Origin: Candidatus Paceibacter sp.
GTDB taxonomy: Bacteria > Patescibacteriota > Patescibacteriia > SG8-24 > DYFX01
Reading direction: 5' to 3'
DNA: 45,808 bases
Assembly: GCA_020724945.1 (NCBI GenBank)
Contig: DYFX01000002.1
Location: 1 to 45,808, forward strand
Shown: in pieces, positions 1 through 45,808 of the stretch
Layout: every line of letters begins with the position of its first letter
Position numbering within the stretch: the first letter of the stretch is position 1
Program-made: the position numbers and the translations under genes
The notes under the pieces: model-generated
The model's input: the letters and a program-made list of their open reading frames with translations, nothing else
Told to the model about the DNA's origin: nothing
The model's database searches: none

Positions 1-893
1 CACGCCACGCCGTCGAGCTCCTTCGCGACGGCGGCGGCGAGCGACTCGCGCAGCAGGCGGTTGGCCGCGACGCCGCCGGCCAGGAAGACGGTCTTGGCCT
101 TCTTGGCGCGCGCGGCGCGGATCGTCTTCGCGACGAGCGTCTCGACGGCGGCGGCCTGGAAGGAGGCGCAGAGGTCGTTCACTTCCCGCGCGTTCCACGC
201 CTTCTTGCGCTGGAGCGTGTAGAGCACGGCGGTCTTGAGGCCGGAGAAGCTGAAATCGAAATGCGGCTTGTTCAGGAGCGGGCGCGGGAAGGCGAACTTC
301 GCGGGATCCCCTTCGAGCGCGCGCTTGGCGACGGCCGGACCGCCCGGATACTCGAGACCGAGCATCTTCGCGACCTTGTCGAAGGCTTCGCCCGCGGCGT
401 CGTCGAGCGTGCAGCCGACGAGCTCGTACTTGCCGAAGCCCTTCATCAGGATGAGTTCGGTGTGGCCGCCGGAGACGACGAGGATGAGGGCGGGCAGCTT
501 GTAGGCGGCGGCGTCCTTCGAGACATCCTTGCCGATCCAGTTGGCGGCGATGTGGCCCTCGATGTGGTTCACGCCGACGATGGGGAGGTCCCAGCCGTAG
601 GCGAGCGCGCGCGCGAAATCCGTGCCGACGCGGAGCGAGGTGATGAGGCCCGGGCCGCGCGTGACGGCGATGCCGTCGAGATCCTTCGCGCCGACGCCGA
701 GTTCGTCGATGAGGAGCGGGAGCGTCTCGGCGTGCAGGCGCGCGGCGACTTCCGGCACCACGCCGCCGTATGCGGCGTGCTTCAGGACCTGCGTGGCCGT
801 GAGATGCTTCTCGATGCGCGAAATCCCCCGCTCCACGCGGAGCAGGGCGACGGAGGTCTCGTCGCAGGATGTCTCGATGCCGAGGATGCGCAT
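1..893 (-). CDS. tsaD: tRNA N6-adenosine threonylcarbamoyltransferase TsaD (Kae1/Gcp family), C-terminus cut by window edge
   Basis: Absent from the ORF track because it runs off the window. My reverse-strand translation from ATG (cat at 891-893) reads MRILGIETSCDETSVALL...GGVVPEVAARLH...TRGPGLITSLRVG...VGVNHIEGH. This is the canonical TsaD N-terminus plus the HxEGH metal motif. Confidence 0.9.
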   Translation of the reverse strand, partial: MRILGIETSCDETSVALLRVERGISRIEKHLTATQVLKHAAYGGVVPEVAARLHAETLPLLIDELGVGAKDLDGIAVTRGPGLITSLRVGTDFARALAYGWDLPIVGVNHIEGHIAANWIGKDVSKDAAAYKLPALILVVSGGHTELILMKGFGKYELVGCTLDDAAGEAFDKVAKMLGLEYPGGPAVAKRALEGDPAKFAFPRPLLNKPHFDFSFSGLKTAVLYTLQRKKAWNAREVNDLCASFQAAAVETLVAKTIRAARAKKAKTVFLAGGVAANRLLRESLAAAVAKELDGVA

Positions 894-956
894 ATTGACG
901 CGGTCGAGAGGGAATGCTACAACGGATTGTCGCACATTTCAAGAAAGGAGGCGACG

Positions 957-1478
957 ATGGCCGGACGCCCCGCCGACGGCGGTTTCACGGAGTTCTACCA
1001 CGCCTATCTGCCGAAGCTCACGAGCCTCGCCAAACGCTTCCTCCGGGGAGATGCGGACGAGGTCGAAGACCTGCTCCAGGATGTCTGGATCAAGGGCGCC
1101 CGAGCCTGGCCGCCGCGCGAGATCCGGTTCGCCGGATCCTGGCTCGGGGCCATCCTCGTCAACGAGGCGATCGGCCGCAAGCGCCGCGCCAAGCGCAGGC
1201 CGATCGCGATGTCCGATCCCGAGCGCGCCGCCGAACCGATCTGCGCCGCGCCGCTCTCCGACGAGGCCGTGCTCCGGCGGCAGGTGCACGAAGCGATCGC
1301 GCACCTCGAGACGCGCGCGCCCGGACAGGTCGCCGTCCTGCGCCTCGTCTGCATCGAAGGCCGCACCTACTCCGAGGCCGGCCGGGAGCTCGGCATCGCC
1401 GAAGGCACCGCCAAGAGCCAGACCTTCAAGGCCATCGCCCAGCTCCGCCAGTCCCTCACCGCCCCCAAGGCCGCGTGA
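957..1478 (+). CDS. ECF-type RNA polymerase sigma-70 family factor
   Basis: C-terminal part of track ORF 261..1478. In-frame ATG at 957 is preceded by AAGGAGG (944-950). Region-2-like DLLQDVWIKG and a region-4 HTH (RTYSEAGRELGIAEGTAKSQTFKAIAQLR) are present. The upstream part of the track ORF is antisense to tsaD. Confidence 0.85.
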   Translation: MAGRPADGGFTEFYHAYLPKLTSLAKRFLRGDADEVEDLLQDVWIKGARAWPPREIRFAGSWLGAILVNEAIGRKRRAKRRPIAMSDPERAAEPICAAPLSDEAVLRRQVHEAIAHLETRAPGQVAVLRLVCIEGRTYSEAGRELGIAEGTAKSQTFKAIAQLRQSLTAPKAA

Positions 1479-1495
1479 GGTTTTTTTCATGGATG

Positions 1496-1519
1496 AAAAA
1501 ACGGCCGTCAGCGACGGCC
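1496..1519 (-). terminator. Intrinsic terminator for the metalloprotease gene
   Basis: Stem ggccgtc/gacggcc (1503-1509/1513-1519), followed on the minus strand by a T-run (A-run 1496-1501 on plus). Confidence 0.6.
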
Positions 1520-2278
1520 GGCGAGATACGGATCTTCGGAATTTCGTGCGGCGTTCCGGAGCGATGCCGGGTAACGGCCATTGAGGTCGGCGACGGCGTC
1601 GGCGACGGCGTCGTCGTGGCGCTGCTGTCCGAGGTTCAGGACGAACTGTTCCGTCGGACCCCAGGTGGTAGCATTACGATCCATGATGCAGCGGCCTTCG
1701 CCGGGCGGGCGGTCTGGGCACGGTGCGCCGAGGTCGGCCCCGCAATAGTGATGCCCGATACCGAGAAGATGCGCGAACTCGTGGAGGAAGATGCCTTCCC
1801 AGACGAGGTAGACGGTGTCGCCGTCCGCGTACGAAGTGCCGTCGTGGCCGAGGACCGCGAAGAACTCGGCTTCGTCGTCGTCCAGCGAGAACGAGAAGTC
1901 CCAGCCGGGATACGCGAGCTCGGCCATCCGTTCGAGCGCCCGCATGTGCTCGTCCTCGCTCGTCCAGGGCGGGTCGTAGGCGATGGGCGCGGCGTAGCGG
2001 ACCTCGAAGCGGATGCGGCGGTCGGTGCGCGCGCGGACATAGGCTTCGCGGTAGCGGTCCTTGTGGACCAGCATCCACTGCCACCAATCGCCGGACATGC
2101 CGTTGTCGCCGGCGAAGTCCCAGACGGCGGCGTTGTAGCCGCGCCAGATCTCGTACGCGGGATCGGGCGGTTCTGCGGGACACGCGGCGTCGGGCGGCAT
2201 GTCCATCTCGGGAGCGCCGGGGCACGACGAGACGAACGCGAGGCCCACAAGGACCGGGATCAGGATGCGAAAGGTCAT
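1508..2278 (-). CDS. Zinc metalloprotease lipoprotein, metzincin-type HExxHxxGxxH
   Basis: Track ORF 1508..2323. I prefer the start at MTFRILIPVLVGLAFVSSC (ATG at 2278, GGAGG upstream), which gives a signal peptide plus lipobox. Motif HEFAHLLGIGH is present. Confidence 0.75.
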   Translation of the reverse strand: MTFRILIPVLVGLAFVSSCPGAPEMDMPPDAACPAEPPDPAYEIWRGYNAAVWDFAGDNGMSGDWWQWMLVHKDRYREAYVRARTDRRIRFEVRYAAPIAYDPPWTSEDEHMRALERMAELAYPGWDFSFSLDDDEAEFFAVLGHDGTSYADGDTVYLVWEGIFLHEFAHLLGIGHHYCGADLGAPCPDRPPGEGRCIMDRNATTWGPTEQFVLNLGQQRHDDAVADAVADLNGRYPASLRNAARNSEDPYLAGRR

Positions 2279-2325
2279 ACGGCCTCCTCGCCCCCACCCT
2301 AGCGCACGCGGCCGGACCGTCAAGC

Positions 2326-2354
2326 TTGACGCTTCCCGGTTTTTCCATTAGATT
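2326..2354 (+). promoter_or_regulatory. Sigma-70-like promoter driving the tRNA-Glu transcript
   Basis: TTGACG (2326-2331), 17-nt spacer, TAGATT (2349-2354). Confidence 0.55.
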
Positions 2355-2509
2355 ATGCTTGTTCAAAGGACCCGTTTCGCGCGACCGCGCGAAACACCCT
2401 GAACCGCCATCAAGGCTGGGCCTGCCCAGCCGCGAAGAAGGAGCGACTGACACGCGACAGGGAGCACAGGCTCAGCCTGTGCGAGCGACAGCGTGTCAGG
2501 TAGCGACGC

Positions 2510-2584
2510 GGCCTCATCGTCTAACGGCTAGGACAGCTCCCTTTCACGGAGCAGATAGGGGTTCGATTCCCCTTGGGGCTACCA
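2510..2584 (+). tRNA. tRNA-Glu (anticodon UUC)
   Basis: Manual cloverleaf: acceptor GGCCTCA/TGGGGCT (with G1.U72 and U5.G68 wobbles); D arm GTCTAACGGCTAGGAC; anticodon stem GCTCC/GGAGC with loop CTTTCAC; T arm AGGGG-TTCGATT-CCCCT; encoded CCA. Confidence 0.85.
2562..2584 (+). repeat. Direct repeat copy 1 (tRNA-Glu 3' end; att-like)
   Basis: ttcgattccccttggggctacca is identical to 10209-10231. Its last 9-10 nt recur at 17096-17105. Confidence 0.9.
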
Positions 2585-2586
2585 TG

Positions 2587-2615
2587 AAAAACTCCCGTTA
2601 ACGCGGGAGTTTTTC
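2587..2615 (+). terminator. Intrinsic terminator after tRNA-Glu
   Basis: Stem actcccg/cgggagt followed by TTTTT (2610-2614). Confidence 0.7.
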
Positions 2616-2630
2616 GTTCGCATGAGTGGC

Positions 2631-2676
2631 GCTGGGTGCCTGCTGGCTGACTTTCTTGGACAGCAGGCTCCCAGCG
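2631..2676. repeat. Palindromic (REP-like) element; its right arm is the left copy of a 24-bp inverted repeat
   Basis: gctgggtgcctgctg (2631-2645) pairs with cagcaggctcccagc (2661-2675), 15 bp with 1 mismatch. Segment 2653-2676 is the reverse complement of 10066-10089 (23/24). Confidence 0.85.
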
Positions 2677-2719
2677 TAGGGTGACGATTCGGCGTTCACT
2701 ATCATCGATACTGCCTTAT

Positions 2720-3718
2720 TCAGCGGCCTCTCCCCAAGGGGAAAGTCGCACTCACGCCAGCGGCCTTTCCGGATATGTTCATTGTCAGAGCGCCCAGTCC
2801 CGCTCCTGCAATGACCCCGCCCACTGCTGCGGCGACGACGGCCGTGGCGGCAGCCTCGACGCCATAGGAAAATTCCGGCGGAACGAATGCGCGTCCGGCG
2901 CCGTACAGGATCGCTGACCACACGAAGCCCGCCAACGCGCCTTTTAGCCAAGCGGGCCATCGGCTCGTCATGTCCACCGCGAGTGCGGCAGCCATGACCG
3001 AGAAAACGACGAGCCAGCCCGGCGGGTGCGGATGGGGCGGAACGAGCGATGCGTTCCCGAACTGCTCGCCGAAGGTCATGGCTTGCAGCAGGAGCGAGGC
3101 GGCGGCGATCGTCATGGCGGCTCCGGGGCCCGGCATCATCCGGATCCCGACCAGGAGAATGAGCGCGAATGCCGCAGCCTGCGGAGCGGTTCCCCAAAAC
3201 CCAAGCATGTGCCACGGACCGGTCGGCAGGAAGGGCGCCAAGGGGAACATCGCCAGCTCAAGCGCGGCGGCGAGTCCCATCCCCATGAACAGGTGCTTCG
3301 AGACAGGGTCAGGATCCCGGGCAAGGATCGGAAGAAGCATCAGGAGTCCGCCCAGGAGCGCGCCGATCAGGACGAGATGCGGCGGACTCCAGACGATGAT
3401 GGGGCTGCCGATCGATTCGACTCCGAAGGCGCGGTGCCAAAGCTCGTCGAATGGCGCGGAAGCCGGAACAAGAAGCAGCACGATCGCGAGCCTCTTCCAT
3501 AAGGAAGACCGATGCTGCCACCAGCCGATGACGGCGCCGAGCACCGCCGTCATCGTCGAGGCGTACAGGAGGATGTGAGGCGGGGACCAGAAACTCTCTC
3601 GTCCGATGACGCCGTGCCACCAGGCGTCCCAAGCTCCGGCCATGACGGATACGAACAACGCACCCGTCACGAGTCGGGCCAACAGATGCTCAGCACGCAA
3701 GCGCGATAAGACGCCCAT
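2720..3718 (-). CDS. Polytopic membrane protein of unknown function with repeated W-H ... S-P-P-H motifs
   Basis: 332-aa ORF, hydrophobic throughout. Internal repeat AWDAWWHGVIGRESFWSPPH / FDELWHRAFGVESIG..WSPPH. It is the last gene of the efflux operon, 22 nt after the RND gene. Confidence 0.7.
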   Translation of the reverse strand: MGVLSRLRAEHLLARLVTGALFVSVMAGAWDAWWHGVIGRESFWSPPHILLYASTMTAVLGAVIGWWQHRSSLWKRLAIVLLLVPASAPFDELWHRAFGVESIGSPIIVWSPPHLVLIGALLGGLLMLLPILARDPDPVSKHLFMGMGLAAALELAMFPLAPFLPTGPWHMLGFWGTAPQAAAFALILLVGIRMMPGPGAAMTIAAASLLLQAMTFGEQFGNASLVPPHPHPPGWLVVFSVMAAALAVDMTSRWPAWLKGALAGFVWSAILYGAGRAFVPPEFSYGVEAAATAVVAAAVGGVIAGAGLGALTMNISGKAAGVSATFPLGRGR

Positions 3719-3740
3719 ACGTCATTGGTTACTGCTTCCA

Positions 3741-6700
3741 TTAGACATCCACCGGACCGGACGCGGCAAGAGCCGCCTTCCTCCCGAACCGATAGAACAA
3801 GGCCGGCGTCATGAAGAGCGAGATGAGCGTCGAGGACGTCAGGCCGCCGAAGATGACCACCGCGAGCGGGTGCAGCATCTCCTTTCCGGGCGCGTCGCCG
3901 GCGAGCAGGAGCGGGACGAGCGCGAGCGAGGCCGTCAGCGCCGTCATCAATACGGGAACGACGCGGTCGAGCGTCGCTTTGAGCACGGTGTCCGGCGCGA
4001 ACGGCAGCCCTTCCTTGCGGACGAGGTTCAACGAGTGGCTGATGAGCATGATGCCGTTCCGCGAGACGATGCCGGCCAGCGAGACGAACCCTACGAGATG
4101 CGCCAGGCTGACCACGCCGCCGGTCAGCCAGATGCCGATCATGCCCCCGATGAAGGCCGTGGGGACGTTCAGCATGATCTGGAGGACGGTCGGCGTCGAA
4201 CGGAAGCCGTGATACAGGACCAGGAAGATCAAGAGGAGTCCTGCCAAGAAAAGTCCCGCCAAACGGCGGCTGTTCTCTTTCTGGCTCTTGTACGTCCCCT
4301 CGAACGAGGCGGCCACGCCTTCAGGCAGTCGGCCCTTCGTCTCGATCGTACGGCGGACGGACTCCACGGCCCCGACGATATCGCGGCCCTGGTAGTTCGC
4401 GCTGACGACCAGCACGCGGCGGCCTCCCTCATGGCTCAAGCGGTTGCGACCCGATTCAAGCCGCACGTCCGCGACGTTTCCGAGCGCATCCGCGCCCTCG
4501 AACGGCAGGGATAGGTCCCGCAAGGCCTGGGCGTTTCCACGCGACATGAGGTCGTATCTCGCGACGACGTCGACGCGGGCGCTGCCGAGCTGTACCTGAC
4601 CGACCGGCGCTCCCAGGAGTCCCATTTCGAGTTCCTCGGCGACTTCTCCGCTCGAAAGGCCGAGGTCGGCCAGACGGTTGCGATCGGGATAGATGCGGAA
4701 TTCCGGCACGAGCACCTCGCGCTGGATCTGGGCGTTCTTCACGCCATCGCGTTTGGCCAACTCGTCCCTGACGGCGCTCGCCGCCTGTCGGAGCGCAGGA
4801 AGGTCATCGCCGAAGAGCTTGACGACGATCGGCGCGCGGATGCCGGAGAGCAACTCTTCCAGCTTGTGGGTGATGGGCTGACCGAGGCTGAAATCCGCTT
4901 CGGTGAAGGCGTCCAGGACGCGCTGGATCTCGCCGAACAGCCGTTCGCGCTCTTTTTCGAGACCCGGTTCGAAGGCGACCTGGATCTCGCTCGAGTTCGC
5001 CCCGCTGTCGTGCGCGTCCGCGCCGGCGCGGCCGGTCGAGTGACTCGCCCGCCGAACGCCTGGGACCTTCCGAATCGCCTCTTCCACCTTCGAGGCATAC
5101 GCGTTCGAGGTCTCGACGTCCGTGCCGACTGGCATGACCGCGCTGATCGTGACCGATCCTTCGTTGAAGGGCGGGACGCCCTCCTTGCCGGCGACGGCAT
5201 ACAAACCGGCGGCCGCGACGATCGTCAGGGCGACGGCGGCCATGAGCGGTTTCGGATTGGCGATGCTCCATCGGATCGGCGGCGTCATCTTCCGCTTCAG
5301 CCAGCACACAAAACGCGTCTCTTCTTCGTGACTCTTGGTGTTCGGCTTGGTCAGGAGGATGGCGCACAGCGCCGGTGTCAGCGTCAGCGACACCACCATC
5401 GAAGCGACGAGTGAGACGAGGTAGGCCAAGCCGAGAGGCGCCAGCAGTTTTCCCTCGACGCCGGGGATGAAGAACATCGGCAGGAAGACGATGGCCACGA
5501 CGACGGTGGCGTAGACGATCGAGTTCCGCACCTCGCTCGAAGCGCGGAAGATGATCTCGTCGGGCGATTCTTTCATGCCGCCCTGACGCCATTCCCGCAG
5601 ACGGCGGAAGACGTTCTCGACGTCGACGATCGCGTCATCGACAAGCTCGCCGATCGCGACGGCCAGGCCACCCAGCGTCATGACGTTGACGGACAAGTCC
5701 ATCGCCCGGAAGACGATGGCCGTCACCAGGAGGCTGAGCGGGATCGCCGTGAGCGTGATGATCGTCGTCCTCACGTTCATCAGGAAAAGGATCAGGATGA
5801 CGATGACGAGCAAGATGCCGATGAGGAGCGCCTCGATCACGTTATCCAGGCCCGCTTCGATGAACCATTCCTGACGGAAGAGATCGTTCTTGAGCTCGGT
5901 GCCGGCGGGCAAGCTGGCGTGAAGCGATTCGAGCGCTTCGTCGACCGCCTCGGTCACCGCCAGCGTTTCCGCGTCCGGCTGCTTCACGATGCGCATGATG
6001 ACGCCGGGCTTGCCGTCGATCGTCGCCGAACCGCGAACCGGGCTGGGCCCTTCGATGAGGGCTGCGACGTCGCCCAAACGGATCGGCTGGCCGTCGAAGC
6101 TGCCGATACCAAGCTGTTCAAGTTCGCTCACTTCCGATGGGGCGAGCATGATGCGGATCGGGTATTCTTTCCGATTCTGGACGAGAATGCCGCCTCCGCG
6201 GTTCTTGAGCGACCCCTCGACCTGCGTGACGATGTCCTCGATGCGCAGATCGAATCTGCGCATCCTCTCGGCGTTCATGCTGATCTGCCATTCGCGCACG
6301 TCGCCGCCCATGACGATGACGTCGGAGACGCCCGGCACGCGCAAGAGGGCGGGCCGGATCGTCCAATCCGCGACAGTACGAAGGCGCATCCCGTCGATCG
6401 ACGGGTCGGTGGCCGTGAGGCCGGCCCACATGATCTCGCCCATGATCGAGGCGACGGGACCGAGCACCGGCTTCACGTCTTCCGGAAGGTCGAGCTGGGC
6501 CAGGCGCTCCTGGATGATCTGTCGGTTGCGATAGAGATCCGAGCCCCATTTGAATTCCGCCTGGACGATGGCCAGACCGAACGAGGCCGTGCCTCGCACG
6601 CGTTCGACGCCGGGCGCGCCGGCGACGGCCGCCTCAATCGGCGTCAGGATCAGGCGCTCGATCTCCTCGGGCGCGAGGCCTTCTCCTTCCGCGAAGACGG

Positions 6701-6842
6701 CCACGGTCGGCTTGTTGACGTCGGGCAAGACGTCGACTTTCATGCCCGCAAGGCTCCAAACGCCGAGGACGGCAATCAGGAGCGAAAGCGTCAAGGTGGC
6801 GATCCTGTGGCGGATCGCCCAGATGATGATCTTGTTGAGCAT
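3741..6842 (-). CDS. Heavy-metal efflux RND transporter (CusA/CzcA family)
   Basis: 1033 aa. N-terminus MLNKIIIWAIRHR...VDVLPDVNKPTV and TM4 motif AIGELVDDAIVDVEN are typical of HME-RND pumps. Length and 12-TM layout fit. Confidence 0.9.
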   Translation of the reverse strand: MLNKIIIWAIRHRIATLTLSLLIAVLGVWSLAGMKVDVLPDVNKPTVAVFAEGEGLAPEEIERLILTPIEAAVAGAPGVERVRGTASFGLAIVQAEFKWGSDLYRNRQIIQERLAQLDLPEDVKPVLGPVASIMGEIMWAGLTATDPSIDGMRLRTVADWTIRPALLRVPGVSDVIVMGGDVREWQISMNAERMRRFDLRIEDIVTQVEGSLKNRGGGILVQNRKEYPIRIMLAPSEVSELEQLGIGSFDGQPIRLGDVAALIEGPSPVRGSATIDGKPGVIMRIVKQPDAETLAVTEAVDEALESLHASLPAGTELKNDLFRQEWFIEAGLDNVIEALLIGILLVIVILILFLMNVRTTIITLTAIPLSLLVTAIVFRAMDLSVNVMTLGGLAVAIGELVDDAIVDVENVFRRLREWRQGGMKESPDEIIFRASSEVRNSIVYATVVVAIVFLPMFFIPGVEGKLLAPLGLAYLVSLVASMVVSLTLTPALCAILLTKPNTKSHEEETRFVCWLKRKMTPPIRWSIANPKPLMAAVALTIVAAAGLYAVAGKEGVPPFNEGSVTISAVMPVGTDVETSNAYASKVEEAIRKVPGVRRASHSTGRAGADAHDSGANSSEIQVAFEPGLEKERERLFGEIQRVLDAFTEADFSLGQPITHKLEELLSGIRAPIVVKLFGDDLPALRQAASAVRDELAKRDGVKNAQIQREVLVPEFRIYPDRNRLADLGLSSGEVAEELEMGLLGAPVGQVQLGSARVDVVARYDLMSRGNAQALRDLSLPFEGADALGNVADVRLESGRNRLSHEGGRRVLVVSANYQGRDIVGAVESVRRTIETKGRLPEGVAASFEGTYKSQKENSRRLAGLFLAGLLLIFLVLYHGFRSTPTVLQIMLNVPTAFIGGMIGIWLTGGVVSLAHLVGFVSLAGIVSRNGIMLISHSLNLVRKEGLPFAPDTVLKATLDRVVPVLMTALTASLALVPLLLAGDAPGKEMLHPLAVVIFGGLTSSTLISLFMTPALFYRFGRKAALAASGPVDV

Positions 6843-6853
6843 ACGGTCATCGG

Positions 6854-8593
6854 CTATTCGCCGTGCGAGTGACCGTGACCGTCTCCGCCTTCCGCAGGCT
6901 CCCCCGTCTTCTCCGCTCCGCCCGCAGGAGCGTTGACGGATTGCCCGGTCTTCAAGCCTCCCGCGGCGGTCGCGACGTAGCGGTCCCCGTTCTGGAGCCC
7001 TTCAAGCGCTTCGATGCGGTCGCCGACGGTCCGACCGATGAGGATGGGCTGGGGGCGGATCACGCCGTTCTCCATGACGAGCCAGACGTTTGCCGTGCCT
7101 TGATCATCCTTCCACACGGCTCCCAGGGGGACGAGGACGGACGTCGAGCCGACGGCGTCGGGCACGACGCGCACGGACGCATGGACCGGCCAGTCGGTCG
7201 GGAACAGGAATTCGGCGTCTGCGGCGTACGAACCGTTCTCATCGAGCGCCGTGCCGACGCCGACGACCTTCGCTTTGACGCCCGCGAAGGAACGTCCGGG
7301 ACGCTCGATCGTGACCAAGTCGCCGACCGAAGGAGGCGTCAGGTCGCTCGGGATCCTGAAGCGCACGAATGCCTGGGCATCGCCTGCCGCGCCGATCGCG
7401 GCGAGGAGATCCTCCGGCGTCACGTGATCGCCGACGTTCTTGTGGATCGCCGAGACGATTCCCGAGCGCGGCGCGATGATGTTCTGGCCGGCCACCCCGG
7501 AGACGATGGCTCCGTAGGCCGCCTCCGCGCCCTCGACGTCCGCTCGGGCTTCGGCCAGATCGCGTTCGAGTTCAGCGATTTTCGCGTCGATCTCCGATTT
7601 CTGCACGGCGATCTCCTTGTCAGTCTCGACCGCAATCTTCGGCAGTTCGGAAGCCTTCGATTTCCCGGCCGCGACGGCAGCATGGTATTCGTCGAGCGCG
7701 TCCAGGAACGCTTCCTGATCCTCAATGGCATCATTACGAAGATCGGACAGGCTCTCTTCGGTCATGTCTCCGATCGCGGCGCTGTTCGACAAGAGGCCTT
7801 GCAGGGCTTTCGCGTAGGACATGCCTTCTTTTTCCGGGATCGCGGCTGGATCCCTGAGCGCGTCCAGCAGCGCGGTCAAGTCGCTGCGATACCCGTTCTG
7901 CGCGGACTCGCTATAGATGCCGATGCCCCATTTGAACTGGAGCGTGGCTACAGCCTGCCCGTTGCTCGGACTCGTCCCGTTGCGCGAAAGGAGGCCCGGC
8001 GTCCGATACGCGAGCCGCTCAAGGGAGGAATGCAAGGCCTGGCGTTTCAGGGGGACGACCGCCGCCGCCTGCTCGGCTTCTATGGCCGATGTCGCGATGG
8101 AAGCATCACGCGAATTCTCGAAGGTCGCCTTGAGCTGTGCCAGACGGGCCGTCGACTCGCGGACGAGTTTTTCCGCCGCCTCCGCCGCAGCGCGCGCTTT
8201 GACGAGCGCCTGCGCCCTTTCGGCGAGCGCGCTCGCCAATTCAAGATTCGCCGGCGGCGCCGCAAGGCGACCGAGCACTTGTCCAGCGTAGACGCGTTGA
8301 CCGAGCCTGACGCGCCATTCGGAGATCTGCCCCTCGCGCGAGGGGTGGACCGAGACGTCCGAGAGGGAGAGGATCTCTCCGGACCAGGAGGCATTCGAAC
8401 CGGCCAGGATCCCCAGCCCGCCGTCGGAAGCCGTCTCCACCGGCACGCTCGTCGCCGTCGCGACGGCCTCCGTTTCCGAATGGCCGGCGGCTTCTTCATG
8501 TCCTGGTCCCGCGAAGGCCGAGCGCAAAGCCACGCCCCCAAGGATGACCGCCAGCCCGATGCCGGCGGCCATCACCTTATGTTTGAGATGCAT
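6854..8593 (-). CDS. Efflux RND periplasmic adaptor (HlyD/MFP family) with long helical insert and His-rich C-terminal tail
   Basis: 579 aa. Lipoyl-like segment VHPSREGQISEWRVRLGQRVYAGQVLGRL. C-terminus EGGDGHGHSHGE. Lies directly upstream of the RND gene. Confidence 0.8.
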   Translation of the reverse strand: MHLKHKVMAAGIGLAVILGGVALRSAFAGPGHEEAAGHSETEAVATATSVPVETASDGGLGILAGSNASWSGEILSLSDVSVHPSREGQISEWRVRLGQRVYAGQVLGRLAAPPANLELASALAERAQALVKARAAAEAAEKLVRESTARLAQLKATFENSRDASIATSAIEAEQAAAVVPLKRQALHSSLERLAYRTPGLLSRNGTSPSNGQAVATLQFKWGIGIYSESAQNGYRSDLTALLDALRDPAAIPEKEGMSYAKALQGLLSNSAAIGDMTEESLSDLRNDAIEDQEAFLDALDEYHAAVAAGKSKASELPKIAVETDKEIAVQKSEIDAKIAELERDLAEARADVEGAEAAYGAIVSGVAGQNIIAPRSGIVSAIHKNVGDHVTPEDLLAAIGAAGDAQAFVRFRIPSDLTPPSVGDLVTIERPGRSFAGVKAKVVGVGTALDENGSYAADAEFLFPTDWPVHASVRVVPDAVGSTSVLVPLGAVWKDDQGTANVWLVMENGVIRPQPILIGRTVGDRIEALEGLQNGDRYVATAAGGLKTGQSVNAPAGGAEKTGEPAEGGDGHGHSHGE

Positions 8594-8602
8594 AATGGAC
8601 GA

Positions 8603-9523
8603 TCAGTTGTGCGAGCCTGGCATCGCCCCGCCGGAACCGCCGACATCGTTGACGTCCACCGTGATCGGGAGCGTGCGCACCTCGCCCTTAATCTTGAACT
8701 GGGCATAGAGCGTATAGCGGCCCTTCGACGGGAACGTGGCGTCGAACTCCACGCGACCGTCCGTCGGCTTCGATTCGGTGACGGGGTGGACGTGGAAGAA
8801 GTCGTCGACGTCGTTGTGGCGAAGCAGGACGACATGCCCGAATGCGCCGAGATACGGATCGATGTCTGCGACTGGCTTGCCCTCTTCGGTCAGGGCGAAC
8901 GTCAGACGCGTCTCTTGGTTCGTGCGCAATGCGCCATCGATCGCCAAAGCGGCGCGATAGTTCCCGTTCATCGCCGAGCGGTCGGCATTCGGTTCAGGGA
9001 AAGCTTTCGATGGCGTCGGGCTGCCGATCGCCAGGGGCACCCGAAGGACGACGGGCTTCTCCTCTTCCGGCTCGATATCGACATACATCTGGTACTGACC
9101 CGCTTCGGACACCTTGGCAGAGACCGTCCATTTGCCGTCCGCGTACTCCGGATGGAGATGCTGGAAGCCGGTCATGTCGTCCCGGACGAGCAGGAAATGC
9201 ATCTTCTTCTCGTGGGTGATCTTGAGATCGTTCGGACCGAACTCGTGCCCATCGAGCCCGTATAGCTTGAAGCGCAGGGCGACGTCGCCCGGCTTCAACC
9301 CGCTTTTGTTGTCGAGCGCGATCCGTGATCCAGCCGCCACGGCCAGGTGTTCGGCGTCGGCACCGTGCCCGGCATCCGCTTCTGCGGCCCCCGCAGCCGC
9401 GTTGCCGCCCATCTGCTGCGCGACAGGCACCTTCCCAGGTACATCAGAAGTCGGGGTCGAGCCGGCGCAGCCGGCGCCGATAAGGACGAGGACTGATGCG
9501 ATTGCCACTACGCGATACTGCAT
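8603..9523 (-). CDS. Lipoprotein with two tandem beta-rich domains carrying conserved H..HP motifs (putative periplasmic metal-binding protein)
   Basis: Track ORF 8603..9571. I prefer the start at MQYRVVAIASVLVLIGAGC (ATG at 9523), which gives a lipobox. Repeated motif KKMHFLLVRDDMTGFQHLHP / FGHVVLLRHNDVDDFFHVHP. Confidence 0.7.
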   Translation of the reverse strand: MQYRVVAIASVLVLIGAGCAGSTPTSDVPGKVPVAQQMGGNAAAGAAEADAGHGADAEHLAVAAGSRIALDNKSGLKPGDVALRFKLYGLDGHEFGPNDLKITHEKKMHFLLVRDDMTGFQHLHPEYADGKWTVSAKVSEAGQYQMYVDIEPEEEKPVVLRVPLAIGSPTPSKAFPEPNADRSAMNGNYRAALAIDGALRTNQETRLTFALTEEGKPVADIDPYLGAFGHVVLLRHNDVDDFFHVHPVTESKPTDGRVEFDATFPSKGRYTLYAQFKIKGEVRTLPITVDVNDVGGSGGAMPGSHN

Positions 9524-9589
9524 ATGAGATTCTAGTGGATAATTGGATAACTCAAAAAGACGCGAGAACACGCTCGCGTCATCAACGTC

Positions 9590-9931
9590 TCAACACCTCA
9601 TCACGAGAGAGTCTTGTGCCGAAGTCGGCGGCGGTATCCGACTCGGTTTCACGAACGCCAGGGATGTGGATGCGAGATCAGGCGCCGTCAGGTTGGCGGG
9701 AAGTATCGCCAGCAGCTGATGATCCTGCAGTGCGCGGTGCGTCGATGAACCTTGGACGGCGGCCTCGATGCTGTCACCGCAATGGTCCGTATCGACGTGC
9801 TGATTGACGCCGATCCTCGCATCATGTCCGTGGGCGGCTTCGCCGAAATGCGGAATGCAAAAGGAAAAGCCGGCGACGGCGAACACCGCGATGACGAGGG
9901 GGGCGGCGTAATGGCTAAACGACTTGCTCAT
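9590..9931 (-). CDS. Small His-rich membrane-anchored protein, first gene of the efflux operon
   Basis: 113-aa ORF with an N-terminal TM (APLVIAVFAVAGFSFC) followed by HFGEAAHGHD...HVDTDHCGD. No family recognised. Confidence 0.5.
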   Translation of the reverse strand: MSKSFSHYAAPLVIAVFAVAGFSFCIPHFGEAAHGHDARIGVNQHVDTDHCGDSIEAAVQGSSTHRALQDHQLLAILPANLTAPDLASTSLAFVKPSRIPPPTSAQDSLVMRC

Positions 9932-10065
9932 TACGGGTCATCTTAGAATCAATGCGTCGGGACGACAAGCGGTCGGTCCTGACGTGTCAATAGCTGTAAC
10001 GCAGGGACTCTGTCTCTGAAACCTCACCACCGCATGTTCGTCTCAACCGCCACCACACCCCACGC

Positions 10066-10089
10066 CGCTGGGAGCCCGCTGTCCAAGAA
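10066..10089. repeat. Right copy of the 24-bp inverted repeat bracketing the efflux operon
   Basis: cgctgggagcccgctgtccaagaa is the reverse complement of 2653-2676 with one mismatch. It sits in the loop of a larger hairpin (10050-10064 / 10099-10113). Confidence 0.85.
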
Positions 10090-10202
10090 TTGTTATCTCG
10101 TGGGATGTGGTGGCCGGTCCTGTCCGAATGCGAATGGGTGATTTCTTAGCGAGAATTCGCGCTGAAATCACCCTTCCCCGCCTTACGCTTCGGGACCCTC
10201 AA

Positions 10203-11726
10203 TCAGGTTTCGATTCCCCTTGGGGCTACCAAAAGGGACTCTTCCGCAAGAAGAGTCTCTTTTAGTTGGAAGATTGGCGACAATTCCGTAGTTCCAAAAT
10301 TTTCTCCATCGAACGGTATCTTGTTCTTGAAAATCAACTGCTGGAACTGAACGCGCGCCTGGGGGTTGCTTTCAAGTTCCAGCCAGGTTTTTGTCGCCTT
10401 GCCCACAAATTCGAAGCAATACCCCAACGCCTGCTCCATATTGAATTCGTCGTTTCGATGATCCTCTATCAATACATACTGCTCATCCAATTGCCGACCG
10501 ATGACGGATTTCTGTTCCTTAAAATCCTCGTCTGAGTAAACGCCCGATCGGTGCAGTTCAAACACTCGCTGCCTATCCAGTTCTAATTTCTCAATCGCTC
10601 TCCTGACAGAGGCTCTTTGAGCGTCTAGGTGCTTGTGCCTCGTTTTCCAGATATCAATGACAACTGCCTTAAACAGCTTTTCGAACTTTGGGTTGGGCGT
10701 GATTTTTTCTAACCGCTCCAAGAACGCTCGTTCAAATTTTTCTTTCGCAATAGACCTCGATTTTGAACAACCCTTCTTTGAGTGGTGGTAATAGGGGTAT
10801 TTCTTGCCCTTGTAACCGCGCGTGGCGCTACCCGACAGGGGTGTGCCGCATTCAGAACAGACAACAAATTTTCTCAAAGGGAATGTCGGGTTCTCCGCCG
10901 TTCTCCGTTTTGACCAACTCGAGTATCCGGGCTTTACCTGACAGGCTAAGAACAGCTGGCGCGGAACTATTGGTTCAAAGCCTCCAGCCCATTCTCCTCC
11001 GAATGCCTTAATGACGCCGCAGTAGACTGGATTAATGAGCATCTTTTGGACCTCCTGGTGTTTGATGGGTTTCCCACGCCGCGTACGCAGACCCTGACGC
11101 GTCCAGAAGGCAGCCAGGGCCTTGTAGGTGCGCCCTCCCTTGGCGTACTCCTCAAAACCAGCCCTTACGAGCGGGGCCTTAACTGGATCGGGAACGATAT
11201 TGGTCTTTTTGCCCCGCATCGGTTTGTAGTAACCAAGCGGGGGCGTCCAAACCCAATACCCTTCCCGTACTCGTTGAATCATCCCGCCTCGCGTCCTTTC
11301 TGTCCGTACATTGTTGTCGAATTCAGCGAATCCGGCGATAACTGTCTCCATTAACCTTCCGGTTGCGGTTTCATTTATCGGCTCTGTAACTGAACGCAGA
11401 GCCGTACCGACCTTGTTCAAGACGGCGCGGACCGTCAAATGATCTTCTGCCTTCCGACTAAAACGATCGAGTTTGTAAACAAGGAATATGCCGATGCGCC
11501 CTTTCTTTGCGGTGCAGTAATTGATCGCCTTGGTGAACTCGGTTCTGTCGGAAGTCTTTGCTGATTCACCCAACTCCACAAACACCTCGGCCACCTCCCA
11601 GTCTTGCTTACCTGCGTATTCCCGACACAGTTTTTCTTGGGTCTCCAAGCTAGTTCCTTCAACCTGCTCTTTCGAAGAAACTCGGCAATAAATTACGCAC
11701 GTCGCCTTGGTCGGAATTTGATTCAT
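10203..11726 (-). CDS. Large serine recombinase (resolvase/invertase N-domain + recombinase domain + zinc ribbon)
   Basis: 507 aa. Catalytic segment VIYCRVSSKEQ, then LVYKLDRFSR and a Cys-rich ribbon CSECGTPLSG...YYHH. The last 9 codons run into the tRNA-derived repeat. Confidence 0.9.
   Translation of the reverse strand: MNQIPTKATCVIYCRVSSKEQVEGTSLETQEKLCREYAGKQDWEVAEVFVELGESAKTSDRTEFTKAINYCTAKKGRIGIFLVYKLDRFSRKAEDHLTVRAVLNKVGTALRSVTEPINETATGRLMETVIAGFAEFDNNVRTERTRGGMIQRVREGYWVWTPPLGYYKPMRGKKTNIVPDPVKAPLVRAGFEEYAKGGRTYKALAAFWTRQGLRTRRGKPIKHQEVQKMLINPVYCGVIKAFGGEWAGGFEPIVPRQLFLACQVKPGYSSWSKRRTAENPTFPLRKFVVCSECGTPLSGSATRGYKGKKYPYYHHSKKGCSKSRSIAKEKFERAFLERLEKITPNPKFEKLFKAVVIDIWKTRHKHLDAQRASVRRAIEKLELDRQRVFELHRSGVYSDEDFKEQKSVIGRQLDEQYVLIEDHRNDEFNMEQALGYCFEFVGKATKTWLELESNPQARVQFQQLIFKNKIPFDGENFGTTELSPIFQLKETLLAEESLLVAPRGIET
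10209..10231 (+). repeat. Direct repeat copy 2 (orphan tRNA-Glu 3' fragment; attL-like for the low-GC element)
   Basis: 23/23 identity to 2562-2584. The sequence upstream of it is not tRNA-like. Confidence 0.9.
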
Positions 11727-11742
11727 ACAGCCTTACTTTACC

Positions 11743-12024
11743 TTACTTGGTTGCCGGAAACTGAACCCCAAGGGGATTTTTGGAACTACCAGCTCTATCC
11801 ATCCCCCACGCATCAACTGCCATCCGCCCAAGATCATAGAGAGCCGCCAAAACTGGCTCCAGTTCACAATCCTTGAGATCAGAGAGGGAAGGGTCAATTT
11901 TCCTTGCCTGGTCGGGCGTGAGCATCTGAACGAAAAAATCGAGAATTCGCATTCCCAACACAATAAGGACGAACTGTGTTGGAAATTGGCGATTTCCCGA
12001 AGTTCTGGGTTCAGACAGGCTCAC
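11743..12024 (-). CDS. Small hypothetical protein upstream of the recombinase (possible accessory or directionality factor)
   Basis: 93-aa ORF with a GTG start in the track; internal ATG starts are possible. It ends 16 nt before the recombinase start. No motif recognised. Confidence 0.35.
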   Translation of the reverse strand: MSLSEPRTSGNRQFPTQFVLIVLGMRILDFFVQMLTPDQARKIDPSLSDLKDCELEPVLAALYDLGRMAVDAWGMDRAGSSKNPLGVQFPATK

Positions 12025-12110
12025 GCTATGCGCATTCGCCCATCCAAGTATTCAGTTGTGATGTCAGTATGAATGGAGGCGAGAAACCCTGCAAGTGATC
12101 GGTTTTTTCA

Positions 12111-12150
12111 CCCAAATCCATCCAAATCCAGACAATTCCAGACAATATCC
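12111..12150. repeat. Four 10-bp phased units (2 x YCCAAATCCA, 2 x GACAATWYCM)
   Basis: cccaaatcca|tccaaatcca|gacaattcca|gacaatatcc, read directly from the sequence, in the divergent intergenic region. Confidence 0.7.
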
Positions 12151-12166
12151 CCATATAACCCAATAC

Positions 12167-12227
12167 TTTTTCCCACCATTTCCCACCCACTGCCCCACTC
12201 CGCCATTCCACCTTTTTCCACCATTTC
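12167..12227. repeat. Direct repeat TTTTTCC(C)ACCATTTC x2, enclosing a C-run/G-run quadruplex-type motif
   Basis: Copies at 12167-12182 and 12213-12227. C3-N7-C3-N1-C3-N4-C4 at 12172-12196, which is a G4 motif on the minus strand. Confidence 0.6.
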
Positions 12228-12265
12228 TGTTTCCATTAGTTTCCAATACCTCGCGCCTTAAAATA

Positions 12266-12293
12266 TTGTCATTTCGGTTAATCCTGCTAAGCT
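12266..12293 (+). promoter_or_regulatory. Candidate promoter for the structured leader / cargo operon
   Basis: TTGTCA (12266-12271), 16-nt spacer, TAAGCT (12288-12293). The predicted start lies at the 5' closing helix of the structured RNA. Confidence 0.4.
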
Positions 12294-12296
12294 AGC

Positions 12297-12478
12297 AGCA
12301 CAACTGAATGCCTAACCCCTGCAATCACCGCAGGGTATGGCAATAAACCCGACCAAGGCACTAACCCCGTCGTTAGCAAGCCTTGGTCGGTCGTATCCCG
12401 AAAGGGGTACGTTGGGCGAAAGCCCACAAGCTAGCGGCGGGTTTTGTGCTAAAACGCCGCGCCTAACCGACCAAGGCT
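12297..12478 (+). ncRNA. Candidate structured cis-regulatory RNA (riboswitch-like or attenuator-like leader), family not recognised
   Basis: Five local hairpins, two of them capped by GAAA tetraloops (12393-12410, 12413-12426). Long-range pairing 12297-12303/12444-12450. The 11-nt segment gccttggtcgg (12380-12390) can pair with either of two identical ccgaccaaggc copies (12349-12359 or 12467-12477); the latter abuts the ATG at 12479. Confidence 0.5.
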
Positions 12479-12808
12479 ATGAAAATCTATTTGTGGTTCC
12501 TGAGCCATTCTAAACAAACCAGAACGCTTATAATCCTCTCCGTTGCACTCCATCTACTAAACGCCATTCTAGGGCCACTGGAAGGCCGCAGGACGCTCTC
12601 GGCACTCGTAGGGCGTATCCTGGGTGGGTTCATTGGCACGTTCACCCCCGTCTTATTGAGCTCAATGATTATCGCGTTCCTGCCCTATATGGTTTTTCGC
12701 AGCGTCGCTGAGAAATACAAGCGATATTTGGACTATCTCTCAGTTATCCTTTTCCTTGTCACAATTTTGTTGGGTTGGGCTAGGATACGCTTGGTGGCAG
12801 GGGTGTAG
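12479..12808 (+). CDS. Small three-TM membrane protein, unknown function
   Basis: 109-aa ORF with three hydrophobic helices. AT-rich codon usage matches the island. It is followed by hairpin atggcga/tcgccat (12837-12859). Confidence 0.55.
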   Translation: MKIYLWFLSHSKQTRTLIILSVALHLLNAILGPLEGRRTLSALVGRILGGFIGTFTPVLLSSMIIAFLPYMVFRSVAEKYKRYLDYLSVILFLVTILLGWARIRLVAGV

Positions 12809-12876
12809 TAAATTACATATAAGCCATACTATGTTGATGGCGATGCTCAGCGTCGCCATTTCTATATAATCAGCAA

Positions 12877-15800
12877 ATGTCGGAAAAGTACCCATACAAA
12901 AAAAGCCAGCTGAAACGGCTTGGGCAAGCCGCGAAGTTAGCTGGTCCTAGATATACGCCTGAGCTTAATGTTGGCGTAGGAATCAGTTCAATTTTCGAAG
13001 GTCTGGGCAGGACCGAGAAATTTTATACCGAACTTAAGAAATCACTGCCCGATCTTGTCAGGCACATCCAGTACGTATCAAAACCCGAGATTGATATTGT
13101 GGCACACGATGAGCTTGTGGCAACCACCACGACGGCTCAGAAAGTGGCGGATTTACTTCTGCGAGTACCCGTTAGCGGAGTTAATAAAATCGATTCAGCG
13201 ACTCTTCATAAGCTCTGCGATTCTGGGATGACCCTAGTTAGAAACCTGATCTCGGTCCTACAAAAAGACGAGAGGGTTTCAAACGAACCGGGATCGAAGG
13301 ACCCAAACGGCACTAAACAGCAAAGTGAAAAGCACAGGTCTCACATCCACGATCTTTGGAAGATTTTTGATGCCCTGCATTCAATTTCGGTTTTCGTTGA
13401 GAGCTTGGTCGTACAAGCAGCAAATTCTCCCCAAGTTTTGCTCACGGGTGCCGCTGGTTCCGGCAAAACACACTTTCTTTGTGATCTAGCTAAGAAAAGA
13501 ATTGAGGCTGGATTTCCAACATATATTTTTCTTGGTGAGGAGTTTTCAGAATCCAGAAAGCCACTTAATACAGTAAAAAAGTTACTTGGATTCAAGGGGG
13601 GTGACGGTGCGTTTCTTGAATCAATTAATCGGTATGCCGCAAGCAAGCGTGTTCGGGCCGTGATCATCATTGATGCAATCAATGAGGCGCAAATCCGTGG
13701 AATTCGTTGGGATCAGCTCTGCAAGGTCAACCAATACAATAACCTCGCGGTTATTATCAGTGTAAGAACGGGCTTCGAGCAGCAGGAAGTGCCAAAAAAA
13801 ATTCTTGATGGTTTTTTAAAAGTTACCCATCGTGGATTCGTGGGGAACGAGTGGGAAGCTTATGCAAAGTTCTTTTCTAAGTCCGGTCTTCCGCTCCCAG
13901 AAACCCCGCTTCTTACACCCGAATTCCATAACCCGCTTTTCCTTAAAATATACTGTTCCGCCGCATCTAAAGCTCCGAACCCAGTCAGGGGCAACTACGG
14001 TTTCAGGTATATATTTGAGAAGTATGTTATTGCACAAGGAGAAGGTGTTCTTAAACAACTCGGTGAACCAGGTCAAAGTAATAGGCGAGTCTGGGATGGT
14101 GTTATCAAGGAAATCGCTCTAGAAATGGGTGACAGCGGGTTAGATAGACTCCACCAAAAACGAACGACTTCTATCGTTGCGAAACAATTCCCTGGTAAGG
14201 CAAGGGATGCGATCGTGGCACTGGAAAAACAGTTTCTGCTTATTAAAGTGCCTCGTTATAGGAGATACAAAATAGTGGGGTACGACTACAGATTCCCTTA
14301 CGAAAAGTTTAGCGACCACCTGATAGTACGCGCACTAATTAATAAATACCTTGATAAGACAAACCCGAAGAAATCACTGATTCCTGGTACAAAGCTTGGA
14401 GAAATCATTCGACGAGATCGGAATTACGGCTTGATCGAAGCCCTCGCAATTCAAATTCCACAAGACCTGAAGGGTCGAGAGTTGGTATATGTCGCACCAA
14501 AAAAATTCCGCTTCCAGAGCTACGCAAGAAATTCTTTCTTGGAAAGTTTGATTTGGCGCGATTTGTCAACACGTTCAAACGGGCAACACAAGTTCATTAA
14601 AACCAAACTGGTTCTAGATTTTATTAATAAATATCTACTTCCATTTGAACGAGGAAAGGAGAGCGTTTTGGAAGTGCTTCTTACTGTTGCTGCGGTTCCA
14701 GAGCATCCTCTGAACGCGCACATTTTGCATAAGCATCTATTGCGTATGCCTATGCCGAAGCGCGATGCATACTGGCTGCCATTTATCAATGAACGCTATG
14801 CCAACGAAAGCATCTTTGATAGGTACCTGGCTTGGGCGTGGTATGGCGGCGATAAAACAAAGATATCGGAAGAATCGGTGGGTTTGGCAGCAACGGTATT
14901 ATCGTGGTGCTTAGCAAGCTCAAATCGCTTTCTGAGAGATCGTGCCACGAAGGCCTTGGTATCAATACTCTACTCAAGACCGGAGGTTTTGTTACGTCTA
15001 TTGAAACGCTTTGAGTTGGTGGATGACCCATACATACAGGAGCGTCTTTTCGCAGTAACTTATGGCTGCATTCTTCAGGTTGGTGTACCGAGAGCAGGTG
15101 TTTTGCAGCTGGCCCACTACACATATGAGCGTATTTTCAAAAAGGGTGCGCCGCCCAAACATATTCTTTGGCGCGATTATGCAAGAAATATTGTCGAAAC
15201 AGCTGCCGCTATCGATCCAGCCTTTGAAGGCAAGGTTGATTTAAGAATGGTCCGCCCACCATATCGAAGTAGATTTCCTACGAAGGTTCCATCTACTGCG
15301 GTACTTAAAAAGAAATATTACCGTGATTATCGCAAAAATAAATCAAGGAGGGGCGATTACAACCAGATATGGTTTTCTTTGATGTATAACAATGGAGGGT
15401 CTATCGCGGATTTCGGGAATTACATTGTGAACTCAACCGTCGGTAATTGGTGCAATTTGCGTCTGAAAAAGAATGGGCAGCCCCCAAAATTTCCAAAGCA
15501 AATCTCAAAGGAGTTCGAAGAAAGTCTTGATGAGTTTTCTAAAAAAATTTGGGCGAGACTTGAAGAGGCTCGTCAATCTATAGCTACGCGAAGATTGTTT
15601 GAAGACTTACCCGTAAAGCTTGGAACGCCTCCCAAGAAAACTGGGACAAGTAGCAACGATGGAATCGAGATAAAGGCCCGAGAGTTGATTCTAAATGAAC
15701 TTGAGCGCTCATTTATTAATACGCTGGACCCGCACCAGAGGAATTTGTATAGAAAGGGCATTCTGAAAACGCGTGAAGGTCGATGGAATTTAGAGATTGA

Positions 15801-16977
15801 TCGCGCTCTCGTACAAAGAATAATTTTCACGAGGATTATCGAGCTTGGTTGGAATCCGAGACTATTTGATAAGTATGACGGTTCGGTGCGAGAAAGAGGT
15901 AGAGACGCCCATAAAGCTGAGAGAATCGGCAAAAAATATCAATGGATCGCCTTCCACGAAACCCTTGGGTTGATTGCTGACAATTTTGCGTTGCGAGACG
16001 GGTTCAGTGATGAAGGCGGGGGCGATTATCAAGGGGCTTGGCAGATTTGGCGGCGCGATATTGATCCAAGCTATATCGTGCCACCTAGTTTTGCACTGCC
16101 ACCTAAAGCTGTTCGCCCCTGGTGGTCACCCTCAAACTATAGTAGCTGGAGGTTGGGGTTAGGACACACTGAATGGACAAAAATAACTGACGATTTGCCC
16201 CAACAAAGAAAATTGCTTGAAATCAAAACAAACGGTGGGTGGTTGCTGTTAGACGGGTATCTCGGTTGGGATCAGCCGACCGCTCCGGGCATAGATCGAT
16301 ATGATGCTATACGCCGAAATGTCTGGTATCACATACACAGTTATCTAATCAAAGCCGATAAAGTAGGTGAGATTTTGGATTGGGCTAAAAAACAGAATTT
16401 TCTGGGGAGATGGGTGCCAGAGCCTCTGGAGCTGAGAGATGTTTTCATTCGAGAGATACCGAATGGTTTCCCCTATCAACACCAATATGGTACCGCGAAA
16501 GATGTTGGATGGCGCAAAGTCACAGAAAAGGTTGGGAGGGAAGAGGTATTTGAAGTTATTGTAGCCGCCGAGGAATACCATTGGGAGGGTGGTGGTTTTG
16601 ACTGCTCACTCAACGATGGCGTAATGATTCGGGTTCCCTGTAAGGAGATTGTTTCCGGAATGAACTTATCGCAAAGCCAACGGCTAGGTACCTTTGTTAA
16701 TGCAAATGGAGATGAAATTATCCAAGATGTCGCCGCCGAAAGTGTTGAGAAAAGCGCCCTGCTAATTAAAAAACGACCGTTCTTGAAGTTTCTTGAGGAG
16801 AATGGCTACGCATTGCTTTGGATTACTTTTGGAGAAAAATTGTTACTAGGGACGGCTGGAGGTGGTCAAGGATTTTTAGGACGACTGGAGGTCGGCGGCG
16901 CACACATACTTTCGAGCGAAGGGCGAATCTTTAGCCACGAGTACACTAACTGGTCACCACCCCACACCAAAGGTTGA
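12877..16977 (+). CDS. 1366-aa STAND/NACHT-like P-loop NTPase with HEAT-like repeats and unassigned N- and C-terminal domains
   Basis: Walker A GAAGSGKT (aa 191-198, nt 13447-13470). Walker B AVIIIDAINE (aa 261-270, nt 13657-13686). Downstream strand AVIISVRT. NACHT-like HNPLFLKIYC (nt 13927-13956). HEAT-like SNRFLRDRATKALVSIL...DDPYIQERLFAV (about nt 14917-15081). Confidence 0.8.
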   Translation: MSEKYPYKKSQLKRLGQAAKLAGPRYTPELNVGVGISSIFEGLGRTEKFYTELKKSLPDLVRHIQYVSKPEIDIVAHDELVATTTTAQKVADLLLRVPVSGVNKIDSATLHKLCDSGMTLVRNLISVLQKDERVSNEPGSKDPNGTKQQSEKHRSHIHDLWKIFDALHSISVFVESLVVQAANSPQVLLTGAAGSGKTHFLCDLAKKRIEAGFPTYIFLGEEFSESRKPLNTVKKLLGFKGGDGAFLESINRYAASKRVRAVIIIDAINEAQIRGIRWDQLCKVNQYNNLAVIISVRTGFEQQEVPKKILDGFLKVTHRGFVGNEWEAYAKFFSKSGLPLPETPLLTPEFHNPLFLKIYCSAASKAPNPVRGNYGFRYIFEKYVIAQGEGVLKQLGEPGQSNRRVWDGVIKEIALEMGDSGLDRLHQKRTTSIVAKQFPGKARDAIVALEKQFLLIKVPRYRRYKIVGYDYRFPYEKFSDHLIVRALINKYLDKTNPKKSLIPGTKLGEIIRRDRNYGLIEALAIQIPQDLKGRELVYVAPKKFRFQSYARNSFLESLIWRDLSTRSNGQHKFIKTKLVLDFINKYLLPFERGKESVLEVLLTVAAVPEHPLNAHILHKHLLRMPMPKRDAYWLPFINERYANESIFDRYLAWAWYGGDKTKISEESVGLAATVLSWCLASSNRFLRDRATKALVSILYSRPEVLLRLLKRFELVDDPYIQERLFAVTYGCILQVGVPRAGVLQLAHYTYERIFKKGAPPKHILWRDYARNIVETAAAIDPAFEGKVDLRMVRPPYRSRFPTKVPSTAVLKKKYYRDYRKNKSRRGDYNQIWFSLMYNNGGSIADFGNYIVNSTVGNWCNLRLKKNGQPPKFPKQISKEFEESLDEFSKKIWARLEEARQSIATRRLFEDLPVKLGTPPKKTGTSSNDGIEIKARELILNELERSFINTLDPHQRNLYRKGILKTREGRWNLEIDRALVQRIIFTRIIELGWNPRLFDKYDGSVRERGRDAHKAERIGKKYQWIAFHETLGLIADNFALRDGFSDEGGGDYQGAWQIWRRDIDPSYIVPPSFALPPKAVRPWWSPSNYSSWRLGLGHTEWTKITDDLPQQRKLLEIKTNGGWLLLDGYLGWDQPTAPGIDRYDAIRRNVWYHIHSYLIKADKVGEILDWAKKQNFLGRWVPEPLELRDVFIREIPNGFPYQHQYGTAKDVGWRKVTEKVGREEVFEVIVAAEEYHWEGGGFDCSLNDGVMIRVPCKEIVSGMNLSQSQRLGTFVNANGDEIIQDVAAESVEKSALLIKKRPFLKFLEENGYALLWITFGEKLLLGTAGGGQGFLGRLEVGGAHILSSEGRIFSHEYTNWSPPHTKG

Positions 16978-17095
16978 TTCCACTCCCCCGTGGCAGTCTC
17001 TTATCCAGCCACGGTTGAGGCTCCCCGCAAATCCCTTGCAAACGCCGCCCACGCCTTAAGGTCCGCCACGATTTCGTTCCAGATTTCAGTGGTCC

Positions 17096-17105
17096 GGGCT
17101 ACCAT
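17096..17105 (+). repeat. Direct repeat copy 3 (short; attR-like junction)
   Basis: gggctaccat matches 2576-2585, i.e. the tRNA 3' end plus its first flanking base. It is immediately followed by a host-style terminator. Confidence 0.55.
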
Positions 17106-17110
17106 CGAGA

Positions 17111-17139
17111 ACACCGCTTCACCGGCGGTGTTTTCGTTT
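17111..17139 (+). terminator. Intrinsic terminator, probably the ancestral tRNA-Glu terminator
   Basis: Stem acaccgc/gcggtgt (17111-17117/17125-17131) followed by TTTTCGTTT. Confidence 0.6.
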
Positions 17140-17336
17140 CGGCGGCCTTGACCGATCCGGCGGATCGGCGTATGCTCCGGCGGACATGGAACTCGCTCGT
17201 CGAGCTCTGATACGGAACGCCGTCGTCTTCGCTACCCGATGGCGCCCGAGCTTCAGGGGCGCGTGCAACTCGCGCCCGGTCAACGGACACGCCCGCTCAC
17301 TCGGCGGGCGTTTCGTTTTTCCGAACCCGAGGAGCA

Positions 17337-17365
17337 TTGACAAACGCGCCGTTTCGTGCTATCAT
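17337..17365 (+). promoter_or_regulatory. Canonical sigma-70 promoter
   Basis: TTGACA (17337-17342), 17-nt spacer, TGc-TATCAT (17360-17365), upstream of the 58-aa gene. Confidence 0.65.
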
Positions 17366-17402
17366 TCCCGTGCTCTTCAGAGCTTCAACAAGGAGATCCC
17401 CG

Positions 17403-17579
17403 ATGGCCCGATTCGCCCCGTTCCTCGTCCTCGCCGTCCTCATCGTCTGCGCCGTCATCCTCTGGCGCGCCGAGCGCCGGGCTCCGGACCGCTACGCGGC
17501 CTGCGCGAAGATGTCCGATCCCGTCGAGATCGAGCGCTGCCGCTCGAGCATCGACTTCGCCCTCTCGGCCGGCTGGTAG
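17403..17579 (+). CDS. Small membrane-anchored protein (58 aa)
   Basis: In-frame ATG at 17403 preceded by AAGGAG. Sequence MARFAPFLVLAVLIVCAVILW gives a TM. Hairpin plus T6 at 17599-17617. Confidence 0.55.
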   Translation: MARFAPFLVLAVLIVCAVILWRAERRAPDRYAACAKMSDPVEIERCRSSIDFALSAGW

Positions 17580-17685
17580 CCGCGCCTCCACCCCTTTCCC
17601 GCCACCGGCGGTTTTTTCATATCCCGAAGATTGACGCGTCGCCGCGATTCCGCTACCGTCCGGGCAGACCTTTCAAGGAGCCCCT

Positions 17686-17976
17686 GTGCCCGAACCCGAA
17701 TCGAAGTTCCACGACCATCCCCGCAACATGCACGACCGGCTATACGGCAAGCGTCTCGTCGAAGGCGACCTGCTCGAGCCGAACGACGCCTACACATCGA
17801 GCAACGGCTACTGGGAGAAGTGCCCGTGCCCCGGCGTCCCGCTCGGCCCGCAGACCGGCGATCCGATCTGGGTCCGCCCGGAATCGCCTCCGGCCGGGAC
17901 GATCTTCGTCCAGAGCGGCTCCGCGAACCCGCCGGATCGGTACCCCTCGCCCTCCCCGGCCTCGAACGACGACTGA
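17686..17976 (+). CDS. Hypothetical protein (96 aa)
   Basis: GTG start with AAGGAG 5 nt upstream. A strong terminator follows directly. Confidence 0.55.
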   Translation: MPEPESKFHDHPRNMHDRLYGKRLVEGDLLEPNDAYTSSNGYWEKCPCPGVPLGPQTGDPIWVRPESPPAGTIFVQSGSANPPDRYPSPSPASNDD

Positions 17977-17998
17977 ACCCGCCCTCGGCGGGTTTTTT
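17977..17998 (+). terminator. Intrinsic terminator
   Basis: Stem acccgcc/ggcgggt followed by TTTTTT (17993-17998). Confidence 0.75.
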
Positions 17999-18042
17999 GC
18001 CGCCTGTCGCCGGGAAGCGCGCCGCGCTATACTGGAACGACT

Positions 18043-18765
18043 ATGCGCAAACCCACCAAGATCATCGGCGTCTTCGCCCTGCTCACCGTCGCCTATCATT
18101 TCCTCTCGCCGCAGATCGAGTCCGACACCGGCGGGCTCCTCCTGACCATCTCGTCGTTCCTCTTCGCCATCTTCACCGGCTTCTTCATGTCGCGGCAGAG
18201 CGAGCGGTATTCGTCCATCCGGGAATTCATCGCCGACTTCGACGGCGGCATGACCGCCATCTACCGGGATTTCGGGCACCTCTCCCGGGACCTGCAGGAG
18301 CGCGCCGCCGACATCATCCGCCGGCACTACGAGGCCATCGTGAAGCATCGCGCCTGGGACTGGCACTTCGTCCATAAGTCGGACACCATCACCTCGCTCC
18401 ACGGCGTGCTCGACGAGACCGCCACGGTCGACACTTCCTCGACCGTCCGCGCGCAGGCCGTCGAAGGCGTCCGCGCCGCGCTCGACCGCCTGCAAGTTGT
18501 CCGCAAGAACATGGTCACCCTGCATGTGGAACGCATCCCCCACTTCCAGTGGACGCTCATCTACATCCTGGCCGCCATCCTGCTCACCTCCATCTCGGGC
18601 ATCCCTTCCTCGATCTTCGGCTCCGTGCTGAAGGGCGCCTTCGGCACCTCCGTCCTGCTCATCCTGATGCTCCTGCACGACTTCGACGGCCTCAAGTTCT
18701 TCGAGGGCGCCATCGGCACGAGCTCCGCCAAGGACATCCTCGGCATCCTCGAAGGGAAGAAGTGA
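18043..18765 (+). CDS. Membrane protein (2+2 TM with a cytoplasmic helical middle; DUF4239-like by recollection)
   Basis: 240-aa ORF with hydrophobic N- and C-terminal pairs. TATACT lies 9 nt upstream of the ATG. Confidence 0.65.
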   Translation: MRKPTKIIGVFALLTVAYHFLSPQIESDTGGLLLTISSFLFAIFTGFFMSRQSERYSSIREFIADFDGGMTAIYRDFGHLSRDLQERAADIIRRHYEAIVKHRAWDWHFVHKSDTITSLHGVLDETATVDTSSTVRAQAVEGVRAALDRLQVVRKNMVTLHVERIPHFQWTLIYILAAILLTSISGIPSSIFGSVLKGAFGTSVLLILMLLHDFDGLKFFEGAIGTSSAKDILGILEGKK

Positions 18766-18780
18766 GGCTCGTCGCGAACG

Positions 18781-18809
18781 AAACGCCCGGTCGCATGACC
18801 GGGCGTTTT
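18781..18809. terminator. Bidirectional terminator between convergent genes
   Basis: 10-bp stem acgcccggtc/gaccgggcgt, flanked by an A-run and a T-run. Confidence 0.75.
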
Positions 18810-18813
18810 CCGT

Positions 18814-21800
18814 TCAGTAGGTTCCCTTGCCGTCGAGGCCCCAGCCGACGAGGTTGGAGTTCTTATACTGCCAGAGGTACTTGCGCGGCGGGTTCGCGCG
18901 GTACTTGGAACGCCCCGTGCTGTCCCGCGTCCAGTAGTCGATGGACTCGTCGTGCGTCAGGAGCAGTTCCTTCACCATCGCCGAGAAGCTCGCTTTCTGT
19001 CCCGCGTCGGTCGTGAAGTACGCGCCCAGCGCGATCGGCACGCTCACATCGAGCGCGTGCTCGAAGCCGTTGTAGGCATTGTCCTCCGGATCGCCTTTCG
19101 CGCCGTAGCTGTAGGCGATGTAGTACGGGTACCAGCGGCCGACGCGCATCGGCCCGTCCTCCGCGCCGCGCTGGGCGACGCCGCGGTTCACTTCGCAGCG
19201 CGCGAGATCCACGAGCGCGGCCGGAACCGTGGCGTTGCCGACGGCATGATGGCTGCGCAGGAAGCCGTAGGCGAGCAGGCTCGACATCCAGGGCGAGAAG
19301 GTGTTCGCCTGGTCCTCCGGCGGATAGTTGAAGCAGCCGTTGGCGGGGGCGCCGCCGGGGCCGGCCGTCGTCTGACGCGCGCGCATCGCGGCGATGGCGT
19401 CGTTCACCACGGAGCGCTGGTGCGCGCTGCCGGTCAGTTCGGCGTCGACGGCGTGCGCCAGGAGGGCGTAGCCGCGATGGCGTTCCGTCTCCCCTGCGCC
19501 TTCAAGGTTGATATGGAACTCGAACCCCCAGGAGATGTGGCCGATCTTGGGCAGGAGCGAGGCGTCGCCGTTCAGCAGGTAGTTCGTGAGCAGGTTCTCG
19601 GAGTACGAATACTTCAGGTCATGCCACGAGTTCGTCGGGGACGGGTTCTTCAGCTTGAAGCTGCCGACGCAGTACGGGTAGTAGGTCCCCGCGCAATCCG
19701 AAGGCCCGTAGAGGTTCTGCGCGTAATGGTTCGCCGCGCGGTTGGCCTCGCGGAGCATGTCGACATTCCCGGTGCGCAGGTAGCCGTTATAGAAGGTCTG
19801 CGCGCGGTCGTAGAGCCACGGCTCCGGGTCGGTATAGAAGTCGATGATGTCGTCGCCCGAAGTGACGGGCCAGGACTGCTTCTCGGAGTGCCGGTTGATG
19901 AGCGAGTAGAAGAAGTCGTCGGTGGCCTGGTCGGAATCCGCCATGTAGGAGCGCGTGCCGGCGAGATTCACCATGGGCACGAGCGAGGCGCAGGAGAGGT
20001 ACTCGTGGTCGATCGCCGCGAGGACGCGCGGTTCGCGGATGGTGAGGCCGCTCGTGTTCACGGAGGGCGCGTAGGTGCCGTCGTTCACGACGCGATAGGT
20101 GTCGGCGACGGGCGTCTCGCTCGGCAGGCTCTGCGTGCGGGCGCGGTTGAGGCCGACCGTGACCGTGACCGGGGCGGTCGAGGCGAAGTTCATGTCGAAC
20201 TGCACGAGCACCGAACGGATGCCGGGGTTGCCGGTGGCGGAGAGGCCGTTGCAGAGCAGCGCCTGCGCAGGCATGTGCTCCCAGGCGCCGAGGCTGCGGA
20301 CGAAGGCCGGGATCTCCTGGCCGGAGGCGTTCGTCACCTTCACATTCGCGGCGTTCACGAGCGTTCCAGGCGCGAGCGGCAGACCGAACGAGACGCGGCG
20401 CGTCGTGCCGACGGCGTCGGAAGAGGGGTGCAGGGTCACCGTCACATCCTTCGCGGAGGCGTTGGCCGCGGCGCCATTCGACGAGACATCGTTCCGCATA
20501 TCCATCTCGGCGGTCATCGAACGCCAGCCGGTCGGACGCGTGACGAATCCGGCGGCCTCGAGGTCGGTCGAAGGGCTGGGCGTCGGGGAAGGGGTCGGGG
20601 AAGGGGTCGGGGAAGGGGTCGGCGCGGGAGTGGGGGTCGGGCTCGGCGCCGGGGCGGACGATTTCTTCTGCACGACATAGAAATGCGCGTCCTCGGTCAC
20701 GGCCGAAATCGTGCCGTCATCGTTCAGCTTGAACTGGAAGAGGACGCGGTCGAGCTGGGCGCCGGCGAGCGGGAGACTCTGGAAGACATCGACGACGGTC
20801 GACGCGGCGATCGGATAGTCCTGGCACTTCGACTTGGGGTTCGCGTCGCCTTGGAGGTAGGCGATGGCGCAGACTTCGAGCTTCTTGGTCGAGGACGAGC
20901 CGGACTCGACGCGCACCTTGGCCTTGGCCGTCAGCGAATCGGCATACGGACCGGCTTCCCAGGCGTAGTCACGGTAGTGCCGGATACGGCCCCAGCGGTT
21001 CAGGTTCACGCGCAGACTCTTGGCGCCGACGATCGGGTTCGCGGTCTCGTGCGCGACGGTGCCGTCCGACGACCCGTTCGGCTCGAAGCCGCCGAGCGAC
21101 AACTCGAATCCGGGATCGACGATGAGATCGACGAGCTCGTATCCGGTCGGCACGGTCGGAAGCGCTCCGGACGGGGCCGGCGCCGGTGCCGGCACGGGTT
21201 CAGGTTCCGGCGACGGCGCAGGAGCCGGGTCGCCGGAAGGCGGAGGCGGCGGCGTCGAATCGACCGGCGATGCGCCGAGGTTCTTGTCGGCGTTGATGCT
21301 GGTCGCGGCGGCGAGTTCCGCTTCGCGGGAGTACTCGGACGCGGAAAGGATGGCTGCGCCTTGCGCGTAGTTCACGAAGAAGGCGTCGGGGATGTCGTCG
21401 ATGAGCGCGGACCAGTCCGCGCCGAAGACGGCGGCGGCGACGGCCTCCGAGGACACATGGCGGATGACGCCGCCTTTCGCGACCGCGTAGACCTTGGGGT
21501 CGGTGTCGATCTTGATCATCTTGTAGCCCGGGCGGTAGGTGACATTGCCGCCGATCCCGATCGAGGCCATCTCGTCGGCGGTGACCGTCTGCACGCCGCT
21601 GAAATCGGCGTACCAGGTCTTGAAGACGCGCTCGTTCGGGAAGACATACCGCTTGCCGTCGGTGGCGTAGTAATACACCGCCGGATGATCCGCGCGTTTG
21701 ATGAGGCTCCCCTGCGTCGGGGCGGCGGAGGCGGGCGCGGGGACGCCGGCGAGACTCATCGAGAACATCAGGGCCAGGACCAGGACGCGGACGGCGGCGT

Positions 21801-21819
21801 TCTTCATATGCACAGGCAT
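18814..21819 (-). CDS. Large secreted protein with Pro/Thr/Ser linkers; C-terminal domain of unknown (possibly polysaccharide-active) function
   Basis: 1001 aa. Signal peptide MKNAAVRVLVLALMFSMSLAGVPAPASA. Linkers PPPPSGDPAPAPSPEPEPVPAPAPAP and PTPTPAPTPSPTPSPTPSPTPSPS. Confidence 0.8.
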   Translation of the reverse strand: MPVHMKNAAVRVLVLALMFSMSLAGVPAPASAAPTQGSLIKRADHPAVYYYATDGKRYVFPNERVFKTWYADFSGVQTVTADEMASIGIGGNVTYRPGYKMIKIDTDPKVYAVAKGGVIRHVSSEAVAAAVFGADWSALIDDIPDAFFVNYAQGAAILSASEYSREAELAAATSINADKNLGASPVDSTPPPPPSGDPAPAPSPEPEPVPAPAPAPSGALPTVPTGYELVDLIVDPGFELSLGGFEPNGSSDGTVAHETANPIVGAKSLRVNLNRWGRIRHYRDYAWEAGPYADSLTAKAKVRVESGSSSTKKLEVCAIAYLQGDANPKSKCQDYPIAASTVVDVFQSLPLAGAQLDRVLFQFKLNDDGTISAVTEDAHFYVVQKKSSAPAPSPTPTPAPTPSPTPSPTPSPTPSPSTDLEAAGFVTRPTGWRSMTAEMDMRNDVSSNGAAANASAKDVTVTLHPSSDAVGTTRRVSFGLPLAPGTLVNAANVKVTNASGQEIPAFVRSLGAWEHMPAQALLCNGLSATGNPGIRSVLVQFDMNFASTAPVTVTVGLNRARTQSLPSETPVADTYRVVNDGTYAPSVNTSGLTIREPRVLAAIDHEYLSCASLVPMVNLAGTRSYMADSDQATDDFFYSLINRHSEKQSWPVTSGDDIIDFYTDPEPWLYDRAQTFYNGYLRTGNVDMLREANRAANHYAQNLYGPSDCAGTYYPYCVGSFKLKNPSPTNSWHDLKYSYSENLLTNYLLNGDASLLPKIGHISWGFEFHINLEGAGETERHRGYALLAHAVDAELTGSAHQRSVVNDAIAAMRARQTTAGPGGAPANGCFNYPPEDQANTFSPWMSSLLAYGFLRSHHAVGNATVPAALVDLARCEVNRGVAQRGAEDGPMRVGRWYPYYIAYSYGAKGDPEDNAYNGFEHALDVSVPIALGAYFTTDAGQKASFSAMVKELLLTHDESIDYWTRDSTGRSKYRANPPRKYLWQYKNSNLVGWGLDGKGTY
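20582..20617. repeat. 12-bp tandem repeat x3 (gtcggggaaggg) encoding the PT/PS linker
   Basis: Three perfect units read directly, with degenerate units on both sides. Lies inside the 1001-aa CDS. Confidence 0.9.
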
Positions 21820-21896
21820 GAATGGGAAAGCGCGAGTATATCAAGACGGCTCGGACGATGGAACACTCAAGCCAAGACGCGGACGCGCGACTCTTC

Positions 21897-23015
21897 TTAC
21901 CGGCGGGACGGGATGCGCGCGTAGAGTTCGGAAGTCCGCCGTGCGATGGCGTCCCAATCGTATTCCCGGCGGATCCAGTCGCGGGCGCGCGCTCCGCGTT
22001 CCTCGACGATCTCGGGGTGGTTCAGCAGTTCGCGGATCTTGGCGCGCAGGTCTTCGACATCGGCGTTCACGAAGGTCAGGCCGCTGTGGTCGATGGATTC
22101 CATGTTCTCGGGGATGTCGGAGACGAGCACGGTGCGTCCCGCCGACATCGCCTCGAGGATGGAGATCGAAAGACCCTCCGCCTCGGACGGATGCGCGTAG
22201 ATGTAGGCGTTGGCGTAGAGCTGGTCGAGCGCCTTGCCGGACTGGAAGCCCGTGAAGACGATGGCGGAGTTGCCCTCGCTCAAGGCGCGGAGCTCCTCGG
22301 CGTAGTCGCTGTGCGCGTCGCCGGAGCCGACGATGACCAGCTTCATCCGGTCCTCGAATCCGTCGAAGGCCTGCACGAGGTGATGGATGCCCTTCGGCCG
22401 CACGAGGCGCGCGACCGTCAGGATGTAGCCGCCCGGCTTCAGTCCCCACCGCGCGAGCAGGTCGCTGCCGGGATGCGCCTTCAGCGCGGCGCCGTTCGGG
22501 ATGTACGCGACATCCCTCGACAGCTTCTCCTTGCAATACCGCTTGATGCTGCGCGAGACGGCGATGGCGGCGTGCGGGAAACGCGTCGCGGCCCACTCGC
22601 CGTAGCGCAGGTACTGCCGCGCGAAGAAACCCCACTTCCGGTTCTGCCGGTCGAGGCTGTGGATCGTGACGACGACCCGCGCCTTCGGCTTGAAGACGCG
22701 CGGGATCCAGGCGAGCGTCGCGGGTCCGACGCCGTGGTAATGGATGATGTCTGCCGGCCGGACGAGCGCCGAGAGGGTCGCGAAGAAGGTGTGCGTCAGC
22801 GTGTCGAGCGAGCGCGTGGGGATCGACGGCGCGCGGCGCAGCTTCACGCCTCCGTACTCCCCCGTGCGCGTCGCGGCGTAGCGGGGACGCACATAGCAGG
22901 TGACCTCGTGCCCGAGCGCGACGAGGCGCTTGGCGAGCTCGTCGACATGCCGCTCGATGCCGCCCGCATCGGCGCCGACGGGGAGCCCTTTCTGTCCGAT
23001 CATCACGATCCTCAT
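21897..23015 (-). CDS. Glycosyltransferase family 4
   Basis: MRIVMIGQKGLPVGADAGGIERHVDELAKRLVALGHEV is a GT4 N-terminus, and a C-terminal EAEGLSISILEAMSAG (E-x7-E type) motif is present. Start chosen at the ATG at 23015, with TGcTACCAT 8 nt upstream. Confidence 0.85.
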   Translation of the reverse strand: MRIVMIGQKGLPVGADAGGIERHVDELAKRLVALGHEVTCYVRPRYAATRTGEYGGVKLRRAPSIPTRSLDTLTHTFFATLSALVRPADIIHYHGVGPATLAWIPRVFKPKARVVVTIHSLDRQNRKWGFFARQYLRYGEWAATRFPHAAIAVSRSIKRYCKEKLSRDVAYIPNGAALKAHPGSDLLARWGLKPGGYILTVARLVRPKGIHHLVQAFDGFEDRMKLVIVGSGDAHSDYAEELRALSEGNSAIVFTGFQSGKALDQLYANAYIYAHPSEAEGLSISILEAMSAGRTVLVSDIPENMESIDHSGLTFVNADVEDLRAKIRELLNHPEIVEERGARARDWIRREYDWDAIARRTSELYARIPSRR

Positions 23016-23064
23016 ATGCCCGTATGGTAGCACGGGAACGCGAAACGCCGCCCGGAGGCGGCGT

Positions 23065-24528
23065 TCACAGGGCTCCCAGGTCGACGCGGGCGTCGAGGCG
23101 GATCTGGGAGACGAACTCGGGGATGTGGCTCACCATGATCATCGCGCCCTTGTATTCGTCGAGGGCCTTGGCGATGACGGGCAGGTGGCGGAAGTTGATG
23201 TGGTTGGTGGGCTCGTCGAGGATGAGCAGGCCCGGGCGCATCAGCACGAGGCTGGCGAAGGCCAGGAGGCCTTTCTGCCCTTCGGACAGGTTCGCGATCT
23301 TCGTCGCGAGCGCCTTGCCGTCGAGCAGGAACCCCGCGGCGATGGAGCGCAGGTCGCGCTCGCTCTTCTGCGCCATGATGCCGTAGAGGAAGTCGTAGCC
23401 CGTCTTCTCGAAGTCGAGCGTCGAGAAGTCCTGGCGGTAGTAGCCGACGACGATGTCCTTGCCGAACTCGACGCCTTCGGCGGTGCGCTGATAGATCTTC
23501 TCGAGGAGCGTGCTCTTGCCGATGCCGTTGGGACCTTCGAGCAGGAGATGCGTGCCGCGGCCGAGCTGGAGGTCGACCTCCTTCACGACCGGCTCCCCTG
23601 CCTTGATGATGCCCACCTTGGTGATGGACAGGATCTTGCCGTTGAAATCGAAATCGAATTCCTGGACGGGGACGGTGAAGTCGCGGATGGTGCGGTCCTC
23701 CTGGCGGACCTCGACCATGCTCTCCTCCGCCTCTTCGGCGGCCTCGCGCATGCGCTTGGCGACCGAACGGAGCTTGCCGCCCTTGTGCGCGAAGACCTCG
23801 GCCTGCTCGCGCTTCTTGCGGATCTCGGCCTCGGCGCGGGCGTTCTGCTGGCGTTCGCGCTCGATGCGCTGGGAGATCTCCTCGACGACATTCAGGTAGT
23901 TGCCGACATACTGCTCGATCTTGTGCGTACGCGCGTCGAGATAGATGACGCCGTCGGTGAAGGCGTTCAGGAACTCGGCGTCGTGCGAGATGACGATGAC
24001 GGTCTTCTCGTACATCATCAGGAACCCGGTGAGGTGCTCGATGCCCGCCTGATCGAGGTTGTTGGTGGGCTCGTCGAGCAGGAGGATGTCGGGGTCCTGG
24101 ATGAGCGCGTACGCCAGGAGGAGGCGCGCCTGCTGGCCGCCGGAGTGGGCGCGCAGCGGCTTCGCGGTATCGGTCACGAGGTTCACGGCGTCGAGGACCT
24201 CGGCGATGCGCTTGTCGAGGTTGTACGGGACCGTCTCGAAGGTGCCGGCGAACCAGTCGCGGACCGTCATGTCCATCTGCTCGGCCGGGATGACCTGCTT
24301 GGCGATGCCGACCATGGCGTCCTGCGGCGTCTTGAAGATGCCGCCGGACTTGGGCTTGAGCTCGCCCAGGATCAGCTTGAAGAGCGTCGACTTGCCCGCG
24401 CCGTTCTGCCCCATGAGCGCGATGCGGTTGCCGTCGCGCACGGAAAAGCTGGCCTCATCGAGGATGGGCCTGGTCTCTCCGTAGTCGAAGCTGACTTCGC
24501 TGAAGCGAAGGACGACATGGTCTGCCAT
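23065..24528 (-). CDS. ABC-F family ATPase (two NBDs, no TMD)
   Basis: Track ORF 23065..24762 trimmed to MADHVVLRFSEV (ATG at 24528). Two Walker A sites (GQNGAGKST, GPNGIGKST) and two signature motifs (HSGGQQ, LSEGQK). Confidence 0.9.
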   Translation of the reverse strand: MADHVVLRFSEVSFDYGETRPILDEASFSVRDGNRIALMGQNGAGKSTLFKLILGELKPKSGGIFKTPQDAMVGIAKQVIPAEQMDMTVRDWFAGTFETVPYNLDKRIAEVLDAVNLVTDTAKPLRAHSGGQQARLLLAYALIQDPDILLLDEPTNNLDQAGIEHLTGFLMMYEKTVIVISHDAEFLNAFTDGVIYLDARTHKIEQYVGNYLNVVEEISQRIERERQQNARAEAEIRKKREQAEVFAHKGGKLRSVAKRMREAAEEAEESMVEVRQEDRTIRDFTVPVQEFDFDFNGKILSITKVGIIKAGEPVVKEVDLQLGRGTHLLLEGPNGIGKSTLLEKIYQRTAEGVEFGKDIVVGYYRQDFSTLDFEKTGYDFLYGIMAQKSERDLRSIAAGFLLDGKALATKIANLSEGQKGLLAFASLVLMRPGLLILDEPTNHINFRHLPVIAKALDEYKGAMIMVSHIPEFVSQIRLDARVDLGAL

Positions 24529-24584
24529 AACGCGGGTAGGATACGCGGTTTTGCCGGTCTTGGCAAGAGGCGCCCGGACAAACG

Positions 24585-24605
24585 AAAACGCCCCTTGCGG
24601 GGCGC
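24585..24605 (-). terminator. Intrinsic terminator after cspA-like gene
   Basis: On the minus strand: gcgcccc-gcaa-ggggcg followed by TTTTCGTTT. Confidence 0.7.
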
Positions 24606-24619
24606 TTCCGGAGCGGCCG

Positions 24620-24817
24620 TTAGGCGCGCTGAACGTTCGTGGCGCGGGGGCCCTTCTCGGACTCCTCCGTGTCGAAGGAAACCTTGTCACCCGGCTTGAG
24701 CTCGTCGAAGTTGACGCCGACGAGGCCCGTCTGGTGGAAGAAGAGGTCCTTGCCTCCGTCATCCGGGGTGATAAAGCCGAAACCCTTCTCGTTCATGGTC
24801 TTGACGGAACCGGTCAT
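24620..24817 (-). CDS. Cold-shock protein (CspA family)
   Basis: 65 aa. KGFGFITPDDGGKDLFFH contains the RNP1/RNP2 motifs. Confidence 0.95.
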   Translation of the reverse strand: MTGSVKTMNEKGFGFITPDDGGKDLFFHQTGLVGVNFDELKPGDKVSFDTEESEKGPRATNVQRA

Positions 24818-24925
24818 GTGTTTGGTCTACGATGATTAACCCATCCTTTATAGCACAAGGGGGTGAACCTGTCAATGGGGCGGGCGGCTTCCCGCCCCGG
24901 CAGGTTCTGCTATGATGCGCGCCGT

Positions 24926-25912
24926 ATGGATCCCCTCGCCGAGCGCGCCGCCAGGCACGCGTCCGACATCGTCGCCTTGGCCCTGAAGCACGAGCCTGCC
25001 CGTAAGGCGCTCGTGGTCTTCGACCTGCGCTGTCCCCTCTCACGGCTGGTCACCGACGCCTATCGCGCGGCCCTGCCGGACGCCCGCTACATCGACTACG
25101 ACGCCGCCACGAAGGAGGAGGTCATGGCGGCCATCGACCTGCTGAACCCCAAGGATCTCGTGGTGATGATCCAGTCGATGACCTTCCGGCTGGACGATTT
25201 CCGCATCCGCATCGAGCTCTTCAAGCGCGGCCTGGCCGTCGTCGAGCACATGCATCTCGAGCGCGCGACCGACGACCGGCAGATCGCCATCTATGTCGAC
25301 GCCATGGCCTATGACCCGGAGTATTATCGGCCGCTCGGGCGGGCGCTCAAGGCGAAGATCGACGCGGCGGAGACGGTGAAGGTCGTCTGCGACGGCGCGA
25401 CGCTGACCTACGAGGGCGGCATGGAGCCGACGAAGCTGAACATCGGCGACTACGACGGGATGACGAATGTCGGCGGCACCTTCCCCATCGGCGAGGTCTT
25501 CAGCGAGCCGCGCGATCTCGCGCGCGTGAACGGCGAGGTGAAGCTCTTCGCCTTCGCGGGCGTCGACCACCTGGTGCAGCTGCACGAACCGTTCACGGTA
25601 CGCATCGAGAAGGGGCTCGTCGTCTCGCACGAGGGGCCGCCGTCCTTCCAGGAGGTGCTCGACCAGATCGCCGCCGACGAGCAGGTGATGGTGCGCGAGT
25701 TCGGCATCGGCCTCAATCCGGCGATGGGCAAGGACCGCGTCCTCAAGGACATCACCGCCTTCGAACGGCAGAAGGGCCTGCACCTCTCGCTCGGCGAGAA
25801 GCACGGCGTCTACAAGAAGCCGGGATTCAACCCCAAGAAGACGCATTTCCACATCGATGTCTTCGTCGATGTCGAGCGCATCGAGCTCGACGGCGAGGCG
25901 CTCGTCTACTGA
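24926..25912 (+). CDS. Aminopeptidase-like protein (M29/AmpS-like fold, tentative)
   Basis: Track ORF 24863..25912 trimmed to MDPLAERAA. GGTFPIGEVFSEP and the C-terminal HFHIDV resemble M29 motifs. This is recollection only. Confidence 0.5.
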   Translation: MDPLAERAARHASDIVALALKHEPARKALVVFDLRCPLSRLVTDAYRAALPDARYIDYDAATKEEVMAAIDLLNPKDLVVMIQSMTFRLDDFRIRIELFKRGLAVVEHMHLERATDDRQIAIYVDAMAYDPEYYRPLGRALKAKIDAAETVKVVCDGATLTYEGGMEPTKLNIGDYDGMTNVGGTFPIGEVFSEPRDLARVNGEVKLFAFAGVDHLVQLHEPFTVRIEKGLVVSHEGPPSFQEVLDQIAADEQVMVREFGIGLNPAMGKDRVLKDITAFERQKGLHLSLGEKHGVYKKPGFNPKKTHFHIDVFVDVERIELDGEALVY

Positions 25913-25960
25913 AACGCGCGGCCGCGCGCGAGGCCGCGCGTTTTGCTATGATGCCCGCAT

Positions 25961-26404
25961 ATGCGATTCCCCCACCGCCGCCAGATCAACGATTGGTACT
26001 GCGGACCGGCAACCCTGCAGATGATCCTGTCGGGTTTCGGCATCCGCGCGTCGCAGGAAGCGCTGGCGCGGACCTCCGGGACGAACGAGCGGCACGGCAC
26101 GCCGCGGGCGGGGTTGCTCCGCGCCTTGCGCGCCCACGGGCTGCGGGGATCGGCGCGACACGGGCGTGGCCTCGAGGAACTCGACGCCGCCGTCCTGTCC
26201 GGCAAGGCCGTCATCGTCCTGTATGTCGAGAAGGAGGCCGACGAGGGCCACTACGCCGTCTTCCTGGGGACATCGAGGGGGCGCGTCCTGCTGAACGATC
26301 CCTGGCACGGCGCGCGCTACGCCCTGAAGCGCGGCGAATTCCTGAAACGCTGGCGCGGAAGCGCGAAACGCTGGACGCGCTGGGCGCTCGTCGTCGGGCG
26401 TTGA
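25961..26404 (+). CDS. Peptidase C39-like (papain-fold) domain protein
   Basis: 147 aa. QINDWYCGPATLQMIL (Cys nucleophile context) and EGHYAV (His). Confidence 0.6.
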   Translation: MRFPHRRQINDWYCGPATLQMILSGFGIRASQEALARTSGTNERHGTPRAGLLRALRAHGLRGSARHGRGLEELDAAVLSGKAVIVLYVEKEADEGHYAVFLGTSRGRVLLNDPWHGARYALKRGEFLKRWRGSAKRWTRWALVVGR

Positions 26405-26467
26405 CGCTTCCGTCCGCCGCCGCCCCTGACCGGCCCGTTCGGGCCGGTCTTTTGGTATACTCGAAGC

Positions 26468-26866
26468 ATGACGGACGCCGAACTCAAGAAACTCCTCCAG
26501 GACGCCAAGGTCATCGCCTCGGTCGGCCTTTCCTCCGATCCGGCGCGCGCTTCCTGGCGCGTGACGAAGTACCTGCTCGCGCAGGGGTACCGCATCATCC
26601 CGGTCAACCCCAACGAGACGGAGGTCCACGGCCAGAAGGCCTATCCGGACCTGAAGTCGGTGCCGGAGAAGGTCGACCTCGTGCAGATCTTCCGCCATCC
26701 GGACGCGGTGCCCCCGATCGTGGAGGACGCCATCGCCATCGGCGCCAAGGCCGTCTGGATGCAGGACGGCGCCGGCAGCCCCGAGGCCGCGAAGCGGGCG
26801 GAGGAGGCCGGACTCATCGCCGTCGTCGACGACTGCATGCTCCGCGTCCACGCGCGCGTGATGTGA
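26468..26866 (+). CDS. CoA-binding domain protein (YccU-like)
   Basis: 132 aa. IASVGLSSDPARASWRV...GYRIIPVNP...VDLVQIFR follows the typical CoA_binding_2 pattern. Confidence 0.8.
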   Translation: MTDAELKKLLQDAKVIASVGLSSDPARASWRVTKYLLAQGYRIIPVNPNETEVHGQKAYPDLKSVPEKVDLVQIFRHPDAVPPIVEDAIAIGAKAVWMQDGAGSPEAAKRAEEAGLIAVVDDCMLRVHARVM

Positions 26867-26883
26867 CGCGCGGGAACGCGAAC

Positions 26884-26906
26884 GGCGGACTTCAGTCCGC
26901 CTTTTT
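26884..26906 (+). terminator. Intrinsic terminator
   Basis: Stem ggcggac/gtccgcc followed by TTTTT. Confidence 0.7.
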
Positions 26907-26908
26907 CA

Positions 26909-28912
26909 TCACGGCTTCTTCTTCGAGAGCTCGTCCAGCCTCCGCCGCATCGCCTCGTTCTCGCGCTTCAGTTCCACCATCTTGATCTCGCGGCCCGTCG
27001 TGATCTTCACGAACTGCTCGAGCTCCTGGTTGCGGCGCGCCATCTCCTGCGCCGCCTTCACCTCCTCGCTGACATCATGGAAGACGCCGGTCACGAGCGT
27101 CCGTCCGCCGATTTCCGCCATCGAGGCGCTGATCTTGACGGGAATCCGCGTGCCGTCCTTGCGGTAGGCATACATCTGCTCCGGAACGACCTTGCCGGAC
27201 GCGATGTAGCGGCGGAAGTAGTCGGCGTAGCGTTCGCCGAGTCCCGGGGGGTGCAAGTCAGGCTGATGCAGGGCGAGGATCTCCTCGCGCGGGCGGCCGA
27301 TGAGCGCTTCGGCCTTGCGGTTGCAGTCGACGATGGCGCCGGTCTCGGCATCCGCCACGAAGATGGCGTCGTCGGCCAACTCGAAGAGCGTGCGGTATTT
27401 CTTCTCCGACTCGCTCACGCTGCGCTCCAAGCGGTCGCGTTCGGTGATGTCGATCATCGATCCCACGACGCGCGCCACGGAACCGTCGTCCGCATACAGG
27501 ATGTTCCCGCGATCGAGGACGACGACATAGCCGCCGTCCGGCTTCCGGAACCGGTACTCGCCGGTCCACAGGGCATCGCCCGCCTTGAACGCGGTCTCGA
27601 GGCTGCCCATCACGCGCTTCCGGTCGTCGGGATGGATCTTCTCTTCCCACCAGGAGATGTCCTCGGCCGCGCCCTTCGGGTCGTGGCCGATCATCGTTTT
27701 GAGGTTCTCGTTCCACCAGAGGCGCCGTCGCGGCACATCCCAATCGTAGATGACATCGTTGGTGGCCCTGGTGATGATCTCGAACCGCTCTTCGGCGAGC
27801 CGGAGTTCCGTCTCGCGCGCCTTGCGGCGGGCGAGCGTGATGGGCGCCGTGATGACCTCGACATCGACGACGCTCCCGTCCGCGCGCAGGAACTTCTCCT
27901 CGACCATCGGCGCGCTGCGGCCATGCGCCACCTCGCCCTCCACGCGGCTGCGGACGAGCTCCCGATACTCCGGATGCACGACCTTGTAGATGGCGTCGCC
28001 GATCAGCGCTTCGGCCGACGGAGCATCGATCATATCGACGAAGGCCTTGTTGACATAGATGAACTTGGCGTCTTGGTGGATGGCGACGCCGAGCGGCGAG
28101 GTTTCGATCAGCGTGCGGTACCGATCCTCGCTCTCCGCGCGCGACTCCTCGGCGCGCTTGCGTTCGGTGATGTCCTGCGTCATGCCGACCATCTGCCGAG
28201 GCTTGCCGTCGGCGCCGAAGATGACCTCGGCTTCCTGGTGGACCCATCGGATGTCCCCGTCCGGACGGATGATGCGGTGCTCGACATCGTATTCCGCATC
28301 GCCGGACAAGGCATCCCGGCTGGCCTTGCGGACATAGTCGAGGTCGGAAGGATGGACCAGCTTGAAGAAGGTCTCGACCTTTCCGTCGAACTCCTTTTCC
28401 GTCAGGCCGAAGATCCGGTAGGCCCCTTCGCTCCAGACGAGCTTCCCTTCCTGCGAAGGGTCGGAGTACCAGATGCCGAAGCGCGCCGCCTTTTCGGCGA
28501 GCTTGAGCACGCGATCGGTCTCTCCCATCTTCCGCACGAGCCGCTCGCGGTCGGTCACATCGGTGGCGATGGAGATCGCGGCCGTGACCTTGCCGGAACG
28601 GTCGCGGACCGGGCTCAACCAGACATCGACCGAGCGGCCGCGGACATCCAAGGTCGCGCTGACCGTCTCTCCCCGGAAGACGCGCCGCAGGAGCTCCGGG
28701 ATGCGCTTCTCCTCGGCGAACGCTTCGGCCGCGTTCGCGCCGACGAGGGACTCCACCCCTTCGCCGAGCAGCTCCAAACCCTTCCCGGCCACGAACAGCA
28801 TCCGGCCGTCCTCGCCCAGCACGGCGATCGAGACCGGCGCGTTCTTGATGATGGCCTGGAACGCCTGTTCCGGCGTCAGGATCGGCTTCCCGTGCTCGCG
28901 GTCGGGCGTCAT
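26909..28912 (-). CDS. Multi-PAS domain sensor protein without recognisable output domain
   Basis: Track ORF 26909..28930 (TTG start) trimmed to ATG MTPDREHGK. There are at least four PAS/PAC-like repeats (e.g. WSEGAYRIFG, DGDIRWVHQEAEV, ITERKRAEE) and a C-terminal coiled coil. Confidence 0.8.
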   Translation of the reverse strand: MTPDREHGKPILTPEQAFQAIIKNAPVSIAVLGEDGRMLFVAGKGLELLGEGVESLVGANAAEAFAEEKRIPELLRRVFRGETVSATLDVRGRSVDVWLSPVRDRSGKVTAAISIATDVTDRERLVRKMGETDRVLKLAEKAARFGIWYSDPSQEGKLVWSEGAYRIFGLTEKEFDGKVETFFKLVHPSDLDYVRKASRDALSGDAEYDVEHRIIRPDGDIRWVHQEAEVIFGADGKPRQMVGMTQDITERKRAEESRAESEDRYRTLIETSPLGVAIHQDAKFIYVNKAFVDMIDAPSAEALIGDAIYKVVHPEYRELVRSRVEGEVAHGRSAPMVEEKFLRADGSVVDVEVITAPITLARRKARETELRLAEERFEIITRATNDVIYDWDVPRRRLWWNENLKTMIGHDPKGAAEDISWWEEKIHPDDRKRVMGSLETAFKAGDALWTGEYRFRKPDGGYVVVLDRGNILYADDGSVARVVGSMIDITERDRLERSVSESEKKYRTLFELADDAIFVADAETGAIVDCNRKAEALIGRPREEILALHQPDLHPPGLGERYADYFRRYIASGKVVPEQMYAYRKDGTRIPVKISASMAEIGGRTLVTGVFHDVSEEVKAAQEMARRNQELEQFVKITTGREIKMVELKRENEAMRRRLDELSKKKP

Positions 28913-28962
28913 ATGACGCCAGTATACCAAAGAAGCCGCGCGCGGTCTGATATACTGTTCCC

Positions 28963-30660
28963 ATGAGCCATGTCTTCTTCGAACTCACCCTGGTGCTGGC
29001 GCTCGCGACCGCCTTCGGCATGCTGGCGCGCTGGCTGAAGCAGCCGACCATCCTGGGCTACATCGCCACCGGCCTCATCGTCGGTCCGCTCGGCTTCCTG
29101 AAGCTGGGCAGTCCCGAGACGCTCGACGCCATGGCCGAGCTCGGCATCACCTTCCTGCTCTTCCTGGTCGGCATGGAGATGCGCTTCAAGGACCTGAAGC
29201 ATGTCGGGCGGGCCGCGCTCTTCACCGGCATCGGACAGATCGTCTTCACCTCGGTCATCGGATACGCGCTGGCGCGCCTCTTGGGCTACGGCGGCCTGGC
29301 GGCGCTCTACATCGCCGTGGCGCTCACCTTCTCGAGCACCATCATCGTCGTGAAGCTTCTCTCCGAGAAGCGCGAGCTCGAGAGCCTGCACGGCAAGATC
29401 GTCATCGGCTTCCTGCTCGTGCAGGACTTCGTCGCCCTGCTCTTCCTCATCCTCCTCTCGAGCCTGACCGGCGCCGGGACGCTCTCGTTCGCCACGCTCC
29501 CCTACGGCGCGATCGGCCTGGCCTTCCTGAAAGGCGCCCTGCTCCTGGCGTTCTCCCTCGCCGTCGGTCGCTGGGTGATGCCGCCGCTCCTGCGTTCCGT
29601 CGGCCGTTCGCAGGAGGTCCTCTTCCTGGTCTCGATGGCGTGGGGCATGGGGCTCGCGGCCATCGCCGCGCTCCCCCAGGTCGGGCTGAACATCGAGATC
29701 GGCGCGTTCCTGGCCGGTATCGCGCTGGCCGGCAGCATCGAGAGGCACCAGATCTCGAGCCGCATCAAGTCCCTGCGGGATTTCTTCATCGTCGTCTTCT
29801 TCATCGTGCTCGGGTCGAAGATGGTGCTCGCCTCCGCCGCGGCGGTGACGACACCCGCCGTCATCCTTTCGCTCTTCGTGCTCATCGGCAACCCGATCAT
29901 CGTGCTCGTCATCATGGGCGCGATGGGCTTCCGTTCGCGGACTTCCTTCATGGCAAGCGTGACCGTCGCGCAGATCTCGGAGTTCAGCCTCATCCTGATG
30001 ACGGTCGGCGCGCGGCTCGGGCATGTCGACGCCGAAGCCGTCTCGCTCGTGACGGTCGTCGGCATCGTCACCATCGCCGTCTCCTCCTATCTCATCATCT
30101 ACAGCGAGACCATCTTCGGCTGGCTGAAGCGTCCGCTCAAGATCTTCGAGTTCCGCGCCAAGGTCCAGGCGGCTCCCGCGACGGCGGCGCGGCGCGATCA
30201 TGTGGTGCTGGTCGGCTGCCATCGCATGGGACACAACATCCTCGCCTCGCTCGAGGAGATGCATAAGGAATTCACGGTCGTGGACTTCAATCCGGATGTG
30301 GTCGAACGCCTCGGCAAGCGCGGCATCCACGCCGTCTACGGCGATGTCTCCGATCCGGAGATCGCGGAGCTCGCCGGGCTCGACAAGGCGCGGCTCGTCA
30401 TCTCGACGGTGCCGGGGTTCGAGGATTCGCGCGCCATCCTGGAGTTCATGCGCAAGCGCAATCCGCATGCGCGCATCATCCTGACGGCCGAGAACGAGTA
30501 CGAATCGCTCGACCTGTACGAGGCGGGCGCCGACTATGTCCTCCTGCCGCACTTCATCGGAGGACTCCAGCTGGCGCGGCTCCTCGAAGGCGACCGTTCG
30601 CTCGTCTCGCTCGGGAAGCTCCGCGAACAGGATCTCGCCATCATCACCGGACATCCCTGA
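28963..30660 (+). CDS. Cation:proton antiporter (CPA2, Kef-type) with C-terminal RCK/TrkA-N domain
   Basis: 565 aa. N-terminus LALATAFGMLARWLKQPTILGYIATGLIVGP. C-terminal Rossmann segment HVVLVGCHRMGHNI. Confidence 0.9.
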   Translation: MSHVFFELTLVLALATAFGMLARWLKQPTILGYIATGLIVGPLGFLKLGSPETLDAMAELGITFLLFLVGMEMRFKDLKHVGRAALFTGIGQIVFTSVIGYALARLLGYGGLAALYIAVALTFSSTIIVVKLLSEKRELESLHGKIVIGFLLVQDFVALLFLILLSSLTGAGTLSFATLPYGAIGLAFLKGALLLAFSLAVGRWVMPPLLRSVGRSQEVLFLVSMAWGMGLAAIAALPQVGLNIEIGAFLAGIALAGSIERHQISSRIKSLRDFFIVVFFIVLGSKMVLASAAAVTTPAVILSLFVLIGNPIIVLVIMGAMGFRSRTSFMASVTVAQISEFSLILMTVGARLGHVDAEAVSLVTVVGIVTIAVSSYLIIYSETIFGWLKRPLKIFEFRAKVQAAPATAARRDHVVLVGCHRMGHNILASLEEMHKEFTVVDFNPDVVERLGKRGIHAVYGDVSDPEIAELAGLDKARLVISTVPGFEDSRAILEFMRKRNPHARIILTAENEYESLDLYEAGADYVLLPHFIGGLQLARLLEGDRSLVSLGKLREQDLAIITGHP

Positions 30661-30714
30661 CCGCGCCTTGACGGGCGCGGTCTTTCGTCTTACGGTCCTC
30701 CGCGTGGAGGACGC

Positions 30715-31521
30715 ATGTGCACCTTGATCCTTGCCCTGGGACTCTTCCCCCGCTTCCCCGTCGTCGTCGCGGCCAACCGCGACGAGCAGCTCGACCGCCC
30801 TTCCGCGCCGCCGTCCTTCTGGCAGGACGAGCCGCGCGTCCTGGCGCCGACCGACCTGCGCCGCGGCGGCACCTGGATCGGCGTGAACGATCGCGGCGTC
30901 TTCGCCGCCGTCACCAACCGCAACGACATCGTCTCCCAGCGCGGCAAGGACTCGCGCGGGGAGCTGGCGCTCATGGCGCTCGACGAGGCCACGGCCGCCG
31001 CGGCCGCCGCCCGCATCGGACGGCTCGACATGCGCCGTTACAACGGCTTCCATCTCGCGATCGCCGACGCCCAAAGCGCCTTCCTCGCCTACGGCGACGG
31101 GGAGCGAGCGCCGGAGGGCCGCGCGAGGATCGAGGAGCTCGGAAGCGGCCTGCATCTCGTCTCCAATCTCGGCGCCGGTCCGGGGCACGCGCCCCGCGCC
31201 GAAGAGATCGTCCGCGTCTGGCACGGCCGAAAGCTCCGGCGCGACGCCCCGCACCGCGCGACCTGGGACGCCCTGCTCACCATCCACGACCCCGCGCCCG
31301 TCGCGGATCCCGCGCGGATGAAGAGCATGGCCTCGAGCTGCATCCATCGTCCGCCGGGCGAGAACTACGGCACGAAGTCCTCGGTCTTCATCCTGCTCGA
31401 CGGCGCCTGGGGCAGCCGCGGCGCCGAATGGCGCTGGTGGCACCGCGAACGGCCGGAGGGCGGCCACAACTGCGCCGCCGCCTGGCACCCGGAGCTGCGG
31501 CTCGCCCTCACCTCGGAATGA
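30715..31521 (+). CDS. NRDE family protein (TANGO2-like)
   Basis: Begins MCTLI and contains the eponymous AANRDE motif. Confidence 0.85.
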   Translation: MCTLILALGLFPRFPVVVAANRDEQLDRPSAPPSFWQDEPRVLAPTDLRRGGTWIGVNDRGVFAAVTNRNDIVSQRGKDSRGELALMALDEATAAAAAARIGRLDMRRYNGFHLAIADAQSAFLAYGDGERAPEGRARIEELGSGLHLVSNLGAGPGHAPRAEEIVRVWHGRKLRRDAPHRATWDALLTIHDPAPVADPARMKSMASSCIHRPPGENYGTKSSVFILLDGAWGSRGAEWRWWHRERPEGGHNCAAAWHPELRLALTSE

Positions 31522-31522
31522 A

Positions 31523-31555
31523 AAGACCCCCGACATCCGTCGGGGGCGTTTTTTT
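31523..31555. terminator. Bidirectional terminator
   Basis: Stem cccccgac/gtcggggg, with an A-run before and a T7 run after. Confidence 0.75.
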
Positions 31556-32999
31556 ACGGGCACCAGTCGTCGTCCGGACACGCCGTCGTGCGGCGTTTGG
31601 CCTTCGGCTTCTTCCTGGTCTTGGGCTTCGCCTTCGGGGCATCGTCACGCATCCAGTCGGGATCCGGTCCGATGCGTTTGGCGGCGTACCGCTTCTCGCG
31701 TTCCGCCTCGTACATCTCCTGCGTGACGAGCCCGGGATCGTCCTTGGCCGGACCGTACCTCGCGACGAAGTACCGACCTGCCTTGAAGTCTCCGGCCGCC
31801 ATCGCGGCCTTGAAGGCGAGCAGGATGCCCTCCCGGCGGAGCGTCATGCTCCAGCCGTATTGCGCGGCCTCGGCGGCGTCTTCCCACTTGCCGAGCTCGA
31901 GCAGCTTGTCGAACGCGCGGCGCTGCCATTCGTAGGACGCGGCGAAGTTCGCGATGAAGCGGTACCGCGCGCGTTCCCAAAGGTAGGCCATGAAGGCGTC
32001 GTGCGCGCCGGGGTGCTTGCCCGCGGTCACGAGGAAGCCGGTTTCGCGATGGGCGCGGACGACTTCCTGGAAGAGGTAGGCGCGGCCGTCATCGCCGTGC
32101 GTGCCGTGCGGCAGGAGCGCGAGGGCCAGGTTGTCCTGGCCGCCGCGGACGGCGGCGAAGAACCACCGGTCGGCGGCCTCCTTCGCCACGACCCACTCGC
32201 CGGCACGGATCGTCTCGCCCTCGCAGCGCGCGGCGGCGAAGAACGGTTCGGCCCGCTCGACGGACAGCCGCAGCGCGACGACGGCTTTCAGGCCGTCGGT
32301 GCAGTCGCCCCGGGCGAAGAAATCGCCGATGAACTGCGAGGTCTGGACGACATCCCATCTCGCACGGGCCGCGTGGCGGATCGCGAACGCGTCGCGCTCC
32401 TGACGGCCCATGCGGCCTTCCTGCCGTGCGGCGTGGATGATGCGCGTCCGCGTCTCCGCCTCGACCGGGCAATCCTCGTCGAGAAGGGGGTAGACGGCGT
32501 CCGCGCTCGCGACGGCCTCGAGCAGGAGGGCGCGCTCCACGGTCTTGGCGGCCTCCTTGGGACCGGCATGACGGCAGGCGATCCGGATCTCCGTCGTCAT
32601 CCGCGCGACGACGGAGGAGCGCAGCGTTCCGGTGGGCGCGTACGGCAGGAGCCGGCGATAGTCCGCGTCCGCGGCGTCGAAGGCGCGGCGGGCGTCCGCG
32701 AGCGCGAGCAGGACGGCGCGTTCCGGGAACCGGAAGCGCCAGGCGATCTCGGCGGCCGGCAGCGGCCCGCCGCCGCGCAGGTACCTCCAGTACGCGCGTT
32801 CGGCCAGGGCGGCGACATCCGCGCGCGGGAGGCGACGCTCTTTCGCGAAGGCGGCGGCCTCCGCGAGGCGCGTATCGTCGTTCAACAGCACTTCGAACGC
32901 GTAGAGCGCCTCGGGATCGGCCTTCGCCGCGCCCGTCGCCGGAGCCTGCGCATGCAGGCAGCCGGCCGTCAGGAAGGCCGCGACCAGCATGGCACGCAT
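31554..32999 (-). CDS. Secreted hypothetical protein with a basic Lys/Arg/Pro C-terminal tail
   Basis: 481 aa. Signal peptide MRAMLVAAFLTAGCLHAQA. Helical repeat-like body. Tail PKAKPKTRKKPKAKRR. Confidence 0.6.
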   Translation of the reverse strand: MRAMLVAAFLTAGCLHAQAPATGAAKADPEALYAFEVLLNDDTRLAEAAAFAKERRLPRADVAALAERAYWRYLRGGGPLPAAEIAWRFRFPERAVLLALADARRAFDAADADYRRLLPYAPTGTLRSSVVARMTTEIRIACRHAGPKEAAKTVERALLLEAVASADAVYPLLDEDCPVEAETRTRIIHAARQEGRMGRQERDAFAIRHAARARWDVVQTSQFIGDFFARGDCTDGLKAVVALRLSVERAEPFFAAARCEGETIRAGEWVVAKEAADRWFFAAVRGGQDNLALALLPHGTHGDDGRAYLFQEVVRAHRETGFLVTAGKHPGAHDAFMAYLWERARYRFIANFAASYEWQRRAFDKLLELGKWEDAAEAAQYGWSMTLRREGILLAFKAAMAAGDFKAGRYFVARYGPAKDDPGLVTQEMYEAEREKRYAAKRIGPDPDWMRDDAPKAKPKTRKKPKAKRRTTACPDDDWCP

Positions 33000-33036
33000 G
33001 ATTCCTCCTATGGAAAGACCTCGGGGCCAAAGTAGC

Positions 33037-33747
33037 TTACCCGAGGTCTTTCCGCAACGACGCGAGCTTCTTCAGGAAATCGAGACCGTTCGCGACGAGG
33101 CGCACCTTGCTGGCGCGTCCCGGCGCCGAGGCGTCCGTCCAGCGCACGGGCAGCTCCTCGACGCTCCGTCCGCCGCGGACGAGCCGCGCGAGGAACTCGG
33201 TGTCGAAGAAGAAGCCGTCGTCCTGCACCTGCGGCAGCACGGCGTCGCGCACGCTCCGCGAGAAGGCCTTGCAGCCGCACTGCAGGTCGCGGACGCGGAG
33301 GCCGAGAACGGCGCGCGCGGCGGCGGCGTAGGCGGCGGTGGCGAGGCGGCGGACGAGCGGCCGTTCGACGACGGCGCCCTCGATGCGGCGCGAGCCGACG
33401 GCCGCGTCCGCGCCCGCCGCGACGGCGGCGACGAGCGCTTCGGCCGAGTCGAAGTCGGCGGAGAGGTCCGCGTCCATCATCAGGTAGATGTCCGCCTCGA
33501 CGGCGGCCGCGCCGCGCTTCACGGCGCCGCCTTTGCCGGCCGCGTCGGAAACGACGGCGCGCGTATCCGGCAGGAGGCGCTCCATCAGGCGCGCGACCCA
33601 GGCCGTACTGTCCTTCGATCCGTTCTCGGAGAGGACGAGCGTGAAGCCGTCGCCGTAGGTCTCCCGTCCCCACCACGAAACCCGCTTCGCGTTCCGTTCG
33701 AGGATCGCGGCTTCGTCGTGGGCGGGAATGACGGCGGCGACGCGCAT
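33037..33747 (-). CDS. Glycosyltransferase family 2
   Basis: VIPAHDEAAILE, SENGSKDSTA and MMDADLS (DxD) motifs. Confidence 0.85.
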   Translation of the reverse strand: MRVAAVIPAHDEAAILERNAKRVSWWGRETYGDGFTLVLSENGSKDSTAWVARLMERLLPDTRAVVSDAAGKGGAVKRGAAAVEADIYLMMDADLSADFDSAEALVAAVAAGADAAVGSRRIEGAVVERPLVRRLATAAYAAAARAVLGLRVRDLQCGCKAFSRSVRDAVLPQVQDDGFFFDTEFLARLVRGGRSVEELPVRWTDASAPGRASKVRLVANGLDFLKKLASLRKDLG

Positions 33748-33751
33748 GCGG

Positions 33752-34891
33752 TCAGGCGAACTTCGTCATGGCTTCCGCGCGGAGCTCGGGAGCGTTCAGC
33801 AGGATCGTGCCGATGACGCGGCCGTCCAGGATCCGCTCCTCGACGATCTTCTTTCCGGGCTCGATGACGCGCGTCGCGGCCGTGGAGCCCCGGATGTTGC
33901 GGCACTCCCCGAGGAAGATGAGGCTCGCGCCGGCGATGACATTCGTCGTGTATTGCGTGAGTTGGAGGTAGGGCCCCTCCTCGCCGAGCAGCGCCTTGCC
34001 GACATGCCGGCCCTGCGCCATCGCGTTGGTCCAGTTGCCGACGACATGGCGCAGGCCGCCGAGGCGAAGATCCTCGAACTCCGCGCAGTCGCCCGCGACC
34101 CAGACGCCCGCGTGTTTCGCCTTGAGCGCGGCGTCGGCCAGGAGGCCTTGATCGCCGCGGAGATCGCCGAACGGCGCCGTCGGCACCTCGACGCCGATGC
34201 CGAGACCGACGAGATCGCAGGCGATATCCGCGCCGTCGGACAGGCGGACGCCGAGCGCGGCGCGAGCGGCCACCCGGACATTGTTGCGGACTTCGACGCC
34301 GGCGGCCTCGAGCGAGGCCTGGACGGCGGCGGACATCTCCTCGCCGAACATCGAGGTCCAGAACCGCGGACCGCGGTTCAGGATGACGGCATGCGCGCCC
34401 TTGGCGACGGCGATGGCCGCGAACTCGAGGCCGATGAAGCCGGAACCCACGATGGCGAGCCGGGAGTCCGGACGGACGGCGCGCGCGACGGCCTCGGCGT
34501 CCTCATAGGTCTGCAGGCGCAGGATGCCGGCGGCGTCAGGCATGTCCCAAACCCTCGGCTTCGCGCCGACGGCGATGACGAGCTTGCGGTACGGGAGTTC
34601 CTCGCCGTCGGACAGCGTGACGATGCGGCGGCCGTAATCGACGCGCGTGACGACGCGCCCGAAGAGCGTCTCGATGGCCTTCTCGCCGTAGAAGCCCTCC
34701 TTCTTGAGGAAGACCTTTTCCGGATCGCTCTTGCCCTTCACCGCGTGCGGCAGGAGGACGCGCGAATACAGCGGGTGCGGCTCATCGGAGACGATGACGA
34801 CTTCGCCCGCTCCCCCGCCCGCGCGATAGGTCTCGGCCGCGGTGGTGCCGGCCACGCCGCCGCCGATGATGAGGACTTCGATTTCGCGCAT
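33752..34891 (-). CDS. FAD-dependent pyridine-nucleotide-disulfide oxidoreductase (ferredoxin-reductase-like)
   Basis: VLIIGGGVAGTTAAE (FAD GxGxxG) and LAIVGSGFIGLEFA (NAD GxGxxG). Confidence 0.85.
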   Translation of the reverse strand: MREIEVLIIGGGVAGTTAAETYRAGGGAGEVVIVSDEPHPLYSRVLLPHAVKGKSDPEKVFLKKEGFYGEKAIETLFGRVVTRVDYGRRIVTLSDGEELPYRKLVIAVGAKPRVWDMPDAAGILRLQTYEDAEAVARAVRPDSRLAIVGSGFIGLEFAAIAVAKGAHAVILNRGPRFWTSMFGEEMSAAVQASLEAAGVEVRNNVRVAARAALGVRLSDGADIACDLVGLGIGVEVPTAPFGDLRGDQGLLADAALKAKHAGVWVAGDCAEFEDLRLGGLRHVVGNWTNAMAQGRHVGKALLGEEGPYLQLTQYTTNVIAGASLIFLGECRNIRGSTAATRVIEPGKKIVEERILDGRVIGTILLNAPELRAEAMTKFA

Positions 34892-34909
34892 GGACGAAAG
34901 CGACCCGCG

Positions 34910-35149
34910 TTACGGGTAGACCTGTTTCCCTTCTTCGTCGTAGAGGAAGATGGCTTTGGTGGGGCAGGATTCGGCGGCCATCACGATGGTCTCGGCGTCA
35001 TGGCCTTCGATGTCGACCAGATAGGCCTTGTTCTCCTCGTCCATCTGGAAGGTGTTCGGCGCGATGACGACGCACGAAGCCGCCCCGATGCAGAGGTCGC
35101 GGTCGACGACGATCTTCGTGATCTTGAGCGGTTTCTTCTCGTCGGACAT
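34910..35149 (-). CDS. Ferredoxin (single-cluster Fe-S type)
   Basis: 79 aa. VDRDLCIGAASCVVIAP...ESCPTKAI. Confidence 0.85.
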   Translation of the reverse strand: MSDEKKPLKITKIVVDRDLCIGAASCVVIAPNTFQMDEENKAYLVDIEGHDAETIVMAAESCPTKAIFLYDEEGKQVYP

Positions 35150-35206
35150 ATCGCGGACATCATAAGGAAACGGCCCGTTTTTTTCAAGGGAAAAGAAAAA
35201 CCCCGG

Positions 35207-35464
35207 CTAGCGGGGAACGCAGAAGAGGCCGAAGACGAGGGCGCCGAGCAGGACGAGGACGATGATGGGGATGGCCGCCGCGTCGAGCAGGCTCACGAGG
35301 AAGGATGCGACGAGAAGCGAGAAGTCGCCGATGGCGCGAAGGGATCGCCTGAACGGCCGAGGGCGCCGTTCTTCCCCGACGACTTTCGCGACCGGGATGG
35401 ACGGACGCGTGACGGTATCGGATCGTCCGTCCGATGGGTTCTCCTGCCGGTCGTGGATGCGCAT
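35207..35464 (-). CDS. Small hypothetical protein with C-terminal TM
   Basis: Track ORF trimmed to MRIHDRQ (ATG at 35464, GGAGG upstream). Hydrophobic C-terminus. Confidence 0.45.
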   Translation of the reverse strand: MRIHDRQENPSDGRSDTVTRPSIPVAKVVGEERRPRPFRRSLRAIGDFSLLVASFLVSLLDAAAIPIIVLVLLGALVFGLFCVPR

Positions 35465-35525
35465 GTCGACCTCCTGTCGGGACAGGCTAGACGAAAAAGA
35501 GCCTCCAGTCAAGGCTCTTTCGTTC

Positions 35526-36755
35526 CTAGCGGTAGCGCAGCGCCTCGACGGGCCGTTTCCGCGCGGCTTCGCGGGCGGGAAGGATGCCGGCCAGGACGCC
35601 GACGGCCATGGTGAAGCCCAGGACGAAGACGATGGTGGCGAGGTCGACGGAAGCCGAGAAGAACCCGAAGCCTTGCGCGCGGGCGATGGCGGCCACGAGG
35701 AGCGCCAGCCCCGCGCCGCCCAGCGTGCCGAGCAGGCCCCCGAGGCCGCCGAGCAGCATCGATTCGAGGACGAAGACGGACATCACATGCCAGCCCTTCG
35801 CGCCCACGGACTTCATCACGCCGATCTCGCGCGTCCGCTCCAGCACCGAGGTATACATCGTGTTCATCACGCCGATGCCGGCCACGAGCACGGCCACCGA
35901 CGCGATCAGGAAGAGCGCCGACTGCACCGTCCCGACGACATTGCCGATGATCTGCTGCGAGGCGGCGGGCGTCAGGACGGCGTAGTCCTCGAGGTCGCGT
36001 TCGCGGGAGAAGGCCTCGTCGATGTCGCGCCCGACGACCTCGAGATCGCGGCCGTTCTCGACCTTCACGAGCATCCCGCTATAGTCGTCGCGGACGCCCG
36101 TCAGCCGCTCGAACAGGCCGAGCGTCATCAGGACCATGTTGTCGCGGGTGGAGTCGCCGAAGGGCGCCAGGATGCCCGTGACCGTGACGCGCGAACCGCG
36201 GAAATCGATGGTGTCTCCGACGCGGACCGGCTCGCGGAATCCCTTCTCGGCGATGGTGGCGCCGAGCACGAGTTCGCGCGCGTCGTCGTCGGCCATCCAT
36301 CGGCCCTCGGCCAGCTCGATGCCGAGCGATTCGACCAGGAACAGCTGGATGAGGTCGCGCCCGCGCGCCTCGATCGAGACGGTCTTCTCGTCGCCGCGGA
36401 AGTTCGCGGGAATCAGGTAGGAGCTGACGATCGGCATGACCGCGAGGACGCCGGGCACGTCCCGGACCGCCTCGGCGTTCTCTTCGGTGAACTTGCCGCC
36501 GCTCGTGGCCTGCGCGAACGGGTTCGAGGCGTCGTAGGGCAAGGTGAAGATGAGGTCGGTGCCGAACTGCTGGAGCTGGCCGAGGATGGATTTCTGCAGG
36601 CCGTTGCCCAGGAAGACGAGCGTCAGCACGATCGAGATGCCGAGCACGATGCCGACGACGGTCAGGCCGGCGCGCAGGCGCCGGTGCAGCAGCGAATGGG
36701 TCACCAGGCGGAAATGGCCGGCGACGAGGCGCGCGAAACTGAAGCGGTCATTCAT
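35526..36755 (-). CDS. ABC transporter permease, FtsX/MacB-like
   Basis: Track ORF trimmed to MNDRFSFARL. N-terminal TM, a large extracytoplasmic domain and C-terminal FtsX helices (MNTMYTSVLERTREIGVMKSVGA). Confidence 0.85.
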   Translation of the reverse strand: MNDRFSFARLVAGHFRLVTHSLLHRRLRAGLTVVGIVLGISIVLTLVFLGNGLQKSILGQLQQFGTDLIFTLPYDASNPFAQATSGGKFTEENAEAVRDVPGVLAVMPIVSSYLIPANFRGDEKTVSIEARGRDLIQLFLVESLGIELAEGRWMADDDARELVLGATIAEKGFREPVRVGDTIDFRGSRVTVTGILAPFGDSTRDNMVLMTLGLFERLTGVRDDYSGMLVKVENGRDLEVVGRDIDEAFSRERDLEDYAVLTPAASQQIIGNVVGTVQSALFLIASVAVLVAGIGVMNTMYTSVLERTREIGVMKSVGAKGWHVMSVFVLESMLLGGLGGLLGTLGGAGLALLVAAIARAQGFGFFSASVDLATIVFVLGFTMAVGVLAGILPAREAARKRPVEALRYR

Positions 36756-37950
36756 AGCGGAGGGCTTCGGTGGGGTGCAGGCGGGAGGCGCGGACGGCCG
36801 GGATGGCACCGAAGACCGAGCCGATGACGAAGGTGAAGAAGAGCGTGCCGAGCACCACGACCGGATCGAAGTCGATCTGCAGGATGGCGAGATCGCGGCT
36901 GGCGGCGGCGAACTCGATGACCTTGGCGAAGCCGTACGAGATCAGGATGCCGAGCGCGCCGCCGATGGCGCCGAGCAGTCCGGCTTCCGAAAGGAAGAGG
37001 TACAGGATGCTGCGGTCCGTCGCGCCGAGCGCTTTCATGATGCCGACCTCCCGCGTCCGTTCGAGCACGGAGGTGAACATGGTGTTCATGATGCCGACGC
37101 CGCCGACGATGAGCGCCACCGCCGCGAAGGCGCCGAGCACGAGCTTCACGACGCCGAGGACGCCGCCGACGATCTCGAGCGCGCTGTCGGAGGTGAAGAC
37201 GGTGAAATCCCCGGAGCCGCGCCGCCGTTCGAGCTCGTACTGGAGGTCTTCCGCCACGCGCTTCACGTCGAGCCCGGATTCCACCTGGGCGACCGCCATC
37301 ATCACGGTGCCGCGCTCGCCGGTGATGGCGCGGAAGCGGTCGATCGAGATGTACGCCCGCGCGTCGTCGTCGGGGTTGCCGAGGGACTTCAGGACGCCCG
37401 CGACCGTGAAGCGCTTGCCGGAGACGACGAGCTCCTCCCCGACCTGGATGGGGCGCGAGAAGCGGTCGCTGGCGGCCAGCTTGCCGAGCACGAGCAGGTC
37501 CTGCTCGTCGCGGGTCGGCCACGCCCCGGACTCGATCTGGAAGCCCTGGGACACCTCGAAGATGGCGCGGGTCTCCTCCCAGGGGCTCGCGCTGAAATTC
37601 ATCACTTCCGTCTCGCCGGCGTATTCGACGCGGAAATTCTTGATCTGCATGCCCATGGCGAGTTCCACGCCACGCGTCTCGCGGATGCGGCGCAGGTCCT
37701 CGTCCTTCAGGTCGCCGCTCGTGCCGCGCAGGAACCCGGAGAGCGGGTCGTCCGCCTTGCCCGGCATGACGAAGACGAGATCGCCGCCGAACGCCTGGAG
37801 CTGGGAGGCGAGCGCGCGTTCCATGCCGTCGCCCAGCAGGACGAGCGTCAGGATGAGCGTCGAACCGATCACGATGCCGAGCACCGTGAGGAAGGTGCGG
37901 CGCTTCCGGAAGAGGAAGCTGCGGAGGATGATCTGCAGGTAGGCTCTCAT
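36748..37950 (-). CDS. ABC transporter permease, FtsX/MacB-like (second paralogue)
   Basis: 400 aa. MNTMFTSVLERTREVGIMKALGA. Overlaps the next gene by 8 nt. Confidence 0.85.
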   Translation of the reverse strand: MRAYLQIILRSFLFRKRRTFLTVLGIVIGSTLILTLVLLGDGMERALASQLQAFGGDLVFVMPGKADDPLSGFLRGTSGDLKDEDLRRIRETRGVELAMGMQIKNFRVEYAGETEVMNFSASPWEETRAIFEVSQGFQIESGAWPTRDEQDLLVLGKLAASDRFSRPIQVGEELVVSGKRFTVAGVLKSLGNPDDDARAYISIDRFRAITGERGTVMMAVAQVESGLDVKRVAEDLQYELERRRGSGDFTVFTSDSALEIVGGVLGVVKLVLGAFAAVALIVGGVGIMNTMFTSVLERTREVGIMKALGATDRSILYLFLSEAGLLGAIGGALGILISYGFAKVIEFAAASRDLAILQIDFDPVVVLGTLFFTFVIGSVFGAIPAVRASRLHPTEALRYE

Positions 37951-38795
37951 GCCGTGGGCCAGATCGCCTTCGAGGCGGCGCCGCCGTTGGAGACGAGGCG
38001 GCCGTCCTTCATCGTCAGGATGCGGCGCGTGTTGGCGGCGATCTGCGGGTCATGGGTGATGATGACGACGGTCTTCGACGAGGTGCGCCAAAGATCGGAC
38101 AGGAGATCGATGATCTTGCCGGACGTCTCGGAGTCGAGGCTGCCCGTCGGTTCGTCGGCCAAGATGAGGTCGGGGTCGTTGATGAACGCCCGCGCGATGG
38201 CGACGCGCTGCTGCTCGCCGCCCGAGAGCTCGGACGGCCGGTGCGTCATGCGCTTCCCGAGCCCGACGGACTCGAGCAGCTTCTCCGCGCGCTTCACGGC
38301 CGCCGCGTCCGCGGCGCCGCGGAGCGTCTTGGGCAACAGGACATTCTCGAGGGCGGAGAGCGACGGGACGAGATTGAACTGCTGGAAGACGAAGCCGATC
38401 TTGCCATTGCGAAGGTCGGCCAGGTCCGTCTCCGTCATGCGCATCACATCCTTGCCGGCGATGACGGCCTTGCCTTCCGTCGGGACATCGAGGGTGCCGA
38501 TGATGTTCATCGCGGTGCTCTTGCCGGAACCGGAGGCGCCGACGATGGCGATGAAGTCGCCGTGATGGATGCGCATCGACAGTCCGCGCAGCACGGGTAC
38601 CTTCACCTCGCCGAGATCGTAGGTCTTCACGACCTGCTCGAGGCGGATGAGAGGGTCCATCTCCGCGTAGCGCGCGGGATCGGACGCGAAATCGTCCTGG
38701 CAGCTCCGGCTGCAGAAGGCGTACCGGGCGCCGGCGTGTTCGGACGCGAAGCGCGCTTCGCCGTCGATGGCGATGCCGCAGACGGGGTCGTACAT
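37947..38795 (-). CDS. ABC transporter ATP-binding protein (MacB/LolD-like NBD) with an N-terminal YHS/TRASH-type Cys motif domain
   Basis: N-terminus YDPVCGIAIDGE...YAFCSRSCQDDFASDPARY, then Walker A GASGSGKST, signature LSGGEQQR and Walker B LILADEPT. Confidence 0.85.
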   Translation of the reverse strand: MYDPVCGIAIDGEARFASEHAGARYAFCSRSCQDDFASDPARYAEMDPLIRLEQVVKTYDLGEVKVPVLRGLSMRIHHGDFIAIVGASGSGKSTAMNIIGTLDVPTEGKAVIAGKDVMRMTETDLADLRNGKIGFVFQQFNLVPSLSALENVLLPKTLRGAADAAAVKRAEKLLESVGLGKRMTHRPSELSGGEQQRVAIARAFINDPDLILADEPTGSLDSETSGKIIDLLSDLWRTSSKTVVIITHDPQIAANTRRILTMKDGRLVSNGGAASKAIWPTA

Positions 38796-38797
38796 AC

Positions 38798-40465
38798 CTA
38801 TTGCACCAGGATCAGGTCGCTCTCGCGGATACCGGAGACGATCTCGTAGTCGTCGCGGCCCCGCAGGCCGACGACCACCTCGATCTCCTCGGGTTCCCCC
38901 CTGGCCGGGACGATCTTCACGAAGTCTCGGCCTTCGCGCCGGTAGACCTGGCGGCGCGGCACGAGCAGGACATCGTCCTTGCGGCCCACCTCGATATCGA
39001 GGTCGGCGGTCATGCCGATGCGGATGTCGGGCTCCTCGCCGTCGATGGCGATCGTCACCAGGTAGTAGATGTCCTGGTCGCGCGCGAGCTCCCGCGAGGC
39101 CGTGGCGGCCACGCGTCCCGTGAAGGTGCGGCCTTCGATGGCGTCGAAGGTGAAGCTGACGGGCTGGCCGACCTTGATGCCGGCGATATCCAGCTCGGAG
39201 ACTTCCGCTTCGATCTCCAATCCTGGCGAGATGAGCGTGCCGACAGGGGCGTTCGCGCTCGCGATCTCCCCGAGGCCGATATCGATGCTGCCCACGATGC
39301 CGTCGGCCGGCGCCGTGATGGTCGAGTCCGCGATCTGCTGGTCGATGAGCGAGACGGCGGCGCGCGCCGAGGCGATGCCGGCGAGATAGACCGCGCGGTC
39401 GACATCGCGCAGCGGGGCGGCGCGCGAGGCGAGCGAGCGCTCGGCGCTCTCGAGCGCGCCTTCGGCGGACTGGACGGCCTGCGCCGCGGCGTTCAGCGAG
39501 GTCGTGACGGACGCGGCCGTCGAGGCGACCAGGAGCTTCTGCGATTCGGCGGCGTTCACGGCGGCGTTCAGGTCGATCCAGACGGAACGCACGCTCGTCT
39601 TGCGGGCGTCGAAGGTCGCCGTGCTCGTGCCGCCGACCGGCGACGAGGTCTGCATCATGGCGTTGGCGAGCTGCGCGGCGTCGCGGATGGTCTTGGCGTC
39701 GGCGATGAGGGCGGCGGAGCGCGAATCGCGGTCGGCGTCGGAGGCGGAGGCGCGGTACATGGCGATGCTCATCTCCATCGAAGTCAAGGCCGAGCGCGCC
39801 GCCGTGAAGGCCGCGAGCGCCTGGGTCATCGTGCCGAAGTCGGAAGCGGAGATGTCGGAGCGCAGGTTTCCGGCGGCGTCGAAGACATCGTTCGTGAGCG
39901 TCTGCATCGCCGAAGCGGACTTCAGGAAGAGCGTCTCCATCTGGCCGCCGAGGTCGGCGTAGGCCTTCGCCAGCGACGCCGCGTTCGAGGCGCGCACATC
40001 CTCGAGCGAGAGCCGCGCTGTCGCGAGCGCCGTCTCGGCGTTGCGCACGGCCGCTTCGAGCACGCGGAGCTCCTCGTCGGTCGCGCCGGCCGCCGCCTGC
40101 GCGTAGCGCGCTTCGGCCGAGGCGAGCGCGGCCAAGGCCTCGCGGCGCTGGATGGCGAGATCCGAGACATTCAGGCTCATGAGCGCCTGGCCCTCCTTCA
40201 CTTCATCCCCCTCCTCGACCTGGATCCGCGCGACGCGGCCGGAACGCTTGAAGGAAAGCGTGAGGTCCGTGACGGCGACGACCTTGCCCGTTTCCGAGAC
40301 GGTCTGGACGACCTCGCCCCGGCGAGGCGAGACGGTCTCGTAGTCGGGCGTCTTCGAGGCCTCGTAGGCGCGGACGCCGAACACGACGGCGACGGCGGCG
40401 AGCGCGATGCCGCCGTAGATGAGACGCTTGCGGTTCCGATTCGGTACCGAATCCTGCTGGTTCAT
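38798..40465 (-). CDS. HlyD-family periplasmic adaptor with very long coiled-coil hairpin
   Basis: 555 aa. N-terminal TM, lipoyl-like GRVARIQVEEGDEVKEGQAL and an Ala-rich helical region of about 300 aa. Confidence 0.8.
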   Translation of the reverse strand: MNQQDSVPNRNRKRLIYGGIALAAVAVVFGVRAYEASKTPDYETVSPRRGEVVQTVSETGKVVAVTDLTLSFKRSGRVARIQVEEGDEVKEGQALMSLNVSDLAIQRREALAALASAEARYAQAAAGATDEELRVLEAAVRNAETALATARLSLEDVRASNAASLAKAYADLGGQMETLFLKSASAMQTLTNDVFDAAGNLRSDISASDFGTMTQALAAFTAARSALTSMEMSIAMYRASASDADRDSRSAALIADAKTIRDAAQLANAMMQTSSPVGGTSTATFDARKTSVRSVWIDLNAAVNAAESQKLLVASTAASVTTSLNAAAQAVQSAEGALESAERSLASRAAPLRDVDRAVYLAGIASARAAVSLIDQQIADSTITAPADGIVGSIDIGLGEIASANAPVGTLISPGLEIEAEVSELDIAGIKVGQPVSFTFDAIEGRTFTGRVAATASRELARDQDIYYLVTIAIDGEEPDIRIGMTADLDIEVGRKDDVLLVPRRQVYRREGRDFVKIVPARGEPEEIEVVVGLRGRDDYEIVSGIRESDLILVQ

Positions 40466-40486
40466 ATGCGGTTCAGGGTTTCGTCA

Positions 40487-41158
40487 TCAGGCGTCCGGCG
40501 CGGAGCCGGGCCGGCGGAGCCCGTGCTTGGGAATGAGGATACGCCTCCCCTCCTTCAGTTCATAGGGGGGTTTGAGCCGATTGGCGCGGACGATGTCCTG
40601 CCAAGAGACATCGAAGCGGCTGGCGAGCGTCACGACCGTGTCGTCGAACTCGACGACATACGGCGTCATGTTGGACGGCACGCGCGTCTTGAGGAACTTC
40701 GGCAAACGCATCAATCCGAGCGTGAGCACGGCGACGAACGCGGCGATGCCCGCGAAGGCGGCCGCCTCGACGAACGGGAAGATCCAGAAGGAACGGCTCT
40801 CGACGAGCGACGCGTGCCGGCCGTCGTTGAGCACGAGAAGGACGCGGGCCTGCCCCACGAGCGGCGCGTCGCCCCAACGCACGCTCGCCGTCGCCTGCCC
40901 GCGCGCCGGGACGACGATGTCGCCGACGGGGATCGTGACCGGCAAGGAAGCGTCGTAGACATTGATGACGACCAGGCGGCCGCGCGTCGTGACCGGCGCG
41001 TCGCCGGCGTTGGCCAGGTCGAACTCGAAGACGCGATCCACGCCTTCGCCATGATGGCGGACGGCGGCGACGGAAATCGGGGTCGGTTCCTGCGCGCCGA
41101 CGGCGGGCGCCAGACCGGCGAGAATCGCGAACAGGGCGAGGACGCGGATGATGCGCAT
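40487..41158 (-). CDS. Secreted/membrane protein with C-terminal LysM domain
   Basis: Track ORF trimmed to MRIIRVLALFAILAGLAPAVGA. C-terminus YVVEFDDTVVTLASRFDVSWQDIVRANRL fits the LysM pattern. Confidence 0.7.
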   Translation of the reverse strand: MRIIRVLALFAILAGLAPAVGAQEPTPISVAAVRHHGEGVDRVFEFDLANAGDAPVTTRGRLVVINVYDASLPVTIPVGDIVVPARGQATASVRWGDAPLVGQARVLLVLNDGRHASLVESRSFWIFPFVEAAAFAGIAAFVAVLTLGLMRLPKFLKTRVPSNMTPYVVEFDDTVVTLASRFDVSWQDIVRANRLKPPYELKEGRRILIPKHGLRRPGSAPDA

Positions 41159-41246
41159 ACGCTCCGAGTGTAGCGCATTTCGGGGGGTGGCGGAATGGTG
41201 CGCCCCCATGCTATACCTCGTGCGGGATCAGCTCCGGAGGATGCCC

Positions 41247-41990
41247 ATGAAGTTCCTTTCCAGCGTTCTCGTCCTCATCGCCCTCTTCGTTTCGACGGTC
41301 TCCGACGCCGATGCCGGCAAGCGCAAGCGGCGGAAGGGATCCTCGGTCCCCGCCGAACTGCGCGGCGGCGAATCGGCGCAAAAGCGCCACAACCGCGCGG
41401 CGAACGCCGAGAACCTCACGCGCCTCGACGACCGCGATGATCTGAAGCGCTTCATCGCGCAGGGACACCTCGTGCCGATCGCCGACGCGACGGCCTACTA
41501 CCTGGACGCCGTGGGCGGCCACGACCCCGGCCACGAGGACCTCTACCGCCACGCGCGGCCCTGGACCAAACGGTTCCTGGACAAGGAGCTCGCCGACGGC
41601 CATGCGAAGTTCGGCCATCGGTTCAAGGTCACCTCGCTCGTGCGGACGAAGGTCTATCAAGGCCGCATCTGCCGCGCCCGCAACCGCGCCGCCATCTGCG
41701 GCGGCTCCTGGTGGGAGCAGTCGCTCCACCTGACGGGCGCCACGGTCGATGTCTCGAAGGAAGGCATGTCGGCCAAGACCCTCGCCTGGATGCGCAAGCG
41801 CCTCATCAGCCTCCAGCGGCAAGGCCTCGTGGCCGCCATCGAGGAGCGCGGCGCGTTCCATGTCTTCGTCCGCAAGGCGTATGGCGCCGCGGGGAAGAAG
41901 GCGAAGGCTTCCAAGAAGGCCAAGCCGAAAAAGAAGCCGCGAAAGCCGAAAACGAAAGCCTCGCGGCGGAAGCGGACACGGACCCGGTAA
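41247..41990 (+). CDS. Peptidase M15-like (DD/LD-carboxypeptidase fold) secreted protein with basic tail
   Basis: ATG at 41247 with GGAGG 6 nt upstream. Signal peptide present. SLHLTGATVDV matches the S-x-H-x-x-G-x-A-x-D motif. Lys-rich C-terminus. Confidence 0.6.
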   Translation: MKFLSSVLVLIALFVSTVSDADAGKRKRRKGSSVPAELRGGESAQKRHNRAANAENLTRLDDRDDLKRFIAQGHLVPIADATAYYLDAVGGHDPGHEDLYRHARPWTKRFLDKELADGHAKFGHRFKVTSLVRTKVYQGRICRARNRAAICGGSWWEQSLHLTGATVDVSKEGMSAKTLAWMRKRLISLQRQGLVAAIEERGAFHVFVRKAYGAAGKKAKASKKAKPKKKPRKPKTKASRRKRTRTR

Positions 41991-42019
41991 GGGTCCTTTT
42001 TCTTTGGTATACTGTCGCC

Positions 42020-44062
42020 ATGCGATCGAACGCGAGAATGGCTGCGGAAAGAGCGCTCGGCAAGAGCGGAAGGCACCGGCTTTTCAAGGCGGCGTTCTTC
42101 GCGGCCGTCCTGCTTCCTTCGATGGCGGTGATGGCCGTGAGCGTCGCCCGCCTCCACCAGCGCCTGACCGAACGGACGCTCGAGCGGCGTGCCGTCATCG
42201 CGGAGCTCGCGGGCCGCACGGCGCAAGGCCGCTTCGAGGGCGTCGTCGAGCTGGGCCGCTCCCTCGCCGGCCGCGTCGCCTTCGGCGAACATGTCGCGGC
42301 AGGGCGCTGGGACGACGCCGCGCAGATCCTCGCACGGGTGCCGGCGGATTTCCCGTATGTCGAACGCCTCTTCCTGACGGACGCGCAAGGGACGCTGATG
42401 GCCGATCGGCCGCAGCTGCCGGGCGTCGTGGGACAGAATTTCTCGGAACGGGATTGGTACCGCGGCGTCAGCGCCGCGTGGAAGCCGTATGTCTCGGAGG
42501 TCTACCAGCGCGCCGCCGAACCGAGGCTCCATGTCGTCGCCGTCGCCGTACCGATCCGCGCGGCCGAAACGGAGGCCGTCGCGGGCATCCTGGTCCTGCA
42601 GATCCGGCTCGACACGCTCCTCTCCTGGATCGGCGGCGTGCCGGTCGGCGAAGGCGGGGGCATCTACATGACGGATCGCCGAGGGGCGCTCATGGCGCAC
42701 CCGGATCTCGGGAAGGAGGGCGAGCTGGTCGACTTCTCGGGCGTCCCGACCGTCCGCGACGCCATCGCGGGCACGACCGGCGTCAGCGTCACCCGGAACG
42801 AGATCGAGGAGAGCGAGCGCGTCTCCGCCACCTGGCGCTCGCCGGCGTTCGGCTTCGTCGTCGTGGCCTATGAACCGGCCTCGGCGGCCTTCGCCTCGCG
42901 CGACCGCGAGACGCGGAACCTGCTCGCGCTCTGCGGCCTCCTGCTCGCGCTGGAGCTCGTGCTGGCGCTCGTCCTCTGGAGCCTCATCCGCGCGCTCTTC
43001 GCCATGCGCGAGAAGGAACGCGCCTTCCTCGAGAGCATCGGCGACGGCGTGATCGCGGTCGATCGCGGCTGGCGGGTCATCCTCTGGAACCGCGCCGCCT
43101 CGCGCATGACCGGCTGGGCCGCGAGCGAAGCCATGGGCAAGCCCTTCCGCGAGCATGTGCGTTTCATCCGCGAGAGCGACCGCAAGGAGAACCTGGCCTT
43201 CATCGAGGAAGCGATGCTCTTCGGCGAAGTCCGCCCGATGGTCAACAGCACGGTGCTCGTGGCGCGCGACGGCCGCGAGGTCCCCATCAGCGACAGCGCC
43301 GCCCCCCTCTTCGACGAGGACGGCAATGTGAGCGGCGTCATCATCATCTTCCGCGACGCCACGCGCGAAAAAGAAGAGGCGATGCTCCGCACCGATTTCG
43401 CCTACGCCTCGCACCAGCTGCGCACGCCGGTCAACAAGGCGCTCTGGAGCATCGAGGTCGTCATGGACGCGCTGAAGGACAAGGAAGCGCGCACCACGCT
43501 CGAGACCGCCTACCACGCCGTCCGCGATGTCCAGAAGCTCTCCACCAGGCTCGTCGACGTCTCGCAGATCGACCAGAAGCAGATCGTCCCCGCCTATGAG
43601 GAAGTGTCGGTCGCGACCCTGATCGACGACGCCATCGCCGCCGCGCACGAGCACGGCAAGCCGCGGAAGGCGAAGATCCATGCGAGCGCCGTCCGCGAAG
43701 ACCTGAAGGTCGACACGGACCCGAGGCTCCTGGGCGTCGCGCTGCGCGAACTCATCGACAACGCCGTGCTCTACGGCTCCGAAAGCGGCGTCGAGATCGC
43801 TGTCCAGCCCGAGAAGCTCGACCTCGTCATCCAGGTGATGGACCGCGGCATCGGCATCTCCGACGAGCAGAAGCCGCTCATCTTCACCAAGTTCTTCCGC
43901 GGCCAGAATGTCCCCCAGGACGCCTACGGCGCCGGACTCGGCCTCTTCATCGCCCGCTCGTATGTGCGGCTCCTGGGCGGCAAGATCTGGTTCGAATCGA
44001 AGCTCGGGCTCGGCACCACCTTCACCATCTCCGTCCCGCGCGTGCGCGGGATGAAGGAATAG
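42020..44062 (+). CDS. Sensor histidine kinase (TM - Cache-like - TM - PAS - HisKA - HATPase_c)
   Basis: In-frame ATG at 42020, 6 nt after TGGTATACT. H-box FAYASHQLRTPV, N-box ELIDNAVLYG and G-boxes DRGIGI / GAGLGL. Confidence 0.9.
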   Translation: MRSNARMAAERALGKSGRHRLFKAAFFAAVLLPSMAVMAVSVARLHQRLTERTLERRAVIAELAGRTAQGRFEGVVELGRSLAGRVAFGEHVAAGRWDDAAQILARVPADFPYVERLFLTDAQGTLMADRPQLPGVVGQNFSERDWYRGVSAAWKPYVSEVYQRAAEPRLHVVAVAVPIRAAETEAVAGILVLQIRLDTLLSWIGGVPVGEGGGIYMTDRRGALMAHPDLGKEGELVDFSGVPTVRDAIAGTTGVSVTRNEIEESERVSATWRSPAFGFVVVAYEPASAAFASRDRETRNLLALCGLLLALELVLALVLWSLIRALFAMREKERAFLESIGDGVIAVDRGWRVILWNRAASRMTGWAASEAMGKPFREHVRFIRESDRKENLAFIEEAMLFGEVRPMVNSTVLVARDGREVPISDSAAPLFDEDGNVSGVIIIFRDATREKEEAMLRTDFAYASHQLRTPVNKALWSIEVVMDALKDKEARTTLETAYHAVRDVQKLSTRLVDVSQIDQKQIVPAYEEVSVATLIDDAIAAAHEHGKPRKAKIHASAVREDLKVDTDPRLLGVALRELIDNAVLYGSESGVEIAVQPEKLDLVIQVMDRGIGISDEQKPLIFTKFFRGQNVPQDAYGAGLGLFIARSYVRLLGGKIWFESKLGLGTTFTISVPRVRGMKE

Positions 44063-44095
44063 CGGAAGGTCCGCGAAGCGGGCCTTTTCGTTTTC

Positions 44096-44125
44096 CACAG
44101 ATGTAAAGTTGACTTTACATCTGTG
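44096..44125. promoter_or_regulatory. Perfect 13-bp inverted repeat operator overlapping the XRE gene promoter
   Basis: cacagatgtaaag-ttga-ctttacatctgtg. The spacer plus arm forms TTGACT (44109-44114). TACGCT (44132-44137) lies 6 nt before the ATG at 44144. Confidence 0.7.
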
Positions 44126-44143
44126 CGGCGATACGCTTCAGGC

Positions 44144-44347
44144 ATGCCCGACATCACCAACCGACTGAAGGAGCGGCGCGGCGAGAGCGGCGTGACGCAG
44201 GAGGAGCTCGCCGAGGCCGTCGGCGTCAGCCGCCAGACGATCATCGCCGTCGAGAAAGGTAACTATGTCCCCTCGCTGCTGCTGGCGATGAACATCGCGC
44301 GCTACTTCAAGGCGCGCGTCGAAGACATCTTCACCCTCAAGAAATAG
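44144..44347 (+). CDS. XRE-family HTH transcriptional regulator (YozG-like)
   Basis: [39 protein letters not shown] is a classic Cro/C1 HTH. Confidence 0.9.
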
Positions 44348-44350
44348 CCT

Positions 44351-44635
44351 ATGGACATGGAACCGATGCTCTCGATGATCCTCCCGACCCTGGCGGCGGT
44401 CGCCGCGCTGGTCGTCCTCGCGTTCGGCCTGGCCGAGGGACGCGGCGACGAGCGCGCGGCGCTCCATCGCTATATGGCGAGCCGCGCCGCCTTCCTGCTC
44501 GCGCTCCTGGTGCTCGCCGCCGGCACGCTCTGGCAGACCTACACCCACTCCTTGGACCCGTGGCTGATCGGCGCCCTCGTCGCCGCGACGCTCGGCAAGA
44601 TCGTCGGACTCATCTACGGACGCTATAAGCACTGA
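44351..44635 (+). CDS. Small three-TM membrane protein paired with the XRE regulator
   Basis: 94-aa hydrophobic ORF starting 4 nt after the regulator gene. Confidence 0.6.
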   Translation: MDMEPMLSMILPTLAAVAALVVLAFGLAEGRGDERAALHRYMASRAAFLLALLVLAAGTLWQTYTHSLDPWLIGALVAATLGKIVGLIYGRYKH

Positions 44636-44645
44636 TTCTCGCCAT

Positions 44646-45251
44646 ATGAAAAACGCGTACATGCTCGCGCTCGCGGCCGCTTCGCTCATGCTCGTGGGGC
44701 AAGGGTGCGCCCCGATCGCGCCGCCCGCCGACCTTCCGACGGCGCCGCCCGCCGCGGAGGTGATGGAGAAAGAGGGAGAAAGCGCGATGGGACCGGAAGA
44801 GGGCGCGATGATGAAGGAGGACGCCGCGGCGACGGCCGATGGCGGCGGCGCGAAGCTCGGAGGCGCGATGATGACCGAGGACGAGGCCGAAGTCGCCAAG
44901 GAGATGACGGCGCCCGAAGCGAATCCGTATTACATCGCCTACTCCGAAACGGCCGCACAGGCCGCCGTCGCCGACGGCTATGCGACCGTGCTCTATTTCT
45001 GGGCCGCCTGGTGCCCCATCTGCCGGGCCGAGGAACCGAAACTGAAGGACTGGATCGAGACCTCGAATCTCCCGATCGCCGGCTTCCGCGTGAACTACGA
45101 CACGGAGTCGGCGCTCAAGGCGAAGTACAAGATCCCCTACCAGCACACCACCGTCTTCCTGAACGCGAAGGGCGAGGAGGTCGAGCGCTTCAGCGGTCCG
45201 GTGACGGAGGCCGAGTTCCGCGCCGCGCTCGCGAACGCCGCCGGCAAGTGA
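44646..45251 (+). CDS. Thioredoxin-like lipoprotein (TlpA/ResA-like thiol:disulfide oxidoreductase)
   Basis: Lipobox LVGQGC. Active site YFWAAWCPICRAEEP (CxxC). Confidence 0.85.
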   Translation: MKNAYMLALAAASLMLVGQGCAPIAPPADLPTAPPAAEVMEKEGESAMGPEEGAMMKEDAAATADGGGAKLGGAMMTEDEAEVAKEMTAPEANPYYIAYSETAAQAAVADGYATVLYFWAAWCPICRAEEPKLKDWIETSNLPIAGFRVNYDTESALKAKYKIPYQHTTVFLNAKGEEVERFSGPVTEAEFRAALANAAGK

Positions 45252-45252
45252 C

Positions 45253-45808
45253 ATGACGCTCTTCTTCCTCGCCATCGCCGCCGGCTTCCTGACGATCCTC
45301 GCGCCGTGCATCCTGCCGGTGCTCCCCTTCCTGCTGGGCACCTCGGGCGGCCGCTCGAAATGGCGCCCGGTCGCCATCATCGCCGGTTTCATCGGGGCCT
45401 TCACGATCATCGGCGCCGCGCTGGCCACGGCCGGGACCTTCCTAGGGATCTCCAACGACTCCTTGAGGATCCTCGCCGGCGTCCTGCTGCTCCTCTTCGG
45501 CGCCGCGCTCTTCTTCGAAAGCGCGTATGAGCGCTTCGCCGCGCGCATCCAGCCGTTCCTCGCGAAACTCGGCGCCGGCGTGGCGTCCGGATCGTCGACC
45601 CGTACCGATGCGCTCTCCGGCGTCACGGTCGGCCTCTCGCTCGGTCTCGTCTGGTCGCCGTGCGCAGGCCCCATCCTCGGCACCATCCTGACCCTCGCGG
45701 CCCGCACGAGCGACTACTTCACGACGGCGCTCCTCTTCTTCGCCTACGCGCTGGGCGCCGGCATCCCGATGCTCGGCATCGCCTACGGCAGCCACCGCCT
45801 GCAGGAGC
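45253..45808 (+). CDS. ccdA: Cytochrome c biogenesis / thiol-disulfide transporter CcdA (DsbD family), 3'-truncated
   Basis: MTLFFLAIAAGFLTILAPCILPVLPF and LVWSPCAGPILG are the two conserved Cys-containing TM motifs. The ORF runs off the window. Confidence 0.85.
   Translation, partial: MTLFFLAIAAGFLTILAPCILPVLPFLLGTSGGRSKWRPVAIIAGFIGAFTIIGAALATAGTFLGISNDSLRILAGVLLLLFGAALFFESAYERFAARIQPFLAKLGAGVASGSSTRTDALSGVTVGLSLGLVWSPCAGPILGTILTLAARTSDYFTTALLFFAYALGAGIPMLGIAYGSHRLQE

Follow-up and report, generated by a model that had tools for sequence, protein, structure and literature searches.

We identified a compact, AT-richer insertion in a 45,808-nucleotide stretch of Candidatus Paceibacter sp. DNA (contig DYFX01000002.1, analysed whole and called the window below), and we consider it probable that it represents a cassette-type integrative element with one exchangeable cargo slot, a backbone that includes a LOOT RNA and a small membrane-protein gene, and, as its present cargo, an Avs2 ATPase without an effector domain. 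Avs2 and LOOT are known parts; the element family in which they are found here is uncharacterised. Windowed GC content falls from 0.58-0.67 to 0.42-0.51 over about 10200-17000, and the element has 47.2% GC whereas its left (2585-10205) and right (17106-end) flanks have 64.0% and 67.3%, in agreement with the abrupt switch at about 10232, reverting by 17105, that the original prediction had described. By sequence, the host is a high-GC CPR bacterium, and for the CzcA encoded in its flank the closest homologues with a named source come from Magasanikbacteria, Uhrbacteria and Patescibacteria.

The element consists of two divergent units, as had been predicted: the recombinase and small ORF genes on one strand, and LOOT, the membrane-protein gene and the gene for a 1366-aa P-loop protein on the other (Table 1). 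No further ORF of at least 85 aa lies in the element outside these four genes, nor was any replication, packaging or transfer gene recognised in it, which also bears out the prediction of a small integrative element carrying a large serine recombinase. The recombinase matches the PHROG 95 integrase family (1e-90) in addition to three Pfam domains; its best NCBIfam match is CcrB, at 122 bits far under the cut-off of 900, and it is therefore not a Ccr. Its last nine codons and stop cross attL into the flank, and junction reconstruction predicts that in an excised circle the right arm would encode the C-terminus, giving an ORF of 532 aa. The small ORF, which had no Pfam, PHROG or NCBIfam match, is probably 69 aa long, starting at Met25 (11949), and could serve as a regulator or directionality factor; in the backbone it forms a leftward unit with the recombinase gene that follows it. 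Between the two units lies a possible -35/-10 pair (TTGTCA, 12264-12269; TAAGCT, 12280-12285), absent from the promoter scan output.

Table 1 Features of the element and its surroundings in the window.
Feature	Position	Strand	Description
tRNA-Glu(UUC)	2510-2584	+	ARAGORN; Rfam tRNA 60.1 bits
czc-type RND efflux segment X	2585-10205		7.6 kb; ACR_tran and HlyD_3 (MFP-type) matches; context, outside the element
Large serine recombinase	10203-11726	-	507 aa; Pfam Resolvase (3e-33), Recombinase, Zn_ribbon_recom
attL	10206-10231	+	Displaced copy of tRNA-Glu 3' end, 25/26 identical; core GGGCTACCA at 10223-10231
Integrative element	10232-17104		6,873 bp; GC profile, flank GC, 9-mer count
Small ORF	11743-12024	-	93 aa; upstream of recombinase; conserved in L029
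Divergent control region	12100-12298	.	Direct repeats phased at 10 bp
LOOT RNA	12300-12450	+	Rfam RF03000 core 12309-12427
Expression platform	12434-12477	+	Hairpin GCGGCG...CGCCGC (12434-12460) and copy of P2 5' strand
Membrane protein	12479-12808	+	109 aa; three hydrophobic segments (hydropathy)
Terminator-like hairpin	12838-12855	+	Between membrane-protein gene and Avs2
Avs2 (AVAST type 2 STAND NTPase)	12877-16977	+	1366 aa
Element right arm	16978-17104	+	59% GC; ends in attR core GGGCTACCA (17096-17104)
Flank right of attR	17105-17139	+	Hairpin and T-run resembling the tRNA-gene terminator (2585-2615)
Predicted attP junction			...GTGGTCCGGGCTACCAAAAGGGAC...

The LOOT leader RNA

The highly structured leader of the original prediction was confirmed by folding (12300-12500, -84.2 kcal/mol, z = -5.6) and corresponds to LOOT, with a match of 87.2 bits (E 4.5e-16, gathering score 46.4) in which the window RNA fits the whole RF03000 model and all six helices are matched end to end. 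The literature searched gives LOOT (Weinberg/ZWD alignment) no function or context, only the description of a metagenomic-based RNA of about 43 bp and six helices. To this we add a conserved 5' box, ACAACTGAAT (12300-12309), a conserved 22-nt 3' extension, AGCTAGCGGCGGGTTTTGTGCT (12429-12450), which forms a pseudoknot by pairing with the P2a loop, and, in one subclass, a copy of P2 at the start site of the downstream gene. Across a 61-sequence alignment, 94% of cells are paired vs 77% in shuffles.

About 100 LOOT loci were gathered, nearly all from Patescibacteria; a pattern scan contributed 77 metagenome and 36 genome loci, mostly true LOOT. Most loci were gathered with a pattern derived from the 3' extension, which in part builds the conservation of this extension into the set; the cases independent of it are the window, L001, L029 and L109. 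Of 38 unique loci whose upstream sequence spans 2.5 kb or more, 24 have a divergent large serine recombinase there; the recombinase start is 67-581 nt from LOOT in 13 loci and 2.5 kb away in L001. About a third of the long-flank loci had no recombinase by tblastn, so LOOT is not strictly tied to these elements. On the other side, a same-strand ORF starts 1-117 nt past the extension in 55 of 60 unique metagenome-derived loci, and in four of the remaining five the contig stops within about 50-240 nt. ORFs downstream of LOOT are functionally heterogeneous and carry a hydrophobic segment in 55/71 cases (77%) vs 112/409 in the background (Fisher p = 1.6e-15).

Directly ahead of the membrane-protein gene, CCGACCAAGGC (12467-12477) repeats exactly the P2 5' strand of LOOT (12349-12359) and stops 1 nt short of the ATG. 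Base pairing of this copy with the P2 3' strand (12380-12390) is possible, and the folding of LOOT would then decide whether the ribosome site is free. Exact copies (8-13 nt) of the RNA's own P2 5' strand occur near the start codon in 16 of 71 LOOTs, all of the GC/GG subclass: 14 lie 1-7 nt upstream, one 11 nt upstream and one overlaps the ATG. They comprise 11 different sequences, and cross-pair controls match in 0.6%. This arrangement fits an RNA switch that sequesters the ribosome site. As in riboswitch platforms, one strand can pair either with the aptamer helix or with the start region, which is supported by covariation over the 11 sequence variants; LOOT differs in having no known ligand and in the heterogeneity of its downstream genes, unlike metabolite riboswitch regulons. 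The majority (CG) subclass showed no copied-strand platform among the 71 LOOTs.

LOOT might instead act in trans as a small RNA, or as a cofactor of the recombination machinery in excision or on the recombinase mRNA, with the ORF position incidental. Such a role would suit the Rfam type ("Gene; sRNA"), the conservation of LOOT, at about 90% identity the highest of any segment that the window shares with its sister element L029 (recombinase, 63% at the amino-acid level), its location in many loci beside the region that holds the recombinase promoter, the conserved GNRA loops and pseudoknot, which suggest a compact and possibly protein-bound fold, and a CG subclass without an obvious ribosome-site platform. 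We nevertheless consider it unlikely, because the downstream ORF is nearly constant in the metagenome loci, because P2, its 3' strand and the pre-ATG copy covary in 16 loci, a pattern not readily accounted for unless translation is controlled in cis, and because LOOT has no variable, unpaired, guide-like loops, its variable segments pairing with each other.

Backbone, cargo and the effector-less Avs2

Comparison with L029 separated the backbone of the element from its cargo at the sequence level. L029 reads, in order, tRNA-Glu(UUC), recombinase, a 68-aa ORF, LOOT, membrane protein (P0122, in the equivalent position) and a TrlF/Ppl-like ATPase; beyond the two identities given above, its small ORF is 43% and its membrane protein 54% identical to those of the window. 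DNA homology (blastn) covers 10206-12015 and 12300-12738 only, ending within the membrane-protein gene. The rightward unit of the backbone has LOOT as the 5' leader of the membrane-protein gene and ends in a terminator-like hairpin, whose L029 equivalent is a clean hairpin with a T-run, and the slot that follows holds Avs2 here and the TrlF/Ppl-like ATPase in L029. The membrane protein belongs to a family (motif FRxVAEKYKxYLDY) with 23 homologues at E<=1e-3 among 1.84 billion representatives, and the member in L109 (P0127) is also preceded by LOOT.

The 1366-aa protein was identified as Avs2 by three comparisons: PADLOC Avs2 PDLC02164 (1109 bits; protein 13-1360 vs profile 178-1497 of 1504), the NCBIfam equivalog NF041813 (1048.6 bits, cut-off 1000) and EcAvs2 in PDB 9o4e_A (E 2e-164; residues 16-1350 aligned to chain 175-1474). 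The original prediction of an anti-phage STAND ATPase devoid of any recognisable effector was right, and its statement that the combination matches no known system was not, because the NTPase is Avs2 and the RNA is a catalogued motif. Its closest known counterparts are EcAvs2, KpAvs2 and Avs2-trypsin-MBL; the alignment to EcAvs2 runs from end to end through helical extension, STAND ATPase, TPR domain and C-terminal sensor, and like many Avs genes this one is carried on mobile DNA. Characterised forms differ in having an N-terminal effector, which may be an Mrr nuclease, a ~175-aa domain that is uncharacterised, or trypsin with MBL (PMC13601566, PMC11564622, bioRxiv 2026.08.25.746987). The window protein has no ~175-aa N-terminal effector, and its Walker A motif (GAAGSGKT, residues 191-198) starts at 191 vs about 340 in EcAvs2 and KpAvs2. 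In 95 of the 119 nearest homologues Walker A falls at residues 137-250 (about 80% likewise effector-less), and every short form begins 10-25 residues ahead of the conserved AGPRYTPxLNV motif. We found no description of the short form in the literature searched, and regard it as the most interesting point at the protein level. By homology to EcAvs2 and KpAvs2, the protein would bind the phage large terminase in a pocket formed by the TPR and C-terminal sensor and then oligomerise through its ATPase; downstream of this we favour either direct sequestration of the terminase or an effector in trans, which is conceivable given a separate NERD-domain gene ahead of a short Avs2 in Caldicellulosiruptor.

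A related possibility is that RNA, membrane protein and ATPase form one three-part defence system, as put forward in the original prediction; in such a system Avs2 would, once it senses terminase, switch on the membrane protein as killing effector, and the RNA would regulate the operon. The three are co-oriented with gaps of 51 nt and 68 nt, an Avs2 with no fused effector could recruit one in trans as the Caldicellulosiruptor pair suggests, and transmembrane proteins appear among the STAND effector types in a figure legend of PMC13581612. We give this little credence, as the same LOOT and membrane-protein unit precedes a different ATPase in L029, with homology stopping inside the membrane-protein gene, which contradicts a module shared with Avs2. 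Moreover, the expected co-occurrence was not found: close Avs2 homologues in L001, L003, L005 and L150 have neither a gene of the membrane-protein family nor an adjacent LOOT, and members of that family occur without Avs2 in L107-L110. The hairpin separates the membrane-protein gene from Avs2, the membrane protein had no PADLOC match, and no motif common to it and the Avs2 N-terminus was found. These comparisons do not show LOOT or the membrane-protein gene to be Avs2 accessories.

Insertion site and relation to other cassettes

The tRNA-Glu gene is the sole tRNA gene found in the window by ARAGORN, and its last 9 nt, GGGCTACCA, occur there exactly three times, all on the + strand (2576, 10223 and 17096; 0.14 expected by chance), two of them placed precisely at the composition boundaries. 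At the left edge the similarity extends to a 26-nt direct repeat (2559-2584 and 10206-10231, one mismatch; exact over 23 nt, 10209-10231), and at the right edge the tRNA 3' end shares only GGGCTACCA(T) (17096-17105). Copies of the tRNA-Glu 3' end thus flank the element, as originally noted, though it had been overlooked that the gene itself is 7.6 kb further left. What the element adjoins is therefore a displaced tRNA-Glu 3' fragment and not the gene, and an extra event must be assumed. Segment X separates the two; no recombinase was found in it, and its synteny with L147/L149 is confined to the czc genes. The hairpin and T-run just beyond attR probably once terminated tRNA-Glu transcription. 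In L029, the attL position coincides with the 3' terminus of an intact, live tRNA-Glu, and in both elements the DNA begins AAAGGGACT directly after ...ACCA; in a third relative, L003, the recombinase gene likewise overlaps the tRNA-Glu 3' end. We propose that in this family, mainly found in Patescibacteria (CPR), the recombinase inserts the element at the extreme 3' end of tRNA-Glu, the target here having been the fragment displaced by the czc segment. Crossover would fall within the 9-bp core, the basis for this being solely the 9-bp identity, and the element may be recombinationally active. Neither an excised circle nor an empty site was detected, and two other contigs with the same Avs2 have an identical right junction. 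These null results, the tRNA fragment in place of a gene and a right repeat of only 9-10 nt would also suit an immobile, decayed remnant of a prophage or island in which recombinase and att-like repeats have lost their function, Avs2 being simply a defence gene of the chromosome where GC happens to be low, but we think this improbable given four intact ORFs of full length relative to their homologues, all three recombinase domains kept, the core 9-mer at both composition boundaries and the same compact layout in the live tRNA-Glu of L029.

SCCmec is a small cargo cassette that uses large serine recombinases (CcrAB/CcrC) at the 3' end of a conserved host gene (rlmH), and SCC-type elements carry exchangeable cargo and no replication or transfer genes. 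The window element is likewise a small serine-recombinase cassette at the 3' end of a conserved host gene with exchangeable cargo, differing in its tRNA target, single recombinase, CPR host and RNA leader module. Tycheposons and similar elements of streamlined bacteria integrate at tRNA 3' ends, may use large serine recombinases, carry variable cargo and stack in tandem beside one tRNA. The tandem arrangement of segment X and the element resembles this; the element differs in lacking a replication or packaging module, in its much smaller size, in its host phylum and in its LOOT leader.

Although Rfam types LOOT as an sRNA, in this family of serine-recombinase elements it is found as a 5' leader ahead of ORFs. 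It turns out to mark these cassettes, judging from the loci compared and though not strictly tied to them, and an orphan motif gains its first functional lead.

A serine-recombinase element beside a displaced tRNA-Glu end

The sliding GC profile falls sharply from about 0.6–0.67 to 0.42–0.51 across roughly 10200–17000, and the abrupt composition switch described in the original prediction was borne out: the element has 47.2% GC, against 64.0% in the left flank and 67.3% in the right. It carries the four genes originally described, and an ORF scan found no ORF of at least 85 aa outside them. ARAGORN placed the sole tRNA of the window, a tRNA-Glu(UUC), 7.6 kb to the left of the element. Its last 26 nt are repeated with one mismatch at the left edge, and its last 9 nt, GGGCTACCA, recur at the right edge. 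The window contains exactly three copies of this 9-mer, all on the plus strand (0.14 expected), and a hairpin plus T-run comes after each. The tRNA-Glu 3'-end copies noted earlier are thus present, but the distance of 7.6 kb to the tRNA gene had been missed, and what the element adjoins is a displaced tRNA 3' fragment. The finding is real and well delimited.

Coordinates of the features discussed (window positions unless a locus is named)
Feature	Position	Remark
tRNA-Glu(UUC)	2510–2584	
czc efflux segment (left flank)	2585–10205	
Last 18 nt of czc segment	10179–10196	CGCCTTACGCTTCGGGAC
Copy of tRNA-Glu 3' end	10206–10231	26 nt
Core in attL (left end)	10223	GGGCTACCA
Element	10232–17104	6,873 bp
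Hairpin after tRNA 3' copy	10237–10257	
DNA homology with sister element	10206–12015; 12300–12738	ends inside membrane-protein gene
14-nt inverted repeat	12050–12063 / 12296–12309	
10-bp-spaced direct repeats	12109–12248	candidate protein-binding sites
ACAAYTKAAT box	12300–12309	probable transcript 5' end
LOOT (Rfam RF03000)	12309–12427	model positions 1–121 of 121
P2 5' strand	12349–12359	CCGACCAAGGC
P2 3' strand	12380–12390	
LOOT 3' extension	12429–12450	alignment columns 154–175
Copy of P2 5' strand	12467–12477	CCGACCAAGGC, 1 nt before ATG
Recombinase ORF extension in predicted attP	17003–17095	
Match in element right arm	17052–17069	CGCCTTAAGGTCCGCCAC
Core in attR (right end)	17096–17104	GGGCTACCA
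Right flank	17106–end	
czc cassette, L147	6942–13507	
czc cassette, L149	279–13090	
Short-form Avs2 region, L150	5186–16122	Caldicellulosiruptor chromosome
Partial LOOT, L111	1140–1293	Saccharibacteria MAG

Identity between attL and attR is limited to the core, and both copies lie at composition boundaries. Sharing of only a 9-bp core is the pattern expected for a serine recombinase, and we infer that crossover takes place inside GGGCTACCA. The 507-aa recombinase matches PF00239 (Resolvase, 3e-33), PF07508 (Recombinase, 2.7e-13) and PF13408 (zinc ribbon, 5e-08), all above Pfam gathering scores, as well as PHROG integrase family 95 (1e-90), and has a serine-containing YCRVSSKEQ stretch near its N-terminus. 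It is not an SCCmec Ccr recombinase, scoring far below the NCBIfam cut-offs for CcrB (122 bits vs 900), CcrC (72 vs 900) and CcrA (62.8 vs 700). A phage or satellite origin is unsupported, since viral_contigs contained neither relatives of the recombinase by the peptide-pattern method nor the attP junction.

A sister element (L029) sits in an intact tRNA-Glu(UUC), followed in order by the recombinase, a 68-aa ORF, LOOT, a membrane-protein gene and a gene other than Avs2. Its recombinase is 63% identical to that of the window and overlaps the tRNA 3' end with its own 3' end, an overlap also seen in a more distant relative (L003). Element DNA begins right after the tRNA ...ACCA with AAAGGGACT in L029, and the window reads the same. 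Beyond attR, the right flank looks like the terminator that follows the tRNA gene and, judged by this resemblance, is probably the original downstream sequence of the tRNA. Joining the element ends gives a predicted attP junction for the excised form, GTGGTCCGGGCTACCAAAAGGGAC, and a predicted restored site, CCCCTTGGGGCTACCATCGAGAAC; in this attP the recombinase ORF would reach 532 aa, and in the integrated state it stops after 507 aa, within the flank. The other contigs carrying the same Avs2 show the same junction as the window, and none of them has the excised-form junction. The history of the locus would then have two steps: the czc segment first split the tRNA from its old 3' end, and the element then used the tRNA relic, which still offered the core flanked by a left half-site and the original right half-site. 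The recombinase would move the cassette into and out of the tRNA-Glu 3' end.

Several further observations concern the surroundings of these sites. The hairpin after the tRNA 3' copy lies within the recombinase coding sequence with T/A runs on both sides, an arrangement repeated in L029, and could terminate tRNA transcription on one strand and recombinase transcription on the other. The czc segment between the tRNA-Glu and the 26-nt relic encodes no recombinase. Its final 18 nt have a match in the right arm of the element, both lying 44 nt from their core, a pattern chosen after the match had been seen, and the segment may be a recombinase-less relative movable by the neighbouring recombinase. 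This four-gene czc cassette also neighbours a tRNA-Val in one relative; in a second, its neighbour is another serine-recombinase element, one that has an N6/N4 methylase. Among the window, L147 and L149 no synteny extends beyond the cassette, and the metal-efflux cassette itself looks mobile in these Patescibacteria (CPR) genomes. On the C-rich strand between the divergent units, direct-repeat pairs are spaced exactly 10 bp apart (CAYCCAAATC twice, TTTCCCACCN twice plus a third copy, GTTTCCAWTA twice), bracketed by a 14-nt inverted repeat. This divergent control region with its phased repeats would drive both backbone units.

A short-form Avs2 in an exchangeable cargo slot

The 1366-aa protein scored 1048.6 bits against the NCBIfam equivalog NF041813 (cut-off 1000; residues 22–1347 on profile positions 4–1312 of 1317) and 1109 bits against the PADLOC Avs2 model, and gave one continuous alignment to the cryo-EM chain of EcAvs2 (9o4e_A; query 16–1350, chain 175–1474 of 1484, E 2e-164). 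These matches assign it to Avs2 (AVAST type 2), and NCBI already labels such proteins of 1373–1409 aa as Avs2; the headline of the original prediction, an undescribed defence module, was therefore wrong. The central STAND P-loop ATPase has a Walker A motif, GAAGSGKT (residues 191–198), aligned with GKAGIGKS of EcAvs2, and Pfam NACHT/AAA matches are weak (residues 187–301). The TPR and C-terminal sensor of Avs2 detect the phage large terminase, aided by a helical extension between effector and ATPase (PMC13601566). The effector is an Mrr nuclease in most Avs2, an uncharacterised domain in EcAvs2, and trypsin plus MBL in others (PMC13601566, PMC11564622, bioRxiv 2026.08.25.746987).

The window protein has the ATPase, TPR and C-terminal sensor in common with characterised Avs2, and terminase binding is expected by homology; in contrast to them, it lacks the N-terminal effector domain of the tripartite architecture, because it starts at the equivalent of EcAvs2 residue ~160–175, about 15 residues before the helical extension. 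The earlier observation of an NTPase with no recognisable effector thus holds. As NF041813 covers the core only, family membership stands and the architecture is a two-part variant. Among 119 of the best homologues, Walker A lies at residues 137–250 in 95 and at 300–450 in 24, and all short forms start 10–25 residues before a conserved AGPRYTPxLNV motif; the lack of an effector is a property of the clade and not a truncation. Avs2 would be transcribed separately from the backbone unit, bind terminase and then oligomerise; sequestration of terminase by a sensor-only Avs2 would by itself block packaging, the alternative being an effector acting in trans. At L150, 170 nt separate a short-form Avs2 from the NERD-domain gene that precedes it, and a BREX operon follows closely; the product of this NERD gene is a candidate for such a trans effector.

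The membrane protein and the small ORF gave nothing meaningful with PADLOC, Pfam, NCBIfam or PHROGs. A word-index search found no homologue of the membrane protein, and only an exhaustive HMMER search recovered 23, small proteins with a common FRxVAEKYKxYLDY. The closest of them (P0122, 54% identical) is encoded in L029, where the 68-aa ORF is 43% identical to the window's small ORF and the cargo gene encodes a TrlF-family/Ppl-like ATPase. DNA homology between the two elements ends inside the membrane-protein gene, and a hairpin follows that gene in both, as a clean terminator in L029.

The original prediction joined RNA, membrane protein and NTPase in one module, and the co-occurrence analysis spoke against it. 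The nearest Avs2 homologues lie near serine recombinases (L001, L003, L005) or between a NERD gene and BREX (L150), and none of the four has a membrane-family gene upstream; the L003, L005 and L150 loci have no LOOT, and the one in L001 heads another gene, beyond the recombinase. Other genes of the membrane family occur without Avs2, one of them (L109) directly preceded by LOOT at 76.7 bits. A dedicated partnership of the membrane protein with Avs2 is rejected, since the LOOT–membrane unit heads TrlF/Ppl-like cargo in L029, and so is an amyloid-signalling NLR pair, as BLASTP of the membrane protein against Avs2 residues 1–191 gave no match (E 9.9). These comparisons resolve a backbone of recombinase, small ORF and LOOT-led membrane gene, with Avs2 filling an exchangeable cargo slot.

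Structure and genomic context of LOOT, and P2-strand copies at the start site

The ~180-nt structured leader of the original prediction is indeed strongly structured but not new: it is the Rfam motif LOOT, at 87.2 bits (gathering score 46.4, E 4.5e-16), and the stretch folds alone into the LOOT helices (z = -5.6). The literature searched gives LOOT no function, listing it as a "metagenomic-based" family from the Weinberg collection and citing it to illustrate RNAs rich in helices.

In an alignment of 61 distinct LOOTs, 94.0% of cells were paired, compared with 77.2% in shuffles and 29–45% with partners slid, and both sides change in 32 of the 44 pairs; the helices are maintained by compensatory change. 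Outside the 121-nt Rfam model, which could be lengthened accordingly, lies a conserved 22-nt 3' extension whose pairing partner is the P2a loop (99.7% paired; exchanges C-G/G-C and G-C/U-G). RNAalifold carries this pairing into the P2a 5' strand, where it would possibly compete with the P2a hairpin. The LOOT at L109, found independently of the scan pattern, has a very different extension, CCGGCGGGGAGC, that is complementary to the P2a 5' strand and loop of the same RNA. Because the variable segments of LOOT are paired among themselves, a role as recombinase guide RNA is rejected. The 5' box and the 3' tail can form 7 bp in the window, a pairing that, judged by eye, is not maintained in L029 or L075. 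Scanning 60 nt upstream at the 61 loci revealed a conserved ACAAYTKAAT box 3–25 nt before LOOT, often 7–10 nt after a TATAAT-like box, so that LOOT probably begins the transcript; in some LOOTs the box and P1 are separated by an additional GNRA hairpin.

The window, L029 and L001 have in common the 22 nt that follow the Rfam model on its 3' side, and these supplied the scan pattern AGCTRGCGSSGGGYTTTGTGYT, which hit 0 viral, 77 metagenome and 36 genome loci, with LOOT directly 5' of the match in about 72 metagenome and 24 genome loci. A first pattern from the LOOT 5' half (CCTAANCC...GGYATGGCA...CCC) was dropped after returning 20 viral contigs, none with LOOT by Rfam. The genomes with LOOT are almost all Patescibacteria (Saccharibacteria, Parcubacteria, Uhrbacteria, Yanofskybacteria, Lloydbacteria), to which the window host also belongs as judged by its CzcA relatives. 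Upstream sequence of 2.5 kb or more is available for 38 distinct LOOT loci; among these, a large serine recombinase lies upstream on the opposite strand in 24 and anywhere in 28, its start 67–581 nt from LOOT in 13 loci. On the other side, 55 of the 60 unique LOOT loci from metagenomes have a same-strand ORF that begins 1–117 nt past the extension, and four of the remaining five run into the contig end within about 50–240 nt. A hydrophobic segment is present in 55 of 71 distinct downstream ORFs, compared with 112 of 409 other ORFs of the same loci (odds ratio 9.1, p = 1.6e-15). The downstream ORFs belong to a mixture of Pfam families (zinc-ribbon membrane proteins, DUF4352, SNase, trypsin-like domains, DNA methylases), which argues against an ordinary metabolite regulon. 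At L111, LOOT looks to have been cut short by an integration or a deletion: only its 3' third (P3, P4 and extension) is present, no more than about 35 nt downstream of a tRNA 3' end, and an ORF comes next.

In the window, the P2 5' strand is exactly repeated just before the start codon, and the P2 3' strand can pair with either copy; in L029, CCTACCAAGGC stands at both places and the 3' strand has changed to match. Such a copy of 8–13 nt near the start codon occurs in 16 of 71 distinct LOOTs, with 11 different sequences, 1–7 nt upstream of the start in 14, 11 nt upstream in one and overlapping the ATG in one. By subclass, named after the pseudoknot, it is found in 13 of 17 GC, 3 of 5 GG and 0 of 49 CG LOOTs; when each strand was compared with another locus's downstream region, 0.6% of 4,662 pairs matched. 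This three-way covariation bears the signature of an expression platform that would hide or free the start region according to the folding of the upstream RNA. LOOT would thereby gate translation of the membrane protein, and a ligand, a protein, temperature or co-transcriptional kinetics are possible inputs.

Implications for Avs2, LOOT and Patescibacteria

Beyond the identities of the parts, the boundaries, the division into backbone and cargo and the covariation of the RNA, all of them observed, we offer a two-part reading that is possible but, taken jointly, on the doubtful side. LOOT would be a cis-acting sensor RNA, as opposed to a free-standing sRNA, marking a large undescribed family of CPR serine-recombinase cassettes and gating the first rightward gene, usually for an envelope protein, through competition between P2 and the start-codon copy; and the short Avs2 clade would defend with no fused effector, via terminase lock-up or interchangeable neighbours such as the membrane protein.

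The defence gene proved to be an Avs2 and the RNA a LOOT, both already catalogued; the element does not amount to a new defence system and should not be followed up as such. New are the effector-less Avs2 architecture on a minimal cassette, the recognition of LOOT as a marker of a CPR serine-recombinase element family, and the evidence that LOOT behaves as a cis-acting leader. The analysis exposes a large Avs2 clade with sensor and ATPase and no effector; as the mechanistic Avs2 literature examined assumes a fused effector throughout, the way in which a sensor-only STAND protein protects a cell is directly testable with this gene. The orphan LOOT RNA gains its first genomic logic: it is CPR-restricted, heads the cargo side of serine-recombinase cassettes and stands preferentially ahead of genes whose products are membrane or exported proteins, and one subclass has a covariation-supported start-site switch. 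Mobile elements and immunity are poorly known in tiny-genome bacteria, and the element provides them with a minimal cargo shuttle that has an exchangeable slot for defence.

Follow-up and report, generated by a model that had tools for sequence, protein, structure and literature searches.

A LOOT RNA as structured leader, and possible start-site switch, of a cargo gene in a serine-recombinase island

The structured RNA upstream of orf109 belongs to the LOOT family, and we consider it somewhat more probable than any other outcome taken together (roughly 55%) that it is the structured 5' leader of this first cargo gene and takes part in start-site switching. The window, i.e., the whole stretch of 45,808 nucleotides analyzed, contains a full-length LOOT RNA (Rfam RF03000) at 12309-12427 on the plus strand. 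The match covered model positions 1-121 of 121 and scored 87.2 bits in cmscan against a gathering threshold of 46.4 (E = 2.8e-15). The original prediction had fitted the region to no known riboswitch or ribozyme consensus and had named beforehand an Infernal assignment to a known family as speaking against it; this assignment is what the Infernal scan returned.

The LOOT motif corresponds to RF03000 in Rfam (Weinberg et al., 2017, PMC5737381; Rfam 14, PMC7779021), and the RF03000 entry gives its type as "Gene; sRNA" and its origin as metagenomic. It is one of the ornate orphan RNAs discovered through comparative genomics. In the literature searched, no published function for LOOT was found. 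The nucleotides conserved in the family were present in the window, i.e., CCUAA (12311-12315), YAUGG (12336-12340), AAA in J1/2 (12345-12347), GU (12390-12391), GAAA in P3 (12400-12403) and GNAA in P4 (12418-12421). P1, P1a, P2, P3, and P4 can all be formed, and in 96 relatives they were 91-99.8% paired with two-sided changes. While helices and conserved nucleotides are thus those of the Rfam family, the Rfam model stops at 12427 and leaves out the pseudoknot 3' strand, the U-tract, P5 and the start-site copy of the window, and its inner P2 helix is fitted poorly by the window sequence. In contrast to the metagenomic sRNA of the Rfam entry, the copy in the window is a leader that belongs to a high-GC bacterium, where it lies within a defence island with a serine recombinase.

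Table 1. Positions of LOOT elements and neighboring genes in the window.
Feature	Position	Strand	Basis
Large serine recombinase, divergent from LOOT	10203-11726	-	Pfam Resolvase, Recombinase, Zn_ribbon_recom
Fourth exact ccgaccaaggc, codons 5-8 of recombinase mRNA, possible trans target of P2 3' arm	11704-11714	-	Exact match
Putative promoter: -35 TTGTCA (12266-12271), 16-nt spacer, extended -10 TGcTAAGCT (12285-12293)	12266-12293	+	Read from sequence
5' leader motif conserved in the family, ACAAYTNAAT (ACAACTGAA in window), probably close to or at transcript 5' end	12300-12308	+	Family enrichment
LOOT RNA core (P1, P1a, P2, P3, P4)	12309-12427	+	RF03000 cmscan match
P1 internal loop around P1a, CCUAAC (12311-12316)/UAUGG (12336-12340)	12311-12340	+	Resembles 11-nt GAAA-tetraloop receptor
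P1a hairpin (spans 12317-12335)	12317-12322/12330-12335	+	Read from sequence
P2 5' arm ccgaccaaggc, start-region mimic (putative anti-sequestrator)	12349-12359	+	P2 covariation
Pseudoknot 5' strand cccgtcgttagc, apical part of P2 hairpin	12366-12377	+	Pairs with 12430-12441
P2 3' arm (a)gccttggtcgg(t), multi-partner strand (putative sequestrator, anti-start-site)	12379-12391	+	Perfect pairings
P3, 8-bp hairpin, GAAA loop	12392-12411	+	98.9% paired, double changes in 8/8 pairs, 18% G-U
P4 hairpin, GNAA loop (GAAA in window; stem pairs 12413-12426)	12412-12427	+	99.8% paired, double changes in 5/5 pairs
Pseudoknot 3' strand gctagcggcggg, outside Rfam model	12430-12441	+	Covariation, duplex energy
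P5 hairpin gcggcg (12434-12439)/cgccgc (12455-12460)	12434-12460	+	Alternative partner of pseudoknot 3' strand
U-tract ttttgtg (family consensus CUUUUUGU), directly after pseudoknot strand	12442-12448	+	Near-invariant
Start-region copy (a)ccgaccaaggc(t) (copy 12467-12477), then ATG (12479-12481)	12466-12481	+	Exact match
orf109, hydrophobic 109-aa ORF, putative regulated gene	12479-12808	+	ORF list
Avs2-type STAND NTPase, island cargo	12877-16977	+	PADLOC Avs2, 1109 bits, profile positions 178-1497 of 1504

The comparison set consisted of about 240 LOOT loci, found with a search pattern that required CCUAA and YAUGG, both of which are upper-case in the Rfam consensus anyway. L003, L029, and L065 matched the pattern but are not LOOT and were treated as false positives. 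Two viral contigs matched by the first DNA pattern, which consisted of P3 and P4 alone, were not LOOT either. With the final pattern a single viral contig was obtained from IMG/VR and was not confirmed by the extended model described below, so LOOT was not found there with that pattern. With 12250-12520 as query, blastn returned no matches in collections of plasmids and phages.

The region was predicted to fold with -87.5 kcal/mol (z = -5.8), and none of 200 shuffled sequences was equally stable. The minimum free energy structure includes the hairpins that had been read from the sequence in the original prediction; these hairpins, the three-way 11-nt pairing and the CTAACC repeats could all be verified, and the repeats at 12312, 12361, and 12463 are three of just six CTAACC occurrences in the window. 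Covariation was assessed in an unfitted MAFFT alignment (147 sequences) and in a 96-sequence set largely independent of the model, and in these diverse sequences P1a, P2, P3, P4, and the pseudoknot were all supported. P2 was paired in 92.9% of cells, with double-sided changes in 10 of 11 pairs. In P3, P4, and the pseudoknot, 16-24% of cells were G-U pairs compared to 1.6% in P2, whereas mismatches other than G-U made up 3.9% in P2 and at most 1% in P3 and P4 (G-U there 16-18%). Since G-U pairs are this abundant in P3, P4, and the pseudoknot, the plus strand is the functional strand, in agreement with the original assignment. The near-absence of G-U from P2 is not predicted by a simple RNA-helix model.

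The GAAA loop of P3 is upper-case in the Rfam consensus, and the P4 loop is GCAA, GAAA or GUAA across the family. The 11-nt receptor for GAAA tetraloops has the sequence CCUAAG...UAUGG and occurs in group I and group II introns and in RNase P. The P1 loop of LOOT resembles it with CCUAA(A/C)...(C/U)AUGG, and P3 bears a GAAA loop. In the window the P1 loop is CCUAAC/UAUGG, while it is either CCUAAA/CAUGG or CCUAAC/UAUGG in the family. The canonical closing G.U is replaced in LOOT by a covarying A.C (n = 100) or C.U (n = 39) between positions 8 and 28 (8 other combinations).

LOOT has a conserved 3' extension beyond the Rfam model, consisting of the strand 12430-12441 followed by the U-tract. 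In the unfitted alignment, 94.2% of cells were paired for the 8-bp core of the pseudoknot between this strand and the P2 apical loop, and seven of eight pairs had double changes. In the largely model-independent set the figures were 96.6% and eight of eight, and the pseudoknot is absent from the structure of that model. The duplex of 12366-12377 with 12430-12441 has an energy of -21.2 kcal/mol. A covariance model extended accordingly scored the window at 117.9 bits compared to 87.2 bits with the Rfam core, and gave 85-143 bits over 93 full-length matches, most of them from loci outside its building set. The inner 8-bp P2 helix drawn in Rfam is mismatched in the window, has a single covarying pair as a local hairpin, and is made up of nucleotides that covary with the 3' pseudoknot strand. 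The inner stem ctaac/gttag of the original prediction overlaps a conserved strand of the pseudoknot and was paired in just 18% of cells among 147 homologues; it was discarded as a conserved helix.

The U-tract was at least 90% conserved as T at 12443-12445 and 12447 (147 sequences), and may be either a terminator-like tract or a tertiary contact. The hairpin originally placed at 12434-12460, here termed P5, can be formed and is enriched: pairing within the own locus at -12 kcal/mol or below was found in 50% of 205 loci, against 26% with permuted partners (Wilcoxon p = 4.5e-8). In predicted conformer B, P5 can form alongside the ALT helix. P5 is however one of two alternatives for its 5' strand, the conserved partner being the P2 apical loop in the pseudoknot. 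The closing helix agcacaa/ttgtgct, also proposed originally, was not borne out, with -2.8 kcal/mol in 114 homologous loci compared to -2.9 kcal/mol in permuted pairs.

The position of LOOT relative to genes was conserved. A same-strand ATG ORF of at least 50 aa was located downstream in 182 of 184 loci, and its start lay 20-80 nt after the core in 153 of 184 (83%); from random positions, 20% have such a start within 60 nt. Upstream, 117 of 200 loci had ACA[AG][CT]TNA, mostly 9-25 nt ahead of LOOT, and ACAATT and ACAACT were counted 84 and 49 times near LOOT compared to 4 and 3 times in the farther flank. Where a -10-like TAnnnT was present (97 loci), it ended most often 6-7 nt upstream of this motif. 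In the window a strict sigma-70 scan gave no match at 12266-12293, because the -10 fits in only three of six positions. Transcription probably starts near 12298-12300. The spacing to the downstream ORF and the promoter-proximal motif upstream make LOOT look like a 5' leader, in agreement with the structured leader of an ORF that was originally proposed; throughout the family, an ORF follows directly downstream of the RNA.

The first ORFs downstream of LOOT are hyperdiverse and often membrane-like. The 182 ORFs fell into 136 clusters, 114 of them singletons, and form no consistent functional class; because of this diversity, the downstream genes give no metabolic clue to a ligand. orf109 fits the pattern. 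It had no homologues among 5.8 billion proteins and is absent from the JGI annotation calls.

The P2 3' arm has three perfect partners: the P2 5' arm (12349-12359, 11 bp), the region in front of the orf109 start codon (12466-12478, 13 bp) and the recombinase mRNA (11704-11714, 11 bp). The copy at 12467-12477 ends 1 nt ahead of the ATG at 12479. Only four exact copies of the 11-mer were present in the window, and by our estimate about 0.02 extra copies are expected by chance. A start-site copy with at most two mismatches was found in 20 of 217 loci, all of them 34-52 nt after the end of Rfam LOOT, compared to 3 and 1 in controls. At least 11 of 12 pairs to the own downstream region were found in 19 loci against 2.5 expected from permuted partners, so the originally proposed three-way competition for the P2 3' arm recurs elsewhere with different sequences. 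The P2 arm had 14 distinct sequences among 16 loci with a start-site copy, and among 13 scorable loci there were 10 in which the ORF ATG followed the copy at a distance of 0-4 nt.

The start-site copy, placed 34-55 nt beyond the Rfam model, is limited to about 8-15% of LOOT loci, and therefore occlusion cannot be the general function of LOOT. Loci outside this subset had no excess complementarity between P2 and the start region, and a start region paired to the P2 3' arm was discarded as a universal trait. Copies of P2 arms elsewhere in the loci were at background level; the excess of 37 own-arm over 18 permuted-arm matches was accounted for by the start-site class and two recombinase matches. 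The P2 5' arm was purine-rich or Shine-Dalgarno-like in 46% of loci compared to 9% for the 3' arm. In the window, the AAGG of the copy is 2 nt from the ATG, which is too close for a canonical Shine-Dalgarno sequence.

Two conformers were predicted for the window, at -87.5 and -84.4 kcal/mol, i.e., 3.1 kcal/mol apart, and the conformer predicted to be favoured varied among 16 relatives. A nested model, in which the pseudoknot is not counted, predicted 94% of conformer A in the window, and the OFF state may thus be rarely populated. Of the switch architecture in the original prediction, the competition between pairing inside the domain and pairing with the start site stands, and the two conformers are predicted to be nearly isoenergetic, but the copy is confined to the minority of loci given above and the label of a riboswitch is unproven.

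A compact fold is envisaged in which P1 contributes the receptor-like internal loop, P3 (GAAA) and P4 (GNAA) are tetraloop-capped hairpins, P2 is a long helix, and the pseudoknot ties the P2 apical loop to the strand that immediately follows the 3' end of the Rfam model. In conformer A (ON), P2 and the pseudoknot would be formed and the P2 3' arm held by the 5' arm, leaving the copy ahead of the ATG at 12479 free, and ribosomes could start. In conformer B (OFF), the P2 3' arm would pair with the start-region copy over 13 bp and bury the start site, and the pseudoknot 3' strand would refold into P5. The balance between A and B could depend on folding kinetics, Mg2+, temperature, a protein, or a small ligand that stabilises the pseudoknotted fold. 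The Avs2 gene behind orf109 is perhaps also under control of the LOOT leader.

Such a leader would be similar to translational riboswitches and RNA thermometers, in which a strand of the domain pairs either internally or with the initiation region and states are near-isoenergetic (as predicted here). LOOT differs from these in having no conserved downstream gene class and in that start-site pairing is found in a minority of members. Translation of hok mRNA, through its fold-back elements (tac, ucb, dcb, and fbi), and of the MS2 maturation gene, through its leader, is controlled by folding kinetics. The likeness to LOOT is that mutually exclusive long-range pairings gate a start site and that transcription order initially favours an open state, but LOOT has no sequence or structural homology to either, and neither 3' processing nor an antisense RNA is indicated for it.

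LOOT was mostly found in Patescibacteria, in integrative elements with large serine recombinases. Homologues of the serine recombinase were encoded at 98 of 242 LOOT loci and at 37 of the 61 loci (61%) with at least 2.5 kb on both sides, usually in divergent orientation; 39% of the well-flanked loci had no such recombinase within 5 kb. The host island in the window is an integrative element of roughly 7 kb with low GC content and a large serine recombinase, in a high-GC bacterium. LOOT is intact within the integrated island, and P2 is therefore not the attP of this island; no copies of the 11-mer were found at the island borders, and P2 as an island-end guide was likewise dismissed for the window. 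IS110 bridge RNAs are similar to LOOT in being structured non-coding RNAs beside a recombinase gene and in having a variable helix. However, the neighbor of LOOT is a large serine recombinase with Resolvase, Recombinase, and Zn_ribbon_recom domains rather than a DEDD/IS110 enzyme, and the variable arms match start codons, not element ends or targets. An identity as IS110-type bridge RNA was rejected on the recombinase domains and the borders.

A more far-reaching reading, about which we are doubtful, would make LOOT a programmable riboregulator of mobile elements with serine recombinases. An anti-start-site "seed", re-tuned in each element, would be provided by the P2 3' arm, with the P2 5' arm as built-in decoy, and the fold of pseudoknot and tetraloop-receptor would set whether the seed is locked or released. 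A released seed would act in cis to silence the first cargo gene and, in the clade of the window, in trans to silence the recombinase mRNA, coupling cargo expression to integration and excision. The scarcity of G-U in P2 could reflect a need for balanced strand exchange between identical partners.

The match in the recombinase mRNA also fits a reading that we find unlikely, in which LOOT is a stand-alone trans-acting sRNA of ~150 nt that ends at the pseudoknot and U-tract, with the P2 3' arm as seed and the start regions of orf109 and the recombinase as targets. Its Rfam type, the 61% co-occurrence with serine recombinases, and the near-invariant U-rich tract right after the pseudoknot 3' strand, as in intrinsic terminators, agree with this. 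So does the locus with the closest recombinase relative (L006, 52% identity), where the own, different P2-arm sequence recurs with one mismatch at +5 of the recombinase ATG. No such match to the P2 arm was however found at the recombinase start in the other 85 recombinase loci, and the seed is buried in an 11-bp helix. An intrinsic-terminator scan found none at 12430-12450; the helix ahead of the U-tract is the pseudoknot, whose strands are ~50-52 nt apart with hairpins in between, and not a canonical terminator hairpin. In 83% of loci the next ORF starts 20-80 nt downstream of the core and hence only ~0-45 nt past the U-tract, too little space for a promoter of its own. The sRNA and the leader would be compatible if the U-tract were an attenuator.

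LOOT could also be a constitutive structural leader without a switch, the start-site copies being by-products of local duplication; we hold this for rather improbable. Such a 5' domain might guard the mRNA from 5'-end-dependent decay, or provide processive antitermination for variable cargo like put RNA. The promoter-proximal position is consistent with it, the conserved nucleotides mainly build the fold (receptor-like loop, GNRA loops and pseudoknot), the hyperdiverse downstream genes suit a portable expression module, and at some loci the copy also takes in J1/2-like and P1-like sequence, as expected of a duplication. A neutral duplication is however not expected to stay within one mismatch while the arm diverges, nor to abut the ATG as closely as was found, and the alternatives P5/pseudoknot and the near-isoenergetic P2/ALT point to switching. 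DNA of the form GCGAAAGC, as in P4, makes a very stable mini-hairpin, and together with four exact copies, two per strand, with P2 arms that resemble an exact inverted repeat (little G-U relative to other mismatches), and with RepSA/G2P-type replication initiators encoded at some LOOT loci, this would suit 11-mers acting as DNA, either as four sites for an element protein (recombinase, directionality factor or repressor) or as folded single-strand origin of an integrative replicon, the RNA helix being incidental for P2; we regard this as very improbable, since covariation in P1a, P3, P4, and the pseudoknot includes many G-U pairs on the plus strand only, which is a signature of RNA or at least of a single strand, since the extra copies lie at start codons and not at promoters or island ends, and since LOOT is intact in the island, whose borders lack the 11-mer.

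Altogether, the analysis adds a genomic home for LOOT, namely serine-recombinase integrative elements and here a minimal Avs2 defence island, and lengthens its structure by a covarying 3' pseudoknot and a U-tract missing from the Rfam model. Even if the proposed mechanism is false, the family model gains about 30 bits from the extended alignment. The start-site switch in the leader offers a testable mechanism, in which the main helix of a leader RNA is in competition with the cargo-gene start site. If true, LOOT would give the cargo of mobile elements, such as defence genes and DNA methyltransferases, a portable module for translational control, and could be a compact natural scaffold for engineered switches.

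The analysis identified the region as a new member of the known LOOT family, with strong support for a genuine structured RNA. In the original prediction it could not be matched to any known riboswitch or ribozyme consensus. The Rfam/Infernal scan proposed at the same time overturned this, an outcome that the prediction itself had named as refuting: positions 12309-12427 (+) were assigned to LOOT RNA (RF03000) by a full-length match of 87.2 bits, compared to a gathering score of 46.4, and Infernal found no match to any other Rfam family even at E = 1. LOOT was described as a metagenomic motif (Weinberg 2017, PMC5737381; Rfam 14, PMC7779021), its family structure was amended in Rfam 15 (PMC11701678), and one paper singles it out as odd for its 28 'cross-covariations' (PMC7657543). 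No function is reported for LOOT in the literature searched.

All elements of the original prediction were located in the sequence, and its hairpins are the P1a, P2, P3, and P4 of LOOT. Positions 12297-12500 fold to -87.5 kcal/mol, compared to a mean of -61.5 kcal/mol for shuffled sequences (z = -5.8; 0 of 200 shuffles as good).

Features of the LOOT region and of the surrounding island
Feature	Position	Strand	Remarks
Large serine recombinase	10203-11726	-	Resolvase, Recombinase, and Zn_ribbon_recom domains
93-aa ORF	in island
-10-like TGcTAAGCT	12285-12293	+	TTGTCA 16 nt upstream
Conserved 5' motif ACAACTGAA	12300-12308	+
Hairpin	12317-12335	+	read from sequence
Long hairpin	12349-12390	+	read from sequence
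Two GAAA-capped hairpins	12392-12411 and 12413-12426	+	read from sequence
Hairpin P5	12434-12460	+	read from sequence; originally predicted
Second ccgaccaaggc copy	12467-12477	+	ends 1 nt before ATG at 12479
ALT helix	12379-12391 : 12466-12478		13 bp; conformer B, with P5
orf109, hydrophobic orphan, 109 aa	12479-12808	+
Avs2-type STAND NTPase	12877-16977	+	PADLOC, 1109 bits

The pattern used to find relatives, built on the Rfam consensus, gave lower bounds of more than 120 loci each for the genome and the metagenome collections. Among the matches listed, the 80 genome records with titles were mostly Patescibacteria MAGs. Sixteen of 19 loci tested were LOOT by the Rfam threshold, and with an extended covariance model 93 full-length copies were detected in the 98 sources searched. 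Because the pattern fixes CCUAA, YAUGG, GAAA, and GNAA, the alignments are bound to show these letters as invariant, although the Rfam consensus also gives them in upper case. Two or three LOOT copies are present on some contigs (loci L004, L233, and L179). Those of L004 lie at 3618-3776 (+), 4260-4412 (-), and 401-522 (+), with the two full copies facing each other about 480 nt apart. At another locus, L034, a DUF3800-IX RNA (RF02968; 4866-4936, -) was found about 3.5 kb away from a LOOT copy; it too is an orphan motif that came out of the LOOT discovery study.

The 34 nt past the Rfam end were as conserved as the core, with the consensus CGCTGGCGGnGGGCTTTTTGT and T almost invariant at 12443-12445 and 12447 of the window. 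Within this extension 12430-12441 forms a pseudoknot with the apical part of the P2 hairpin (12366-12377). In an unfitted MAFFT alignment 94.2% of the cells of its 8-bp core were paired and 7 of 8 pairs changed on both sides; in a second set, largely independent of the model and with the pseudoknot outside the model structure, the figures were 96.6% and 8 of 8. When partners were slid by 1-3 columns, pairing of the whole counted structure fell to about 40%. The predicted hairpin at the 3' end, P5, can form, but as an alternative use of the pseudoknot 3' strand with a downstream complement; its pairing was enriched over permuted partners (50% vs 26% at -12 kcal/mol or below, p = 4.5e-8). Neither the proposed closing helix agcacaa/ttgtgct nor the inner stem ctaac/gttag, which overlaps the pseudoknot strand, was found conserved in homologous loci, and a local inner hairpin within P2 is backed by only one covarying pair. 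The P1 internal loop covaries (CCUAAA/CAUGG or CCUAAC/UAUGG) and resembles the 11-nt GAAA tetraloop receptor, P3 bearing a GAAA.

In 182 of 184 loci LOOT was followed on the same strand by an ORF with an ATG start and a length of at least 50 aa, which started 20-80 nt past the Rfam 3' end in 153 of the 184; at random control positions an ORF lay within 60 nt in 20%. The motif ACAAYTNAAT was present upstream in at least 117 of 200 loci, mostly 9-25 nt before LOOT, and in the family comparison a -10-like hexamer ends 6-7 nt before it. A strict promoter scan rejected the corresponding TTGTCA/TGcTAAGCT site of the window. The ORFs downstream are hyperdiverse, 182 of them falling into 136 clusters, and 59% contain membrane-like or signal-like segments; some begin with motifs that we take to be DNA methyltransferase N-termini. 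Where the recombinase operon and LOOT diverge, the promoter region between them (12109-12248, +) contains three pairs of adjacent 10-bp direct repeats, CACCCAAATC/CATCCAAATC, TTTCCCACCA/TTTCCCACCC (with a third copy at 12214), and GTTTCCATTA/GTTTCCAATA, resembling protein-binding iterons in their 10-bp spacing.

A copy of the 12-nt P2 5' arm with at most two mismatches was found 34-52 nt past the Rfam end in 20 of 217 loci, compared to 3 in the upstream flank and 1 with a reversed query. With G-U pairs allowed, 19 loci reached at least 11 of 12 pairs with their own downstream region vs 2.5 expected by permutation. The 16 loci with at most one mismatch comprise 14 different arm sequences, and the ATG of the ORF lies 0-4 nt past the copy in 10 of 13 scorable loci. 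Loci outside this subset showed no excess complementarity. For the window, conformer A (P2 and pseudoknot) is predicted at -87.5 vs -84.4 kcal/mol for conformer B (ALT helix and P5); among 16 relatives, predictions favour P2 in 7 and ALT in 5, and 4 are mixed or intermediate. The proposed switch has gained partial comparative support from the recurrence of the three-way pairing in a subset, but it is not general for the family, and its function is a predicted one. The P2 arms are maintained as exact complements, which is unusual and only partly explained: P2 cells contained 1.6% G-U pairs and 3.9% other mismatches, compared to 18.4 and 1.1% in P3, 15.9 and 0.2% in P4, and 24.4 and 3.4% in the pseudoknot core. 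In the window the copy is preceded by GCCTAACC (12461-12468, +), identical to the P1 5' strand at 12310-12317, so that the downstream segment resembles a fusion of the P1 5' strand with the P2 5' arm; at other loci an A-rich, J1/2-like stretch precedes the copy instead.

LOOT sits in a low-GC island of about 7 kb (approximately 10.0-17.0 kb, about 44-51% GC) within DNA of 64-70% GC. The two small island ORFs are uncalled in the annotation of the 119-kb JGI metagenome contig to which the window belongs, and a protein search found no homologue of orf109. A tRNA-Glu (UUC) gene at 2510-2584 (+) does not adjoin the island borders, being about 7.5 kb away. Recombinase homologues were present in 98 of 242 LOOT loci, and in 37 of the 61 that are flanked on each side by at least 2.5 kb; the commonest layout, upstream and divergent (74 loci), is that of the window. 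Further recurrent neighbours matched Pfam as DNA methylase, DUF5659, AAA_25, and RepSA/G2P-type initiator, or were named from their sequences as tyrosine-integrase-like and terminase-like proteins. LOOT therefore marks integrative mobile elements. The recombinase most similar to that of the island (52% identity) is found in a Candidatus Doudnabacteria (Patescibacteria) MAG, locus L006; together with the low GC content, this suggests that the island was acquired from a very different gene pool. The alignment of the Avs2 homologue begins at profile position 178 of 1504, and the usual N-terminal effector region seems to be missing; as a speculation, the adjacent upstream orf109 could be a membrane effector in its own right. 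The gap between the two genes contains a terminator-like hairpin at 12838-12855 (+) and, at approximately 12863-12868 (+), a perfect TATAAT, and Avs2 may therefore use its own promoter, independent of the LOOT leader.

A fourth exact copy of the 11-mer was found at 11704-11714 (-), in recombinase codons 5-8. The L006 locus has its own, different P2 arm at +5 of the recombinase ATG with one mismatch, and such a match at the recombinase start was absent in the other 85 recombinase loci. The recombinase start region, 11704-11726 (-), also has AAGGCTGTATG, similar to AAGGCTATG of orf109, so that the P2 3' arm could pair over 6 bp with the recombinase Shine-Dalgarno region too. A stand-alone or attenuated sRNA targeting the recombinase mRNA is compatible with part of the data and may coexist with a leader. 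Other rivals are a constitutive leader, acting by stabilisation or antitermination, and an action of the 11-bp repeats at the DNA level. LOOT is best read as a pseudoknotted 5' leader that acts in cis on the cargo genes of mobile elements. In the subclass of the window the P2 3' arm would be an anti-start-site strand that the P2 5' arm normally holds; conformer A would leave the start site open and conformer B would bury it.

Follow-up and report, generated by a model that had tools for sequence, protein, structure and literature searches.

A probable nuclease-less Avs2 protein in a putative serine-integrase island of a Patescibacteria genome

Introduction

Among described bacterial NLR-like proteins, those closest to the one considered here are the Avs2 (AVAST type 2) antiviral STAND NTPases. 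In the long-form protein KpAvs2, a helical bundle sits between the nuclease and the NTPase, and the nuclease point mutant K71A has lost all defence and toxicity (Bechon et al. 2024). KpAvs2 senses Ksap1 during infection. Effector mutations have abolished activity in every Avs tested, and the type of sensor found in Avs2 is specific to the clade (PMC12803255).

We analyzed a stretch of 45,808 nucleotides from Candidatus Paceibacter sp. (contig DYFX01000002.1; hereafter, the window), in which an open reading frame of 1366 codons had been predicted, from the sequence alone, to encode a NACHT/STAND-like NTPase with unassignable termini. We find it very likely that this protein is instead an intact, horizontally acquired Avs2, and that it belongs to a large clade without the usual N-terminal nuclease.

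Sequence and family assignment

The gene, a short (nuclease-less) form of avs2, occupies 12877..16977 of the plus strand exactly as predicted. It starts with ATG and encodes 1366 aa. All the motifs listed in the original prediction were likewise present, each precisely in its place: Walker A GAAGSGKT at aa 191-198 (nt 13447-13470), with K197 as the Walker A lysine; Walker B AVIIIDAINE at aa 261-270 (nt 13657-13686); the strand AVIISVRT at aa 291-298; NPLFL at aa 352-356 (inside nt 13927-13956); the HEAT-like SSNRFLRDRATKALV, beginning at nt 14917; and, toward the C terminus, ERIGKKYQWIAFHE (aa 1015-1028) and EEYHWEGGGFDCS (aa 1232-1244). The ORF is far from a chance reading frame: one search gave 363 homologs (E<=1e-10), and a second gave 1816 representative clusters (E<=1e-30). 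At about 190 positions that are at least 90% conserved among short-form relatives, the protein keeps the conserved residue at all but five, where the changes are conservative.

Standard defence-system profiles name this protein. The NCBIfam Avs2 equivalog NF041813.1 matched with 1048.6 bits (cutoff 1000), and aa 22-1347 cover positions 4-1312 of this 1317-position profile. Six PADLOC Avs2 profiles also matched, the best being PDLC02164 with 1109 bits, from profile position 178. In the PDB, the solved Avs2 9o4e_A was found with E 2e-164, and aa 16-1350 are collinear with residues 175-1474 of its 1484-residue chain. The name Avs2 is given by NCBI to short-form relatives too, such as a 1373-aa Caldicellulosiruptor protein. 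On these sequence comparisons the protein belongs to the known Avs2 family, and hence represents no new system. The original prediction was to be refuted if searches by profile or structure put the termini in well-known domains of a described system. Both kinds of search assign the protein over its full length, with its two ends, to Avs2, and the idea of unassignable termini has to be abandoned.

Of the NACHT/STAND-like label, only the second half could be kept. Judged by its profile matches, the protein is of the STAND class, yet it is not a Pfam-defined NACHT: PF05729 was its top Pfam P-loop match, but stayed below the gathering threshold (18.5 versus 26.7 bits, E 0.0019). AAA_22 and nSTAND3 gave further sub-threshold matches. 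Relatives of the protein matched nSTAND6 (near its cutoff), NPHP3_N (25.2 bits, cutoff 24.8) and nSTAND1.

Domain architecture

The first 185 residues (12877..13431, plus strand) form an alpha-helical bundle without catalytic motif, corresponding to the spacer/docking domain of Avs2. Their AF2 model consists entirely of helices (pLDDT 87.7), and Foldseek returned for it only generic helical bundles from the PDB, none of them at E<=0.001 and nothing enzyme-like. The segment aligns with residues ~175-340 of 9o4e, and within the clade only A22, R25, Y26, N31 and F40 are at least 90% conserved. It is the conserved Avs2 bundle that in canonical Avs2 joins the Mrr-type nuclease to the NTPase. The earlier observation that no catalytic domain can be recognized in this region therefore stands, while its description as unassignable gives way to the 9o4e alignment, the AF2 model and the KpAvs2 architecture reported by Bechon et al.

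The STAND NTPase module follows at aa ~186-460 (13432..14256, plus strand; the end at 460 is approximate), delimited by its motifs, by conservation and by the sub-threshold Pfam matches. All NTPase motifs are intact, including the Walker B residues D266 and E270 and the sensor arginine R297 of the SVRT strand; these three residues, together with G191, K197 and T198, are conserved across relatives. A helical-repeat arm, running into a poorly conserved linker (aa ~860-959), occupies aa ~461-959 (14257..15753, plus strand), as indicated by the continuous alignment with 9o4e. The HEAT-like stretch SSNRFLRDRATKALV lies in this arm at 14917-14961, where it had been noted, and carries the conserved residues R684, R687, D688, T691 and K692; we read it simply as the helical motif with the highest conservation in the Avs2 core. 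For the whole central region (aa 186-960), the division into NTPase and arm is drawn by alignment alone.

The AF2 model of aa 960-1366 (15754..16974, plus strand) reached a pLDDT of 83.3 and a pTM of 0.83. Its sole significant Foldseek matches in the PDB were 8dgc_A and 8dgc_B, that is, Avs3 bound to the phage PhiV-1 terminase (E 1.9e-7, probability 1.00, 412 columns, 14% identity in the aligned region). Judged from its predicted fold and its conservation, this is the alpha/beta sensor domain common to terminase-binding Avs proteins. Short and long forms alike have a set of invariant residues here, namely E1015, R1016, K1019, K1020, Y1021, W1023, D1035, R1060, D1063, E1193 and D1242. As at the other end of the protein, the absence of a recognizable catalytic domain from aa ~1000-1366 was borne out; the match to the Avs3-terminase complex, and to nothing else, now provides the assignment that had seemed out of reach.

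Absence of the N-terminal nuclease

The canonical N-terminal nuclease, of ~165-175 aa, is absent from the protein: about 175 N-terminal positions of the PADLOC profile and of 9o4e are left unmatched, and tblastn with long-form N-modules found no remnant of the nuclease module across the window. An in-frame stop codon lies at 12835, 42 nt upstream of the avs2 start. The same start residue is shared by about 90 of 120 homologs, and 86 short forms in which it is identical make up one pure, deep clade at ~33-51% identity; the closest short-form relative of our protein is only 51% identical to it. When short and long forms are compared, no segment is longer in the short ones, hence there is no compensating insertion elsewhere in the protein. 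A truncation of the protein considered here is ruled out by the upstream stop, the 86-member same-start clade and the lack of such an insertion. Among the best 150 family representatives, roughly one in four is a short form. The long-form cluster includes a few "intermediate" forms, which have N-terminal stubs of 30-40 aa.

The grouping of 86 same-start short forms in one old clade implies long-term purifying selection on the short architecture. Since the curated Avs2 models and the NCBI naming take in short forms, the missing nuclease touches the mechanism of these proteins, and not their membership in the sequence family.

Genomic context

The gene is part of a low-GC genomic island of ~7 kb (approximate limits 9932..16990), recognized from its GC content and comprising an integrase, a LOOT RNA, an orphan ORF and avs2. 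The GC content is 44-51% within the island versus 60-70% in its flanks (avs2 ~46%, host ~66%). On the left, the boundary lies somewhere between position 9931, where a host gene starts, and position 10203, where the integrase stops; on the right, it lies at most ~20 nt past the avs2 stop codon. A comparison of the two island borders for att sites gave no significant symmetry. The closest relative, L014, is without the island, and synteny breaks at the junction.

The integrase (10203..11726, minus strand) is a large serine recombinase, with matches to Pfam Resolvase (3e-33), Recombinase and Zn_ribbon_recom and to the integrase family PHROG 95 (1e-90). Serine recombinases were found near short-form avs2 in six of the ten neighborhoods examined. 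The LOOT RNA (Rfam RF03000; 12309..12427, plus strand) was identified by its covariance model at 87.2 bits, well over the gathering score (46.4); the match spans the full model (positions 1-121 of 121), with a fold z-score of -5.6. A LOOT RNA is also present in the element of the closest relative in L001 (13028-13150). In this Patescibacteria host, avs2 is the only substantial cargo of the island.

Straight after the LOOT RNA starts a 109-aa ORF (12479..12808, plus strand) with three hydrophobic segments, which exists as described in the original prediction; we regard it as an orphan and a doubtful gene. Searched among 5.8 billion proteins, it matched only itself. It is absent from the JGI gene calls on the source contig, and its profile matches are weak (DUF7473, E 0.057; a PHROG membrane protein, E 0.004). 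No counterpart was found next to avs2 relatives, the second LOOT copy has an unrelated ORF in this position, and a weak terminator-like hairpin with a T-run separates the ORF from avs2.

The context in relatives is one of defence, since they adjoin R-M systems, BREX and NERD genes, and some short forms have a nuclease-like gene directly upstream, such as the NERD protein in Caldicellulosiruptor. The integrase aside, nine short-form neighborhoods contained no conserved partner gene, and Avap1 (radical-SAM) and Avap2 (DUF6375) are missing both from the ORFs of the island and from the genes called in the surroundings of avs2. Because avs2 is the only substantial cargo and has no conserved partner gene, the short-form protein is most likely self-sufficient.

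Mechanism and alternative explanations

By homology with Avs2, Avs3 and Avs7, the C-terminal sensor would bind a protein conserved among phages, for which the large subunit of terminase is the most probable candidate; given that KpAvs2 senses Ksap1, the trigger could also be another protein. Target binding would release an ADP-bound, autoinhibited NTPase, and ATP binding would then drive oligomerization. As to the output of the short form, the canonical nuclease in cis would be excluded. We tentatively favor, as plausible if somewhat short of an even chance, a reading in which DNA packaging is blocked directly by the capture of terminase in ATP-driven oligomers, that is, sequestration with no killing of the cell. 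The inactivity of effector mutants means that in those Avs proteins binding alone is insufficient, which counts against sequestration; to our knowledge, there has been no experimental test of a short-form Avs2. A broader proposal is that the nuclease-less clade, the 1366-aa protein included, consists of non-abortive sequestration NLRs without a killing effector, moving as single-gene cargo of serine-integrase islands in CPR and others, or, in a variant, that the bundle acts as effector on oligomerization; this we consider rather unlikely.

As the main alternative, short-form Avs2 may be only a sensor, whose activated N-terminal bundle recruits an unlinked effector or a conserved host protein, similarly to sensor/helper NLR pairs or to Avs7 with EF-Tu. 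We see in this a genuine, if minor, possibility. The KpAvs2 bundle indeed provides the docking surface for the essential accessory protein Avap2 (Bechon et al.), but the bundle of the short form has almost no conserved surface residues. Accessory genes are described in the literature for about 5% of Avs2 homologs, as is the incorporation of host EF-Tu by SeAvs7, and the nuclease-like gene just upstream of some short forms (the Caldicellulosiruptor NERD gene) points the same way; against this, no partner was conserved among the nine neighborhoods, and the window has no Avap1 or Avap2. Moreover, the gene travels between very different genomes on a 7-kb island that has no other cargo, which argues against the need for a specific unlinked gene.

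The original prediction proposed that aa 1-185 or aa ~1000-1366 might be a novel effector domain, which now appears quite improbable, as the two termini match the Avs2 bundle and the terminase-sensor fold instead. Annotation alone leaves room for it, since neither terminus has a known catalytic domain, and many invariant C-terminal residues are charged (all those listed above except Y1021 and W1023). However, both termini are shared position by position with long-form Avs2, where the effector is an additional, essential nuclease; the C-terminal fold matches solely the terminase-binding sensor of Avs3; and the ERIGKKYQW motif lies on a helix of the AF2 model and not on a strand of the PD-(D/E)xK type. 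The bundle might turn membrane-active on oligomerization, as plant CC-NLRs do, but it is conserved only at its RYTPELN motif, and no hydrophobic or transmembrane character is evident in its sequence.

It is highly improbable that avs2 is a nuclease-bearing Avs2 in decay, which has lost its effector and no longer functions. A domain essential in KpAvs2 is missing, and the stubs within the long-form cluster could be taken as intermediates, but the reading frame is uninterrupted over 1366 aa with nearly all conserved positions kept, and the short forms constitute an old, same-start clade that supplies about a quarter of the best family representatives. Scarcely credible, finally, is the suggestion that the adjacent 109-aa protein is a membrane-disrupting effector in trans, activated by Avs2: transmembrane effectors exist in other defence systems, and this ORF, with its three hydrophobic segments and weak PHROG membrane protein match, stands in the same island as avs2, 68 nt ahead of it and in the same orientation, but it has no homolog, gene call or counterpart at relatives' loci, a T-run hairpin precedes avs2, and the other LOOT copy is accompanied by an unrelated ORF.

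With the annotation question solved by the Avs2 profiles, the remaining interest of the locus is mechanistic: a deep, widespread clade of Avs2 lacks both an effector in cis and a conserved partner gene, although every characterized Avs protein needs its N-terminal effector. Showing how a nuclease-less Avs2 protects, whether through terminase sequestration, host-factor recruitment or another output, would extend the current model of NLR-like immunity in bacteria, that of sensor, NTPase and effector. The locus is also a compact natural case of defence-gene mobility, with an integrase, a LOOT RNA and avs2 packed into some 7 kb, and it places the orphan LOOT RNA in a genomic setting.

Comparison with known systems

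Described Avs2 proteins (Gao et al. 2020, 2022; 9o4e; KpAvs2) have the same bundle, STAND NTPase, arm and sensor, collinear over the full length, and all the NTPase motifs, and are likewise encoded by a stand-alone gene in defence islands or mobile elements. Our protein differs from canonical Avs2 in lacking the ~165-175-aa N-terminal nuclease (of the Mrr family in KpAvs2), which is the demonstrated effector. Its identity to the solved and plasmid-borne long forms is only ~31-35%, and, in contrast to the KpAvs2-type three-gene operon, Avap1 and Avap2 genes do not accompany it. Short forms known from metagenomes and genomes, such as the hypothetical protein UV01_C0005G0011 of Parcubacteria GW2011_GWA2_42_14 and the Avs2 of Caldicellulosiruptor sp. 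DIB 104C, resemble it in length, start residue, domain order and lack of nuclease; several short-form homologs likewise have a large serine recombinase as neighbor, and a LOOT RNA occurs in one of the elements. What sets our protein apart from them is its divergence (nearest homolog at 51% identity) and the composition of its gene, at ~46% GC in a ~66% GC host.

SeAvs3 (8dgc) shares with it the C-terminal sensor fold and the STAND core, but belongs to a separate Avs family, with 14% identity across the aligned region. Avs3 is reportedly ~2000 aa long, with a Cap4-type N-terminal nuclease. A functional analogy, hypothetical and implying no homology, may be drawn with packaging interference by SaPI Ppi, a small protein whose target is the small subunit of terminase: in both cases, a protein of a mobile element would block a rival phage via its terminase, with no killing of the cell.

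Identity of the 1366-aa protein

The predicted open reading frame is present at 12877-16977 on the forward strand, and every motif originally described in it lies exactly where it had been placed: Walker A GAAGSGKT (nt 13447-13470, including K197), Walker B AVIIIDAINE (nt 13657-13686), the AVIISVRT motif and the NPLFL helix at their predicted positions, a HEAT-like stretch starting at nt 14917, and, in the protein, ERIGKKYQWIAFHE (aa 1015-1028) and EEYHWEGGGFDCS (aa 1232-1244). The protein was not, as had been proposed, an unclassified NLR-like NTPase. Six PADLOC Avs2 profiles match it, the best being PDLC02164 (1109 bits; aa 13-1360 aligned to profile positions 178-1497 of 1504), and the NCBIfam Avs2 equivalog NF041813, whose curated cutoff is 1000 bits, matches over its full length and scores 1048.6. 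The sole match in a PDB sequence search was 9o4e ("AVAST type 2 anti-phage system protein Avs2"; E = 2e-164), with which aa 16-1350 align collinearly, to chain residues 175-1474. Pfam by itself yields just sub-threshold P-loop matches (best NACHT, 18.5 bits), which explains why the sequence on its own gave no assignment; in these profile searches the P-loop did not align better with a non-STAND clade. The family is large: At E<=1e-30 it comprises 1816 clusters (50% identity). The nearest relative is encoded in a Parcubacteria MAG and shares only 51% identity. We conclude that a known family, Avs2, has here a new and divergent member, which falls in its nuclease-less sub-clade. The observation behind the original prediction is confirmed, and its interpretation is partly supported.

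Both termini, originally regarded as unassignable, belong to this described system. With a 59-sequence alignment as input, AF2 models aa 1-185 confidently (pLDDT 87.7) as a bundle made up entirely of helices, and in the alignment with the solved Avs2 9o4e the segment corresponds to residues ~175-340. In KpAvs2, Bechon et al. (2024) place this bundle between the nuclease and the NTPase. Structural searches with this model returned generic helical bundles, none at E<=0.001. Conservation across the clade is confined here to an N-proximal A/G-x-R-Y-TPELN...F motif, which is not the pattern expected for an enzyme. The model of aa 960-1366 is a mixed alpha/beta domain (pLDDT 83.3, pTM 0.83) whose only significant PDB matches are the two chains of 8dgc (E ~2e-7, probability 1.00), and it therefore has the Avs sensor fold. 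The C-terminal motifs flagged originally, ERIGKKYQW among them, are invariant in short (nuclease-less) and long (nuclease-bearing) Avs2 proteins alike, and in the model they fall within a helix rather than a nuclease-type strand. We read them as probable target-recognition or structural residues of the sensor.

Absence of the nuclease in a short-form clade

What is unusual about the window protein is the missing canonical effector. Both the best PADLOC profile and 9o4e extend ~175 residues further at the N terminus, and ~25 of the 120 best homologs bear there a module of ~163 aa with the signature FEELCxQLA...GTPDxGVEC...WQxKYF, called PD-(D/E)xK-like from the motif alone; the module has no match in Pfam and no PDB sequence match, the 9o4e N terminus included. 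In KpAvs2, a characterized long form, the N terminus is occupied by a nuclease of the Mrr family, and K71A abolishes defense (Bechon et al. 2024). The window protein has no such domain, and this is not a truncation artifact: An in-frame stop lies at 12835, upstream of the avs2 start, ~90 of the 120 homologs share its start residue, and in a neighbor-joining tree 86 short forms make up one pure clade, with the nuclease-bearing forms clustering separately. A nuclease remnant or split nuclease gene was also sought by tblastn of ten long-form N-terminal modules against the whole window and rejected (best E 0.12). Compared segment by segment, short and long forms are equal in length everywhere else; there is no insertion, and therefore no substitute domain is hidden in the short form. 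Short forms account for about one-quarter of the best 150 family representatives. They belong to the known family, since NCBI already applies the name Avs2 to them and the PADLOC Avs2 model PDLC02165, with 1375 positions, is essentially of short-form length.

Genomic context and the search for a partner

The original prediction allowed for an effector supplied in trans by the adjacent 109-aa ORF with three hydrophobic segments (12479-12808, forward strand). We found no support for this. The ORF is absent from the JGI gene calls for the source, a 119-kb metagenome contig; its only match among 5.8 billion proteins is the query itself, tblastn and flanking-ORF comparison revealed no counterpart in the relatives' loci, and between it and avs2 lies a weak hairpin resembling a terminator. 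The ORF was accordingly rejected as a partner. We then consider the neighborhoods at large, using Pfam and PADLOC scans of the immediate neighbors and an all-versus-all comparison of 196 flanking ORFs from nine loci. No partner gene is common to the nine short-form neighborhoods: The ORFs shared are serine recombinases, plus a DpnII restriction-modification module in two loci. The only recurrent neighbor is a large serine recombinase, and the others are typical defense-island genes (DpnII and other restriction-modification systems, BREX, NERD).

In the window, avs2 lies on an island of ~7 kb (~9932-16990) with 44-51% GC between flanks of ~60-70% GC. The island holds only a phage-type large serine integrase (10203-11726, reverse strand), a LOOT RNA, the orphan ORF, and avs2. 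Six of the 10 short-form avs2 neighborhoods examined have a large serine recombinase close by, and the short-form clade therefore appears to move as integrase cargo. Repeat searches and local border alignment with a shuffle control yielded no att sites or exact island ends. In an attempt to find the empty site by searching reference genomes for the flanking RND transporter, one related locus (L014) kept the left synteny but not the right flank. For the flanking RND-efflux operon, most of the closest relatives come from Patescibacteria/CPR MAGs (Paceibacterota, Kaiserbacteria, Lloydbacteria, Vogelbacteria); several taxon labels of TPA MAGs among these matches look unreliable. Given that these relatives are mostly CPR despite the ~66% GC of the flanks (1-9931 and 17000-45808), a high-GC CPR host is suggested.

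The LOOT RNA (Rfam RF03000; 12309-12427, forward strand) is full-length, its 87.2 bits exceeding the gathering score of 46.4, with a fold z-score of -5.6, and is located between the integrase and avs2. The element of the closest Avs2 relative, in the Parcubacteria MAG, also has a serine recombinase and a LOOT RNA (13028-13150 of that locus, forward strand; 65.7 bits). In both loci the RNA is divergent from the recombinase-side module, and ~45-50 nt downstream is a same-strand ATG in the similar context CTATGA(A/C)AATC, opening ORFs unrelated to each other. This shared placement suggests that in CPR bacteria LOOT RNA is part of mobile elements with serine recombinases, where it may serve as a leader or a regulatory RNA. 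In the window copy, the 3' half of the long central stem (gccttggtcgg, 12379-12391 region) can pair with its normal upstream partner ccgaccaaggc (12349-12359). The same 11-mer recurs at 12466-12478, abutting the ATG at 12479, as an alternative partner in a 13-nt perfect inverted repeat, and an additional hairpin (~12434-12460) lies between the stem and this second copy. Such competing pairings might form a switch that covers the start of the ORF downstream.

Several further features were observed. A 93-aa ORF (11743-12024, reverse strand), absent from the JGI calls and without a match in Pfam or PHROG, shares the strand of the integrase and ends 16 nt upstream of the integrase start; excisionases and regulators typically occupy such a position. 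Upstream of avs2, the inverted repeat ATGGCGA-N9-TCGCCAT lies within 12836-12879, and a perfect TATAAT (12865-12870) ends 6 nt from the ATG, without a Shine-Dalgarno sequence. With this layout, the transcript might be leaderless or have a very short leader; a consensus promoter scan found no -35/-10 pair. Outside the island, a host protein of 1001 aa (18814-21819, reverse strand) is predicted to be secreted, with a signal peptide and long Pro/Thr/Ser-Ala linkers, and has no Pfam match at E<=0.01.

Phage-borne homologs were limited to a weak match in an unannotated contig and a partial match in the record of Staphylococcus phage UPMK_1 (MG543995.1, 102832-104844). The latter is a 670-aa "hypothetical protein" with 27.6% identity to Avs2 aa 475-1303; it covers the helical arm and the sensor but lacks the NTPase. 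Because acetyl-CoA synthetase and transposase fragments occur in the same record, a "partial genome," the match is probably host DNA or a truncated avs2 rather than a phage decoy.

Mode of action

Our analysis establishes that the protein belongs to Avs2, has an intact NTPase and the sensor fold, lacks an effector in cis, and is encoded on a mobile island. By homology with Avs2, Avs3, and Avs7 in the literature, the C-terminal sensor would bind a conserved phage protein, likeliest the large terminase, and binding would lift ADP-bound autoinhibition and lead to ATP-dependent oligomerization. Other triggers are possible, as KpAvs2 exemplifies. Terminase captured in the oligomers would leave packaging blocked, the simplest self-sufficient mechanism. 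We favor a self-sufficient protein, because apart from avs2 the small island carries no substantial cargo, and no partner gene is conserved beside avs2. However, nuclease-dead KpAvs2 is inactive (Bechon et al. 2024), as are effector mutants of all tested Avs proteins (PMC12803255); in these proteins binding alone is insufficient, which counts against sequestration. The main alternative is that the helical bundle, which in KpAvs2 is a proven docking surface, recruits a factor from the host or one encoded by an unlinked gene. Three further readings have low probability: a cryptic effector in one of the termini, the orphan three-segment ORF as effector, and decay of avs2.

Standard tools settle the annotation, and the interest of the locus is modest; the remaining question, how effector-less Avs2 proteins act, is family-wide rather than specific to this locus. 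The sensor domain resembles in fold that of 8dgc, "Avs3 bound to phage PhiV-1 terminase." The KpAvs2 operon includes the accessory proteins Avap1 and Avap2, whereas the window avs2 has neither.
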